Shown in pieces: positions 1-64,000 of a stretch of 64,000 bases of DNA. How positions within the stretch are numbered: the stretch's first letter is position 1; the number at the start of each line of letters is the position of its first letter. The notes under the pieces were generated by a model, which was not told the DNA's origin, searched no databases, and saw only the letters and a list, made by a program, of their open reading frames with translations. Source of the DNA: an uncultured Candidatus Rokubacteria bacterium (GTDB taxonomy: Bacteria; Methylomirabilota; Methylomirabilia; Rokubacteriales; DASRDR01); contig CAVPSB010000014.1 of NCBI GenBank assembly GCA_963708025.1, positions 503,271 to 567,270 of the forward strand. Reading direction: 5' to 3'. The position numbers and the translations under genes are program-made.

Positions 1-407
1 GGGAGGACCGGCGTTCTACACGGTCGGTGAGGCGAGCTTCGGCCTCCAGGCCGGGGGCGACGCGCAGGAGGTGGTGCTGCTCGCGATGACGGAGCGCGGC
101 GTGACCAAGCTCCTGTCGGCCACCACCAAGCTCGGCACCGATGCCAGCGTGGCCGGGGGACCGGTCGGCGCGGGAGTGACGGCCGAGACCGGGCCTGAGC
201 GCGGACATCATCAGCTTCGCGCTGAGCAAGGGGGTGTTTATCGGCGTCTCACTCGAAGGGGCGGTGGTCGGGGTCCGCGGGGTCCTGAACAACGCCTACT
301 ACGGCAAGGAGGTCAACCCCACCGATATCCTGATCCGCCAGACCGTCAAGAACCCACAGGCGGCGCCGCTGATCGCGGCGGTCGCCAAGGTGGCCGGCGG
401 GAAGTGA
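1..407 (+). CDS. Lipid-binding SYLF/Ysc84 domain protein, 5'-partial, frameshift near 192
   Basis: Reads GPAFYTVGEASFGLQAGGDAQEVVLLAMT...ASVAGGPVGAG, then after a shift ADIISFALSKGVFIGVSLEGAVVGVRGVLNNAYYG...; TGA at 405-407. Confidence 0.85.
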
Positions 408-975
408 GCCGCCGGTCTTCGGGCTCGAGCGACGATCCGGGCGTGGGCTGTGACGGCCGGAAGGCTCGGGCCCGGAGGCGAGCAGAGTCAGGGCGGCGTG
501 CCGGGGACGGGCGGGGAGGCGTCGAGAACGCGGGAGCGCGATGTGTCGTGACACCGTGATGCCCCGGATCGACCCGTCAAGGGGCGGGACAGCCCCTCTT
601 CGATCATGCATCAGATGTCCGGCCCGCGCCGTCTCCGCGCGCCAGCGGGATTCTCGACGAGAGGACGGTTGACCTCAGGCAAGGATGGTAGCGGTGGCTG
701 ATGGAAGGCATGGCGATGAGCACAGCGGACGTGCCGCAAGGATGGAGGCTGAAGGAGTGAGCCAGTGACGAACGCTCGCGCGAGTCGATCCCGAACGGTT
801 GACGGTTGGCGGATCGGTTGAGGTCTGGCCGACCGCCCGGATGACGCCGTGGTGGCCGTTCCCTATCGGGGCAAGATCGGCAAGGTGACGATCGAGCTGA
901 AGGACGTGGAGACTGCCGATCCTCGCGAGGATCAGCACGTCACAGGCTCGCCGCCATGAATAGGGCGCGGGCCGA

Positions 976-1997
976 TTGACACGTCCGATGGTGTGGCTGG
1001 GGCGCCTCCTGGTGGGGCTCGGGTGCAGCGTCGTGCTCGGATGGATGGCGCTGGCCATCTACTTCGACTTCTCGCGGCTCGGGCCCCCGTGGCTCCGCGC
1101 CGGGCTCGGCGTTCTCGTACCGGTGGGCGCGCTGGTCGCTCTCTGGCTCGTGCGCCCGCGCCGGCGGGCGCTCGCCGGGATCCTGGGGGCGTTCGTCGTG
1201 GTCCTCGTCACGTGGCTCGCCATCCCGCCGTCCAACGAGCGGGACTGGCAGCCCGACGTGGCAACGCTGGCCTTTGCCGACATCCACGGCGATCGCGTGA
1301 TCGTGCACAACGTCCGCAACGCCGAGTACCGGACCGAGACCGACTACACGGTGCGCCTCGAGGATCGCGCGCTGGACCTCTCGAAGCTCCGCTCCCTGGA
1401 TCTCTTCCTCGTCCACTGGGGATCGCCCCTCATCGCCCACACGATCATGAGCTGGGGGTTCGAGGGCGATCGGTACCTGGCCATCTCGATCGAGACGCGC
1501 AAGGAGAAGGGCGAGCAGTACTCGGCGCTGCGCGGGTTCTTCCGCCAGTACGAGCTCGTCTTCGTGGTCGCGGACGAGCGCGACGTCGTGCGCCTCCGCA
1601 CGAATGTCCGCGGCGAGGACGTCCACGTCTACCGGCTCGACGCGCCCCCCGCGGACGCTCGCGCGCTGCTGCTCCGGTACCTCGAGGAGGTCAACCAGCT
1701 GCGCGAGCGGCCCCAGTGGTACAACGCGCTGACGGACAACTGCACGACGGCGATCCAGCGCCTCGCCCGGGTCGGGCGCCCGCCGGTCGTGGTGGAGCTG
1801 GAAGCTCTTCCTGAACGGCTACCTCGACGAGCTGGCGTACGACATCGGCGCCATCGATCGCTCCCTGCCGTTCTCCGTCCTCAAGGCGAAGAGCCACATC
1901 AACGAGCGGGCCAAGGCCGCCGACGACGACCCACGATTCTCGGTCCGGATCCGGGACGGGCTTCCTCGGATGTCCCGCGACCGCGGCGAGGCGATGA
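976..1997 (+). CDS. DUF4105 / Lnb N-terminal-like membrane protein, frameshift near 1775, 3' end uncertain
   Basis: Three N-terminal TM helices; PSNERDWQPDVA, AHTIMSWGF, SIETRKEKGE, YNALTDNCTT; C-terminus WKLFLNGYLDEL lies in a shifted frame. Confidence 0.8.
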
Positions 1998-2017
1998 CGC
2001 TCAGGGATGGAGCGGCG

Positions 2018-3918
2018 ATGAGCTCCGACGTGCGGCTGCGCCCGCATCGGCTCGCGCTCGTCTCGGCGCCCTCGGGCTCTGGCGCCTGGCGGCCTGCGCG
2101 GGCCCGGTGGGCACGGTCCGGGTCGACCCCAAGGTCGTCCATCGCCACCTCGGCCGGAGCGCCATCACGACGGGCGAGCCGAGCCTGGCCCGACGCGCAA
2201 CCTGCTCTTCGAGCGCGGTCTGCTTCGAAGCCTTCGACGAACGCCCGGAGGCCGCCATTGCCGAGCTGCACCGGGCGATGGTCGCGGCGGGGGGGGACCC
2301 GGACCTGCTCTTCGCCCTCGCCGAGCTCTCCTTCCTCCACGGCCAGGCGACCACGAAGCCCGACTACCACCTGGCCGCGGCCGTCTACGCCTACGCCTTC
2401 CTGTTCCCCGAAGGGCCCGGGTGCGCTCCCCGGGCGGTTCGACCCGCGCCTGCGGATCGCGGCGGATCTCTACAACTGGGCGCTCACGGCGAGCCTTCGC
2501 CTCGGAGGACCGCTCGGAGGTCGTCCCGCGGGGCGGCACGTTCACGCTGCCCTTCGGGCCGATCGAGGTGGCGTTCGATCCCGCCGCGCTCCGCGCCGGG
2601 GATCGGGAGCTCTACCGGTTCATCGCCGACCGCGGAGCTGGAGGTGCACGGGCTGGCCATGCGGTATCGCTGGCCGGGCCTCGGCGCCCCGCTCGCCGCC
2701 TCCACCCGGCCCATCGATGCCTCGAGACCCGGCCGGGACCTGGTGGCGCCGCGGCTCCAGGTGCCGGTGACGGCCCTGCTCCGGATCGCCGAGGCCCGGC
2801 ACGCCCTCGTGCAGGGGCGCCCGCTCGCGGGCACGCTCGAGCTCCACCTGGCCTGGGACGCGGAAACGGTCTCGATCGCCGGCGAGCCGGTCCCGCTCGA
2901 GAACGAGCCGACGGCGGCGCTCGCGCTCACGTTCACCGGCGTGCCGATCATGGAGCTCGAGCTGCTCGGGTTCCTGGGCCGGCTGACCGGGCTGATGCGC
3001 AGCGGCCCCCGCTCGTCTCCGCCACGCCGTACCGTCCCGGGCTCATCCCCGTGGTCTTCGTGCACGGCACGGAGTCGAGCGTGGTCCGCTGGGTGGAGAT
3101 GTACAATCGTCTGCTGGCCGATCCCGAGATCCGCAGCCGCTTCCAGTTCTGGTTCTTCCAGTACGATTCCGGCCAGCCCATCGCGCTGTCCTCTCTCCAC
3201 CTGCGCGAGGCCCTGACGGCGGCGGTGGCGCGGCTCGACCCCGAGGGCAAGGACCCGGCCCTGCGCCGGATGGTCCTGATCGGGCACAGCCAGGGGGGTC
3301 TGCTGGTCAAGATGCAGGTCATCAGCAGCGGTGATCGGCTCTGGAACGCGGTCAGTCGCAAGCCGCTCGATCAGCTGGTCCTGTCCGACCACGACTCGCG
3401 ACCTGCTCCGGCGTGGGCTGTTCGTCGAGCCGCTGCCCGAAGTCTCTCGCGTGGTGTTCATCTGCACGCCGCATCGGGGCAGCTTCGTCGCCGGACGCCA
3501 TATCATCGCCAACCTCGTCCGGCGACTCCTGACCCTGCCCTTCGCTCTCACCGGGGTGGCGGCGGACATCGCCCGGAACCCGGACGCCCTGGCGAGCGGG
3601 GTGAGCCCGGTCGTCCCGTCGGCGGTCGACAACATGTCGCCGCGTCACCCCTTCCTCCGGGCCCTGCAGGAGATTCCCGTCGCCCCGTCCGTCACGGTCA
3701 ACTCCATCGTCGCGGTCGAGGGGGACGGGCCGGTCGAGCAGGGCAACGACGGCGTGGTGGAGTACTCGAGCGCCCACATCGAGCCGGTCGAGTCCGAGCT
3801 GGTCGTGAAGTCGAGCCATTCCACGCAGGGCAATCCCCACACCATCGAGGAGGTCCGCCGCATTCTCCGGCTGCACGTGGGTCTGACGACGGGCACGGTC
3901 CCGCTGGAGGCCCGATGA
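2018..3918 (+). CDS. Alpha/beta hydrolase (lipase-like), probable lipoprotein, several frameshifts
   Basis: IPVVFVHGTESS, nucleophile elbow GHSQGG, VVFICTPHRGS, NDGVVEYSSAH, HSTQ, spread over ORFs 976, 2421 and 3331; LAAC near the N-terminus. Confidence 0.8.
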
Positions 3919-4001
3919 CCGCCGAGGACCATGGCCGGGAAACACGACCATGCCACCCGATTCGTCGTGGTCGTCATGTCGATCCAGGAGGACTCACGCA
4001 C

Positions 4002-4577
4002 ATGAAGAGCTCCGTCGTGGGAATACTGAGTCTCGCCGCCGTCCTGGTGGGATCGGTGGTTTCGGCGCTCGGCCCGGCCGCCCTGGCTGGCGAGCTAGCG
4101 GGCGTGACGCTGCCCGACACGCTGAAGGCCGGCGAGAAGACGTTGAAGCTGAACGGGCTGGGCCTCAGGAAAAAGGCCGTGTTCGAGGTCTACGTGGGCG
4201 GGCTGTACCTCGAATCACCCTCCAAGGACGCGGCCGCCATCCTCACGGCCGACCGGGCGAAGGCCATCCGCATGCATTTCCTGCGCGATCTGACGAAGGC
4301 GCAGCTCGTCGAGGCCTTTCAGGAGGGCTTCGAGGCCAACGTGAAGGACCGGGCCCCCCAGAAGGCCGCGTTCGACAGGATGCTCGCGCTCGTGCCCGAC
4401 GTGAAGATTGGCAGCACGCTGACGTTCACGTACCTGCCGGGAAAAGGCACGACGCTCTCTGCCGGGAGCAATGAGCTGGGTGTCTTCGAGGGGAAGGGGT
4501 TCGCGGACGCGGTCTTCGCGATCTGGCTGGGTCCCAAGCCGCCTACCGAGGATCTGAAGAAGGGGCTGCTGGGCTGA
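4002..4577 (+). CDS. Chalcone isomerase-like secreted protein
   Basis: RBS aggagg, signal peptide, LKLNGLGLRKKAVFEVYVGGLYL, FAIWLGPKPPTEDLKKGLLG. Confidence 0.9.
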   Translation: MKSSVVGILSLAAVLVGSVVSALGPAALAGELAGVTLPDTLKAGEKTLKLNGLGLRKKAVFEVYVGGLYLESPSKDAAAILTADRAKAIRMHFLRDLTKAQLVEAFQEGFEANVKDRAPQKAAFDRMLALVPDVKIGSTLTFTYLPGKGTTLSAGSNELGVFEGKGFADAVFAIWLGPKPPTEDLKKGLLG

Positions 4578-4760
4578 TGCGGTGGCGCCCGAGGAGCGCG
4601 CCCGCACGAGCGTCCGGCAACGGGTGACGAAAGAGATCATGCGATGCGCCGACGCGACCCTGGCAATGGGCGACACGAACCGACCAGTCGCTCTGGCGGG
4701 CTCTCCGCTTATCGTAGTCCCGGTCGACGCGGGCTCGGGTCGGGCGCGCGGGGGTTCTGA

Positions 4761-7221
4761 GTGATCGTCACGGTGTCGCTGGCCCAGATGCTCCTCGGCG
4801 TCCTCCTCCTGTTGACGCCCGTGGTCCGCGGCGAGGCGGCGGACCAGAAGGCGTCGGCTCCGCAAGAAGCGACGGTCCCGGCGCCGCCGCCGTTCCCGGC
4901 GATCCCACTCGCCGAGGTGGCGCCGCAGGCCACGGAGATGGAGGCGCTCCTGCGCGCCTATCGGACGCTGCAAGCCTCCACGCCGGCGACCTCGATGATC
5001 GAGAAGCAGCTTCCCGAGGCCAGCGCCCTCATCAGCCGCGAGCTCGAGCGGACGCTGAGCCTCCTGCGGGAGCAGCCGACGCTCGAGACGCTCGAGGTGA
5101 AGCAGGAGCTCTGGGCAAGGCGGCAGCTCCTGACAACCACCTGGCTGGGTGCGCTCACGCGACGGGTCATCCACCTGCAGGAGGCCCTGACCCGCCTGGC
5201 GGACCAGCATCAGACGTGGACCCAGACCCAGGATGCCGCGCGTGCGGCAAAGGCGCCGGAGCCGATACTCGGGCAGATCGCCGAGGTTCTCGCCGCGATC
5301 GAGGCCGCACAGACGCCCCTGCAGGCCCAGCGCGCGGTCGCGCTCGAACTCCAGAGCCGTGTCGCCCGGGAGGTGGCCCGCTGTCAGACCGCCTTGGCGC
5401 AGGTGGCCGAGGCGCAGCGGCAAGCGGTGGGAGGGCTCCTGGAGCCGGAGCGCCCGCCGATCTGGAACACCCAGTGGTGGGTGGGCGCGCGGACCGTCAA
5501 CGCTCGCAACGTCCGCGATATCGCCGCCGACTGGTGGCGCGCGGTGATCCAGCACCTCCGCGATCCCGCCAACGGCCTGAAGGCGCATGCGGCACTCTTG
5601 GTGATCCTGGCCGCCTTGCTGTGGGCGGCACGGCGCTGGACCCATGGTTCGGTCGCCATGGAGGGCGCCTCGTTCGCGACCGCGGTGTTCGATCGTCCCT
5701 TCTCCGCCGCGCTGCTCATCGGCCTGGTCAGCCATCCCTTCGTCTATGGCCCGGCGGGCCCGGAGACGCGGCAACTGTTCCAGGTCGCGCTGCTGGTCCC
5801 GGTGATCCGGCTGACGCGACCGGTCGTGGACCCGCACGTGTTCCCTGGCCTCCTCGTGCTGGCAGCCGTGTTCACCCTTGATACCGTCCGAAGAGCCGCC
5901 GGCACGCTGGCGATCGAGCCAGCGATCCTGTCGGTGGAGATGCTCGCCGGGCTGCTCGGGCTGGGCTACACCCTGACGGTTGGGCCTCTCCGGCGCCCGC
6001 CTGCGCGGGATGCCGAGTCGGAGCGGTTGCGCGCCACTCGGGTGGTCGGCGCCCTCATTCTGGTCGTTGTTCGCCGCCGCGCTGGTGTGCACGGTCCTCG
6101 GGTACCTGCGCCTCGGGCGTGTGATCGCCTCCGGCGTGCTCGGCAGCGTCTTCCTGGCGCTCGTGCTGAGGCCCGTCGTCCGGGTGATCACCGGTCTGGT
6201 CGCGCTGACGCTCCGCATGTGGCCGGTCCGGCTCCTCCGGATGATCGAGCATCACCGCGACCTCCTCGAGCGCCGCACGCACCGCGTGCTGGTCTGGCTT
6301 GCGGTCGGCGTGTGGCTCACCCGCTCGCTGGACTACGTCGGCGTGCTGGGGCCGGCGCGGACGCTCGGGCAAAGCCTGCTCGGTGCCAAGCTCGAGCGGG
6401 GCGCGCTCAGCATCTCCGTCGAGGACGTCCTGGCCTTCGCGCTCACGCTGTGGGTCGCGTACCTGCTGTCCGCCTTCCTTCGCTTCGCACTGGAGGAGGA
6501 CGTCTATCCCCGCGCTGGCCTGGCCCGCGGCTTGTCCTATGCCCTCTCGAGCCTGCTGAACTACGTCCTCCTCACCGTGGGCTTCCTGGCGGGCCTGGCG
6601 GTCCTGGGGCTGGACCTCACGAAGCTGACCATCATAGCCGGCGCGTTCGGCGTCGGGATCGGCTTCGGCCTGCAGAGCGTGGTGAACAACTTCGTCTCGG
6701 GGCTGATCCTGCTCTTCGAGCGGCCGATCCACGTCGGCGATACCATCGAGGCGGGCGGGATCACGGGGAGCGTGCGCCGGATCGGCATCCGCTCGAGCGT
6801 GGTGCGCACCGGGCAAGGGGCCGAGATCATCGTCCCCAACGCGCAGCTCGTCACGGAACGGGTGACGAACTGGACGCTCAGCGATCGACAACGGCTCATC
6901 GAGCTGCCGGTGGGCGTGAGCTACAGCGCGCATCCCAAGAAGGTCATGGAGATGCTGGAAACGGTGGCGCAGGCACACCCCCAGGTGTTGCGGCAGCCAC
7001 CGCCCAGGGCGTTCTTCACGGGCTTCGGCGACAGCTCGATCAATTTCGAGCTGCGAGCCTGGACGGACCAGTTCGACCAGTGGTTCCAGATCCGGAGCGA
7101 GCTGGCCGCGGCCGTGTATGATGCGGGCCAGGCGGCCGGGATCTCGTTTCCCTTTCCCCAGCGCGAGGTGCGTCTGCTTCAGGACCCCTCGGCCCGGCCC
7201 GCTGCGGGCCCGGTACCCTAG
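4761..7221 (+). CDS. MscS/MscK-family mechanosensitive channel, frameshift near 6070
   Basis: Periplasmic coiled coil, many TMs, GAFGVGIGFGLQSVVNNFVSGLILLFERPIHVGD, IIVPN, GISFPFPQREV. Confidence 0.9.
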
Positions 7222-7225
7222 AGAA

Positions 7226-7296
7226 GCTCGGCACGGCCGCCCCGGCCGGCGAGCTGGCGGACGCGACGTTGCCCGACACGCTGAAGGCCGGCGAGA
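7226..7296 (+). repeat. Degenerate 71-bp copy of 4067-4137 (part of the chalcone isomerase-like gene)
   Basis: Manual alignment gives 64/71 identities and no gaps. Confidence 0.85.
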
Positions 7297-7599
7297 CCCG
7301 CACAGGGGCAAAGTGCTCCTGGAAGACCTGTTGCGGATTTGTTGCGTCTCCTGCCGCAGACTGCCGGGAAATGCCGACCAGAGAGCGAGAAGTTACCGTT
7401 ACTTAGCGTGGACCGACGAAAGAAACTCTTTCGCCGCTTTGCAGGGGCGTCAGGTGGGGGAACTATAGACTGTGACAGGCTTTTCAGTCATTCCGACACT
7501 CTCCTCTATGGTACCCATTGGCCCGAGTGGCCCCGTTTTGCGCCCGTTCGCGCCGCGTCGTTCCGGCTCCAGGGCTGGGGTCGCCGCGGGGAAAGACCG

Positions 7600-7876
7600 G
7601 CACCGCTGTCCGGAGTCATCGTCCAGCCGGTTCGTGATCTCCCGTTGGCCGCCCGGAAACGGTGGATGTAGCAGTTCATCGTCTTTTGGATGCTTCGGTG
7701 CCGCATCTGGCTTCAGCAGCAGCACCTCGCCCCCCCGGAGGCCTGTCCGGGATGATCAGCACGATGGGATAGAGGGCTGGGAAGTGTCGCTCAGCGGCGA
7801 GCAGCAAGGTTCTCAGCTCCGGCTCAGGGAACAGTTTCCGGGCGTCGACGGCACGGCTGCCCCTTGGCCGGGTCAA
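7600..7876 (-). pseudogene. Internally deleted tyrosine recombinase/integrase remnant
   Basis: Across frames: ELRTLLLAAERHFPALYPIVL / RTGLRGGEVLLLKPD (box I) / QMRHRSIQKTMNCYIH (box II-like) / FPGGQREITNRLDD. Confidence 0.7.
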
Positions 7877-7884
7877 GGCCGGGC

Positions 7885-8505
7885 TCAGCCGGGCAGCCTC
7901 CAGGCCGCGCAGAGGTCCGCCGAGGTTACGACATCGCCGAAATACGCGCGGATGTTGTAGAGCGTCGCGTCGTGGGCCGGTCGGTGGCTGGTGGCGGCCG
8001 CGTCCTCGGGGAGGACGACGTAGTAGTCGAGCATGTGGCCGTCACGCGCCGTCGACTCGACGCACACGTTCGTGGCCGTCCCGGTCGGGACGATGGTGCG
8101 AATGCCCCGGCTGCGGAGGATGAGGTCCAGCGGCGTGTTGATGAAGGCGCTGTAGCGGTGCTTGGTGACGACGACGTCGCCCCCGTGTGGCCGAAGGTCC
8201 CCGTACCAATCCGCGCCCCAGGTGCCTTCAGTGCAGCCGGAGGCCGCGCGGCCGCGGCGGCGCTCGCGCCATGCGTCCGAGTTCGTCGTCTCGTCGTGGC
8301 TGGCTCGGATGAAGACCACCAGGACCCCCGCGCGCCGCGCCACGGCCGTCAGGGCCCCGAGCGTCGGCACGATGACCCGAACGAGGCGTACGTCGTCGCC
8401 GTTCTTCGCGCTGGCGCCCTGGTCGTCACAGAAGTCGTTCTGCATATCGATGACGAGCAGCGCGGTGTGCTTGGGAGCGACCTTCTCGGCTAGGGTGGTC
8501 AGCAT
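7885..8505 (-). CDS. Cysteine hydrolase / isochorismatase family (RutB-like)
   Basis: TALLVIDMQNDFC, KHRYSAF, GTATNVCVESTARD give the Asp-Lys-Cys triad. Confidence 0.93.
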   Translation of the reverse strand: MLTTLAEKVAPKHTALLVIDMQNDFCDDQGASAKNGDDVRLVRVIVPTLGALTAVARRAGVLVVFIRASHDETTNSDAWRERRRGRAASGCTEGTWGADWYGDLRPHGGDVVVTKHRYSAFINTPLDLILRSRGIRTIVPTGTATNVCVESTARDGHMLDYYVVLPEDAAATSHRPAHDATLYNIRAYFGDVVTSADLCAAWRLPG

Positions 8506-8548
8506 GGGTCCTCGTCGCTCGCGCGTCGCGCCCCGCGCCCGCCGCCCG

Positions 8549-8745
8549 TCAGCCCGCGATGAGTCGCTCGAGCGCCTGGGCCATCCGCCGGTCCAGGCGC
8601 TCGTAGAAGCGCCGTTGCTCGAGCGTGCGGCCGCGCGGGCGAGAGGGTGATCACGGGATTGGTGTTGATTTCCACCTGAACCTTGCCATGGAGCACGCCG
8701 GAGTCCATGCGTCCGTATTCGATTCGCGCCAGCCGGAAGATTGCC
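8549..8745 (-). pseudogene. C-terminal gene remnant, ATP-grasp-like
   Basis: IFRLARIEYGRMDSGVLHGKVQVEINTNP, then shifted LEQRRFYERLDRRMAQALERLIAG*; no start codon or N-terminus. Confidence 0.4.
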
Positions 8746-8770
8746 CGCGGGGGTGGGGCCGGACGCCGCG

Positions 8771-10495
8771 TCAGGCCCTCTCCACGATGTACGCCTGCGG
8801 GAGCGTATGGTAGTACAGGTTGGTATCGATGACGAGGTCGCCGAACCGGTTCCGCGGCACGCCGCGTACCCACGGCTTGAGCGCCGCGTAGGGTGTCCCC
8901 CAGGTGACCGGCACGTAGGCCACCTCGGACTGAAGGATCTCCTCGGCCTTTCGGTAGAGGGCCATCCGCTTCGGGTGGTCGCGTTCCCCCTGGGCCGCTT
9001 CCAGGAGGCGGTCGAACTGATCACTGACCCACGCCTGGCGTCGGCCGGCGGTGGTGTTGCCGTAGAACGTGTCGAAGTACTCGTTGTGAGGGTCCGGGTA
9101 GTCGATGGACCAGCGATGCCAGATCAGCTGGAAGTCATGCTTCCAGAGCCGTTCCAGGAACACTCGACGCTCGAGGACGACGAGTTCGGTCTTCATGTTG
9201 AGGTGCTCGTGGAGCATCGCCTGGATCGCTTCGGCCATGGGCTTGGCGCCTTCCCCCTGCTCGCGCATCGTCAGCGCGATGGGAGGCCAGTTCCGGCCGG
9301 CTTCGAACGGGGTGCCGCGAAGCGCCGCCAGGGCGGCCTTCGGATCGAACCGCTGCCGGTCGCGGATCCGGCTGTCCTCGATATGTCCCGGCAGGCCCGG
9401 CGGCACCATGGAGTGTGCCGGGATGGCAACCCCCTGCGCCACCTTCGCCACCGCCTCCCGATCGATGGCCTGGGATACCGCCCGACGGACCCTGAGATTG
9501 TCGAATGGCGGTTTCGTGACCTGCGGCGTGAGATACCACGTCTGCGGGCGCGGATAGCGGAACACCTGCTTGCTCAAAACGGGATCGGCCAGGGCGCGCG
9601 TCAGTTCGCCGGGCGGCACGAGCGTGAAGTCCACCTCGTTGTTCTCGTATGGGAGGAACCCGGACGCCAGCGGGATGATCGGTACGACGACCCGCTCGAG
9701 CCGGACGTGCTGCGCGTCGAAATAGTAAGGGTTCCGCTTGAGCACGAATTGCCGGTGATGATCCCAGGACTCGAGAACGAATGGGCCGTTGCTCACGATG
9801 TTCGGGGGGAGGGTCCACTTGTCTCCGTGCTTTTCGACAGCCGGCCGATACGCCGGAAGCCCCACCAAGTACCCGGTGAGGACCGGGAAGTAGGCGCGGG
9901 GACCCTCGAGCGTCACCACCAGGGTGTGGTCGTCCTTCGCGTGCACCCCCAGGAGGGCCGAATCTTTGATTTGCCCATTGTTGAACGCCCTTGAGTTTTT
10001 GATGTCGTAGAGAAACGACGCGTGAAGCGCGCCGGTGGCCGGATCGAGCTTGCGCCTCCAGGACCAGACGAAATCGTGAGCGGTACACGCCGCGCCGTTG
10101 GACCATCGGGCGTCCTTCCGCAGGTAGAAGGTCCAGACGGACGCGTCCTCGTTGGATTCGAGTCTCGACGCCACGTGGGGGACCGGCAGGAAGTCGGCAC
10201 TGAAGCGGACGAGGCCCGCGAACAAAGCCGGGTGGCCTCCACACCAGATGTCCTTGTTGAAATCGTGGCTCAGCGGGTCCTGCGCGAAGTACCCGCCGCC
10301 CCCGATCCGGAGCACCTGGTCCCGCGCGAGCTTCTCTCCGGGCGCGAGCTGCGGCGTCCCTGCGCGGGCGGATGGGGCGAACCCCGGTCCGGCGGCAGCC
10401 AGACCCGCGACGATTCGGAGAAAGCCGCGCCGGCTGACCCCGATCGTGGCAAGTCGCTGCTCGAGGAGCGTGAGCTGACGGTCCGGTATGCGCAC
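8771..10495 (-). CDS. Oligopeptide ABC substrate-binding protein (OppA-like, family 5) with Tat signal
   Basis: SRRGFLR Tat motif; WTFYLRKDARWSNG, SNGPFVL, PPFDNLRVRRA; GGAGGG RBS before GTG. Confidence 0.9.
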   Translation of the reverse strand: MRIPDRQLTLLEQRLATIGVSRRGFLRIVAGLAAAGPGFAPSARAGTPQLAPGEKLARDQVLRIGGGGYFAQDPLSHDFNKDIWCGGHPALFAGLVRFSADFLPVPHVASRLESNEDASVWTFYLRKDARWSNGAACTAHDFVWSWRRKLDPATGALHASFLYDIKNSRAFNNGQIKDSALLGVHAKDDHTLVVTLEGPRAYFPVLTGYLVGLPAYRPAVEKHGDKWTLPPNIVSNGPFVLESWDHHRQFVLKRNPYYFDAQHVRLERVVVPIIPLASGFLPYENNEVDFTLVPPGELTRALADPVLSKQVFRYPRPQTWYLTPQVTKPPFDNLRVRRAVSQAIDREAVAKVAQGVAIPAHSMVPPGLPGHIEDSRIRDRQRFDPKAALAALRGTPFEAGRNWPPIALTMREQGEGAKPMAEAIQAMLHEHLNMKTELVVLERRVFLERLWKHDFQLIWHRWSIDYPDPHNEYFDTFYGNTTAGRRQAWVSDQFDRLLEAAQGERDHPKRMALYRKAEEILQSEVAYVPVTWGTPYAALKPWVRGVPRNRFGDLVIDTNLYYHTLPQAYIVERA

Positions 10496-10838
10496 GGTCG
10501 GCCCTCCCATCGGGTCAAAGAATGGCGAGAGGATAATTGCAAGAATCGATCCTCCAGCCGCGTCCACGCGACGTCCGGCGCCGCACATACGTGGGACAGC
10601 TCCCGGGTCATGTCGGCGGAGATCCTGACGCGATCGGCTGGTCGACCAGATACTTGGCTGCGGGAGGGCCTCGAAGACGAACGGGAGGATGCCTTGGCCC
10701 ACCTGTCCGGGTCCCCACCGGAGCCTACCATACTACGCGCCTCCCGCCCGCCCCTCTTTCACCGAATGGGTGCGTGCCCTGGCAAGCCTGGCGCGGCCTT
10801 CAGCCCGTTGGCGCGGAATCAGGGGGAGCCCGGTTTCC

Positions 10839-10867
10839 TTGACAAGGGATCGGGGGGTCGATATCGT
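10839..10867 (+). promoter_or_regulatory. Sigma-70 promoter candidate for the galT-like gene
   Basis: TTGACA-17 nt-TATCGT. Confidence 0.6.
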
Positions 10868-10946
10868 TAGCGATGTCATTGTTTTTACAGGCCGTTGCGT
10901 CGATGGGGCGGCTTCGGGCGGCGCCCTGGGCCGCGAGGGAGTGGCG

Positions 10947-11966
10947 ATGAAGGGTGAGCTACGAAAGGACCCGGCCACCGGCAAGTGGGTGCTCGTCCGC
11001 CGACCCGGGGCGCTCCCGTGGGACGGGAGCGTTGACGCATGCCCATTCTGCCCGGGGAACGAGCGCCTGACCCCGGGCGAGATCGCCGCCTACCGGCCGG
11101 CCGACAGCGCGACCAACGGGCCGGGGTGGCAGGTGAGGGTGATCCCGGAGGGCGATCCCTATTTCATGATCGAGGAGGAGCTCGTCCGCGAGGGCGTGGG
11201 GATGTTCGACCGGATCAGCAACCGGGGGGCCAGCGAGATTGTCATCGAAGACCCGCGACACGAGACCACCCTCCCGACCATGGACGAGGATCAGCTGATC
11301 CGGGTGCTCTCGATGTACCGGGACCGCATCCAGGACCTGAAGCGGGACAGCAAGATCCGCAACGTGGTGGTGACCCGGCGGCACGGCAAGACCGGGGCCC
11401 GGATCCGCCACCCGTACTCGCGGATCCTGGCCACGCCGATCGTCTTCGACGACATTCGGGCCGAGCTGACCCAGGCGCGTGAGTACTTCGGCTACAAGCG
11501 GCGCTGCGTTTACTGCGACGTGGTCCGCGAGGAGATGGCCAGCGCCGATCGCGTGGTGCGCACCACCGGGGAGTTCGTGGCGTTCGTCCCCTATGCCGCG
11601 CGGGCTCCGTACGAGCTGCGCGTCATCCCACGGCGCCACGCCTGCGCCTTCGAGGATTTGTCCAGCGAGCAGGCCGCGGATCTGGCCCGTCTGCTCCGCG
11701 GCCTCATGGCGGTCGTCAGCAAGGCGCTGGGCGACCCTCCCTACGAGATGATGCTCCACACGGCGCCCAATCTCCAGGTGAAGGTCCTGCAGGGCGAGTG
11801 GGACACGGTGGCACGGGACTACCATTGGCACCTGGAGATCACGCCCGGCCCCGACCGGCGGACCGGCGTGGCGGGCATTGCCGTCAACGAGATCTTCCCG
11901 GAGGAAGCGGCCCGGTTCCTCCGGGAGGGCGGCGCCTCGACGAACCAGCACGCGCCGGCGAACTGA
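10947..11966 (+). CDS. Galactose-1-phosphate uridylyltransferase-like protein with atypical active site
   Basis: ELRKDPATGKWV, CPFCPGNE, RCVYCD, YHWHLEI; the HPHxQ motif reads HPYSR. Confidence 0.85.
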   Translation: MKGELRKDPATGKWVLVRRPGALPWDGSVDACPFCPGNERLTPGEIAAYRPADSATNGPGWQVRVIPEGDPYFMIEEELVREGVGMFDRISNRGASEIVIEDPRHETTLPTMDEDQLIRVLSMYRDRIQDLKRDSKIRNVVVTRRHGKTGARIRHPYSRILATPIVFDDIRAELTQAREYFGYKRRCVYCDVVREEMASADRVVRTTGEFVAFVPYAARAPYELRVIPRRHACAFEDLSSEQAADLARLLRGLMAVVSKALGDPPYEMMLHTAPNLQVKVLQGEWDTVARDYHWHLEITPGPDRRTGVAGIAVNEIFPEEAARFLREGGASTNQHAPAN

Positions 11967-12057
11967 GAGGGTGTGAAGGAATGGGGTCCTCCGGCTCCCC
12001 CTTCCCCCCGGTGGGTGGGGGAGGGGGGTTGGGGGGGTGGGCGGGAGGTCCCGAACT
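11964..12057 (+). repeat. Dispersed C-rich/G-rich palindromic repeat (family A), single copy
   Basis: TGAGAGgGTGTGAAG...CTCCCCCTTCCCCCCGGTGGGTGGGGGAGGGGGGTTGGGGGG...GGGAGGTCCCGAA, matching the 34294-34907 units. Confidence 0.85.
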
Positions 12058-12065
12058 GAACCAAT

Positions 12066-12215
12066 GCCGCCGGAGGCTCCGCTATCGCCGCCCGTCGGCT
12101 CCTCGCAACCGGCCCGCTTCGGCCGCGCGGCCCTGGCGTTCCACTTCGAGCCGCGGCTTCGCCGCGGCTTCCGACGGGGGGAATCGGGGGGCTTCCGAGA
12201 CCCCTCCCGAAGGAT
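12066..12215 (-). repeat. Dispersed ~150-bp repeat (family B)
   Basis: Reverse complement aligns with 36469-36610 (core gccgcggcgaNgccgcggctcgaRgtggaacgccagggccg). Confidence 0.8.
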
Positions 12216-12216
12216 C

Positions 12217-13488
<1,272 letters not shown>

Positions 13489-13562
13489 CGCCTGGCCTCC
13501 CTCAGAGCCCGATCGAGGGGCGGCGGTCACCGCATCGACTGGGGAAGTCTCGGGTTTTCCTC

Positions 13563-13617
13563 TTGACAGGCTGTCGGCCGCGTGTGATCCTCATATACGA
13601 CCAAATAGGTCGGCGAT
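13563..13617 (+). promoter_or_regulatory. isc operon promoter and Rrf2/IscR-type operator
   Basis: TTGACA at 13563; inverted repeat CGACC-AAATA-GGTCG (13598-13612) resembling IscR type-1 sites. Confidence 0.6.
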
Positions 13618-13628
13618 CGGAGAGGTCG

Positions 13629-14075
13629 GTGTTACGGTTCACCAAGAAAGCTGACTACGGCCTCATGGCGATTCATTATATCGCGTTCCACCAGCATGAC
13701 GGGGTGGCGAACGCGAAGCGGATCGCCGAGGACCTGGGCATTCCGGCGGAGCTGCTGGCGAAGATCCTGCAGCGGCTCGCCAAGCGCCGCCTGATCAAGA
13801 GCTCGAACGGTCCCAAGGGCGGCTACGTCCTGGCCCGTGAGCCCGGGCGGATCATGGTGGGGGACGTGCTCCGGGCCATCGAGGGTCCGCTGAGCATCGT
13901 CCAGTGCTACCAGGACCTTCAGTGCCCCCAGCTTGGCCGGTGCAACATCCGGAAGCCGGTGTGGATGATCCAGACGAGCATCGAGCAACTCCTGGATACG
14001 CTGAGCCTTGAAGAGATGAATCGTTTCCAGGCGCCGGCCGAGCTCCGCTTGCCGCTGGCCGGCGTGACCAACTGA
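13629..14075 (+). CDS. iscR: Rrf2-family Fe-S cluster assembly regulator (IscR-like)
   Basis: FTKKADYGL, GPKGGYVLAR, AIEGP, three Cys as C-x5-C-x5-C; first gene of the isc operon. Confidence 0.85.
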   Translation: MLRFTKKADYGLMAIHYIAFHQHDGVANAKRIAEDLGIPAELLAKILQRLAKRRLIKSSNGPKGGYVLAREPGRIMVGDVLRAIEGPLSIVQCYQDLQCPQLGRCNIRKPVWMIQTSIEQLLDTLSLEEMNRFQAPAELRLPLAGVTN

Positions 14076-14088
14076 GGAGATCCGGGTC

Positions 14089-15315
14089 ATGGCAGTGAAG
14101 CTTCCCATCTTCATGGACAGTCAGTCGACGACGCCGATGGACCCGCGGGTCCTGGAGGCGATGCTCCCGTACTTCACGGAGAAGTTCGGGCACCCGGGCA
14201 GTCGCAACCATCCCTTCGGCTGGGAAGCGGAGGCCGGGATGGAGCGTGGCCGGGAGCAGCTCGCCAAGCTGATCGGCGCCCGGGACCCGAAGGAGATCGT
14301 CTTCACCTCCGGGGGGACCGAGTCCGACAACTTGGCCTTGAAGGGCGTCGCCGAGATGTACCGGGAGAAGGGCAACCACGTCATCACCACGATGATCGAG
14401 CACCGAGCCGTGCTCGACCCCTGCCACCGCCTCGAGAAGCAGGGCCTGAAGGTCACGTATCTGCCGGTCGCGGCGGACGGCATCGTCGACCCCGACGAGA
14501 TCCGGAAGGCGCTCACCGACAAGACCATTCTCATCTCGGTGATGTTCGCCAACAACGAGATCGGGACGATCCAGCCGATCGCCGAGATCGGGAAGCTGGC
14601 CAAGGAGAAGGGCATCCTGTTCCACACCGACGCGACCCAGGCGGTCGGGAAGATCCCGGTGGACGTCGAGACGCTGGGGATCGACCTCCTCACCTGCTCG
14701 GCGCACAAGATATACGGCCCGAAGGGAATCGGCGCCCTCTACGTGCGGCGCCGGGCGCCGCGGGTCCGGATCGCGCCCATGATCGACGGCGGCGGCCATG
14801 AGCGGGGCACCCGGTCGGGGACGGTGCCGGTGCCGCTGGCGGCAGGCTTCGGAAAGGCGGCCGAGCTCTGCGGTCAGCTCATGGTCGAGGAGGGGGCGCG
14901 CCTGGCCAAGCTGCGGGACACGCTGCAGGACCGGATCCTGTCGTCGGTGGACGAGACGTACCTGAACGGGCACCCCGAGAAGCGGCTGCCCCACAACCTG
15001 AACATCTCGTTCGCGTACGTCGAGGGCGAGTCGGTGCTGATGGGGCTGAACAAGGAGGTCGCGCTGTCCTCGGGATCGGCCTGCACGTCGGCGACCCTCG
15101 AGCCGTCCTACGTCATCGCGGCGCTCGGAGTGGGCGCGGACCTCGCCCACTCGTCGATCCGTTTCGGGCTGCATCGGTTCACGACCGAGGAAGAGGTCGG
15201 GTACGTCGCGGACCGGACGATCGAGGTCGTCAAGCGGCTGCGAGAGATGTCCCCGCTCTACGAGTTGGCGAAAGAAGGGGTCGATCTCAAGTCCATTCAG
15301 TGGAAGGCCGAGTAA
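14089..15315 (+). CDS. iscS: Cysteine desulfurase IscS
   Basis: TTPMDPRV, FTSGGTESDN, SAHKIYGPKG, SSGSACTSATLEPSYV, LREMSPLYE. Confidence 0.97.
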   Translation: MAVKLPIFMDSQSTTPMDPRVLEAMLPYFTEKFGHPGSRNHPFGWEAEAGMERGREQLAKLIGARDPKEIVFTSGGTESDNLALKGVAEMYREKGNHVITTMIEHRAVLDPCHRLEKQGLKVTYLPVAADGIVDPDEIRKALTDKTILISVMFANNEIGTIQPIAEIGKLAKEKGILFHTDATQAVGKIPVDVETLGIDLLTCSAHKIYGPKGIGALYVRRRAPRVRIAPMIDGGGHERGTRSGTVPVPLAAGFGKAAELCGQLMVEEGARLAKLRDTLQDRILSSVDETYLNGHPEKRLPHNLNISFAYVEGESVLMGLNKEVALSSGSACTSATLEPSYVIAALGVGADLAHSSIRFGLHRFTTEEEVGYVADRTIEVVKRLREMSPLYELAKEGVDLKSIQWKAE

Positions 15316-15328
15316 AGGGGGACGTCAC

Positions 15329-15742
15329 ATGGCCTACAGCGAGAAGGTGATCGATCACTACAACAACCCCCGCAACGTCGGGTCCTTCACCAAGGACACG
15401 CCAGGGCTGGGCACCGGGCTGGTCGGGGCGCCGGAGTGCGGGGACGTGATGAAGCTGCAGATCAAGGTGAACCTGGACACCGGTGTCATCGAGGACGCCA
15501 AGTTCAAGACCTTCGGCTGCGGCTCGGCGATCGCCAGCTCGAGCCTGGCCACGGAGTGGCTGAAGGGGAAGAGCGTCGACGATGCGCTGAAGATCAAGAA
15601 CACCGACATCGTGAACGAGCTGAAGCTGCCGCCGGTGAAGATCCACTGCTCGGTCCTGGCCGAGGACGCCATCAAGGCGGCCATCAAGGACTTCCAGGAG
15701 AAGCTTGCCGAGAAGCAGGCCGAGGCGGCGGCCCGGCCGTAG
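15329..15742 (+). CDS. iscU: Fe-S scaffold IscU
   Basis: GAPECGDVM, FGCGSAIASSS, LPPVKIHCS. Confidence 0.97.
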   Translation: MAYSEKVIDHYNNPRNVGSFTKDTPGLGTGLVGAPECGDVMKLQIKVNLDTGVIEDAKFKTFGCGSAIASSSLATEWLKGKSVDDALKIKNTDIVNELKLPPVKIHCSVLAEDAIKAAIKDFQEKLAEKQAEAAARP

Positions 15743-15760
15743 CGGAGGGAGCGACGGATC

Positions 15761-16087
15761 ATGGCCGTGAATGTGAGTCCCGGGGCGGTCAAGCGAGTGA
15801 AGGAGATGATGGAGAGCCAGAATCTCCAGAATGCGTTCCTTCGCATGGGCGTCAAGGGCGGCGGGTGCTCCGGGCTCCAGTACAACCTGGAGTTCGACAC
15901 CGAGATGGGCAAGTTCGACAAGCAGTTCGAGGTCGACGGCGTGAAGGTGGTGGTCAACGTGAAGAGCTACCTCTACCTGAACGGCACGACGCTCGACTGG
16001 GTGACTCAGGGGCTGACGGGCGGCTTCACGTTCGTGAACCCGAACGCGAAGTCGAGCTGCGGCTGCGGGACCTCGTTCACCACCTAA
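15761..16087 (+). CDS. iscA: A-type Fe-S carrier IscA
   Basis: GGGCSG, NPNAKSSCGCGTSF. Confidence 0.95.
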   Translation: MAVNVSPGAVKRVKEMMESQNLQNAFLRMGVKGGGCSGLQYNLEFDTEMGKFDKQFEVDGVKVVVNVKSYLYLNGTTLDWVTQGLTGGFTFVNPNAKSSCGCGTSFTT

Positions 16088-16116
16088 GAGAAGCCAGCGG
16101 GCCCGCGCACGCCAAT

Positions 16117-16138
16117 GACCGGGCCTCGAGGCCCGGTC
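16117..16138. other. Perfect 22-bp palindrome between iscA and hscB
   Basis: GACCGGGCCTCGAGGCCCGGTC. Confidence 0.6.
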
Positions 16139-16154
16139 TGATTTTGGGGAGACG

Positions 16155-16829
16155 GTGACGACGGACGGACCGCTCGTGAAGTGCCGGCAGTGCGGGACGG
16201 AGACGCCGGGTGGGGGAGTCTGTCCGGAGTGCGGCCACCTCCAGCCGCTCGCGGCCGGGATCGACCACTGGGCCGTGCTCGGCCTCTCGCGGAGCTTGCA
16301 GCTCGAGCGGGCCGATCTGGAGCGGCGCTTCCACGAGCTGAACCGGCGCTTCCACCCGGACTATTTCCGGCTGCGCGGGGCCGAGGAGCAGGCGACCAGC
16401 CTGGAGAACTCGGCGGCGGTCAACGCGGCGTACCGGACGCTCCGGGAGCCGGTGAGCCGTGTGGAGTACCTCCTCGAGCTCGAGGGCCTCGCCCTGGGGA
16501 CGGCCGGCCAGGCGCGCCCGCCGGCGGACCTGTTCGAGGAGATCATGGAGCTGCAGGAGGCCCGCCAGGAGCTGGAAGCGGCCGGCGCCGACGCTCCCGG
16601 GGAGCTGCGCGCGCGGCTCGAGGCGGCCCGGGGCGAGCTGGAGGTGCGGCGACAGACCACCGACGGCGAGCTGGTGGCCCTCTTCCCCCGGTGGGACGCG
16701 GCGGGGGAGGACGAGCGGCGGCGTCTCCTGGGACGGATGCGGGACGTCCTGGCCACGCGGGCGTATCTCAAGACGGTCCTCCGCGACCTGGGCGCGACCC
16801 TGGAGACCGTCGGCGGAAGGGTGGGGTGA
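16155..16829 (+). CDS. hscB: Co-chaperone HscB with N-terminal tetracysteine motif
   Basis: J-domain HPD, NAAYRTL; CRQC...CPEC. Confidence 0.93.
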   Translation: MTTDGPLVKCRQCGTETPGGGVCPECGHLQPLAAGIDHWAVLGLSRSLQLERADLERRFHELNRRFHPDYFRLRGAEEQATSLENSAAVNAAYRTLREPVSRVEYLLELEGLALGTAGQARPPADLFEEIMELQEARQELEAAGADAPGELRARLEAARGELEVRRQTTDGELVALFPRWDAAGEDERRRLLGRMRDVLATRAYLKTVLRDLGATLETVGGRVG

Positions 16830-18736
16830 TGGCGGAGCTCACGATCAAGCCGGCCTCGCGGGCGAAGCCCGCCAGGGCGGGGGACGACCGGACCGGCGCG
16901 CCGAAGGAGTTGGTCGTCGGCATCGATCTCGGCACGACGAACAGCCTGGTCGCCTACATGGACGGGGACGTGCCCCGGATCATCACCGACGAGGACGGGC
17001 GAGGGCTCCTGCCCTCGGTGGTGGCGTTTGGACCGGACGGCCCGGTGGTCGGGGAGGCCGCCAAGCGGCAGCTGGTCCGGCGGGCAGAGCGCGCCGTGTA
17101 CTCGGTCAAGCGCTTCATGGGGAAGGGGTACGACGACGTCAAGGACGAGCTGCGCTACTTCCCCTTCCACATCACGCCCAGCCAGGAGGTCGTGCGCATT
17201 CGCATCGCCGACCGGGAGCTGACGCCACCGGAGATCTCGGCCCTGATCCTCAAGGAGCTGAAGCAGCGCGCCGAGCGGCATCTCGACCGGCCGGTGGAGA
17301 AGGCCGTCATCACGGTCCCGGCCTACTTCAACGACAGCCAGCGGCAGGCGACGAAGGACGCCGGCCGCATCGCGGGGCTCGACGTCCTGCGGATCGTCAA
17401 CGAGCCGACGGCGGCCTGTCTCGCCTACGGCCTCCAGCGGAAGAAGGAAGGGATCATCGCCGTCTACGACCTCGGGGGCGGGACGTTCGACATCTCGATC
17501 CTCAAGGTCCGGGACGGCATCTTCGAGGTGCTCTCGACGAACGGCGACACCCACCTCGGCGGCGACGATTTCGACCGCGTGCTCGTCAACCTGATCCTCG
17601 CCGACGTGCGGGCGCGGCACGGCGTGGACATCGCCTCCGATCCGGAGGCGATGCAGGAGATCCGGCTCGGTGCCGAGGCGGCGCGGATCGTCCTGTCGAG
17701 CGCCGAGCAGACCACGCTGACGATCCCGATGTCCCAGCACGGCTTCGAGTACCGGCGGGAGCTGGGCCGGGCCGAGCTGGAGCGGCTGATCGATCCCATC
17801 GTGGGGCGGACGCTCGAGCCCTGCCGGACGGCTCTGGCCGATGCTGGGATGACGCCGGCCCAGATCGACGAGGTGGTGCTGGTCGGCGGCGCGACCCGGA
17901 CGCCCCTGGTCCGGCGGCGGGTCGAGGCGCTGTTCGCCCGGCGGCCCCACTCCGAGCTGAACCCGGACGAGGTGGTGGCGCTCGGCGCCGCGGTCCAGGC
18001 CGACATCCTGGCCGGCGGGACCACCCACCTGCTCCTCCTGGACATCACGCCGCTCTCGCTGGGCATCGAGACGCTGGGCGGGGCGGTGAGCGTCCTGATC
18101 CCCCGCAACACCACGATTCCGACCTCGGCCAAGGAGGGTTTCACCACGTCGGTGGATGGCCAGGCCGTGGTGGACATGCACGTGGTCCAGGGCGAGCGAG
18201 ACCTCGCGAAGGACAACCGCAGCCTGGCCCGGTTCGATCTCCGGGGGATCCCCCCGATGCCGGCCGGGCTGCCCCGGATCGAGGTGTCCTTCCTGATCGA
18301 CGCCAACGGCATGCTGAACGTCACGGCCGTGGAGACGCGGAGCGGTTCCCAGGCGTCGGTGGAGGTGCGGCCGACCTACGGGCTGACCGACGCCGAGGTG
18401 GAGCGGATGGTCGAGGAGTCGCTCACGTTTGCCGAGGAGGACGTGCGGGCCCGCCTGCTGATCGACGCCCGGAACGAGGCCGAGACGGTGCTCCGGGCCA
18501 CCGAGAAGGCCCTCGGGCAGGGGGCAGGTCTGGTCGCCGACGACGAGGTCGAGCGGATCCGGGCGGCTCTGGCCAGGCTGCGAGCGGCCCGGGACGGGGA
18601 CGACGCCGACGCCATCCGCGACGCCACCGACCGGCTGAACCACGAGACCCAGCACCTGGCGGAGCTCTTGATGGACGGGGCGCTGCGGGCGGCCCTGCAG
18701 AACCGCCGGGTGACGGCCGCGATCGAGAAGCCGTGA
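16829..18736 (+). CDS. hscA: Hsp70 chaperone HscA
   Basis: VVGIDLGTTNS, ITVPAYFND, YDLGGGTFD, RPTYGLTD; position in the isc operon. Confidence 0.93.
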   Translation: MAELTIKPASRAKPARAGDDRTGAPKELVVGIDLGTTNSLVAYMDGDVPRIITDEDGRGLLPSVVAFGPDGPVVGEAAKRQLVRRAERAVYSVKRFMGKGYDDVKDELRYFPFHITPSQEVVRIRIADRELTPPEISALILKELKQRAERHLDRPVEKAVITVPAYFNDSQRQATKDAGRIAGLDVLRIVNEPTAACLAYGLQRKKEGIIAVYDLGGGTFDISILKVRDGIFEVLSTNGDTHLGGDDFDRVLVNLILADVRARHGVDIASDPEAMQEIRLGAEAARIVLSSAEQTTLTIPMSQHGFEYRRELGRAELERLIDPIVGRTLEPCRTALADAGMTPAQIDEVVLVGGATRTPLVRRRVEALFARRPHSELNPDEVVALGAAVQADILAGGTTHLLLLDITPLSLGIETLGGAVSVLIPRNTTIPTSAKEGFTTSVDGQAVVDMHVVQGERDLAKDNRSLARFDLRGIPPMPAGLPRIEVSFLIDANGMLNVTAVETRSGSQASVEVRPTYGLTDAEVERMVEESLTFAEEDVRARLLIDARNEAETVLRATEKALGQGAGLVADDEVERIRAALARLRAARDGDDADAIRDATDRLNHETQHLAELLMDGALRAALQNRRVTAAIEKP

Positions 18737-19059
18737 TGGCCCGATACCGGGTGACCTTCTTGCCTCAGAACGTGACGGTCGAGGTCGACGACAAGGACTT
18801 TCCCTATGGAGATCACGGGAAGCCCGGGTCGCTCCTCGACATCGCCCTGCACAGCAACGTCCGGGTGGAGCACAACTGCGGGGGCAACTGCGCCTGCACG
18901 ACCTGTCACGTCGTCGTGAAGGAGGGCGAGGAAAGTCTCTCCCCGATGGAGTCGGACGAGGAGGACCGCCTGGACACGGCCCAGGGGCTGACGCTCCACT
19001 CGCGGCTCGGCTGCCAGGCGGTGGTGCAGGGCGACGTCATCGTCGAGCTGGTGGAGTGA
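18736..19059 (+). CDS. fdx: ISC [2Fe-2S] ferredoxin
   Basis: EHNCGGNCACTTCHV...SRLGCQ. Confidence 0.93.
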   Translation: MARYRVTFLPQNVTVEVDDKDFPYGDHGKPGSLLDIALHSNVRVEHNCGGNCACTTCHVVVKEGEESLSPMESDEEDRLDTAQGLTLHSRLGCQAVVQGDVIVELVE

Positions 19060-19277
19060 CGAGCATGGGACTCAAGTGGGGCGAGGCCGAGGACATCGCG
19101 ATCGAGCTCGCGGAGAAGTTCCCCGATCTGGATCCGCTGACTGTCCGGTTCACCGACCTCTACCGGTGGGTGACCGAGCTGTCCGGCTTCGACGACGACC
19201 CGAAGGCGTCGAGCGAGGGGAAGCTGGAGGCGATTCAGATGAGATGGCTCGAGGAATACCGGGCGTCGCGGGAGTGA
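19056..19277 (+). CDS. iscX: Fe-S assembly protein IscX
   Basis: LKW..AEDIAIEL...DPLTVRFTDL...LEAIQMRWLEE. Confidence 0.93.
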   Translation: MTSMGLKWGEAEDIAIELAEKFPDLDPLTVRFTDLYRWVTELSGFDDDPKASSEGKLEAIQMRWLEEYRASRE

Positions 19278-19337
19278 CGCGCCGTGCCGATTACCTTCGC
19301 ATCCCGGCGTCGTTCGGACGGCCTTCAGCCTTCGGGG

Positions 19338-19420
19338 GCGGCGCCCATCCTCGGCGTACCAGGGCGTACGCCTCCGGTGGGCGCCGCTCTGCGTCCTTGG
19401 GCTGCTCGGTTCTCGGCCCG
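19338..19420. repeat. Nested palindromic repeat (family C); partial inverted copy at 20067-20101
   Basis: GCGGCGCCCA..GGCGTAC cagggc GTACGCC..TGGGCGCCGC; ctgcgtcctt...ctcggttctcggcccg recurs inverted. Confidence 0.65.
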
Positions 19421-19436
19421 GCGCGGTACCCTCCGC

Positions 19437-19694
19437 CTACCAGGTGACGACGGTGTCGGCGGCGAAGATCAGATCCAGCAGACGGCCATGATCGATCGCT
19501 GGGTAGGCGGAGAGCGAGTCGCCGTTGCCATCGGCGAGACGGAAGACCTCGCCGGCCAGTGGCTCGGACAGCACCGCGGCGTCCTGCAGCAGGACGATCG
19601 AGAGCCGATTGTCCGGGTCCCGGGCTTGCGCCGCGAGCACGTCGAGGGCCGTGCGGTTACCGGGATCCTTGAGCAGGTGGAGGATGTGGGGCAC
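19437..19694 (-). CDS. DsrH/TusB-like sulfur relay protein
   Basis: ILHLL, IVLLQDAA, IDHGRLLDLIFAADTVVTW. Confidence 0.7.
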   Translation of the reverse strand: MPHILHLLKDPGNRTALDVLAAQARDPDNRLSIVLLQDAAVLSEPLAGEVFRLADGNGDSLSAYPAIDHGRLLDLIFAADTVVTW

Positions 19695-19703
19695 GGCCGA
19701 GGC

Positions 19704-20060
19704 CTAGAAGACCAGGACGCGGTCGCTGCGGGCGATGAGACCCGCCAGCTCGTCGGTGGAGATGGGGACGACCTCGGGTCCGCCGGCGTTCCAGTCCCCG
19801 TGGTCCGGGATGGCCGAGCGCTCGACGTGGAAGACCTGGCCGAGCTTCTTCAGGGTGGCGACGTGCTTCAGCGTGTCCTCGCCGTCGATGCAGTCCTCGA
19901 TCTCGGGGCTCAGGATCCTGGCCGCCGGGCCGAGGAGCACGAGGGTCACGTCGTTCTCCCCAGCCAGGATCCCGAGGGCGATGCGGACGGCCTCGTTGGC
20001 GCGGTGGGACGTCTCGGGATCGACGGAGACGACGACCAGGACGTGCTCGGCCGCCGACGT
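19704..20060 (-). CDS. DsrF/TusC-like protein, no canonical start
   Basis: HVLVVVSVDPETSHRANEAVRIALGILAG...ISTDELAGLIARSDRVLVF; ACG at 20060; in frame with the upstream TAG. Confidence 0.65.
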   Translation of the reverse strand, partial: TSAAEHVLVVVSVDPETSHRANEAVRIALGILAGENDVTLVLLGPAARILSPEIEDCIDGEDTLKHVATLKKLGQVFHVERSAIPDHGDWNAGGPEVVPISTDELAGLIARSDRVLVF

Positions 20061-20114
20061 CCGTCGCGGGCCGAGAACCGAGGGCGAGTCGAAGGACGCA
20101 GGGTCTCGGCGCGG

Positions 20115-20447
20115 CTAGTTCAGGGCGACGAAGCGGTCGCAGCCGTTGATCAAATCCGTGAGGACGACCAGGCCGCAGTAGGTGGCCTTCTCGGTGATCG
20201 GGAGGCGGCGGCGCTGGCAGCCGTAGGCGCAGACGAAGAGCTTGGCGCCCCGGCGGCCCAGCTCGAGGACCCGATCGTCGTCGATGTTGGCCACGCCGTC
20301 GTCCACGAGGTAGAGGTAGAGACCGAGCCCGCGGTCGAGCGCCGCCCGGCTGAGCCCCAGGCAGGTCTCGAGGTTGGGGTGTTCGGGCCGGGTGGAGAGC
20401 AGGATCCCGAGCTTGCGGCCGCGCAGATCGCCTCGGGGTCGAGTCAC
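20115..20447 (-). CDS. DsrE/TusD-like sulfur relay protein
   Basis: KLGILLSTRP, LYLVDDGV, LFVCAYGCQRR, GLVVLTDLINGCDRFVALN. Confidence 0.8.
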   Translation of the reverse strand: MTRPRGDLRGRKLGILLSTRPEHPNLETCLGLSRAALDRGLGLYLYLVDDGVANIDDDRVLELGRRGAKLFVCAYGCQRRRLPITEKATYCGLVVLTDLINGCDRFVALN

Positions 20448-20453
20448 GTGATC

Positions 20454-20482
20454 ACGCTAACACCCGCCCTGGACGGTGTCAA
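20454..20482 (-). promoter_or_regulatory. Sigma-70 promoter; leaderless dsrE-like transcript
   Basis: TTGACA-17 nt-TAGCGT, then 6 nt to the GTG start, no RBS. Confidence 0.6.
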
Positions 20483-20515
20483 CGCGAGCCGTTCGTTTTC
20501 GATGAGGTGAGCGCC

Positions 20516-21676
20516 ATGCGTCGCGTCTATCTGGATCACAACGCGTCGACCGCGGTGCACCCCGAGGTGCTGGCGGCGATGCTCCCGTACTTCGCCGAGC
20601 AATACGGCAATCCCTCGAGCATCCACGGCTTCGGCCGTGAGGCCCGCGATGCCGTCGAGGCGGCCCGGGAAGAGATCGCCGGCTTCCTCGGCGTCGCCCC
20701 GGAGGAGTTCGTCTTCACCTCGGGAGGCACCGAATCGGACAACCTGGCGATCAAGGGCGTCGCCCACGGGCGCGGCCGGGGCCACGTGATCACGTCCCAG
20801 GTCGAGCACCACGCGGCCCTGAGAAGCTGTCAGGCGCTGGAGCGGGCCGGCTACACGGTCACCTACCTGCCGGTGGATGGCACCGGCATGGTGGATCCCG
20901 ACGACCTCCGGCGAGCCATCCGACCCGACACGATCCTCATCACGATCATGTACGCCAACAGCGAGGTGGGGACGATCATGCCGGTCACCGAGATCGGACG
21001 GATCGCCCGGGAGCACGGCATCCCGTTTCACACCGACGCCGTCCAGGCCTTCGGGAAGATCCCGTTCAGAGTGCGCGACCTCGGCGTCAGCCTCCTGTCG
21101 TGCTCGTCCCACAAGATCTACGGACCCAAGGGACTGGGCGGCCTCTACATCGCGAAGGGGACGAAGATGGTGTCGATCCAGCACGGCGGCGACCACGAGC
21201 GGCGCCGCCGGGCGGGGACGGAGAACGTGCCGGCGATCGTCGGGTTCGGCAAGGCGGTGGCGGTGCGGGCGCGCGACATGCAGGAAGAGGCCGAGCGCGT
21301 CCGCGGGCTGCGGGACCGACTGTGGGAGAGTGTCCGCGCGAGCGTGGCGGATGTGCGGCTCAACGGGCATCCCATGGAGCGGCTGCCCGGGACGCTGAAC
21401 ATGAGCTTCCGCGGTCTCGAGGCCGAGTCGCTGATCCTGGCGCTGGACCTCAAGGGGATCGGGGCCTCGGCCGGCTCGGCGTGCACCTCGGGGAGCCTCG
21501 AGCCGTCATACGTGGTGACCGCGATGGGGGTGCCGACCGAGTGGGCGCTCGGCGCGCTGCGGTGCTCGCTCGGCCGCAGCACGAGCGCCGCGGACATCGA
21601 CTACGTGCTGGAGGTGTTGCCGGCGGCGGTGGGGCGCATACGCGCCATGTCGCCGACCGCGGCGGCCACGGCGTGA
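20516..21676 (+). CDS. nifS: Second cysteine desulfurase (NifS/IscS-type)
   Basis: VYLDHNAST, YGNPSSIH, SSHKIYGPKG, RRAGTENV, SAGSACTSGSLEPSYV. Confidence 0.92.
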   Translation: MRRVYLDHNASTAVHPEVLAAMLPYFAEQYGNPSSIHGFGREARDAVEAAREEIAGFLGVAPEEFVFTSGGTESDNLAIKGVAHGRGRGHVITSQVEHHAALRSCQALERAGYTVTYLPVDGTGMVDPDDLRRAIRPDTILITIMYANSEVGTIMPVTEIGRIAREHGIPFHTDAVQAFGKIPFRVRDLGVSLLSCSSHKIYGPKGLGGLYIAKGTKMVSIQHGGDHERRRRAGTENVPAIVGFGKAVAVRARDMQEEAERVRGLRDRLWESVRASVADVRLNGHPMERLPGTLNMSFRGLEAESLILALDLKGIGASAGSACTSGSLEPSYVVTAMGVPTEWALGALRCSLGRSTSAADIDYVLEVLPAAVGRIRAMSPTAAATA

Positions 21677-22062
21677 ACTACAGCGAGACGCTGATCGAGC
21701 ACTTCCGGGCGCCCCGCAACGTCGGGATGATGCGCAACGCCGACGCGGTCGGAGAGAGCCAGGACCCCAGCTGCGGGGACCTGGCCCGCTTCTACCTGCG
21801 GGTCCTCGACGGCCGCATCGCCGAGGCGCGCTTCCAGACGTATGGCTGCGGGCCGTCCATCGCGGCCTCGAGCCTGGCCACCGAGCTGGTCCAGGGCCGC
21901 GCGGTCGGCGAGCTGGCCGAGCTGACCCCCCTGGCGGTGGAGCGGGCCCTGGGCGGGCTGCCCGACGAGCGCCGTCACGCGGCCAGCGTGGTGGTGGCCG
22001 CGCTGCACGCGGCGGCGACCCAGTACCGGGCGGCGCAATCCGGGGAGGCCGGTCGTGCTTGA
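21673..22062 (+). CDS. IscU/NifU-N-like scaffold paralogue lacking the third Cys
   Basis: [41 protein letters not shown]. Confidence 0.85.
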
Positions 22063-22717
22063 CGCGATCCGCCGCGACATCGCGGCGGCGATGGCCCGGG
22101 ACCCGGCGGCGCGCAGCCGGCTCGAGGTGGTGCTCTGCTACCCGGGCGTCCACGCGCTCGCGCTCCACCGGCTCGCCCACCGCCTCTGGGGGACCGGCTG
22201 GTACGTGAGCGCCCGCCTGGTCTCCCACCTGTCGCGCTTCCTCACCGGCATCGAGATCCACCCGGCGGCTCGCCTCGGCGAGGGCGTCTTCATCGACCAC
22301 GGCATGGGCGTGGTGATCGGCGAGACCGCGGAGGTGGCCGAGAACGTCACCCTGTACCAGGGCGTGACGCTGGGGGGCACCAGCCTCAAGCGGGAAAAGC
22401 GCCATCCGACGCTGGAGCGCGACGTGGTGGTGGGAACCGGTGCGGCGGTCATGGGGGCGATCACCGTGGGGGAGGGGACGCGCATCGGCGCGGGGTCGGT
22501 CGTGGTCCGGGATGTCCCGCCCAACTCGGTGGTGGTCGGGGTTCCGGGCAAGGTCATCTCGCGGGACGGCAAGCAGATGCGGGAGTCGGTCGATCTCGAG
22601 CACGCCGATCTGCCGGATCCGCTGGCCCGGACGATCGAGCAGATGCTGGACCGCATCCACGCGCTGGAGCTCGAGGTCGATACGCTGCGGAGATCTTCAC
22701 GGGAGGTGAGCCGGTGA
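22055..22717 (+). CDS. cysE: Serine O-acetyltransferase
   Basis: [35 protein letters not shown], hexapeptide repeats. Confidence 0.95.
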
Positions 22718-22902
22718 CGTTCAAGGACGCGATGACGGTCAAGGAGGCGTCGAGCTACCTGGCGATGGACGAAGGCACGGTGGCCCGAATGGCCGAGGCC
22801 CGCCAGATCCCGGCTGTCAAGGTCGAGGAGCAGTGGGTCTTCTCGCGCAAGTCGCTTCAGAAGTGGCAGCGCCTCCGCGAGCGCCGGAGCTGGCGCGCCT
22901 AG
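22714..22902 (+). CDS. Small excisionase-like HTH protein
   Basis: [35 protein letters not shown]. Confidence 0.8.
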
Positions 22903-22984
22903 CTCTTCGACACGGCCACCAGCCGTCGCGCGATCCGGTGGGCCCCGGGCCAGGCAGCCCCGCACCGGTGGCGGGCGAATCCCG

Positions 22985-24163
22985 ATGAGTAGTCGGGCGA
23001 TCCTCCACGTCGACATGGACGCGTTCTACGCCGCCGTGGAGCAGCGGGATCGCCCCGAGCTCCGCGGCCAACCGGTCGTGGTCGGCGCCGACCCGCGGGG
23101 GCGCGGGGTGGTGTCGGCGGCGTCCTACGAGGCCCGGCGCTACGGCATCCACTCCGCCATGCCGATCGGTCAGGCATATCGCCTCTGCCCCCACGCCGCC
23201 TATCTTCCGGTCGACATGTCGAAGTACGTCCGCGTCTCCGCCGAGATCATGGCCATTCTGGGAGCGTTCACCCCGCTGGTGGAGCCGCTGTCCCTCGACG
23301 AGGCCTTCCTCGACGTCACCGGCTCCCGGTCCCTCTTCGGGTCTTCGGTCGAGATCGCGCGCGCGATCAAGACACGCATCCGGTCCGAGGTCGAGCTGAC
23401 GGCGTCAGCGGGGGTGGCGCCGAACAAGTTCCTCGCCAAGGTCGCCTCCGACCTCCGGAAGCCCGACGGGCTGGTCGAGGTCCGGCCGGGCGAGGAGGCC
23501 GCCTTCCTGCGCGAGCTGCCGATCTCCCGGCTGTGGGGGGTCGGGCCGGCGGCGGAGGCGGCGCTGGCCCGGCTCGGCGCCCGGACGATCGGCGAGCTGG
23601 CCGCGCTGGCCCCCCGGATCCTGGTCGAGCGCCTCGGCTCCTCCGGCGCCCACCTCCAGGCGCTGGCCCGCGGCGAGGACGATCGGCCGGTCGTCCCCTG
23701 GGAGGACCCGAAGTCGGTGGGCGCGGAGGAGACCTTCGAGCGCGACACCCGGGACCTGGCCCGGCTTCGCCGGACCCTGCTCGGGCAGGCCGATCGCGTG
23801 GCGGCCGAGCTGCGGGGGCTGGGGCTCCGGGGTCGGACGGTCACGCTGAAGGTCCGGTTCGCCGACTTCCAGACGCTGACCCGTCGCGCCAGCGCCCCGG
23901 TGCCGCTCGCCGACGGGGGGGAGATCTTCCGGTCGGCGTGGGAGACCCTGGTGCGCCTCCCCCGCCCGCAGCCGATCCGACTGATCGGGCTCTCGGTGTC
24001 CGGGCTCCAAAAGGACGCCGACCCTCGTCAGCTCCCGCTGTTCGGCCCGGGGGGGCGCGCCGAGCAGGTGGGACGGCTGTCCGACGAGCTGCGGGCGCGC
24101 TTCGGTCCCGGCGCCATTCGCCGCGCCAGCCTTCTTGTCCCGCCCCGGCCCGAGCCCCTATAA
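22985..24163 (+). CDS. dinB: DNA polymerase IV
   Basis: ILHVDMDAFYAAVEQRD, SYEARRYG, LSLDEAFLD, LAKVASD..KPDG. Confidence 0.95.
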   Translation: MSSRAILHVDMDAFYAAVEQRDRPELRGQPVVVGADPRGRGVVSAASYEARRYGIHSAMPIGQAYRLCPHAAYLPVDMSKYVRVSAEIMAILGAFTPLVEPLSLDEAFLDVTGSRSLFGSSVEIARAIKTRIRSEVELTASAGVAPNKFLAKVASDLRKPDGLVEVRPGEEAAFLRELPISRLWGVGPAAEAALARLGARTIGELAALAPRILVERLGSSGAHLQALARGEDDRPVVPWEDPKSVGAEETFERDTRDLARLRRTLLGQADRVAAELRGLGLRGRTVTLKVRFADFQTLTRRASAPVPLADGGEIFRSAWETLVRLPRPQPIRLIGLSVSGLQKDADPRQLPLFGPGGRAEQVGRLSDELRARFGPGAIRRASLLVPPRPEPL

Positions 24164-24236
24164 TCCTGACAAGCACGGCGCGCGTCCGACATCGACCGGC
24201 ACCGGAACCCACCACCCAGTCAGAGGAGGTCGAGCA

Positions 24237-25443
24237 ATGAGGCTCAGATTGCTCCTGGCATGCCTCGCGGTTGTCTTCGTGTCCTCCATCGCCCCGAGCG
24301 GGGTCTGGGCCCAGGCGAGCGTTCCTGGCGTCAGCGACACCGAGGTCGTGCTGGGGCTCACCACGCCGCTGTCGGGACCGGCCGCGGTCTGGGGCACGAC
24401 GGCCCTGGCGGCCGAGGCCTGGGCCAAGCACGTCAACGAGCAGGGTGGCGTCCACGGCCGCAAGATCAAGACGGTCCTGAAGGACGACGGCTACAATCCG
24501 GGGCGGGCGGTGGCCAACGTCGGCGAGCTGAAGGATTCGGTGTTCGCCCTCGTCGGCCTGCTGGGGACCGCCATCCTGAACGCGAACAAGGACAACGTCG
24601 CCGAGGCCAAGCTTCCCACCATCTGGCCGTACGGCAACCCCCAGATCTTCGCCAAGCAGCCGAGGGAGAAGCTCCGCGACGGTCTTCATGGTCTACCCGG
24701 ACTACGCTGGACGAGGGCGAGTTCCTGGTCCAGCAGGCGGCCAAGCTGGAAGGCGCCAAGAAGATCGCCGTCTTCTTCCAGAACGACGACTACGGCAAGG
24801 GGGGCCTGGACGGCGTGAAGCGCGGCCTCAAGGGCCTGAGCGGGGTCAGCCTGACCGGCGAGGTGTCGTACGAGGTCGCCGACCGCGAGCTGGGGACCCA
24901 CGCGCTCAAGATCAAGGACTCGGGCGCCGACACGCGTGATCTTCTATTCCACGGCGCCGCACTGCGCCGGCCTGATCAAGGAGATGGCGAAGGCCGGCTA
25001 TCGCCCGAAGATCTTCGCGTCCTTCCCCCTGGGCGACCGGCACACCATGTTCCGGCTGCTCGGTGATCTCTGGGAAGGGGCGTACTACAACGTCACCGGC
25101 GCCGTCCCCGGCGAGCCCGACGCCGACCGGGCGGTCGAGGTCCTGCTCAAGCAGGATCCGAAGCTCAAGGGGCGGGAGAGCTTCGCCCTGGCCGGGGCGA
25201 CGGCGATGATCGCCACCGTGGAAGGGCTCAAGCGGGCCGGCCGGAACCTCACGCGGGACGGCTTCGTCGAGGCCATGGAGACGATCAAGGACTGGACGCC
25301 GGAGAAGCTGACGGCGCCGATCACCTGGGGACCGAACCGCCGGCACGGCCTGAACGCCGTCCGCCTGATGCAGGCCAAGAAGGCGGCCGACGCCTCGTTC
25401 GCGACCATCACCGGGCTACCAGATCTTCCCGCCGCAGTTCTGA
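24237..25443 (+). CDS. LIV-type ABC substrate-binding protein, frameshifted
   Basis: GVSDTEVVLG..PLSGPAA, GGVHGRKI, DDGYNP, QNDDYGKGG; indels near 24680, 24710, 24935 and 25415. Confidence 0.85.
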
Positions 25444-25476
25444 CGGCGGAGGAGGGCTTCCCCCCGACGATCGGCG

Positions 25477-26230
25477 ATGGGCGCCCTGCTCGAGGTCCGC
25501 GGCCTGTCGCTCGCCTTCGGGGGGATCCAGGCGCTGTCCGGCGTCGGGGTGACCATCGCGGAAGGGGAGACCCTCGCGGTGATCGGCCCCAACGGCTCCG
25601 GCAAGACCTCGCTCTTCAACTGCATCACGGGGATCTACCGTCCCACCGACGGTGCCATCACGCTGGCGGGGGAGAGCCTGCTGGGGCTCTCGCCCGACGC
25701 GGTCACCCGGCGGGGTGTCGCCCGCACGTTCCAGAACCTGCGCCTGTTCCACAACCTGTCGGTGCTCGACAACCTGCTCGTCGGCCGGCACCTGCACTTC
25801 GAGCGGAGCCTCCTCCACGCCCTGCTCCGCCGGCGCGGCGAGGAGATCCGACATCGCCGGCACTGCGAGGAGATCGTCGAGTTCCTGAACCTGGAGCCGT
25901 ACCGCAAGAGCCGCGTGGCCGACTGCCCCTACGGCGTCCAGAAGCGGGTCGAGCTGGGCCGGGCGCTGGCCACCGAGCCACGGCTCCTGCTCCTCGACGA
26001 GCCGGTGTCGGGTCTGACTGCCGAGGAGAAGGAAGAGTTCGCCTACTGGATCCACGAGATCCGCGGGCGTTTCGGCATCACGGTCCTGCTGGTCGAGCAC
26101 GACCTGCGCATCGCCTCGCGGCTCGCCAGTCGGATGGTCGCCCTCGACCACGGGGTGAAGATCGCGGAGGGGACGCCCGACGGAGGTCCAGCGCCACCCC
26201 GACGTGATCAGGGCGTACCTCGGGGCGTGA
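25477..26230 (+). CDS. ABC ATP-binding protein (LivG-like), indel near 26180
   Basis: GPNGSGKT, ARTFQN, LLLLDEP, VEHD, DVIRAYLG. Confidence 0.88.
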
Positions 26231-27049
26231 TCGCGGCCAGGCCGGACGCCTGCCGCGTGCGTCCCCGAGGCGGCCCGCCTCCCGTCACCAGCATCGAGAC
26301 GCTGTACTTCGACCGGATCTACGCCCTGTTCGGCGTGTCGCTGGAGGTGCCCGAGCGCCAGATCTTCGCGGTGCTCGGCCCGAACGGCGCCGGCAAGACG
26401 ACGCTGCTGCGGACGGTCGCCGGGCTCCTCAAGGACCAGCCGAAGAAGGGGACGATCGAGTTCGGCGGGCCGGCGCATCGAGCGGCGATCGCCGGAGCCG
26501 ATCGCCAACCTGGGGATCGTCTACGTGCCGGAGGACCGGGGACTGTTCCGGGAGCTGACGGTGGCCGAGAACCTCGATCTGGGCCTGTGGGGTCGGCGGG
26601 ACGCCGCCGTCGGGCGATGACCTCGAGTTCGTCTACGGGATGTTCCCGATCCTGCGGGAGCGCGCGCGCCAGCAGGCCGAGACGCTGTCGGGCGGAGAGC
26701 AGCAGATGCTGGCGCTCGGGCGGGCCATGCTCCGGCGACCCCGGCTCCTGATGCTGGACGAGCCCTCGCTCGGCCTCGCCCCCCAGGTGGCCCGCGCGGT
26801 CTTCGAGGCGCTCGGTCACGATCAGCGGGCGGGGCACCACGATCCTGCTCGTCGAGCAGAACGCGCGCCTGGCGCTCGGGGTGGCCCACCAGCGTGGCGA
26901 TCCTGGAGGCGGGCCGCGTGGTGCTCCAGGGCACGCCGAAGGACCTCGAGGAGCACGAGGACGTCCGCGAGGCGTACCTGGGGCTGGGTGTCACCGAGAG
27001 CGCCTCGCCGCGGGGCTGGCGGCTCTACCGGAAACGGAGGCGATGGTGA
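26227..27049 (+). CDS. ABC ATP-binding protein (LivF-like), frameshifted
   Basis: [43 protein letters not shown]. Confidence 0.85.
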
Positions 27050-28868
27050 TGACACCGACGGAGACGAGGGCCCGGACGCTCCCCGAGCTGTTCTTCGACC
27101 AGGTCCGGCAGCGCGGGGACGCGCTGGCCCTCCGCTACAAGGCGTACGGCATCTGGCACCGGGTGTCGTGGACGCGACTACGGGGAGTGAGGTGCGGAGG
27201 GTGGCCGGCGGCCTCCTGGCCTTCGGGCTCCGCCCCGCAGGAGAACGTGGCGGTGCTGGGCGACAACCGGCCGGAGTGGCTCTACTGCCACCTCGGGATC
27301 ATGACCGCCGGCGGTCGCACGTGCGGCATCTACGCCACCTCGTCGGCCGAGCAGGTGACGCTACCTCTTGAACCACTCCGAGGCCAGAATCCTGTTCCTG
27401 GAGAACGAGGAGCAGCTCGAGAAGGTGCTCACCGTCGTCGGCGAGACCCGGCGTCGAGCGGCTCGTCATCTGGGACGCCAAGGGACTGTGGGGCTTCGCC
27501 GACCTCGGGTCATCTTCTTCGACGACTTCGTCAAGGAGGGCCAGCTCTACCTCGACTCCCACCCGGGCGCCTTCGACGCGCGCCTGCCAGGCCATCTCGC
27601 CCGACGACACCGCCATGATCATCTACACCTCGGGCACGACCGGGCCGCCGAAGGGCGCGATGCTCGCCCACCGGAACATCCTGTGGGTGCTGGAAGCCAC
27701 CCTCCAGGCCATCCCGTGGCGGCCGGACGACGAGGTGATCTCGTACCTCCCCTTCGCCCACATCTTCGAGAACTTCACCTCGGTCTTCGACGCGATCCGT
27801 CTGGGCTACGTGGTCAACTTCGTCGAGAGCCCGGAGACCCTGTTCCAGAACCTCATGGAGCTGTCGCCGACCTACTTCGCCGGGCCGCCGCGGATCTGGG
27901 AGAAGCTGGCCTCGACGGTGGAGCTGCGGATGGCCGACTCCACCGTGTTCAAGCGCACCCTCTACCGGTTGGCCGTCTCGGTCGGCCGGCGCCACGCCCG
28001 GGCATTGCACACCGGTCGGATCCCCGGGTGGCTCCGGGCCGCCTACGGCCTGGCCTACGGCACCGTCCTCTACCCCCTCAAGCGGCGGCTCGGCTTCGAG
28101 CGGACCCGCATCGCGATCTCGGCGGCGGCGCCGGCGGCGCCGGAGCTGTTCGAGTACTTCCACGCCCTGGGCGTGCCGCTCCTGGAGGTCTACGGTCAGA
28201 CCGAATCCACCGGGATCATCTCCGCCAACCGGCCGGGACGGGAGCGGGTGGGGACGGTGGGGGAGGCGATCCCCGGGGTGGAGGTGGCGCTGGCCGATGA
28301 CGGCGAGATCCTGACCCGGGGGCCTCACGTCTTCCAGGGCTACTTCAAGGATCCCGAGCTGACCGCCCAGACGGTCGACCGGGACGGCTGGCTCCACACC
28401 GGGGACGTCGGCGCCTGGGAAGACGGCTACCTCAAGATCCTCGACCGCAAGAAGGACATCATCATCACCGCCGGCGGGAAGAACATCACGCCCGCCTACG
28501 TCGAGAACAAGCTGAAGTTCAGCCCGTACATCCAGGACGCGGTGGTGATCGGCGACCGGCGCAAGTACGTGGTCGCCCTGATCCTGATCGACGAGGACAA
28601 CGTCACCAAGTTCGCCCAGGACCACCGCATCCCCTTCAGCACCTTTGCCGACCTGACCCAGAACCCCGAGGTCCAGCGGCTGGTCGGCCAGGAGGTCGAC
28701 CGTGTGAACCGGACGCTCTCGCAGGTGGAGAGCGTCAAGAAGTTCGCCCTCCTGCCGCGCCGCTTCTACGAGGAGGAGGGCGACGTGACCCCGACCAAGA
28801 AGGTCAAGCGCCGGAACCTCGAGCAGCGGTATGCGGAGGTGATCGAGTCGCTGTACCGGGAGCGGTAG
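27049..28868 (+). CDS. Long-chain acyl-CoA synthetase (AMP-binding), frameshifted N-terminus
   Basis: [54 protein letters not shown]. Confidence 0.9.
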
Positions 28869-28874
28869 CCCGAC

Positions 28875-29857
28875 GTGGACCTGGTCGAGACCTACCGGGA
28901 GGACCTGGCGTTCGCGCGGAAGCCGCTGGCGCGCGCCCTGCTGGCGGCGCTGGTCGCCGCCCTCCTGGTGCTGCCCTGGTACGCGCAGGGCTCCTGGCTG
29001 GTCCGGCTGAGCCTGATCTACCTCTACGCGATCGGCGTCATGGGCCAGAACTTGCTGATCGGCTACACGGGGCTGATCTCGTTCGGGCAGGCCGGCTTCC
29101 TCGCCATCGGCGCCTACGCCTTCGGCCACCTCCGGCTCCTCGGCGTGCCGTTCCTGCTCGCGCTGGCCGGGGCCGGGGTCGCCGCGGGGCTGGCCGGCGC
29201 CCTCGTCGGCTTCCCGTCGCTCCGGCTCAAGGGCCCGTATCTGGCCATCGCCACCCTCGGCTTCGGCGTCGCGGTCTACCAGGTGTTCGCCAACTCGGAG
29301 GTCCTGTCGGGCGGTCGCTCGGGACTCGCCATCGCCAAGCTCCAGCCGCCGTTCGGGTGGCGGCGCGAGGTCTACGTCTACTACGTCTACCTGGGCCTCC
29401 TGCTCGTCTTCACCGCCGCCACCTACAACCTGGTCTCCTCTTACGTCGGCCGCGCCTTCGTCGCGATCCGGGACAGCGACATCGCCGCCGAGGTCATGGG
29501 GGTCAACCTGACCCGCTACAAGCTCCTGGCCTTCGCGATCTCGTCGCTCTACACCGGGCGTCCACGGCGCTCTCTTCGCCCAGTTCCTCGGCCACCTGGA
29601 GCCCCAGACCTTCAACGTCGGCGAGTCCCTCACGATGTTCGTCGCGGTCATCGTCGGCGGGCGTCGCCTCGGTCGAGGGGTCGATCTTCGGCGCCGCCTT
29701 CGTCATCCTGGTGCCGAGCCTGCTCTCCGACTACCGCTGGTTCGTACCCGTGCTCTTCGGCGTCACCATCCTGGTCGTGCTGATCTTCGAGCCGCTCGGG
29801 CTGGCCGGCCGCTGGCTCAAGACCCGCCTCTACTTCCGGCTCTGGCCCTTCCGGTAG
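28875..29857 (+). CDS. ABC permease (LivM-like), frameshifted
   Basis: GYTGLISFGQAGF, LRLKGPYLAIATLGF, GRAFVAIRDS. Confidence 0.88.
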
Positions 29858-29867
29858 AGCGCCGGCC

Positions 29868-30752
29868 ATGGACAAGCTCCTCCAGTACACGCTGACCGGG
29901 CTCTCGGCGGGCAGCCTGTACGCCCTGGTGGCGCTCGGGGTGGTGCTGATCTACCGCTCGACCCGGGTCCTGAACTTCGCCCACGGGGACGTGGCGACCT
30001 TCGGGACGTTCGTCGCGTTCGCCCTGGTCACCCAGGGCTACCCGTTCGCGGTGGCGTTCCCGGCCGCGCTCCTCGCCGGCGCCGGCGTGGCCGTCGGCTT
30101 CTACTTCGCCGTCCTGGTGCCGGCCCAGCGGCAGGGGGCCAACCTGCTGGGACAGGTGATCCTGACCCTCGGGCTGGCCCTCATCTTCCAGGGACTGATC
30201 GTCTACTGGTGGGGCGCCGAGCCGGACCGGTTTCCGTTCCCGCTCTCCGACAGCCGAGACCTGGAAGCTCGGGCCCGTCTTCGTGAGCGAGCTGTCCCTG
30301 GGCACGCTGGCGGCCGGGCTGGTCGGCCAGCCTCCTCCTGTACCTGCTCGTCCAGAAGACGCGGCTCGGGCTGGCCATGCGGGCGACCTCCGAGAACCTT
30401 CCCGGCCGCCCAGACGCTCGGCATCCCGACCCGGCGCATCCTCGCCTTCGCGTGGGGCGTCGCCTCCGCGCTGGCCGTCGTGGCGGGCATCTTCCTGGCC
30501 CCGGCGCTCCTGCTGGACCCGTTCTTCATGCTCGACCCGTTCCTCAAGGGGTTCGCCGCCGCCGTCCTGGGCGGGCTCAACAGCCTGCCGGGCGCGGTCC
30601 TGGGCGGCCTGGTCCTCGGCGTGGCCGAGAGCCTGGCCGGGGCGTACGTGACGATCCAGTTCAAGAACACGCTGGCCTTCGTCATCATCATCGTGGTGCT
30701 CCTGGTCCGCCCCGAGGGCCTCCTGGGTCGCGAATTCAAGGAACGGGTCTAG
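29868..30752 (+). CDS. ABC permease (LivH-like), frameshifted
   Basis: YALVALGVVLIY...NFAHG, KGFAAAVLGG, RPEGLLG. Confidence 0.88.
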   Translation: MDKLLQYTLTGLSAGSLYALVALGVVLIYRSTRVLNFAHGDVATFGTFVAFALVTQGYPFAVAFPAALLAGAGVAVGFYFAVLVPAQRQGANLLGQVILTLGLALIFQGLIVYWWGAEPDRFPFPLSDSRDLEARARLRERAVPGHAGGRAGRPASSCTCSSRRRGSGWPCGRPPRTFPAAQTLGIPTRRILAFAWGVASALAVVAGIFLAPALLLDPFFMLDPFLKGFAAAVLGGLNSLPGAVLGGLVLGVAESLAGAYVTIQFKNTLAFVIIIVVLLVRPEGLLGREFKERV

Positions 30753-30786
30753 TGCGGGTCCGACCATCTGGGGTAGAATCGCCCTG

Positions 30787-31542
30787 ATGGAGCGCCCGAT
30801 CGCCTACGACAAGCTCGCCCGCGAGGACCGGTTCGTCCGGATGCGGGCCCGCCGCATCGCCGAGCTGCGCACGGAGCAGGGGCTCCCGCCGATGCCGGAC
30901 ATGAGCTCGCGGGAGTCGATCCGGGAGCGCGTCCACGGCATCCTGGTCGGCGAGCTCCAGGCCATGGAAGGGGCCGGCAGGACGGTCTACGACTTCCCGG
31001 ACGCGCCCTGGGAGTTCACGATGGACATGGCGCGGCAGGTGTGGGACGAGTCGCGGCACGTCGAGATCTACATCCGGCTGCTCGAGCATCTGGGCGGCTA
31101 CGTCGGCGAGTTCCCGGAAAGCACCATCCTCTGGCGATGCGCCTGCGCGGAGGACGCCGCGGCCCGGGTGGCGGGGGTCAACCGCGGGCTCGAAGGGCTG
31201 GCCTGTGACGTCTTCGCCCAGCTGATCGAGATCGCCCGCCGGCTCCCCGATCCGACGATCGCCCAGGCGGTCGACTACGTGCTGGCCGACGAGATCACCC
31301 ACGTGCGGATGGGCTCGTACTGGCTGAACAAGCTGACCGAGGGCGATCCCGAGCGGCGCCGCCGGGCGGTCGAGTTCCAGGAGTCGATCGACGACCGGTT
31401 CAACCTGGGCGGCATGCGCCGGGTGGGGGCCGCCGACGAGGTGCCCATCGCGATCTCGACCGAGGTCCGCCGGCTGGCGGGGTTCACCGACGAGGAGATC
31501 CAGCGCCTCGTCAAGGCCACGCAGCGCAGTCCCGTCTACTGA
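30787..31542 (+). CDS. Ferritin-like diiron protein (DUF455-like)
   Basis: GELQAME...WDESRH...LEGLACD...DEITH; TAGAAT 7 nt upstream of the ATG. Confidence 0.8.
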   Translation: MERPIAYDKLAREDRFVRMRARRIAELRTEQGLPPMPDMSSRESIRERVHGILVGELQAMEGAGRTVYDFPDAPWEFTMDMARQVWDESRHVEIYIRLLEHLGGYVGEFPESTILWRCACAEDAAARVAGVNRGLEGLACDVFAQLIEIARRLPDPTIAQAVDYVLADEITHVRMGSYWLNKLTEGDPERRRRAVEFQESIDDRFNLGGMRRVGAADEVPIAISTEVRRLAGFTDEEIQRLVKATQRSPVY

Positions 31543-31604
31543 CGCGGGGCGCGAACCCCGCCCTCGACCGCCGCCATGCGCCCGGCCTGCCGCCTGACCC
31601 GCGC

Positions 31605-32192
31605 GTGACCGCCCGCGACCCCGCCCGCGAGCTGGCCGGCTGGCTCGGCGTCGAGGCCACCGCCCGGCTCGTCCGCCGCTACCGCTACGCCGAGGAGCGG
31701 CTGATGCGGACCCTGGCCGGGTGGATCGCCCTGACGCCGGAGGTGCCCGCGAAGCTCCTGCTCGGTCGCCACGTCTGGGACTGCGCCCAGCACGCCGACC
31801 TGTGGGGCAAGCGGCTGCCCGAGCTGCGGGCTCCCGCCCAGGTCTCGGAGCCGCCGAGCGCCGACTTCGTCCGCTTCATGGATGCCCTGGAGAACCGGGA
31901 GGCGTGGGGTGAGACCCTGGAGCGCCTGACCGGTGTCTATCGCGTGCTGAAGCCCCACCTGGCCGAGGCCTACGCCCGCCACCTGGAGCGGGCCAACCCC
32001 GTTTACGAGCCGCCGACCCGGCGGATCCTCGAGCGATGCCTCGCGGAGGAGCGCCAGCACATCACCGACGGGGAGCGGGTTCTGGCGGCCCTGGCCGACA
32101 CGGACGCGCGCCGGCACCGGGTGGCGGCGTGGCAGGCCGAGCTAGGGCGCCTGCTGACCGCGGCCGGCGGCGTCACCGGGGACGTCGAGTGA
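31605..32192 (+). CDS. Ferritin-like protein with degenerate metal ligands
   Basis: AEERLMR..WIALTPE..K..LGRHVWDCAQHAD...EERQH. Confidence 0.7.
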   Translation: MTARDPARELAGWLGVEATARLVRRYRYAEERLMRTLAGWIALTPEVPAKLLLGRHVWDCAQHADLWGKRLPELRAPAQVSEPPSADFVRFMDALENREAWGETLERLTGVYRVLKPHLAEAYARHLERANPVYEPPTRRILERCLAEERQHITDGERVLAALADTDARRHRVAAWQAELGRLLTAAGGVTGDVE

Positions 32193-32239
32193 CATCCATT
32201 CTGGATCAACCCCGTGAGCGCCGTGCCGAGCAGGCGGGG

Positions 32240-32375
32240 TGGCGGCTCCTCTCCCCTCCCCCCTCGGGGTGGGAGGGGTCGCCACGGGCCGAAGGCCGTC
32301 GAACGGTGCGGGGGGCCCCGCCACCGGAGGGGTGCGACGTCCCGAGGGGCTGCAGTCCCGAGGCGTCGCGGCGAG
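32240..32375. repeat. Intergenic repeat related to family A modules
   Basis: ctcccctccccc..ggggtgggagggg and gacgtcccgaggggctgcagtcccgaggcgtc, resembling the long-unit insert at 34.3-34.7 kb. Confidence 0.5.
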
Positions 32376-32379
32376 ACGA

Positions 32380-32691
32380 ATGACTGAGCTGGAGGAGGCG
32401 GTCGAGGCGCATGCCCGCCGCGTCGTGGCGGGCGACGCGAACACCGGGGCCGATCTGGCGCCGAGCGCGGAGATCGAGCCCCCGGACCTCTTCGAGAGGC
32501 TCCTCGCCGGCGGCTTTCGCGACTTCGATCTGGTCGCCCACGCGCGGATCGGCGCCTATCACATCGTCAAGACCCGGTACCGCGGTCCGACGACGCTGGT
32601 CGTCCAGGAGCGGTGGGTACGCGGCGGCGACGGACACTGGCGGGTTCACGAGGCCGTGCTCGTCCGGGTCGCCTCCGGGGACGCCGGGTAG
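32380..32691 (+). CDS. Small hypothetical protein, possibly NTF2/SnoaL-like
   Basis: ELEEAVEAHARRVVAGD...VQERWVRGGDGHWRV; stop overlaps the accC-like start. Confidence 0.6.
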   Translation: MTELEEAVEAHARRVVAGDANTGADLAPSAEIEPPDLFERLLAGGFRDFDLVAHARIGAYHIVKTRYRGPTTLVVQERWVRGGDGHWRVHEAVLVRVASGDAG

Positions 32692-34076
32692 TGTTCCGGA
32701 CGGTGCTGGTCGCCAACCGGGGTGAGATCGCGGTCCGGATCATCCGGGCCTGCCGGGCCCTCGGCGTTCGCGCGGTGGCCGTCTACTCGGACGCCGACGC
32801 CGGCGCGATCCACGTCCGGGCCGCGGACCAGGCCGTTCACCTGGGGCCGGCGCCGGCGGCTCAGAGCTACCTGGCCATCGAGCGGGTGCTGGACGCGGCA
32901 CGGGCTTCCGGGGCCGAGGCCATCCATCCGGGGTACGGGTTTCTCTCCGAGAACTGGCGCTTCGCCGACGCCTGCCGGGCGGCCGGCCTGGTGTTCGTGG
33001 GCCCGCCAGCCGAGGTCATCCGGGCGATGGGGGAGAAGACGGAGGCGCGGCGGCGGATGGCCGCCGCCGGCGTGCCGGTCCTGCCCGGCTCGGACGGGCC
33101 GGTGGCGGACGTCGACGAGGCGAAGTCGGTGGCGGCGGCCGTGGGGTACCCCGTGATGCTCAAGGCCGCCGCGGGCGGCGGCGGCATCGGCATGGCCCTG
33201 GTGCCGGACGCGGGCCGGCTGGAGGCCGCCTTCGGGGCGGCGCGGCGCCGGGCCGAGTCGGCCTTCGGGAACGGCGCCGTCTACGTGGAGCGGGCCCTGG
33301 AGGCGCCCCGGCACGTCGAGGTCCAGGTCCTCGCCGACGAGCACGGGATGCTCGTCCACCTTCACGAGCGGGATTGCTCGATCCAGCGTCGGCACCAGAA
33401 GCTCGTCGAGGAGAGTCCGGCCCCCGGCCTGCCCGATGGCTTGCGGGCGCGGCTCCACGACGCGGGGGTGCGGGCCGCCCGGGCGACGGACTACCGGAAC
33501 GCGGGGACGGTGGAGTTCCTCGTCGAGGGCGATGCCTTCCACTTCCTGGAGATGAACACGCGACTCCAGGTCGAGCACCCGGTCACCGAGGAGGTGACCG
33601 GCCTCGACATCGTCCAGGCCCAGCTCCGGGTCGCGGCCGGGGAGTCGCTCGGCTGGCGTCAGGCCGACATCCGGCCCCACGGAGCGGCCATCGAGTGCCG
33701 GGTCTACGCCGAGGACCCGGAGCGCGGATTCCTCCCGTCGCCGGGGACGATCACGGGGCTCGAGCTGCCCGCCGGACCGGGCATCCGCTGGGAGTGTGGC
33801 GTCGAGGCCGGCAGCGTGGTCTCCGTCCACTACGACCCGTTGCTCGCCAAGGTCATCGCCGCTGGCGCCGATCGTGCCCAGGCGATCGAGCGGCTGCGGG
33901 CGGCGCTGGCCGGCTGCCGGATCGAGGGGGTCCGGACGACGGTGCCAGTCCACCAGCGGATCCTGGCCAGCGAGGGATTCCGGAGCGGAGCCGTTCACAC
34001 GCGGTTTCTGGAGAGATCCTTGATGGGTCGAGCCGAGGGGGCCAGCCTCCCGGCCGGGAGCGAAAGGGGGCGCTGA
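32691..34076 (+). CDS. Biotin carboxylase subunit
   Basis: VLVANRGEIAVR, HPGYGFLSEN, GGGGIGM, RDCSIQRRHQK, EMNTRLQVEHPVTE. Confidence 0.95.
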   Translation: MFRTVLVANRGEIAVRIIRACRALGVRAVAVYSDADAGAIHVRAADQAVHLGPAPAAQSYLAIERVLDAARASGAEAIHPGYGFLSENWRFADACRAAGLVFVGPPAEVIRAMGEKTEARRRMAAAGVPVLPGSDGPVADVDEAKSVAAAVGYPVMLKAAAGGGGIGMALVPDAGRLEAAFGAARRRAESAFGNGAVYVERALEAPRHVEVQVLADEHGMLVHLHERDCSIQRRHQKLVEESPAPGLPDGLRARLHDAGVRAARATDYRNAGTVEFLVEGDAFHFLEMNTRLQVEHPVTEEVTGLDIVQAQLRVAAGESLGWRQADIRPHGAAIECRVYAEDPERGFLPSPGTITGLELPAGPGIRWECGVEAGSVVSVHYDPLLAKVIAAGADRAQAIERLRAALAGCRIEGVRTTVPVHQRILASEGFRSGAVHTRFLERSLMGRAEGASLPAGSERGR

Positions 34077-34080
34077 GTCG

Positions 34081-34296
34081 ATGCCGGAGGAAGTGCGAGC
34101 GCACATCACGGGGGTGGTCTTCCAGGTCGTAGCGTCGGCCGGCACCAGGGTGGGGGCAGGGGACCCGATCCTGATCCTCGAGTCGATGAAGATGGAGATC
34201 CCGGTCGAGGCGCCCCGTGCCGGGGTGGTGCAGGCGATCCGGGTCGCCGAGGGCCAGACGGTGCAGGAAGGGGACGTCGTCGCGCTCCTCGACTGA
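34081..34296 (+). CDS. Stand-alone biotin carboxyl carrier protein
   Basis: LESMKMEIPVEAP biotinylation motif. Confidence 0.93.
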   Translation: MPEEVRAHITGVVFQVVASAGTRVGAGDPILILESMKMEIPVEAPRAGVVQAIRVAEGQTVQEGDVVALLD

Positions 34297-34907
34297 GAGC
34301 GTGTGAAGAACTGGGTTCTCCGACTCCCCCTCCCCCCGGTGGCCGCCGGAGGGCGGGACGTCGCGAGGGCCGCAGGCCCGAGCCGTCCCGGCGATCCGGT
34401 CAAACGGAGGGGGGTTGGGGGGGCGGGAGGTCCGGAACCGAGGGCAGGTGCGGCGGGCAGCTCTTCCGACTCCCCCCTCCCCCCGGTGGCCGCCGGAGGG
34501 CGAGACGTCGCGAGGGCCGCAGGCCCGAGCCGTCCCGGCGATCCGGTCAAACGGAGGGGGGTTGGGGGCGGGAGGTCCGGAACCGAGGGCAGGTGCGGCG
34601 GGCAGCTCTTCCGACTCCCCCCTCCCCCCGGTGGCCGCGGAGGGCGAGACGTCGCGAGGGCCACAGGCCCGAGCCGTCCCGGCGATCCGGTCAAACGGAG
34701 GGGGTTGGGGCGGGAGGTCCGGAACCGAGGGCAGGTGCGGCGGGCAGCTCTTCCGACTCCCCCCTCCCCCCCGGTGGGTGGGGGAGGGGGGTTGGGGGGC
34801 GGGCGGAGGTCCGGAACCGAGGGCAGGTGCGGCGGGCAGCTCTTCCGACTCCCCCCTCCCCCGGTGGGTGGGGGAGGGGGGTTGGGGGGGCGGGCGGGAG
34901 GTCCCGA
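34294..34907 (+). repeat. Tandem array of family A repeat: three ~145-bp units plus two shorter units
   Basis: TCCGACTCCCCC unit starts near 34319, 34465, 34610, 34752 and 34844; constant linker ggaggtccggaaccgagggcaggtgcggcgggcagctct. Confidence 0.93.
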
Positions 34908-36461
34908 ATGTCCATGCGGGAGCTGGTCGAGGAGCTGAACCGCCGCCGCGCGCGGGTGGCCGAGCTTGGCGGAGCCGCCGCCGTCGCCCGGCAGCACGAG
35001 GCGGGCAAGCTGACGGCTCGCGAGCGGCTAGCCCTCCTGTTCGATGCCGGCAGCGTCGTCGAGCTCGGCACCCACGCGACCCACCACGCCGACCATCCGT
35101 CCATGGCCGGCCGCGAGACGCCGGCCGACGGCGTGGTCACCGGGTTCGGCCGGATCGACGGCCGGCCGGCGTGCTTCATCGCTTACGACTTCACCGTGAT
35201 GGCCGGCTCGATGGGGCGGACCGGAGAGACGAAGTGCGCGCGGGTTCGCGAGATGGCCCTGACCCAGCGCGTCCCCCTCGTCTGGCTGATCGACTCGGCC
35301 GGGGCGCGCATCCAGGAAGCCGCCGGTGGCGGCTGGTTCGCCTCCTCGGGGTACCTGTTCCGCGACGAGGTCATCCTGTCGGGGGTGGTGCCGCTCGTGG
35401 CCGCCATGATGGGGCCGGGGGTCGCCGGGACGGCCTACATCCCGGGGCTCGCCGACTTCGTCCCGATGGTCAAGGGGACGAGTCACATGGCGCTCGGCGG
35501 GCCGCCGCTGGTGAAGGCGGTCGTGGGGGAAGACGTGGACCCCGAGGAGCTGGGCGGCTCCCGCGTGCACACCGAGATCTCCGGGGTGGCCGACCTCGAG
35601 GTGGCGGACGACGCCGCCTGTCTCCAGGCCGTCAAGGACTACCTCTCCTACTTCCCGTCCTCGAACCTGGCGCCGCCGCCCGATCGGGTCACGGACGACC
35701 CGGCGGACCGCCGGGACGAGGCGCTCCTCGACGTGGTGCCGGAGAGCCCGCGGCGGGCCTACGACATGCACGGGGTGATCGAGCGGATCGTGGACCACGG
35801 GCGCTTCTTCGAGCTGAAGCCGACCTGGGCGAGGAACCTGATCGTCGGGCTGGCCCGCCTGGGCGGCCACAGCGTGGGCCTGGTGGCCAGCCAGCCGCTC
35901 CACCTGGGCGGGGCCCTCGACGTCAACGCCGCGGACAAGGCGGCCCGGTTCATCATGCTCTGCGACGCGTTCAACGTCCCGCTGGTGTTCCTGCAGGACG
36001 TGCCCGGATTCATGGTCGGCTCGAAGGTCGAGCGGGAGGGAATCATCCGTCACGGGGCGAAGATGCTGTACGCGGTGGCGGAGGCGACCGTGCCGAAGCT
36101 CACCGTGGTGGTGCGAAAGGCCTATGGCGCAGGGTACTACGTGATGTGCGGCCGCGCCTACGAGCCGGACCTGATCGTCGCCTGGCCAACCGCGGAGATC
36201 TCGGTGATGGGGCCGGAGGGCGCGGTCAACATCATCTTCCGGAAGCAGATCGGGGGGGCGGCCGACCCCGAGGGGGAGCGCCGGCGGTTGATCGAGGAGT
36301 TCCGGCGGATGATCGGTCCCTACGTCTCCGCCGGCCACGCCCACATCGACGACGTCATCGATCCCCGGGAGACGCGCCCGACGCTCATCCGCGGGCTCGA
36401 GCTGGCGCGCGGCAAGCGGGTCGAGCGGCCCTGGAAGAAGCACGGCGTGATGCCGGTCTGA
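34908..36461 (+). CDS. Acyl-CoA carboxylase carboxyltransferase (beta) subunit
   Basis: GKLTARERL, PADGVVTG, DFTVMAGSMG, DSAGARIQE, DVPGFMVG, RKAYGAG, KKHGVMPV. Confidence 0.95.
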   Translation: MSMRELVEELNRRRARVAELGGAAAVARQHEAGKLTARERLALLFDAGSVVELGTHATHHADHPSMAGRETPADGVVTGFGRIDGRPACFIAYDFTVMAGSMGRTGETKCARVREMALTQRVPLVWLIDSAGARIQEAAGGGWFASSGYLFRDEVILSGVVPLVAAMMGPGVAGTAYIPGLADFVPMVKGTSHMALGGPPLVKAVVGEDVDPEELGGSRVHTEISGVADLEVADDAACLQAVKDYLSYFPSSNLAPPPDRVTDDPADRRDEALLDVVPESPRRAYDMHGVIERIVDHGRFFELKPTWARNLIVGLARLGGHSVGLVASQPLHLGGALDVNAADKAARFIMLCDAFNVPLVFLQDVPGFMVGSKVEREGIIRHGAKMLYAVAEATVPKLTVVVRKAYGAGYYVMCGRAYEPDLIVAWPTAEISVMGPEGAVNIIFRKQIGGAADPEGERRRLIEEFRRMIGPYVSAGHAHIDDVIDPRETRPTLIRGLELARGKRVERPWKKHGVMPV

Positions 36462-36468
36462 GAACGTC

Positions 36469-36610
36469 AGGGCGGTTTCGGAAGACCTCCCCGATGCCCC
36501 CCTCGGAGGCCGCGGCGATGCCGCGGCTCGAGGTGGAACGCCAGGGCCGAGCGACTGAGCCGGTGGGTGCGAGAAGCGGATGGGCAACGGGCACGAGAGC
36601 CGCGGCACCT
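36469..36610 (+). repeat. Family B repeat copy
   Basis: Homologous to the reverse complement of 12066-12215; lies between convergent genes. Confidence 0.8.
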
Positions 36611-36720
36611 CTTCGCGGGCTCTGAGCCCGAGGTGCCGCGCCCCCTCGGTCGGAGCGAGAACGGCCGGCCCGCCGCGCGGCGAGCCGGCCGTTCGTGGCG
36701 CCGGGCCGGTGGCCTGGCGC

Positions 36721-38292
<1,572 letters not shown>

Positions 38293-38498
38293 GGCCACCT
38301 TCCTCTACTCTCTCGTTGGTTCCCGGGTCTGCCCTCCATGAGACGGTCGGGGCGCGAGAAAAGTTTCCGCACCGTGTCATTTCGGATCCGCCCGTGACGG
38401 ACCCGGAGCGGCGAGTCGCAACTGCCCGTGCGCGCAGGCCGAACCGATTCCCGGATCGGCCCGATGCGCCCGGGCCCCAGGACCCATCCACCGGGACT

Positions 38499-38514
38499 TG
38501 CAAAAGGCTGGCCT
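38499..38514 (-). promoter_or_regulatory. Possible sigma-54 promoter upstream of the sigma-70 gene
   Basis: AGGCCAGCCTTTTGCA fits GG-N10-GC with TTGCA. Confidence 0.4.
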
Positions 38515-38931
38515 TGGTCGTCGGCGCCACCCTCCCCGTGCTATGATCCGCAGCCGGGGCCCATGCGTGAGGAGATCGCCGCGGCTCGTTCGGAACCGCC
38601 GCTGGTTCGTGGATGCCGGAACCGCCTGTATCGACAGGCATTTGACACCTAATCTGCCGCGACGTGCTCCGCTAGGTCATGGTCCAGGGCAACCGCTTCC
38701 GGATCGGGAGGGCCCGACCGGGGTCCCAGCCGAAACGCCCCCCTGTCGTAATCACGACAGGGGGCCCCTGGGTCACAGGGCGTACGTCCCCATGCACAGG
38801 GACGGCCCAGTCGACGAGCCGGGCGCGGCCGAGCGTGCCGGTCGCTTCGGGGGGATCCGCGCCTGGGTGCGTGAGCGGGCCGCCATGACGACGCCGGGTC
38901 GGCTGCGGCGCGCCCCGTCGGCGGGAGACGT

Positions 38932-40212
38932 CTGATCCGCGCGCCGCTGACGCGCCTCACGGCCGAGGAGGCCGTAGGCCTCCTCCGTCCGGGGATGTAC
39001 GTGCTCCTGCCGCCCGGCTGCGCCGAGCCGCCGACCCTCATCGAGGAGCTGGTCCGCCAGGCGTCGCGGCTCCGCCCCCTGACCCTCATGGGTGGGCTGC
39101 TCCTCGGGGACTATCCATTCTGTGCTCCGGAGCTGGGCGACGCCTTCCGCTGGGCGACGTTCCACATCATGCCCGGCCTCCGGGACGCCATGCGGCGCGG
39201 GCGGGTCGAGTTCCTGCCGATCCGGTACTTCGACACGCTGGCGGTGTTCGGGCCCGGCGGGCCCTGGGCGGCCGACGCGGTCCTCGTCCACACCGCCCCT
39301 CCCGACGATGCGGGGCGACTGTCGCTCGGCGTCTCGACCAGCTACCCGCTGGCCCTGGCCCGAACCGCCCCCCTCGTCATCGCCGAGGTCAACCGCCGGA
39401 TGCCGCGCACGCTGGGAGACAGCGGACTGCCCGCGGACCGGGTGGCGGCCGCGGTCGAGACGGATCGGCCTCTGCGGCCGTACCCGTCGCCGCCGGTCGG
39501 TGAGGTCGAGCGTCGCATCGCCGCCCACGTGTCCGAGCTGATCCCCGATGGCGCCACCCTCCAGATCGGGATCGGCGCCGTGCCCGAGGCCGTCGTCGGC
39601 GTCCTCGGTGATCGGCGGGACCTCGGGGTGCACTCGCTGCTGGTGGACGCGATGCTGCCCCTCGTCACCCGGGGCAGCATCACCAACGCCCGGAAGAGCC
39701 GGAACCCGGGGCGAATGGACCTGGGCGAGATCATGGGGACCGACCCGCTCTTCCGCTTCGTCCACGAGAACCCGGTGGTGAACATGGAGCCGTCTTCTCG
39801 GATCCACAACCCGCGGGTGGTTGCCACGCTCGAGCGTTTCGTGTCGATCAACTCGGCGATCGAGGTGGATCTGACCGGGCAGGTGAACGCCGAGTCCATG
39901 GGTGACCGGCAGGTGGCCGGGGTGGGCGGGCAGTTCGACTTCGTCGAGGGCGCCTACTGGGCGCCGGGGGGACGCTCGGTGATCGCCCTCCCGTCCACGG
40001 GACGGGAGGGAGCAGTCTCGCGTATCGTGACCCGGCTCGGCAGCGGCGCCCGGGTGACGACACCCCGCCACCTGACCGACTGCGTGGTGACCGAGTTCGG
40101 CCGCGCCGAGCTCCGGGGCCGGAGTGTCGAGCAGCGGGCTCGCGCCCTCATCGGCCTCGCCCACCCGCGATTTCGAGAGCAGCTCGAGCGCGAGTGGCGG
40201 GCGATGAATTGA
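38932..40212 (+). CDS. Acetyl-CoA hydrolase / 4-hydroxybutyrate CoA-transferase family
   Basis: IAEVNRRMPRT, DGATLQIGIG, INSAIEVDLTGQVNAES, GVGGQFDF, VVTEFGRA; start is either CTG 38932 (after GGGAG) or ATG 38995. Confidence 0.9.
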   Translation: MIRAPLTRLTAEEAVGLLRPGMYVLLPPGCAEPPTLIEELVRQASRLRPLTLMGGLLLGDYPFCAPELGDAFRWATFHIMPGLRDAMRRGRVEFLPIRYFDTLAVFGPGGPWAADAVLVHTAPPDDAGRLSLGVSTSYPLALARTAPLVIAEVNRRMPRTLGDSGLPADRVAAAVETDRPLRPYPSPPVGEVERRIAAHVSELIPDGATLQIGIGAVPEAVVGVLGDRRDLGVHSLLVDAMLPLVTRGSITNARKSRNPGRMDLGEIMGTDPLFRFVHENPVVNMEPSSRIHNPRVVATLERFVSINSAIEVDLTGQVNAESMGDRQVAGVGGQFDFVEGAYWAPGGRSVIALPSTGREGAVSRIVTRLGSGARVTTPRHLTDCVVTEFGRAELRGRSVEQRARALIGLAHPRFREQLEREWRAMN

Positions 40213-40215
40213 GGG

Positions 40216-40446
40216 TCAGCGCGCCTGACGCTTCCGGATCTCGGCGAAGACCTCGTCGTTGGTCGGGAACCGAAACGTCTTGTCTTTCGAGTAAACGACC
40301 TCGCCATCGACCTCGACGTCGAAGATGCCGCTATGGCCACCCGTCAGGTCAGCCGTCACCCCGAACTCGTTCTTGATTGCGGCCTGCAAACTGGAGGCCT
40401 GGGGGGTATAGTCTCATTCCAGGCAATACGTGATCTGGATTCGCAT
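40216..40446 (-). CDS. SelW/SelT/SelH (Rdx) family selenoprotein, 76 aa, Sec at codon 11
   Basis: MRIQITYCLE-U-DYTPQASSLQAAIKNEFGVTADLTGGHSGIFDVEVDGEVVYSKDKTFRFPTNDEVFAEIRKRQAR*; strong RBS; TGA at 40414-40416. Confidence 0.9.
40381..40399 (-). promoter_or_regulatory. Bacterial SECIS-like hairpin
   Basis: GGCCU-C-CA-GUU-UG-C-AGGCC starting 15 nt after the UGA, with G first in the apical loop. Confidence 0.65.
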
Positions 40447-40622
40447 CTCCTCTCACCTCCCTCCGGCAAGGAGCGTGACTCCGCGGTCATGATACCAGAC
40501 TGGCACCGGGGTCCCGGTCCACCATTTCGACGCCAGGACGGGGTTGAAGGATGCGGGTCGGTGGGGCACTACGGGCCAGCCAAAGCGCCGGTCGGGGCCC
40601 GCCGGTCGAAAAGGGGGGTGGG

Positions 40623-41054
40623 GTGGCGACGCCAGGGGATCATCCGAGCTACCTCGAGATCCGGTGGGACGTCGAGAAATGGATGCTGTTGCGGCTCACG
40701 AACTTCGGGAGCCAGCTCTCCTTCGGTCCGGGCGATCCCATCATCCAGGAGGGCGAGGCGGGGGACGGACTCTACCTCATCCTGTCCGGCAGCGCCCAGG
40801 TGCTGCGACCGGTGCCGGGAGGCGAGTCCCGGCTGCTGGCCACGCTGGGTCCGTTCCGGTCGTTCGGGGAGATCTCCTTGCTGGTGGATCAGCCGCGGTC
40901 CGCCACGGTGATCGCCAGCACCGCCCTCCGCTGTGTCAAGCTGAGTCGGAGCCAGCTCGAGCTGGTCGAGGAAAAGGAGCCCAAGCTCGCCCTCCGTCTC
41001 TATCGGCTCGTCGCCGAATCGCTCGCGCGCAGCCTCCTCGGCTCGTCGTCGTGA
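40623..41054 (+). CDS. Stand-alone cyclic-nucleotide-binding domain protein
   Basis: IIQEGEAGDGLYLILSG, FGEISLLVDQPRSATV. Confidence 0.85.
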   Translation: MATPGDHPSYLEIRWDVEKWMLLRLTNFGSQLSFGPGDPIIQEGEAGDGLYLILSGSAQVLRPVPGGESRLLATLGPFRSFGEISLLVDQPRSATVIASTALRCVKLSRSQLELVEEKEPKLALRLYRLVAESLARSLLGSSS

Positions 41055-41129
41055 CCGTGGGCCGCCGGCCATGATCACCCCGCGCCGGTCGCCGCCGCGG
41101 CCGCTGGCTCGACCCCGGCTCCGTTCCTG

Positions 41130-42077
41130 ATGCCCCGCGTCCTGGTCATCGGCAGCAGCAACCTGGACTTCACCGTCACGGTGCCGCGCCTGCCGCAGCC
41201 GGGGGAGACCGTCTCCGGGGGACAGCTCGGCATGTCGGCCGGCGGCAAGGGGGCGAATCAGGCGGTGGCGGCCCGCCGGCTCGGCGCGGAGGTCCGTTTC
41301 TTGACCCTGCTCGGAGCCGACCCGATGGGCGATCGCGTCCAGGCCACGCTGACCGCGGCCGGGTTGCCGTCCGAGGGATTGCTGCGCACGAAAGACGCGC
41401 CGACCGGCGTCGCTCTCATCGCCGTGGACCCGGAGGGCCGGAACCAGATCGCCGTCGCCCCCGGCGCCAACCATCTCCTGACGCCCGAGCGGGTCGCCGA
41501 GCACGCCGATGCCGTGGCCTGGGCCGACGTGATCCTGCTGCAGCTCGAGACCCCGATCGAGACCGTCCGGTGGGCGCTGGGAGAGGCGCGCCGAGTGGGC
41601 CGGCGCACCGTGCTCAACCCGGCGCCGGCCCGCGTCCTGCCACTTCCGAGTGACCTCCTGCCGCTGGTCGACTACCTCACTCCCAACGAGACGGAGGCGG
41701 CGCTCCTCACCGGCGCTGGCGTGGAGGGGATCGAGGGGGCGCAGGCGGCGGGACGGCGCCTGGTGGCCATGGGGGTGGGTGCGGCAGTCGTCACCCTGGG
41801 AGCGCGGGGCGCGGTGCTCACCCGGGCCGACGCCTGCATCCATGCTCCGGGCTTCGCCGTCTCAGCAATAGACACGGTCGGGGCGGGGGACGCTTTCAAC
41901 GGGGCGCTGGCGACGCTGCTGGCGGCCGGGGCGTCCGTCGAGGACGCGCTGGTGGTGGCGAACGCGGCGGGCGCATTGACCTGCACCCGGCGGGGCGCGG
42001 TCGAGGCCATTCCGGTGCGGGCCGAGGTGGAGACGCTGCTCACACGGGAGAACAGATGGCCGAGCGTCCGGTGGTAG
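41130..42077 (+). CDS. rbsK: Ribokinase
   Basis: GSSNLD, GGKGANQAVAA, LLQLE, NPAPA, PNETEA, DTVGAGDAF. Confidence 0.93.
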   Translation: MPRVLVIGSSNLDFTVTVPRLPQPGETVSGGQLGMSAGGKGANQAVAARRLGAEVRFLTLLGADPMGDRVQATLTAAGLPSEGLLRTKDAPTGVALIAVDPEGRNQIAVAPGANHLLTPERVAEHADAVAWADVILLQLETPIETVRWALGEARRVGRRTVLNPAPARVLPLPSDLLPLVDYLTPNETEAALLTGAGVEGIEGAQAAGRRLVAMGVGAAVVTLGARGAVLTRADACIHAPGFAVSAIDTVGAGDAFNGALATLLAAGASVEDALVVANAAGALTCTRRGAVEAIPVRAEVETLLTRENRWPSVRW

Positions 42078-42141
42078 AGGGCGGGTGATGACGGGGCGGG
42101 TACCCTGGCGGAGGACGCCGGCTCGGGCGGGGAGCCGGCCG

Positions 42142-43440
42142 ATGAGCGCGCCCGACCGGTCTCGCCTGCACTACGGCTGGGTCGTCCTGGGCACGGTGAC
42201 CTTGCTGCTGCTCGCCGCCTCGGGCGTGCGGTCTTCCTTCGGCGTCTTCATCAAGCCGATGGAGGCCGAGTTCGGCTGGGACCGCACCTCGATGTCGGTG
42301 GTGGCGGCCCTGTCCCTGTTCCTGTACGGCGCGGTGGGGCCGTTCGTCGGTCGGCTGGCCGACCGCTTCGGGCCCCGTGGTGTCCTGGCCGCCTCCGCCG
42401 TGCTGATCGGCGCGGGCACCATCGGGGCCGCCTCCGTGGTCACCCTCTGGCAGCTCTACTTCACGGTGGGGATCATCACGGCCCTGGGCGCCGGCGGCAT
42501 CGCGCCGGCGGTGGCGGCGTCGGTGGCCGCCCGGTGGTTCGACACGCGGCGCGGGCTCGTCCTCGGGATCGCGGGCGGCGGTATGGCCGCCGGCCAGCTC
42601 CTGATCGTCCCGCTGGCCATGGCGCTGACGGTGTCGTGGGGCTGGCGCTGGACCTTCGTCGTCCTCGGCGCCGGGTTCCTGCTCCTGATCGTGCCGCTGG
42701 CGCTGGCCCTCATCCGGAACGACCCGCGGGAGGTCGGGCTCGCCCCGTACGGGGCCGCCAAGGGCGCCATCCCGAAGACCGACCGGGAGATGGCGGCGGA
42801 GCGCACCGGCTTCGGCCAGGCGGTCCGGACGCTGCCGTTCTGGCTCCTGGCCGGGAGCTTCTGGGTCTGCGGCTACACGACCTCGGGTCTGGTGCTGACC
42901 CACCTCATTCCTCACGCGACCGAGCACGGGTTCCACGCGACCCAGGCGGCCCAGGCCCTCGGCATCATGGGTGCGCTCAACGTGGTCGGCACGCTGCTGT
43001 CGGGATGGATCTGTGACCGGTTCGGCCAGAAGGTTCCGCTGGCCGGCTACTACTTTCTTCGAGGGCTCTCCCTCATCTTCCTGCCGTACGTGGGGACGTT
43101 GGCGGGGCTCTTCGCGTTCGCGGCGATCTTCGGGCTCAACTACATCTCGACGGTGCCGGCGACGACGGCACTCACCGCCAGGATCTACGGCCGCTACTCG
43201 GTCGGGGAGCTGTCCGGCTGGATCTTCTTCTCCCACCAGCTCGGCTCGGCGTTCGGATCGCTGGCCGGCGGCTATCTCTACGATCGCTTCGGGAACTACA
43301 CCATCGCCTTCCACTCCGCCGCCGCGATGGCGTTCGTCGCGACCGCGCTGGTGCTGGCCATCCGCGAGCAGCCGCTGGCCGGTCGGCCCACCGCGCCGCT
43401 GGCCGCGCCCCGCCCGATCCCGTCGCCGGCCAGCTCCTGA
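42142..43440 (+). CDS. MFS transporter
   Basis: About 12 TMs, GRLADRFGPR, WFDTRRG, GWICDRFG. Confidence 0.92.
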   Translation: MSAPDRSRLHYGWVVLGTVTLLLLAASGVRSSFGVFIKPMEAEFGWDRTSMSVVAALSLFLYGAVGPFVGRLADRFGPRGVLAASAVLIGAGTIGAASVVTLWQLYFTVGIITALGAGGIAPAVAASVAARWFDTRRGLVLGIAGGGMAAGQLLIVPLAMALTVSWGWRWTFVVLGAGFLLLIVPLALALIRNDPREVGLAPYGAAKGAIPKTDREMAAERTGFGQAVRTLPFWLLAGSFWVCGYTTSGLVLTHLIPHATEHGFHATQAAQALGIMGALNVVGTLLSGWICDRFGQKVPLAGYYFLRGLSLIFLPYVGTLAGLFAFAAIFGLNYISTVPATTALTARIYGRYSVGELSGWIFFSHQLGSAFGSLAGGYLYDRFGNYTIAFHSAAAMAFVATALVLAIREQPLAGRPTAPLAAPRPIPSPASS

Positions 43441-43470
43441 ACGCCCAGGGTCCCTGGCCGGCTCGTTCAC

Positions 43471-43920
43471 TCAAGAGCCGCGGGCCATGAGCACCGCATC
43501 CTCCGGCGGGTCGTCGTAGTAGTCACGGAACCGGCCGACCCCGGTGAAGCCGCACCGGCGGTAGAAGGCCCGGGCGCCCCGGTTCCGCGCCCGCACGCGG
43601 AGCCAGACCAGCGGGACGTCGAGGCCGCGGCAGTACCGGACAGCCGCCGACAGTAGCCCGCGGCCCACGCCCCGCCGGCGACAGGCCGGGTTGACCGCGA
43701 GGTTGATCACGTCGGCCTCGCCGCCGAGCGCCGATAGCTCCACGCCGGCGTAGCCGACGACACCGCCCCCGGCGGCGGCCGCCACCCAGAGCCGACCGCG
43801 GGGGGGGCGGGCAGCCCTGAAGATCGCGTGGAGGTAGGCGAAGGCGGGGCCGGGCCAGGCGTCGTCACCGAAGACGGCGGCCTCCAGGCGCGCCATGCCC
43901 GGGGCATCGGCCGCCCGCAT
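43471..43920 (-). CDS. rimI: RimI-like GNAT acetyltransferase
   Basis: NLAVNPACRRRGVG, LRVRARN..A..FY...GF, YYDDPPEDAVLM. Confidence 0.75.
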   Translation of the reverse strand: MRAADAPGMARLEAAVFGDDAWPGPAFAYLHAIFRAARPPRGRLWVAAAAGGGVVGYAGVELSALGGEADVINLAVNPACRRRGVGRGLLSAAVRYCRGLDVPLVWLRVRARNRGARAFYRRCGFTGVGRFRDYYDDPPEDAVLMARGS

Positions 43921-43948
43921 GGGGCGGACCGCGATCCGGCCCGGCCCG

Positions 43949-46123
43949 TCAGGCGGCGGGCGTCGCGGGCGGCGTCCGGGCCGGGAGCTTGATCGTGAAC
44001 GTCGAGCCCTTGCCGGGCCGACTCTGGACGTCGATCGTACCGCCGTGGCTCTGAACGATTCCCAGGCTGACCGAGAGGCCGAGGCCGGTGCCGCTCACGG
44101 CCGGCTTGGTGGTGAAGAAGGGATCGAAGATCCGATCGAGATGCTCGGGCGCGATGCCGACGCCGGTGTCGGCGAACTCGATCGCGACGCTGCCGTCCAC
44201 GGCGTGGGTCCGGATGGTCAGGGAGCCCCGTTCCTTCATGGCGTAGACGGCGTTGTTGATGATGTTCAGGAAGACCTGCTTGAGGCGGGAGACGTTGACC
44301 TCGACCCAGGGGAGACCGGTCCCGTACAGCTCGTGAAGGGTGACGTCGTCCAGGCTGCCCTGGCGGCGGACCATGGCCACCGTCTGCTCGACGACGGGAT
44401 TGATCTCGGTCAGCTCCGGCTCGAACTCCCGCTGCCGGCTGAAGTTCAGGAGATCGCGGACGATGTCGCGGGCACGCGCCGCTTCCTCCAGGATCAGATC
44501 GAGCTCCTCCCGCATCGGCTGACCCGGCTGGATCTGCTCGGCCAGGTAGGAGGCGAAGCCGAGCACGCTGGTCAGCGGATTGTTGATCTCGTGGGCGACG
44601 TTGGCGGCCAGCTCCCCGATGGCGGCAAGCTTGGCGGACTGGATGAGCTGGGCCTGGGTCTGCTTCAGCTCGGCCATCTGCCGCTTCACGCCCTCGTAGA
44701 GGCGCGCGTTCTCGATCGCCAGGGCCGCCTGGCGGCTGATCCCTTCCACCAGCCGCAGCTCCTCCGGGCCGAACTCGTGCTTCTGCTTCCACCACAGCGC
44801 GAACAGTCCGCCGATCGGCTCCTCCCGCACGACCATCGGCACGAAGAGGACCGACCGGTGGGGAAAGCGTCGGAACGTCTCGCGATCGATCCGCGGATCG
44901 GACTCCGCGTCGCTGGAGAAGAGTGGCCGGCGCTGCCGCCACGACTCCTCCAGGAAGGAGTGCCCTCGCAGGGGGATCGGGAACTGCCGGAACTCGTCGA
45001 GCAGATGCTTCGGCACATGGTAGCCCGCGATGGCCTCGAAGGCGCCCTGGTCGGTGGTCGCCAGGTAGGCGCCGACCATGTCGGCCCCGGTCGCCCGGGC
45101 GGCCTCGCGCGCCACCCGGCGCATCGTTTCGGTCAGCTCCAGGGTCGAGCTGACGGCCTGGCTGACGGTCAGGAGGGTCTCGGTCTCGCGGAGTCGCTGC
45201 TTGGTCTCCTCGTACAGCCGGGCGTTCTCCACGGCGATCGCGACCTGGTTGGCCACGATCTTCAGGAGCTGCTCCTCGTCGGCCTTGGCCGCCGGCGGCA
45301 GGACGTGCCGGGCCACCATCACGCCCAGCGTGCGGCCGGGGACGACCAGCGGGAGCGTCCACTCCACCTCCGTCCACTCGTCGGACGTTTCCAGGCCGGA
45401 CTGGGCGAGGAGGCTGCGGGGCGCCTCGGCGTTCCCGTGCACGGCGACCCGGATCCCGGCCGGCTCCGACAGCTCGACGGCGAGGCTGGCGCTGCCGAGC
45501 GCCCGGGCCAGGCTGGGGAGGAACCGCTCGAGCAGGGCCGTCACGCCCAGCTCGGAGGTGAGATCCTGGACCGCTCGGTGCAGCTCCTCGAGCTGCCGGG
45601 CCCGCCGGATGAAGTGGTGGTTGACTCGCTTCAGCTCCTCGACCTGGTTCACCAGGCGGTAGACCAGGCGCTGGTTCAGCTCCCGCAGGTAGAAGCCTTC
45701 CTCGCGCTCCTCCACGCGGTCCCGCCGGCCTTCCAGGAACTCCGCGACCTGGCGGGGGAAGGCGTCCACGTCGATCGGCTTCTGGATGTAGCCGTCGCAC
45801 CCCGCCACCAGCGTCCGCTGCCGGTCGCCCTCCATGGCGTAGGCGGTGACGGCGATCACCGGCGTGGTGGCGAGCGTCGGGAAGGACTTGAGGATCGCCA
45901 CCACCTCGTAGCCGTTGACTCCGGGCAGGTTGACGTCGAGGAGGATGAGGGCGGGCTTCTCGCTCACCGCGGCCTCGATGCCGGCCAGCCCGTCCTCGGC
46001 GTTGACCACCGTGTAACCCTCGGCCTCGAGGATGGCCCGGGCCAGCATCCGGTTCTCGGGGTTGTCCTCGATGTACAGGATCTTCGTTCCCTTGCGGTCG
46101 CGATGGAGTGCCGTACCGACCAT
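43949..46123 (-). CDS. Hybrid sensor kinase REC-GAF-GAF-HisKA-HATPase
   Basis: [22 protein letters not shown] twice; [29 protein letters not shown]. Confidence 0.92.
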
Positions 46124-46133
46124 GAGTCTCGCC

Positions 46134-48268
<2,135 letters not shown>

Positions 48269-48282
<14 letters not shown>

Positions 48283-49015
48283 GCGCGTCCCCCTCCACGC
48301 CCTCGGGGGGAAGCAGGTACCTGTCCTTCCTCCGCTGCTCCTCGATCTCGTCCTGGAGGATGCCGAACACGATGATGTCCCAGTACCGGCCGTCCCGGTA
48401 CGCCGCCTTCCGGAGGACGCCCTCCTGGGTGAAGCCGTTCCGCTTCAGCGTGTTGATGCTCAAGGGGTTGTACTCGTACGCCTTGGCTTCCAGGCGCCGG
48501 AGGCCGATGGTGTCCACGCCATAGTACGCCATCAGCCGGCTGGCCTGCACCCCGACGCCCCGCCGCGAGGCCCGGTGATCGGCGATGATGGTCTCGATGC
48601 CGGCGTACCCCTCGGCCTGGTGGATGTTCATCAGCCTGACCAGCCCCACCGGCCGGCCGGGGTCCTCGTTCGGTACGACGATCAGCACGATCTGGGTGGG
48701 GTCGTTCAGCACCGCGTCGTAGAACGAGGCGTCCTTCTCGTAGGCCGCGAAGAGCGAGAGGAACTCGCTGCCGACCATCCGCTCGAGATGCGGATCGTCG
48801 GCCCAGGCGTCGAGATGGCGGAGATCGTCGCGCGTGAAGGTGCGGAGATAGATCCGCCTGCCACGGGTGACCACGATCTCCGGCGGCGCCTCGCTGGCGG
48901 TCGGGGCGGAGGGGATGGCGGCGTCGGCCTCGGCGGGTGCCCGCTGGGCCGCCGACACCCGCACCCTCGGCCCGAACGCCGAGAAACGACGCTGGTCGTG
49001 CATCCGGAGCTTCAC
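48269..49015 (-). CDS. RimJ/RimL/SpeG-type GNAT acetyltransferase
   Basis: IYLRTF, RRGVG, GLRRLEA, NPLSI..LKRNGFTQEGVLR; overlaps the kinase start. Confidence 0.85.
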
Positions 49016-49184
49016 CCGCCCTTCCTGAGCCTCTGCGATCACCCGACCCCCCGTAGCCGAGCGGCCACGCCGTTCGCCAGAAGCGCCAAAGGCCCGGCGG
49101 TGCCGGGTTCCCGGATGAGGCTAAGATAGCGCAGTCACGGACCAAACGCCAAGTTGTCCGAGGCGACTCGGAACAGGCGCTGAA

Positions 49185-49222
49185 CCAGGGGGGGCGGCCG
49201 GCTTCCCGGCCGCCCCCCCTGG
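49185..49222. terminator. Strong GC hairpin after the secreted-protein gene
   Basis: CCAGGGGGGGCGGCCGG-CTTC-CCGGCCGCCCCCCCTGG; no long U tract. Confidence 0.55.
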
Positions 49223-49243
49223 GCTGTGTCGCTGCTCCCTATG

Positions 49244-49954
49244 TCACTGGAGCGGTGCGGTCGGGAAGTCCAACTCGAACCTGGCCGTGGCCATCCCGAG
49301 CGACTCTTCCTTGTTGTGGACGCGGATCAGCTTGTTGTCGTCGCCGAGGTAGTAGGACCGCTCGTTCCGGCGCGGCCTGCGGTGCATGCCGACCTCGTCG
49401 GTTACGAAGGGCAGCCGCACCTTGCCCGTGAACGTCGCCGGCCCGAGCCCGAGGAGGCCGGCGTCTTGGCCCAGGACGGACTCAGGAGTCCACGTGCCCG
49501 ACATGGCGATGAGGCGATTCTTGGGGTCGACGACTTGCATCACGCCCTCGATCCTCCCCGTCATGACGACGAACTCCGGTGCGTCCACCGGGTTGTCCAT
49601 CTCGATCGTCACGGAGACCCTGGCGGTCAGAGTCCCGGCACCGGTTTGCATGTCGATCCGGTCCTCACCGTAGGCGACCAGGTTGCACGGGATGGAGCCG
49701 CCGATCAGGCCGTTCGCAATCAGCAGGCCGATCAGCGCGTCGGGGCAAAGTGGGGTGCCGACCTTGGCGTCCCCCATCAGCGATCCTGCGCCGATCCGGG
49801 TTACCCCATCCACGGACATTTTCTCGGTCAGCTCGTAGAACACCGCATCGTTGCTGGAGCCGGCCTGAGCCGGCGCTGCGGCCAGCACGACCAGCGCCAG
49901 GGACACCGCCGAGGAGAGCGCCTGCAGCTTCCCCTTCAGGGGCATGCCGTTCAT
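49244..49954 (-). CDS. Secreted beta-rich hypothetical protein
   Basis: RBS gaggag, signal peptide ending APAQA, two Cys, no family recognised. Confidence 0.75.
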   Translation of the reverse strand: MNGMPLKGKLQALSSAVSLALVVLAAAPAQAGSSNDAVFYELTEKMSVDGVTRIGAGSLMGDAKVGTPLCPDALIGLLIANGLIGGSIPCNLVAYGEDRIDMQTGAGTLTARVSVTIEMDNPVDAPEFVVMTGRIEGVMQVVDPKNRLIAMSGTWTPESVLGQDAGLLGLGPATFTGKVRLPFVTDEVGMHRRPRRNERSYYLGDDNKLIRVHNKEESLGMATARFELDFPTAPLQ

Positions 49955-50102
49955 GTATTTGGTTCTCCTCACGTTCGCCCCGGCAGGACCTGCCGGAGAG
50001 CACCAACCCGGGGACAGCGTGACGTGTCGCGCGACACGCCCGACCGGCCGACTACCGATTGCTGAGGAACACCAGCGCGTACACATTGCTCGATCAGGCC
50101 AA

Positions 50103-50118
50103 AGCAATTTGACTGCCA
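50103..50118 (-). promoter_or_regulatory. Sigma-54 promoter
   Basis: TGGCAGTCAAATTGCT. Confidence 0.75.
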
Positions 50119-50146
50119 GGAATGTCTCGGCCGACGAGCCGCACGG

Positions 50147-50159
50147 AATCAACATGTTA
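50147..50159 (+). promoter_or_regulatory. IHF binding site
   Basis: AATCAACATGTTA matches WATCAA-N4-TTR, about 30 bp upstream of the -24 box. Confidence 0.7.
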
Positions 50160-50287
50160 CGCTGCGATTGCGCTCAGGTGAGATCACCGGGCCGGCTCAC
50201 TCCTGGCCAGCGGCCCGGGGCTATCCGGCCAGGAACTGAGCGCTCTTCGGGAAGGTGGGAGGGCGGCCCGGCAGGCCGGCCAACGCG

Positions 50288-51112
50288 TCAGCCGCCGGGG
50301 CGGGGTGTCCGGGCCTCCGCCCGGACCCACGCGAGGAGGCTGATGTCGGCCAGGAAGGTTGTCCGGGCCTCGAGGACCGCGAATCCGGACGACCGGAGCG
50401 CCTGGTGGAACTCCTCGGCGGACATGTAGTGGGGCTGGTAGTCGCGGAACCGCTCGAACAGCGCGGTCGGGAGGAGCCAGCGGAGCGACCGCACGGCCGC
50501 GCCCCAGCCCCGAACGGCCGTGATCTCCCGGAAGATCCGCGCGACACGCGCCGGCCGCGAATAGGTGAGGAAGACCGCGTGGCCGCCCGGCTTGAGGGCG
50601 TGCCGGCAGCCCTCCAGGAGGCTGCGGGGGTCGGGGTGCCAGTAGAGCGTGTGCATGCTCACCAGCACGTCATAGGCGCCGCCGCCCGGAATGGGATCCG
50701 AGGCCACGTCGAGCTGGTGGAACTCCACCTTGCCGGCGCGCGGGCTCGCTCCGCGATCGCGCGCGATCCCGACCAGGGAGCCGACGACGTCCAGTCCCAC
50801 GACCGAGTACCCGAGCCGGGCCAGCTCGAGCGCGACGGTGCCGGTGCCGCAGGCGACGTCGAGGACCTTCACCGCGGCGCGGTCGCCCGAATCGTGCGAG
50901 CGCTCGACGAAGGTGGCGACCTCCCGGAGCAGTGACTGGTACGGCTCGAACGAGCGGACGACGGCGTCGTAGGTGAGCCCGTACGCCCGGGCGATCAGCC
51001 GCTCCATCGAATCCCGGATGCGGCTGCGCTCTATCGGTGGCATGTCGGCGACCCAGGTGGCACGCTCGGGGAGGGTTCGGAGAGCCGGAGGGTCCGTCGC
51101 CCGCCTCTCCAT
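50288..51112 (-). CDS. Class I SAM-dependent methyltransferase
   Basis: VLDVACGTG, VVGLD, HTLYWHPDP, LKPGG. Confidence 0.88.
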   Translation of the reverse strand: MERRATDPPALRTLPERATWVADMPPIERSRIRDSMERLIARAYGLTYDAVVRSFEPYQSLLREVATFVERSHDSGDRAAVKVLDVACGTGTVALELARLGYSVVGLDVVGSLVGIARDRGASPRAGKVEFHQLDVASDPIPGGGAYDVLVSMHTLYWHPDPRSLLEGCRHALKPGGHAVFLTYSRPARVARIFREITAVRGWGAAVRSLRWLLPTALFERFRDYQPHYMSAEEFHQALRSSGFAVLEARTTFLADISLLAWVRAEARTPRPGG

Positions 51113-51898
51113 CTACTCCGTGAAGTCCTTCCGCGCCCAGATCAGGAGACTGGCCTCGTTCAGGAAGGTTCTCCGGGTCTCGAGCACCGTGAAGCCGGCC
51201 GCCTGCAGGTGAGCGGTGAACTCGTCCTCCTCCCAGTAGGTCGGCCCGACCTTGTGGCGGGCCGCCTCGAAGATGGCGTTGGGCACGACCCACAGCAGCG
51301 AGCGGATCGCGGGTCCCAGGCCCTGACGCGCCCGCAGCTCCCGGAAGGTGGCCCGCAGCTCCACGCGGCGAGTGTGGTTCACGAACACGGCGTGACCGCC
51401 CGGCTTCAGCACACGGCAGGCTTCCTTCAGCTTCCGATCGGGATCGGGGTGGACGTACAGGGAGTGAACGTTCACGATCTGGTCGAAGGCGGCGTCCCGG
51501 AAGGTGCTGCCCTTGGCGAGGTCGGCGTGCTGGAAGGCGAGGTGCGCGAGCCGCTTGGCCTGCCGCTTCTCCCGGGCGAGGTCGATCAGGCTCCCGTAGC
51601 GATCGAGCCCGACCACCGTGAAGCCGGCCTCGGCCAGCTTCAGCGCCAGGTTGCCGGGGCCGCAGCCCAGCTCCAGGATGCGCACGTCCCGCCGGCTGGT
51701 GGATTCGGGGACGGCGCTCTGGACGAGGTCCAGCACTTCCCGCTGGAGACTCTGGTAGGGTCCGAACCGCTCGAAGATGTAGTCGTAGACCACGCCGTAG
51801 CCAACCGCGACCATGCGGTCGAGAGCTCGCGAGAACACCCCTTTCACCACCTTCCGCGCGGGCACCGCCGAATTGCCCACTTCGGCGCTGGACCCCAT
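51113..51898 (-). CDS. Class I SAM-dependent methyltransferase (paralogue)
   Basis: ILELGCGPG, VVGLD, HSLYVHPDP, LKPGG. Confidence 0.88.
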   Translation of the reverse strand: MGSSAEVGNSAVPARKVVKGVFSRALDRMVAVGYGVVYDYIFERFGPYQSLQREVLDLVQSAVPESTSRRDVRILELGCGPGNLALKLAEAGFTVVGLDRYGSLIDLAREKRQAKRLAHLAFQHADLAKGSTFRDAAFDQIVNVHSLYVHPDPDRKLKEACRVLKPGGHAVFVNHTRRVELRATFRELRARQGLGPAIRSLLWVVPNAIFEAARHKVGPTYWEEDEFTAHLQAAGFTVLETRRTFLNEASLLIWARKDFTE

Positions 51899-51900
51899 GG

Positions 51901-52287
51901 CTAGGCGCCCCCGCCCTTCCCGGTCAACGCCGTCTCGACCGCCACCCGCAGCTCGTCGGAGGTGAACGGTTTGAGCAGGATGGCGCCGAATCCCATCTCC
52001 GCGGCCCGGTGGGTGACATCCGGCGTGCCGTGGGCCGTGATGAGCATGAAGGCCATGTCCGGGCGGAGGGTGCGGGCCTGCTCGAACACCTGGAAGCCGT
52101 CCATTCCCGGCATGCGGTAGTCGACGATCATGAGATCGAACGGCTCGTGACGGAGGTGCTCCAGCGCCGTCTCGCCCCGGTTCGCCCCCCGGACCGCGTA
52201 GCCCAGCGACTGCAGGATGTTCACGCAGAGGATGACGACCGGACCCGCGTCGTCGACGACCAGGATCTTGGTCTTGCCCTGCTTCAA
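51901..52287 (-). CDS. Single-domain response regulator (CheY-like)
   Basis: ILVVDD, DYRMPGMDG, ITAHG, KPF; TTG start overlaps the upstream stop. Confidence 0.88.
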   Translation of the reverse strand: MKQGKTKILVVDDAGPVVILCVNILQSLGYAVRGANRGETALEHLRHEPFDLMIVDYRMPGMDGFQVFEQARTLRPDMAFMLITAHGTPDVTHRAAEMGFGAILLKPFTSDELRVAVETALTGKGGGA

Positions 52288-53954
52288 CAGTCGACCTCCA
52301 CCGCGGATTGGCCGGTCACGGGTTGCGCGACCGCCGCCGGGTCCCCGGAGGGATCGGCCAGGACACCGGCGGCGCGGACGTCCAGGTGCCGGCTGATCTC
52401 GGTGATCCGGGCCCGGGGAATCGCCGCGAACGCCGTGATGACCCGGGGGTCGAAGTGGACGCCCTTGCCCCGCAGGACCTCGGCCAAGGCGGCGTCGTGC
52501 GGCAGCGCGTTCCGATACGGTCGCGCCGAGGTCATGGCGTCGAAGGAATCGGCGACCGTCACGATGCGCGCCGCCAGGGGGATGTCGTCGCCCTTGAGCC
52601 CGTCGGGATAACCCTTGCCATCGTACCGCTCGTGATGATACTTGATCGCCTCCGCCTCCTGCTTGAGGAAACGCAGGGGCTTCAGGATCTTGTAGGCGAC
52701 CAGCGGATGGCGGGTGATCAGCGCGTACTCGTCCTTGGAGAGCCGTCCCGGCTTGTGGAGGATCGAGTCGAGGATGACGAGCTTGCCGAGGTCGTGGAGA
52801 ATGCCGGCCCGACGGGTGACGAACACCTGGGCCGGTGAGAGCCGCATGGCCTCCGCGATCTCCGCCGCGTACAGCGAGACGCGGGCCGAGTGGCCCCGGA
52901 GGTACAGGTCCTTCGATTCGAGCGCGCCGACGAACGACGAGATCATGTCGATGAGGTTGCCCTCGAGGTTCTCGCGGAGCAGGCTCCGCTGGAGCGCCAG
53001 CGCGGTGGTCTGCGCGTAGCCCAGCAGGAACTCCTTCTCGTCCGGCAGGAACGCGCCAGCCCGCCCAGCCCGCCCAGCCCGCCCAGCCCGCCCAGCCCGG
53101 ACGTCGCGTCCCAGGCACAGGATGCCGGTGCTGCCGCCGCCGGGGATGGGGGCGGCGATCGCCGCCAGGGCGCGCTCGCGGGCGCCGAGCGTCCGGGTCT
53201 CCTTGCCGGCCTCGAGCAGGTCGCCGAAGGCGTCGCGGGCCAGGCTCAGGAGCGCACCGGAGAGCTCCGGGTCGCCCCGCTGGCTGGCCGTGAAGCCTCC
53301 GTCGTGGTCGCGCACGAGCAGCAGCGCGGCATCGGCGCGGAGGCTCTGCATCGTGAAATCGAGGAGCCTGTCGATGAACGTGGCGGGGTCGAGGCCCTCC
53401 AGAGCCAGCTCGCCGATCTTGAAGAGCCCCTCCATGCCGCTCTGACGCCGGACCAGCTCCTCGACGAGTCCGGCCGGCTGGCCGACCGGGTCAGCCCCGG
53501 CCAGGCGGTCCTTGCGGAGGCGCTGGACGAGCTGCTGGACTTCCTTCACCGAAAAGGGCTTCGGCAGGTAGTCGTAGGCCCCGTGACGCAGGCCGGAGAC
53601 CGCCGAGTTGATCGACGGCACCCCGGTCATCAGGACCACCGGCGTGCCCGGCTGCTTCTCCTTCATGGTCCGGAGGAGGTCGAGGCCGCTGAGAGCCGGC
53701 ATCTTGATGTCCGAGACGACCAGGTCCAACTCGGTCTCGGCCAGGACATCAACGGCCTGCTCGGCGGTCGAGGCCGTGGTGACGAGGCAGCCGTTGAGCT
53801 TGAAGGCCGAGGTCAGGAACTGCAGGACGTGGGAGTTGTCGTCCACCAGCAGGACCCGGAGGATGTCCAGCCCGGGTGGGCCTGCGGTCCGTCCGGCCGG
53901 CGCGCCGGCCGGCGTGGTTCCCCCCGACGGGAACTCGCTCGGCGTGTTCGTCAT
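52284..53954 (-). CDS. REC-GAF-HD-GYP phosphodiesterase
   Basis: DIKMP, GHSARV, LHDLGK, HHERYDGKGYPDGL, ADSFDAMTS. Confidence 0.92.
   Translation of the reverse strand: MTNTPSEFPSGGTTPAGAPAGRTAGPPGLDILRVLLVDDNSHVLQFLTSAFKLNGCLVTTASTAEQAVDVLAETELDLVVSDIKMPALSGLDLLRTMKEKQPGTPVVLMTGVPSINSAVSGLRHGAYDYLPKPFSVKEVQQLVQRLRKDRLAGADPVGQPAGLVEELVRRQSGMEGLFKIGELALEGLDPATFIDRLLDFTMQSLRADAALLLVRDHDGGFTASQRGDPELSGALLSLARDAFGDLLEAGKETRTLGARERALAAIAAPIPGGGSTGILCLGRDVRAGRAGRAGRAGRAGAFLPDEKEFLLGYAQTTALALQRSLLRENLEGNLIDMISSFVGALESKDLYLRGHSARVSLYAAEIAEAMRLSPAQVFVTRRAGILHDLGKLVILDSILHKPGRLSKDEYALITRHPLVAYKILKPLRFLKQEAEAIKYHHERYDGKGYPDGLKGDDIPLAARIVTVADSFDAMTSARPYRNALPHDAALAEVLRGKGVHFDPRVITAFAAIPRARITEISRHLDVRAAGVLADPSGDPAAVAQPVTGQSAVEVDC
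53056..53099. repeat. In-frame 9-bp tandem repeat x5 (RAG)
   Basis: (ccagcccgc)5. Confidence 0.9.
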
Positions 53955-54170
53955 CCGGCCCTCCCCCTGTTCACAGTCCCAAAATCATAGACCGGGCGAT
54001 CGGCCGCTCCACGAAAATTTGCCACCGGGCAGGGGAGGGGTCGCGGGCCCCGGGAGCTCCCTGACGACCACGGGGTGGCGGGCCGGGGCCCGGAGGCGGC
54101 GGACGCCAGCCCTGCCGAACCCGGTGCCGTCCCCGGCTCCGACCGACCCCGGGTTGCTAACCCCTCGCAA

Positions 54171-55817
54171 TCAGGCGGTTGTCCTGACCAGCCGCGGGGC
54201 GCTCCCCGCCTGCGCTTCGGTCGCCGCGGCTGCCAGGCCCTCGGCGGTGGCGTCCGTGCGGCTGTCGTAGAACCGGCTGATCTCGGCCAGACGCTCCACG
54301 GAGACGAGGGCCAGGGCCTCGGTGACCAGTGGGTCGAACTGGGCTCCCGCGTGCCGGCGGATCTCCGCCAGCGCGCTCTCGATCGGCAGGGCCTTGCGGT
54401 ACGGACGGTCGGACGTCATGGCGTCGAAGGAGTCCGCCACCGTGACGATCCGGGCGATGAGAGGGATGTCGTCGCCCTTCAGGCCATCGGGGTACCCCTT
54501 GCCGTCGTAGCGCTCGTGATGCCGCTTGACGGCCTCCGCCTCCCGGGCCAGGAACCGGAGCGGCTTGAGGATCTTGGCAGCCGTCACCGGGTGACCCATC
54601 ATCAGCGCGAACTCCTCGTTGGTGAGCCGCCCCGGCTTCTGGAGGATGGAGTCGAGCACGACGAGCTTGCCGAGGTCGTGGAGGATGCCCGCTCGCCGCG
54701 TCACCGCCACCTGGGCCGGGGAGAGGCCCATGGCCCTGGCAATCTCGCCCGCGTAGAGCGAGACCCGCGCGGAGTGCCCCTTCAGGTACGTGTCCTTGGA
54801 CTCGAGGGCGTTGACGAAAGAGGAGATGGTGTCGATCAGGTTCTCCTCGACGTTCTCGCTCAGCAGGATCTTCTGGAGCGACACCCCGATGGTCCGGGCA
54901 TAGGCGAGGAGCAGTTCCTTCTCGTCGGCCAGGAACGCCGCGCCTCCGGTGCGCCCCAGACAGAGGACGCCCATGGGCTTTTCGGTCCCGGGAACGAGGG
55001 TGGCCAGCGCCGCGACCGGGCCGGCCTCGGAGGCCAGAGCCAGGCTCTCGTGTCCGCCGGTCTTCTGAATCTCGTCCAGCGAGGCCCGGGCCAGGCTCGA
55101 GATCTGGGCCGCGAGTGCCGGATCGCCCTTCTGGCTGGCCGTGAAGTCGCCGTCCTCGTCGAACAGGAGGATGACCGCGGCGTGGGCGCGGAGACTCTCG
55201 ATGGTGTAGTCGAGGACGGTCTCCACGAACACCGGCGTGTCGAGCCCCTGCAGGGCGAGGGCGCCGATCCGGGAAAGCACCTCCATGCCGAACTGTCGCC
55301 GGGCCAGCTCCTCGGCCCCGGCCGGGTTCCTATCCAGCTCTTCCTGGGCCCGGCGATCCTGGCGTACCCGCTCGAGCAGCCGCTGGACCTCGTCGACCGA
55401 GAACGGCTTGGTCAGGTAGTCGAAGGCCTGGTGACGGATGCCGAAGACGGCGGAGTCCACGGTGGGCACCCCGGTGATGAGGACCACCGGCGTCCGCGGC
55501 TGCTGGCCCTTGACGGCCTGCAGGACGTCCAGCCCGCTGAGGCCGGGCATCTTGATGTCGGAGACCACGAGATCGAAGGACATCTGTCCGATCAGCTCGA
55601 GGGCCTCCTCGGCGGTCGCGGCCGCGGTGATCAGACAGCCGTTCGAGGAGAAGGCGGCCGAGAGGAAGCGGAGGACCGGCGCGTGATCGTCGACCAGGAG
55701 GACGCGCAGGCTGTCGGCGCCGGAGTCGGCCGTCTCGAGACGGGGGTCGGGGTGCGCCTTCGGAGCCGACGGTGCCGGCCGACTTCCGGAATGATTGGTG
55801 CCCTGGCTCTTCTTCAT
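54171..55817 (-). CDS. REC-GAF-HD-GYP phosphodiesterase (paralogue)
   Basis: Same motifs as 52284-53954 and colinear with it. Confidence 0.92.
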   Translation of the reverse strand: MKKSQGTNHSGSRPAPSAPKAHPDPRLETADSGADSLRVLLVDDHAPVLRFLSAAFSSNGCLITAAATAEEALELIGQMSFDLVVSDIKMPGLSGLDVLQAVKGQQPRTPVVLITGVPTVDSAVFGIRHQAFDYLTKPFSVDEVQRLLERVRQDRRAQEELDRNPAGAEELARRQFGMEVLSRIGALALQGLDTPVFVETVLDYTIESLRAHAAVILLFDEDGDFTASQKGDPALAAQISSLARASLDEIQKTGGHESLALASEAGPVAALATLVPGTEKPMGVLCLGRTGGAAFLADEKELLLAYARTIGVSLQKILLSENVEENLIDTISSFVNALESKDTYLKGHSARVSLYAGEIARAMGLSPAQVAVTRRAGILHDLGKLVVLDSILQKPGRLTNEEFALMMGHPVTAAKILKPLRFLAREAEAVKRHHERYDGKGYPDGLKGDDIPLIARIVTVADSFDAMTSDRPYRKALPIESALAEIRRHAGAQFDPLVTEALALVSVERLAEISRFYDSRTDATAEGLAAAATEAQAGSAPRLVRTTA

Positions 55818-55903
55818 TCGCCGATCCTTTCCGTTGGCCTTCGTTGCCGGACCGTTTCTTCGCGTGAGCCCGCCTCATTCGCGGACGGCGGCTGCCGCAT
55901 TTT

Positions 55904-55920
55904 TGCAACGGACATTCCAA
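55904..55920 (-). promoter_or_regulatory. Sigma-54 promoter candidate for the HD-GYP genes
   Basis: TTGGAATGTCCGTTGCA (GG-N10-GC). Confidence 0.6.
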
Positions 55921-56295
55921 GTGGGATAGATGGTAATTCAAGTAGCCGCGCCCACGGCTGTTTTGCATTTCGGGTGTCGGGCGAAGAGGGCCCAGCGCTG
56001 GCTGATTGCTGGCCACTTCGGCCATTCTGGCCTGGAGGAAAAGAGCCAGAGGCACCGGCGGCGGCCGTCGCGGACGGCTGGCCGACCGGGGAGCCCGGGC
56101 TCTTCGACTCCCGGGCCGAAAGGTCGAGGTCGCCTCTCCGCGGCGGCCATTCTGGCCAGATCGTGGTCATCGGGGCCCCCGGTGAGCCCTTTTCTACCGG
56201 TCTCGACGCCCGAGATGCTACCAATGGGCGTATCGGTGGAGCGCGCATTCGCGCATTCCCCCGGATGAACAGTGTCACACTCGCACCTTCGCGAT

Positions 56296-56312
56296 TTGGC
56301 ACGGGTCCTGCT
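56296..56312 (+). promoter_or_regulatory. Sigma-54 promoter candidate for the SBP-cytochrome-MCP operon
   Basis: TTGGCACGGGTCCTGCT. Confidence 0.7.
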
Positions 56313-56448
56313 CAGACCCTGTGGCCGCTCGAGGTGGGGAAATCGCCACGAGCAATGGATTCCCGCGCCGGCCGGAGCCGGATGCCGACAGGGAACCACC
56401 AGTCCTTAGCTCCGCGACTCGCCAGTCGCGGTTGGGAGGAGCCGGACG

Positions 56449-57447
56449 ATGACAGGAAAGCTCGCAAAGCCCGTTCTGGCCGCGCTTGTCGGGGGCCTGC
56501 TGGTCTCGGGCCTCATGGTCACCCAGAGCGATGGGCAAGCCACGAAGAAGGTGAAGGTCGGGTGGAACTACCACATGGGAAATACGGCCGCCGTCGTGGC
56601 GGACGAGAAGGGCCTGTTCAAGAAGCAGGGGCTGGACGCGGAGGTGAAGTCGTTCGCCTCCGGGCCTGCCGTCTCCCGGGCCCTGGCCACCAAGGAGATC
56701 GATCTGGCCTATGTCGGGTTCCTGCCGACCTACCACGACATGATGCGGGGCGGCCTCTCGGTCACCGTGGTGGCCAAGGCCAGCTACGGGCTCGGCTCGA
56801 TCCTGGTGAGGAAGGACTCGGGGATCAACGGGCTCAAGGATCTCAAGGGAAAGAAGGTCGCCGGGTCGAGGAAGAACAGCGGCAACGACGTGATCCTGCG
56901 CGCCTTCCTGCTCCGCGAGCTCGGTGGACTGGACCCCGAGGCGGACGTCCAGGTCGTCCCGATGGCCGAGGAGGGCAAGGGTGAGGTGGTGATGAGCAAG
57001 CAGGTGGACGGGGCGATGACCGTGGAGCCATTCACCACCCAGTACCTGCTCGGCGGGCAGACGAAGGTCATCGTCAACACGGTGGATGCCGCGCCCCACC
57101 ACCCCTGGTACGTGGTGGTCGTGCGGACCGACTTCCTGAAGGAGAACCGTGACGCCGTCGTCCGGGCCGTGAAGGCGCATGTCGAAGCGGTGAAGTTCCT
57201 GACCACCAGCCCCGCCGAGGCCAATGACCTGATCGCGCGGGCGTTCAAGCAGGACGGCGTGACGACCGAGATCGCGCGGCTCGCCCGCGAGCGGGTGGGC
57301 TTCGACTACGCCATCAGTGACAAGGACATGGAGTTCTTCGACCGCGAGATCGGCTGGTCGCGGTCGCTGGGCATCGCCAAGACGCCCCAGAAAGCGGCCG
57401 AGCTGGTCGACCTCAGCCTGCTGAAGGAAGCTACCGGCGGCAAGTGA
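56449..57447 (+). CDS. SsuA/NMT1-like substrate-binding protein
   Basis: GLFKKQGLD, FASGP, EIDLAYVG, DLKGKKVA, VDGAMTVEPF. Confidence 0.88.
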   Translation: MTGKLAKPVLAALVGGLLVSGLMVTQSDGQATKKVKVGWNYHMGNTAAVVADEKGLFKKQGLDAEVKSFASGPAVSRALATKEIDLAYVGFLPTYHDMMRGGLSVTVVAKASYGLGSILVRKDSGINGLKDLKGKKVAGSRKNSGNDVILRAFLLRELGGLDPEADVQVVPMAEEGKGEVVMSKQVDGAMTVEPFTTQYLLGGQTKVIVNTVDAAPHHPWYVVVVRTDFLKENRDAVVRAVKAHVEAVKFLTTSPAEANDLIARAFKQDGVTTEIARLARERVGFDYAISDKDMEFFDREIGWSRSLGIAKTPQKAAELVDLSLLKEATGGK

Positions 57448-57498
57448 TGGCCGGCCGGGCAATGGCCTGAGAACAACGAGACGACGAGGAGACCGATC

Positions 57499-59490
57499 GT
57501 GAATCCAGTGCGATGGCTCGGGCTGACCGCGAGCTTCCAGGGCTCGACCGACATGGTCGGGACCGGGGATCTACCGCGGGGGACGGTGCCGGACGGGAGC
57601 AAGCTGTCGGGACGTGAGGCTGACGACGGCACGTCCAACCCGGGAACGAGCGACCCGGCGGCTCGGCCCGAGGCCAGCGGCCGGAGATGGCGCTGGCCGT
57701 GGACGCCGGACACCGATCGACGGCTTGCGTCGCGGACGCCCGCCACCGACCGGCGGCGCTCCCCTCGGACCGCCAAGGCCCATCTGTTCGTGACCGTGTG
57801 TCACTGGAGCATGGTCGGTCTCCTCGCCCTCAGTCTCCTCACCGGGATGCGGATCGGCTGGGGCTACCTGGAGAGCCCGCTGGGAGGCTCTACCGGCCGC
57901 TGGGGAGCCCTGCTGGGCGCCATCGCCCCGAAGGGCACCCTGTTCGACGTCAACGTGATCACCCTGCACGTCCTGCTGGCCTTCTTCATGCTGCTCACCG
58001 TTGGCGTGTACGTGGGCTATCTCTTCCGATCCAGCGCCCACCGCCGCCTGGAGCTGACGCGCGACGACGTCCGGAAGCTGACCACCGCGCTCCGGGCCGG
58101 GACCTTCTGGCGGAGCAAGGGGGCGCTGTGGTCGGCCAACCTCCTCATCTACTGGGTGGCCTTCGTCTTCATCGCCGTGCTCACGGTTACCGGGGTGGCG
58201 CTCTACCGGCTGGAGTGGGGCCTGGCCAGGCTGCTCGGAGGCTACGAGACCACGCGGCTCTTGCACGGGCTGGTGGCCTACGGGTTCCTGCCGTACACGA
58301 TCGTTCACATCCTTCTGCAGTGGTGCTTCGGGCGCTTCTGGGCGATCTTCAAGACCCAGCTCTATCGTCCCCACCTGAGGGCCGGGCTCGTCGGCGTCGC
58401 CCTGGCGGTGCCGCTGATCGTGGGCCTGTACCTCTGGAACGAGGTGCCCGAGGCCCTCACCGTCATGCGCATCGCCGGCAATCTGCCGGCCCCGGTGCTC
58501 GACGGCGATCCGGGCGATCCTGCCTGGAGCCGGGCTCAGGCGGTGACCATCCGCACGACCAAGGGCGTGAACAACCCGCACTCCTACGTGGACGTGACCG
58601 TGAAGGCCCTCCACGACGGCGAGCAGATCTACTTCCAGTGGCAGTGGGAGGACCCCGACGCGAGCTACAAGCGCTTCCCGCTCCTGAAGACCGCAAATGG
58701 CTGGAAAGTCTTGCAAACCGCGTACGAGCAGGCCGACGAGAACTTCTACTACGAAGACAAGCTGTCGATGTACATTACCGACGTGAAAAACGGCAGTTGC
58801 GCGGATACGTGTCATCTCGGTGTGGGGCCCTACGCCGCCCGGGGCGAGAAGCACGGCCTGCACTACACGAAGGGCGAGATCGGGGACGTCTGGCACTGGA
58901 AGGGCGTCCGGAGCAATCCGATGGGGGCCGGGACCGGCGAGCCCGGGTTCATCGACGACCAGCATTTCCGGGGAGCCGACCCCATCCCGCTCGATTACCT
59001 CTACAAGCGGTACACCGCCGGCTACTACGCGGATCCCGGGCGGGGCTACGGGTATGACTACAACTTCGAGAAGATCGATCCCTACAAGCCCCTGGGCGAG
59101 ACCTACGTCCGCCCGTTGTTCCTCCCGCCCACCAACGGGATCAAGCCGAACCCGGATCCCCGGACGTCGGAGGAGGGGGTCACCTGGTGGATCCAGCGAG
59201 CCACCGCGATCCCGTACACGGAAGCCGCCGACACCTACCCGGTGGGGGCCATGATCCCGAACATGGTGCTCGCGCCCTTCCAGGGGGACCGGGCCGACGT
59301 GAGGGCGCAGGGCGCGTGGCGGGAGGGACGCTGGACCGTCGAGGCCCGCCGGCGCCTCGACACCCAGAGCCCCTACGACGTTCCCTTCACGATGGGGAAG
59401 CCCGTGTACATCTCGGTGGCCCTCTACAACCGGACGCAGACGCGGCACAGCGAGCACATCCGGCCGATCCGGGTGGTGGTGCAGCCGTGA
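57499..59490 (+). CDS. Cytochrome b-type membrane domain fused to an ethylbenzene-dehydrogenase-gamma-like (DOMON) heme-binding domain
   Basis: TM His residues (CHW, TLH, LLH, IVH); APVLDGD..DPAW, WEDP, YYEDK, CADTCH, DVWHWK, GRWTVEARRRL, QTRHS. Confidence 0.8.
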   Translation: MNPVRWLGLTASFQGSTDMVGTGDLPRGTVPDGSKLSGREADDGTSNPGTSDPAARPEASGRRWRWPWTPDTDRRLASRTPATDRRRSPRTAKAHLFVTVCHWSMVGLLALSLLTGMRIGWGYLESPLGGSTGRWGALLGAIAPKGTLFDVNVITLHVLLAFFMLLTVGVYVGYLFRSSAHRRLELTRDDVRKLTTALRAGTFWRSKGALWSANLLIYWVAFVFIAVLTVTGVALYRLEWGLARLLGGYETTRLLHGLVAYGFLPYTIVHILLQWCFGRFWAIFKTQLYRPHLRAGLVGVALAVPLIVGLYLWNEVPEALTVMRIAGNLPAPVLDGDPGDPAWSRAQAVTIRTTKGVNNPHSYVDVTVKALHDGEQIYFQWQWEDPDASYKRFPLLKTANGWKVLQTAYEQADENFYYEDKLSMYITDVKNGSCADTCHLGVGPYAARGEKHGLHYTKGEIGDVWHWKGVRSNPMGAGTGEPGFIDDQHFRGADPIPLDYLYKRYTAGYYADPGRGYGYDYNFEKIDPYKPLGETYVRPLFLPPTNGIKPNPDPRTSEEGVTWWIQRATAIPYTEAADTYPVGAMIPNMVLAPFQGDRADVRAQGAWREGRWTVEARRRLDTQSPYDVPFTMGKPVYISVALYNRTQTRHSEHIRPIRVVVQP

Positions 59491-59525
59491 GCCCGCGAAT
59501 CTCGGAGCTCGACAGGAGAACCGTC

Positions 59526-60341
59526 ATGAGCCAGGCAACCCGCGCCCTCGTCCTGGGCATGGTCTTCACCATCGCGGCCGGCTGCGCGGGCGCGCGATCG
59601 GGACAGTCCGACGTCGTCACCCTGCCCGGAACCGGCGACAGCCAGGACGTGCTGCGCGCCCTCGCCCGGGGTTATCTCGCCCAGCATTCCGACCGGCGCG
59701 TGGTGGTGCCGGACTCGATCGGATCGGACGGCGGCGTTCGAGTCGTGGGGACCGGCGAGTCGCCCATCGGCCGGGTGTCGCGCCCTCCCACCGCCGAGGA
59801 GAAAGCCAAGTACGGTGATTTCAAGTACGTGGCCTTCGCCGGCGTGTCCGTGACGTTCGTCGTCGGGTCGCAAGCCGGCGTGCGCGACCTCCGTGAGCAG
59901 CAGATCTGCGACGTCTTCGCCGGCCGCCTCACCAGCTGGAAGCAGGTCGGCGGCAACGATCTGCCGATCGAGGTGCAGGCGCGGCCGGAGGACGGCTCCA
60001 ACATGAGGACGATCCGCAAGCAGATGGCGTGCTTTACGAAGCTCGAGATCACACCGAGCGCGCGCGCCAACCTGCGGAACTCCGACCTGGTCGAGTCGAT
60101 GAAGCAGTTGCCCGGCGCCCTCGGCTTCATGCCGCTGAGCGAGGCGAGGCTCCATGGCTTCCAGGTCGTGACGCTCGACGGGGTGGCCCCCGGCACGCCG
60201 GACTACAAGCTCGGCATCGCGCTGGGGTTCGTCTACAAGAAGGACCTGCCGTCCAACATCCAGGAGTTCATCGCCTATCTGAAGACCGCTCCGGCGCAGG
60301 AGATCATGCGGAAGACCGGCCACGTTCCCGTGGCGGGATAG
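59526..60341 (+). CDS. PstS/PBP-like substrate-binding lipoprotein
   Basis: Lipobox IAAGC, PGTGDSQ, SIGSDGG, GRVSRP, TSWKQVGG. Confidence 0.8.
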   Translation: MSQATRALVLGMVFTIAAGCAGARSGQSDVVTLPGTGDSQDVLRALARGYLAQHSDRRVVVPDSIGSDGGVRVVGTGESPIGRVSRPPTAEEKAKYGDFKYVAFAGVSVTFVVGSQAGVRDLREQQICDVFAGRLTSWKQVGGNDLPIEVQARPEDGSNMRTIRKQMACFTKLEITPSARANLRNSDLVESMKQLPGALGFMPLSEARLHGFQVVTLDGVAPGTPDYKLGIALGFVYKKDLPSNIQEFIAYLKTAPAQEIMRKTGHVPVAG

Positions 60342-60377
60342 CTCTCCGGGCTGGCGGGAGAGCGAGGAGGCAGCGAC

Positions 60378-62036
60378 GTGAACCTGAGAAAGGTCGGGCT
60401 CAGCACCAGGATGATGATGCCCTTCGTGGTGGTCTTCGTCGGGGCGCTCGGGCTGGTGGGGACCATGTCGGTGCGCTCCAACCACGCCGCGATGACGGAG
60501 AGCCTCGAGAAGCGCGGGGAGATCCTGGTGAGGATGCTCGCCACCGGGCTGGCGGATCCGCTGTCGCTGAGCGAGGAGGAGAGCCTCCAGCAGATCCTCG
60601 ACGGGACCAAGTCGGCCGACTCGGACGTGGCCTACGCCGTCCTGGTCAGCGCGAAGGGGGAGGTGGTCGCGAGCACCGACGGGCGGCTGAACGTCCTCCG
60701 GAACGACTTCGAGAAGAAGATGGCCCAGACCACCACGTTCGTCCAGGCGGGGGTCCCGGGCTCGGCGAGCCTCTTCGAGGTGGCGGCTCCCGTGACCTAC
60801 AAGGGACTGGGCCGGATCGGCGCCATCCGCGTCGGCATCTCCACCCAGAAGGTGGAGTCGATGGCCAGGCGGTCGGCCTTGGCCATCGCGGGAGTGGGAG
60901 CGCTGGCGCTGCTCGTCGGGATCGCGGCCTACGTGTACGCGACGCGGCGGATCACGCGGCCGCTCCGGGCGGCGGTCGAGCGGCTCGACGAGCTGGCCGG
61001 CGGGGACGCCGATCTCACCGTCCGGCTGGCGGTCGTGCGGGGGGACGAGGTGGGTCGCCTCGCCCAGTCACTGAACGTCTTCCTCGACAAGCTCCACCGG
61101 CTGGTCCAGGAGATCCGCGACACCTCCACCCACGTCGGCACCGCCTCCCAGCAGCTCTCGGGGGCGGCGACGCAGCTCTCCTCGGGGGCCCAGGAGCACG
61201 CCTCGTCCCTGGAGGAGACCGCGGCCAGCCTGGAGCAGATCACCGGCACCGTCAAGCAGAACGCGGAGAACGCCCGGCAGGCCAACCAGCTCGCCGCGGG
61301 GGCCCGGGACACGGCGTCGTCGGGAGGCCAGGTGGTGCTGAAGGCGGTCTCGGCCATGGACGAGATCAGCCGGTCGTCGCGGAAGGTCGTCGAGATCATC
61401 ACGATGATCGACGAGATCGCGTTCCAGACGAACCTGCTGGCGCTGAACGCGGCGGTCGAGGCGGCGCGGGCGGGGGAGCAAGGGCGAGGCTTCGCGGTGG
61501 TGGCGGCGGAGGTGCGGAACCTGGCGCAGCGGTCGGCGGAGGCCGCGAAGGAGATCAAGGAGCTGATCGGGGAGTCGGTGCAGAAGGTCGACGACGGCTC
61601 GGCGCTGGTGAACCGGTCCGGGCAGGCGCTGGACGAGATCGTCAGCTCGGTGAAGCGGGTGACCGACATCATCGCCGAGATCGCGGCGGCCAGCCAGGAG
61701 CAGTCGCAGGGGATCGACCAGGTCAACCGGGCGGTGAGCCAGATGGACCACGTGGTGCAGTCCAACGCGGCCCAGACGGAGGAGCTGTCGTCCACCTCCC
61801 AGATGCTCGCCTCCCAGGCCGCGGACCTGCACGCCCTGGTGGGACGCTTCAAGCTCGGCGCCGTCACCACGAGCGCCTCCTATCCGAGCGCGCCGGTCGC
61901 GCCCGCGTCCGTGCCGCTGGCGGAGCTGGCTGCCGCCGGGGCACTCGGCTCGGCGGCCCGGCGGGCTCCGGTCATGTCCGCCGCGCCCCGGTGGAACGGG
62001 GGCGGGCTTCAGGACGGGGGCATCGAGGAGTTTTAG
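60378..62036 (+). CDS. Methyl-accepting chemotaxis protein (TM-Cache-like-TM-HAMP-MA)
   Basis: [44 protein letters not shown]-terminus ends GIEEF. Confidence 0.95.
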
Positions 62037-62150
62037 GACGTTTCGCGGGGTCTCGGAAGACCCCACGCGGACAGGACGCTCTAGGTCAGGGAGAAACCGT
62101 AGGGTCCGACCAGCGGCGGCCTGCTGAGCGCCGCAGTGCCGCGGTGTGGC

Positions 62151-63761
62151 TCAGCGGTCCAGCCACACCTCCTGCATCCGCCCGTAGTTGTAGAGGGAGT
62201 GGTGCGGGACCAGGTTCCTGACGTGGGGCCACTGGGTGAAGTACTCCTTCCGCCAGCCGAGCATCGGGCGGGCCACGTCGGCCTCGAGCTTCCGCTGGAT
62301 CTCCCACACCAGCTTGAGTCGCTGGCTACGGTCCAGCTCCTGGGACTGCCGGTCGATGAGGCGGTCCAGCTCCTCGCTGCAGTAATCGGTGTAGTTGCGT
62401 GAGGAGCCGCAACGGTAGTTCTCGTAGAAGAACGCGTCAGGGTCATCGATGCCGGCGGCGGTGAGGTTGGCGCCGATCTGATAGTCGCGCCGGGCCAGGG
62501 CCGGGAACCACTGGGCCGTCTCGATCTGCTTGACGGTCACTTCCACTCCGACCTGGTGAAGCTGATCGACCACGAACGACGCGAGATCCAGGTAGATCGC
62601 GAACGCCCGGGTGGCCAGCTCGACCCGGAGCGGCTTGGCGGGGCCGAAGCCGGCGGCGGCCAGGAGGCGCTTGGCCTCCGCCTTGTCCTGGGTCGACCCT
62701 CGATAGCCCGGCAGCGTCCGAAGCTCGGTGTCGGGAAGCCCCCAGCTTCCGAAGGGCTTGGGCATCAGCGCGGCGCCGACGACGGCCCCGCCGTGGCGCA
62801 CCCCCTGGACGTAGGCGTTCCGGTCCATGGCGAGACTGACCGCCCGGCGCACCGCCACGTTGTCGAAGGGTGGCCGCTTGTGGTTGAGGATCACGTTGTC
62901 GCTGCCGTTCTGTCCGGTCTCGGTGACCACCAGCGAGGGCACGTTCTTCTTGAGCGTCTCGGCCATGAGCCTCGTCATCTCGAGGGGCACGGACACGTCG
63001 AGCTGGCCGGACTGGAGCGCGGCCATGCGAGTGCCGCGCTCGGTGATGATCGGGTAGCGGATCCCGTCGAGGAAGGGCCGGTTCGGGACGAAGTAGTCGG
63101 GGTTCCGCTCCAGCTCGACCATCTGGCCGCGGGCGTACTCCTTGAGGCGGAAGGGGCCGGTGCCCACGCAGCGCTGGCGGAGCTCGGCGAGCGGGACGTG
63201 GGCCGGGTAAACCGGCGAGTAGCCGGAGGCGAGCATGAGGAGGAGCGAGGGCTGGGGGCGCCGGAGCCGGAAGATCACCGTGAGAGGGTCGGGCGTCTCG
63301 ATCGCCTCGACGGCGGCGTACCACTCCTTGCGCGGACTCAGCCGGAGCTTCGCCGGCGCCTCGGGACCCTCGCGGACGACGTCGAACGTGTACTTGACGT
63401 CCTTCGAGGTGAACGGCTGACCGTCGTGCCACCGGACGCCCTTTCTCAGGAAGAAGACGAGATTCCGGTAGCCGTCCTGCCAGGACCACCGCTCGGCCAG
63501 CTCGGGCAGAACCGTCTCGGCCGTCTCCTGCGGCCTGAGCGGGTCGAACAGGACGAGGTTCGAGTAGCACGGCATCACCGGCCACACGCCGGAGATCGTG
63601 GCCGACTCGTGGATCGAGAACCCCGGGGGGTCCTCCGCCAGCATCGCGTTGAGGACCCCGCCGTGCTTCGGCGCCTGGGCCAGGGCGGGGACACCGGCGG
63701 TCGTCAGCGCGCCGAGGATCGAGATGCCGAGGATCACCAGCAGCAACGGGCATCTTCTCAC
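62151..63761 (-). CDS. Family 5 ABC substrate-binding protein (DppA/NikA-like)
   Basis: APKHGGVL, LRKGVRWHDGQPFTSKDV, VGTGPF, PPFDN..VRRA, EVWLDR. Confidence 0.92.
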   Translation of the reverse strand: MRRCPLLLVILGISILGALTTAGVPALAQAPKHGGVLNAMLAEDPPGFSIHESATISGVWPVMPCYSNLVLFDPLRPQETAETVLPELAERWSWQDGYRNLVFFLRKGVRWHDGQPFTSKDVKYTFDVVREGPEAPAKLRLSPRKEWYAAVEAIETPDPLTVIFRLRRPQPSLLLMLASGYSPVYPAHVPLAELRQRCVGTGPFRLKEYARGQMVELERNPDYFVPNRPFLDGIRYPIITERGTRMAALQSGQLDVSVPLEMTRLMAETLKKNVPSLVVTETGQNGSDNVILNHKRPPFDNVAVRRAVSLAMDRNAYVQGVRHGGAVVGAALMPKPFGSWGLPDTELRTLPGYRGSTQDKAEAKRLLAAAGFGPAKPLRVELATRAFAIYLDLASFVVDQLHQVGVEVTVKQIETAQWFPALARRDYQIGANLTAAGIDDPDAFFYENYRCGSSRNYTDYCSEELDRLIDRQSQELDRSQRLKLVWEIQRKLEADVARPMLGWRKEYFTQWPHVRNLVPHHSLYNYGRMQEVWLDR

Positions 63762-64000
63762 GGCGTCCCCCTTCCGTCTCAGGCAGGCCTCCACGACGTA
63801 CGCTTCCCGGTGACACGGCGATGATAGTCGATCCGCCCCGGTGAGAACATCCCGGCTCGCCCGGCGGACCAGGCCTCCAGACGCCCAGGTCGAGCGACCG
63901 GAGAGAGGGGGAGGAGACGCTTCTAGAGTGGCCGGACTAGTGAGGGGCTGAGTCCAGTTTTCAGGCGCGGGGCCGAGGAGCGAGCAGCGCTAGGACGCAG

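Follow-up and report, generated by a model that had tools for sequence, protein, structure and literature searches.

Gene organization of the locus

The locus studied here occupies positions 24237..36461 on the + strand of the window (the whole stretch of 64,000 nt that was analysed) and belongs to an uncultured soil bacterium of the Rokubacteria. Its features, together with the promoter match in front of it, are as follows.

24135..24164, +: sigma-70-type promoter match of the transporter/ligase cassette, TTGTCC-18-TATAAT (single match in 14.5 kb; shuffles expect 0.4)
24237..25443 (end approximate), +: Liv-type periplasmic binding protein (Peripla_BP_6, PF13458; 4 frameshifts; 84% to the intact form in a relative)
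25477..26227 (end approximate), +: LivG-like ABC ATPase (PF00005; 1 frameshift)
26284..27046, +: LivF-like ABC ATPase, aligned part (domain match; 4 frameshifts)
27043..28868, +: long-chain acyl-CoA ligase, FadD11-like (PF00501; NF038343 best match, below cut-off; 7 frameshifts)
28875..29857, +: LivM-like permease (PF02653; 2 frameshifts)
29868..30752, +: LivH-like permease (PF02653; 3 frameshifts)
30774..30779, +: core-operon -10 box (TAGAAT), separated by 7 nt from the ATG of A (predicted leaderless transcript)
30787..31542, +: A, DUF455 ferritin-like protein, predicted catalytic diiron subunit (DUF455 E 1e-28; ligand set; model)
31605..32192, +: B, ferritin-like paralogue of A, predicted structural subunit (hhalign, ligand alignment; no Pfam)
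32380..32691, +: S, 103-aa protein, predicted third subunit (B–S fusion in relatives)
32691..34076, +: stand-alone biotin carboxylase, BC (NF006367 above cut-off)
34081..34296, +: 71-aa biotin carboxyl carrier protein, BCCP, with ESMKM (NF004547 above cut-off)
34326..34904, no strand: GC-rich repeats of ~145 nt (a ~170-aa gene at the same place in many relatives)
34908..36461, +: PccB-type carboxyltransferase, CT, variable in relatives (PF01039; best PDB match 1vrg, E 5e-149)

All the genes named in an earlier note on this DNA were found in place and on the + strand, in agreement with its description of them as co-directional. Its description of them as closely packed holds for most junctions, but not for the 187-nt gap between B and S or the 611-nt gap with repeats between BCCP and CT.

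The genome scan covered the best 80 of 287 relatives, all of which have the Rokubacterial gene order, and the metagenome scan covered 77 loci among the 598 stretches listed. The linkage of the operon genes extends across the order. In most relatives, the operon is preceded by hscA-fdx-iscS-iscU-cysE-dinB, and dinB adjoins A in 45 of the best 80 loci. Since dinB, cysE, and rpoD also stay in place within Rokubacteriales, the linkage of the A operon there is partly plain synteny. The mapped non-Rokubacterial loci have contexts other than isc. In one lineage, a block of cyclohexanecarboxylate-type ligase, SDR, hydratase, and dehydrogenase genes is inserted within the operon.

Protein A is a predicted diiron protein of the DUF455 family

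Protein A scored 101 bits against the PF04305 profile (cut-off 34.3) and is thus a DUF455 member. The full E/ExxH/E/ExxH set previously reported for the first ferritin-like protein was recovered as six ligands (E56, E88xxH91, E136, and E169xxH172), each of them invariant in 94/94 aligned homologues. Within the Rokubacterial lineage, the conservation of A is 78–92%. Judged by its ligands and fold, A is predicted to be a ferritin-like diiron-carboxylate protein.

A fold search with the predicted model of A (pLDDT 90) placed ADO chains at the top (5ux2, Z 16.2, rmsd 2.9, 188 aligned), and the matches included the Dps-like 8w1d (Z 16.0), the mini-bacterioferritin 9qq4 (Z 15.5), and the Mn catalase 1jku (Z 14.3). 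In the comparison with HDOs, CADD reached Z 13.1, some 3 units lower than the ferritin-like chains, and BoxB was absent from the fold-search listings, which does not exclude a BoxB likeness. The fold search selects no function for A: the Z scores of ADO, the Dps-like protein, mini-bacterioferritin, and a toluene monooxygenase beta chain lie within 1 of each other, and neither predicted model had a Foldseek match at E ≤ 0.001. The aligned length was 188–198 residues with enzyme-type chains (ADO, monooxygenase) versus 136–145 with storage types. PDB sequence searches with A and with B gave nothing significant, and the Atlas search for homologues of A and of the B–S fusion returned only DUF455 or unnamed clusters. 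DUF455 (PF04305, IPR007402, COG2833) is widespread; in the literature searched, which lay outside subscription journals and supplements, we found no characterisation or function of it, nor any characterisation of ferritin-like proteins in Rokubacteria or with RiPPs.

Proteins A, B, and S form one predicted enzyme

Protein B is related to A by hhalign (97.4%), and scores no DUF455 match itself; Pfam detects 2/33 B paralogues at E ≤ 0.01. It keeps E30, H63, E149, and H152. The degenerate CxxH noticed earlier in the second protein is indeed present as C60xxH63, so that the reported Glu-to-Cys loss stands, but a second loss had been overlooked: Lys116 replaces the Glu ligand at the position of A Glu136 and is a lysine in 121/121 close homologues.

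B directly follows A in all of the best 80 of 287 relatives, 60 of which encode B and S as one fused protein. Full-length B–A fusions numbered 27 among 150 representatives, the named ones being from Bacteroidota and Chloroflexota. The interface evidence comes from the model of one such distant natural fusion, made without controls and not from the window's own A and B; it had a pLDDT of 90 and a pTM of 0.89, with a low-confidence linker, and ADO was the top fold match of both its domains. Among A loci with ample flanks, B was present in 26/27 and missing from one, in a set that favours loci with B because it was found by a fusion query. No Pfam or NCBIfam family was found for S, and its profile gave nothing significant against the PDB; in the closest non-Rokubacterial loci among the metagenome loci listed, S homologues lie between B and A. 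The stop codon of S overlaps the start of BC (TAGTG).

These results agree with the proposal that a catalytic diiron subunit pairs with a paralogue that is poor in ligands to make a heteromer. Because A and B adjoin, are fused in relatives, and a small gene is fused to B, it is well supported that A, B, and S constitute one enzyme, with S as the likely small partner subunit of A/B according to its gene fusions. A alone, without B and S, may be inactive.

Biotin carboxylase, carrier, and carboxyltransferase

All three carboxylase components announced by the earlier note are present: BC, BCCP with the MKM motif of the biotinyl lysine, and a PccB-type CT, as in an acyl-CoA carboxylase. The best matches of CT are PCC beta types, with TIGR01117 below cut-off. 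The expected presence of carboxylases near A/B was borne out in part. Among the best 80 of 287 relatives, the loci with 8 kb downstream had BCCP in 55/55 and BC in 51/55, but CT in only 23/55, and neither BC nor BCCP was seen in the 77 metagenome loci listed of 598 stretches, the closest non-Rokubacterial A/B/S loci included. An orthologue of CT was not found genome-wide in 5/5 genomes tested. All five of these genomes, as well as the window's genome, contain an orphan CT beside which no BC was seen, and which would be an ordinary partner for BC and BCCP. The window's genome also encodes AccBC and a mutase-linked CT elsewhere.

The transporter and ligase cassette

The six cassette genes carry 21 frameshifts, 20 of which are +1, versus none in 13 other genes of the window. 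Given this bias, the lack of any in-frame stop, and the intact form of the cassette in the contigs of relatives at 8 matching places, the frameshifts look like assembly error; decay into pseudogenes was judged less likely on the same grounds.

Of the loci in the best 80 of 287 relatives, 14 have the complete orthologous cassette with its ligase. Its position is shared by the two families, and other Liv-type cassettes occupy this slot in 9 more loci. Among the nine cassette loci of this set with 8 kb downstream, two have the cassette, BC, BCCP, and CT all together. Genome-wide, no orthologue of the ligase was found in 5/5 genomes tested.

Promoters and the FadR-type operator

A -10 hexamer lies within 80 nt before A in 66/68 relatives, whichever gene is upstream, and A is predicted to be transcribed with BC and BCCP from its own promoter. 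The palindrome TGAAC-N4-GTTCA precedes A in 49/68 loci, and the cassette is not preceded by it. Five genomes contained 18 such operator sites, whereas the reversed pattern gave 0; the sites lie upstream of A (4), the TetR operon (4), an acyl-CoA dehydrogenase pair (5), and a thiolase (2), with 3 elsewhere. The TetR protein of the sister family, which heads a hydratase operon, passes the FadR equivalog NF053878 (205.7 versus 200). This FadR-type TetR is present in 35/37 genomes of the sister family and 0/21 of the window's family, and its distribution matches that of the operator.

No operator or FadR was found in the window's genome, nor the operator in the window's family, so that this clue to regulation comes from relatives. 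The suggested link to acyl-CoA catabolism is supported indirectly, by the operator and regulon of the sister family. Among the metagenome loci listed, the closest non-Rokubacterial ones are led by a TetR gene with the palindrome AATGAACGTTCATT.

Comparison with known systems

In the phenylacetyl-CoA 1,2-epoxidase PaaABCE, the catalytic diiron PaaA is accompanied by the structural PaaC of the same fold and the small PaaB (PMC4498308). A and B are predicted to share this combination of a catalytic and a same-fold structural subunit, and S would correspond to PaaB by analogy. A superimposes on the PaaA/PaaC core (PDB 3PVR) with Z 13.4, rmsd 3.7, and 185 aligned. Yet the comparison made in the earlier note fails as family membership: PF05138 (PaaA/PaaC) has no match in the window, A and B included, and the one match in the genome lies on contig C10. 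Likewise, PaaE reductase, PaaD, PaaG, and PaaZ were absent from the window genes and recurrent neighbours. A further difference from PaaA and PaaC is that the paralogy of A and B can still be recognised within DUF455 and that the two often occur as one fused protein. In contrast to plain DUF455 (PF04305), the subfamily here comes with a ligand-poor paralogue and S.

PMC12704756 describes BioE as an acyl-CoA-cleaving diiron oxygenase of the ferritin-like type, whose model comes closest to ADO. BioE and ADO (PDB 5UX2, 4KVQ) resemble A in their 4-Glu/2-His ferritin-like diiron site, with which they act on fatty-acyl substrates, but the identity is 15–18%, no acyl-ACP reductase lies beside A, and the ligand spacing of BioE differs (27/3/69/30/3 versus 32/3/45/33/3 in A). 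The carboxylase genes resemble split acyl-CoA carboxylases of the PccB type (PDB 1VRG, 1X0U), having the same stand-alone BC, 71-aa BCCP, and single-chain CT, except that CT is dispensable here, as its count among the best 80 of 287 relatives indicates. The sister-family TetR, with its palindrome before dehydrogenase and thiolase genes, recalls the Bacillus-type FadR regulon (NF053878); the sister-family regulon differs in including an uncharacterised diiron enzyme and PHA genes, and its regulator and operator are lost in the window's family.

Relatives linked to RiPP precursors

A separate, distant subfamily of the A/B scaffold lies beside an RRE and Trp-Trp precursor peptides in 24/24 PqqD loci. 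Its A proteins form a separate clade (support 99, quick tree), and the window's operon contains no RRE or precursor peptide. The occurrence of the scaffold beside Trp-Trp RiPP precursors means that it need not be CoA-specific. We consider it rather improbable that DUF455 and its ligand-poor paralogue constitute an undescribed, independently evolved family of heteromeric diiron oxygenases, in which the branch with S would perform an oxidative step in acyl-CoA catabolism with BC and BCCP even without CT, and the other branch would oxidise Trp-Trp RiPP precursors.

Proposed role of A/B/S and alternative explanations

The best reading of these sequences is that A/B would be a diiron oxygenase that is PaaAC-like yet unrelated to PaaAC and belongs to a fatty-acid catabolic regulon. 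As a whole, our explanation has about an even chance of being right: A, B, and S would be an oxygen-dependent diiron enzyme for acyl-CoA, with its own promoter and a split BC and carrier; the ABC transporter and ligase genes are best explained as a separate, often lost cassette for fatty-acid uptake; and the window's family is best explained as having lost FadR and the operator. Regarding its parts, A/B is probably a heteromeric diiron oxidative enzyme, an acyl-CoA or fatty-acyl substrate is slightly favoured, and direct action of the carboxylase on the A/B product is unlikely. A would be catalytic, B a structural paralogue minus two ligands, and S a small partner. A would bind two irons and activate O2, taking electrons from a ferredoxin or reductase whose gene lies outside the operon (which has no gene for either), and would hydroxylate or cleave an acyl chain, as BioE or ADO do. 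The target is probably an acyl-CoA beyond the reach of ordinary beta-oxidation. For the sister family, we propose that acyl-CoA frees the operon from FadR, so that it is turned on along with the dehydrogenase, hydratase, thiolase, and PHA genes. The partner of BC and BCCP would be the PccB-type CT here or an orphan CT elsewhere, and together they would carboxylate short or branched acyl-CoA end products that need not be the direct product of A/B.

The earlier note had instead proposed a single pathway encoded by one operon, leading from the uptake of an acid and its ligation to CoA through oxidation by A/B to carboxylation of the product. The shared direction of the genes, the fixed place of the cassette in both families, the other Liv-type cassettes in its slot, and the long-chain type of the ligase suit this idea, but the pathway breaks up in relatives: among the best 80 of 287, the full cassette is present in 14/80, dinB adjoins A in 45/80, CT is kept in 23/55, and all parts rarely occur together. 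Moreover, the ligase and CT orthologues are missing genome-wide from all five genomes tested for each, the cassette and A have separate predicted promoters, and the operator precedes A alone. We therefore regard it as improbable. A slightly smaller chance is given to an iron- or peroxide-handling heteromer (a ferroxidase, a Mn-catalase-like enzyme, or one for iron-centre repair) that follows the isc genes with the carboxylase as a mere neighbour. The Dps-like, mini-bacterioferritin, and Mn catalase matches of A and the position of the operon in most relatives point that way; the longer alignments of A with enzyme-type chains, the acyl-CoA signal of the FadR-type operator and regulon, and the non-isc contexts of the mapped non-Rokubacterial loci point against it.

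It is less probable still that A/B/S acts not on a free CoA ester but on a protein or a carrier-bound group, as seems to be the case for its relatives linked to RiPPs, while BC and BCCP supply carboxybiotin without CT. The excess of BCCP and BC over CT in the best 80 of 287 relatives, the five genomes without a CT orthologue, and the sister subfamily beside RRE and precursor peptides are consistent with such a role. Against it stand the orphan CT in every genome tested, the separate clade of the RiPP-linked A proteins, the operon without RRE or precursor, and the closest non-Rokubacterial A/B/S loci among those listed, which have no BC or BCCP. A BioE-like source of pimeloyl-CoA for biotin synthesis, placed beside a biotin enzyme, would account for the shared closeness of BioE and A to ADO; this role was rejected as very improbable, as no bioB above cut-off was found in 5/5 genomes, the window's included, the ligand spacing differs, and BioE is a homodimer encoded in bio operons.

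If the preferred explanation of A/B/S as an acyl-CoA diiron enzyme is true, the pairing of a catalytic with a structural subunit would have arisen once more among diiron enzymes, and lipid breakdown in an abundant uncultured soil lineage would gain a new oxidative step. If oxidation holds for the RiPP-linked branch, ferritin-like diiron enzymes would enter peptide maturation. The FadR regulon points to acyl-CoAs as the substrate class to screen.

As to the occurrence of the genes in other collections, the plasmid search gave three weak matches, and the one examined sits among transposases. RNA runs yielded small shares only (0.06–0.09), the entries being contigs.

Predicted diiron site of A and its degenerate paralogue B

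The genes of the pathway proposed in the earlier note were all located on the forward strand of the window, whose source assembly comprises 8.2 Mb in 49 contigs. The features considered here are as follows.

24237-36461, + strand: gene series encoding a Liv-type ABC importer, a FadD11-like ligase, A (DUF455 ferritin-like protein), B (ferritin-like paralogue of A), S (small protein, 103 aa), biotin carboxylase (BC), biotin carboxyl carrier protein (BCCP, 71 aa) and a PccB-type carboxyltransferase (CT)
24135-24164: promoter match of the importer-ligase cassette
30774-30779: -10 box of A, TAGAAT

The full E/ExxH/E/ExxH set claimed for the first ferritin-like protein was confirmed: the ligands of A (E56, E88xxH91, E136 and E169xxH172) are each invariant in 94/94 aligned homologues. 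The predicted structure of A (pLDDT 90) was closest to ADO (Z 16.2, rmsd 2.9, 188 aligned). A Dps-like protein, a mini-bacterioferritin and a monooxygenase beta chain lay within 1 Z of ADO, PaaAC scored Z 13.4, and Foldseek with this model gave no match at E<=0.001. The fold of A is thus certain, and its function is left unfixed by these matches.

B is a paralogue of A (hhalign 97.4%) that retains E30, H63, E149 and H152. The degenerate CxxH noticed earlier corresponds to Cys60/H63, and Lys116 marks a second lost Glu. Both replacements occur in 121/121 close homologues, and position 60 is free to vary among distant B proteins. This is the pattern expected of a non-catalytic partner, as which B would probably act; a B with a single-metal site is a conceivable alternative.

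The homologues of A and B bear Rokubacteria/Methylomirabilota names. B was found in 19/20 and 144/159 genomes of the two Rokubacterial families (a few weakly) and in 2/71 other genomes of the phylum, both as weak matches. The window's genome encodes a second, distant ferritin-like protein (G000 C7:27830-28486; L004, L136), which matches B weakly (E 1.5e-6), scores below the DUF455 cut-off and has no partner gene in view.

A, B and S as a probable unit

B directly follows A in all 80 genome loci inspected (the best 80 of 287 relatives). With B as the query, 27 of the best 150 representatives were full-length B-A fusions of 408-547 aa, with Bacteroidota and Chloroflexota among the source names; their alignment showed ligands invariant or nearly so in the A domain and not in the B domain. 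The model of one fusion reached pTM 0.89, both domains being well above pLDDT 90 and the linker of low confidence. This suggests a fixed A-B interface, from an uncontrolled model of a natural fusion other than the window's own pair. Among the metagenome loci listed, B lay beside A in 58/77, and in 26/27 of those having 2.5 kb on both sides, the query being a B-A fusion that favours co-occurrence of B.

S had been regarded as coupled to the carboxylase. In 60 of the 80 loci S and B are fused (split in 14, unclear in 6), so S is tied to B instead. In the closest non-Rokubacterial loci, S homologues are placed between B and A. Judged from sequence, the three probably form a single unit. The heteromeric part of the proposed diiron enzyme thus gained support from gene order, fusions and the fusion model, and its function was not named by the fold matches.

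Some B-A fusions (L138-L143) are enclosed by sugar-catabolic clusters (GH38, FAA hydrolase, mandelate-racemase-like enolase, PfkB kinase, GH3). Five other loci (L150, L153, L154, L158, L169) hold B-A pairs, followed in 4/5 by an uncharacterised protein of ~190 aa; in L154 and L169, a TGACC-N4-GGTCA palindrome lies 5' of B.

Mosaic make-up of the locus

The slot upstream of A is variable. Of the 80 loci, 45 have dinB next to A, 14 carry the orthologous cassette including the ligase, 6 carry parts of that cassette and 9 a paralogous Liv cassette; the other 6 have different content or too little sequence. In the 55 loci with 8 kb downstream, BCCP never fails (55/55), BC occurs in 51 and CT in 23; the full set of parts occurs together in 2 of the 9 cassette loci of such length. 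In five genomes lacking the ligase orthologue at the locus, a genome-wide search for it gave best matches of <=50%, and a search for CT in five genomes gave the like result. The five genomes searched for CT (5/5) and the window's genome carry an orphan CT next after aroQ and a sigma gene, which could be the partner of BC/BCCP. It lies at G000 C3:34144-35673 (relatives, L246-L250), and no neighbouring BC was seen.

A -10 hexamer stands 5' of A in 66/68 loci irrespective of the upstream gene, and the cassette has its own promoter match. As gene arrangement indicates, the long pathway locus is a mosaic. A single pathway from ABC import to carboxylation is therefore not upheld, given the cassette, CT and full-set counts and the separate promoter matches. 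Conservation of the pair with carboxylases, a check named in the earlier note, holds for BCCP and BC in genome loci; it fails for CT and in the 77 metagenome loci listed, none of which has BC or BCCP and one of which carries a distant CT on the opposite strand.

The six cassette genes (24237-30752) are broken by 21 frameshifts, of which 20 are single-base insertions, and have no in-frame stops; 13 other window genes have no frameshifts. At 8 corresponding positions, contigs of close relatives are intact. The cause is likely errors from unpolished long reads across an island that is poorly covered and varies between strains. True decay of these genes is also conceivable, and under either explanation the limits of the frameshifted stretch coincide with those of the cassette.

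The series is preceded by isc genes, cysE and dinB and followed by a sigma-70 gene on the opposite strand, as named from translations. The isc region (14089-24163) holds two cysteine desulfurases, two IscU-like genes, hscA, ferredoxin and an iscX-like gene, with small DsrE-like genes oriented the other way; cysE and dinB come next (all named from translations). Between BCCP and CT, GC-rich repeats of ~145 nt (34326-34904) occupy the slot of a ~170-aa gene present in many relatives, which had no match in NCBIfam; the B-S gap (32206-32330) has a similar C-rich/G-rich element. In one lineage (L088, L110, L112, L133), a cyclohexanecarboxylate-type block of ligase, SDR, hydratase and dehydrogenase, all below their equivalog cut-offs, lies between BC and BCCP.

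A predicted FadR-type operator and its regulon

The palindrome TGAAC-N4-GTTCA lies just 3' of the -10 box in 49/68 loci. It is missing in 19/68, of which 13 belong to the window's family by identity, is absent from the window's genome and precedes the cassette in no locus. We take it to resemble the FadP motif. FadP is described as a TetR for fatty-acid degradation (PMC5343134).

In five genomes of the sister Rokubacterial family, the exact pattern gave 18 sites versus 0 for the reversed control. They precede A (4), a TetR-hydratase-SDR-PHA operon (4), a PimCD-like acyl-CoA dehydrogenase pair (5) and a thiolase (2); of the other three, one lies at a MoxR-type ATPase, one in a ribosomal-protein region and one in no assigned context. 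The sister-family TetR passes NF053878 (Bacillus-type FadR). FadR-type TetR occurred in 35/37 sampled sister-family genomes versus 0/21 of the window's family, and these counts, like those of the operator, come from kin rather than independent samples. Of the closest non-Rokubacterial loci, which Atlas neighbours suggest are Binatota, 3/4 are headed by a related TetR and AATGAACGTTCATT. The predicted operator would be the main clue to the substrate class of A/B/S, namely acyl-CoA.

The PHA operon runs FadR-hydratase-SDR-small protein-class III PhaC-PhaE-like-MaoC-like, with PhaB-like and PhaR genes (L238:6013-11513; G000 C49 ~153100-160000). The window's genome retains its hydratase and PhaC and not FadR.

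Proposed mechanism and comparison with known systems

The interpretation in the earlier note is partly supported. A/B/S is best read as a heteromeric diiron enzyme of DUF455 type, not characterised before, that belongs to an acyl-CoA regulon and sits within a mosaic locus. The genes and ligand sets stand as observed, and the heteromer and the regulon link (in the sister family) are favoured; the single pathway of the earlier note is not. Most likely, A holds a 4-Glu/2-His diiron centre and is stabilised by B and S. We infer all chemical steps: a partner encoded elsewhere would supply electrons, A would oxidise an acyl-CoA that beta-oxidation cannot handle, and short or branched acyl-CoA end products would be carboxylated by BC and BCCP with the window's CT or another. 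A role in biotin synthesis was rejected because bioB is missing in 5/5 genomes.

A/B/S would work like PaaAC(B) in design (PMC4498308). A and B are not members of that system, however: there is no PF05138 match and there are no reductase or ring-opening genes. The fold of A and its likely chemistry resemble those of BioE (PMC12704756; see also PMC12915131) and ADO, whereas ligand spacing, oligomer and context differ; the FDO/HDO distinction follows PMC13108848. Searches by name and identifiers found no published characterisation of DUF455, which subscription literature and supplements could hold.

RiPP-linked relatives

Among the 77 metagenome loci listed, 24 have a PqqD/RRE gene and 12 an HprK-like kinase, and many contain a single B together with two to four A paralogues. 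All 24 PqqD loci encode a precursor of 35-60 aa whose leader has the YxxPxI motif and whose core has Trp-Trp. Since the same scaffold sits with RiPP precursors, the A/B architecture by itself would be no safe guide to CoA specificity. In a quick tree, the A proteins of PqqD loci formed a clade of their own (99); the window's A fell in a different clade of 36 rows (99). The terms ferritin, DUF455 and diiron do not occur in the main text of a related LPP paper (PMC13381572).

Examples of RiPP-like clusters are L147:5749-5928, L156:3127-3291, L165:7753-7935, L180:2615-2785, L187:7662-7826 and L198:1808-1951, with others among L138-L214. They often include an Asn-synthase, a flavoprotein decarboxylase or a nucleotidyltransferase.
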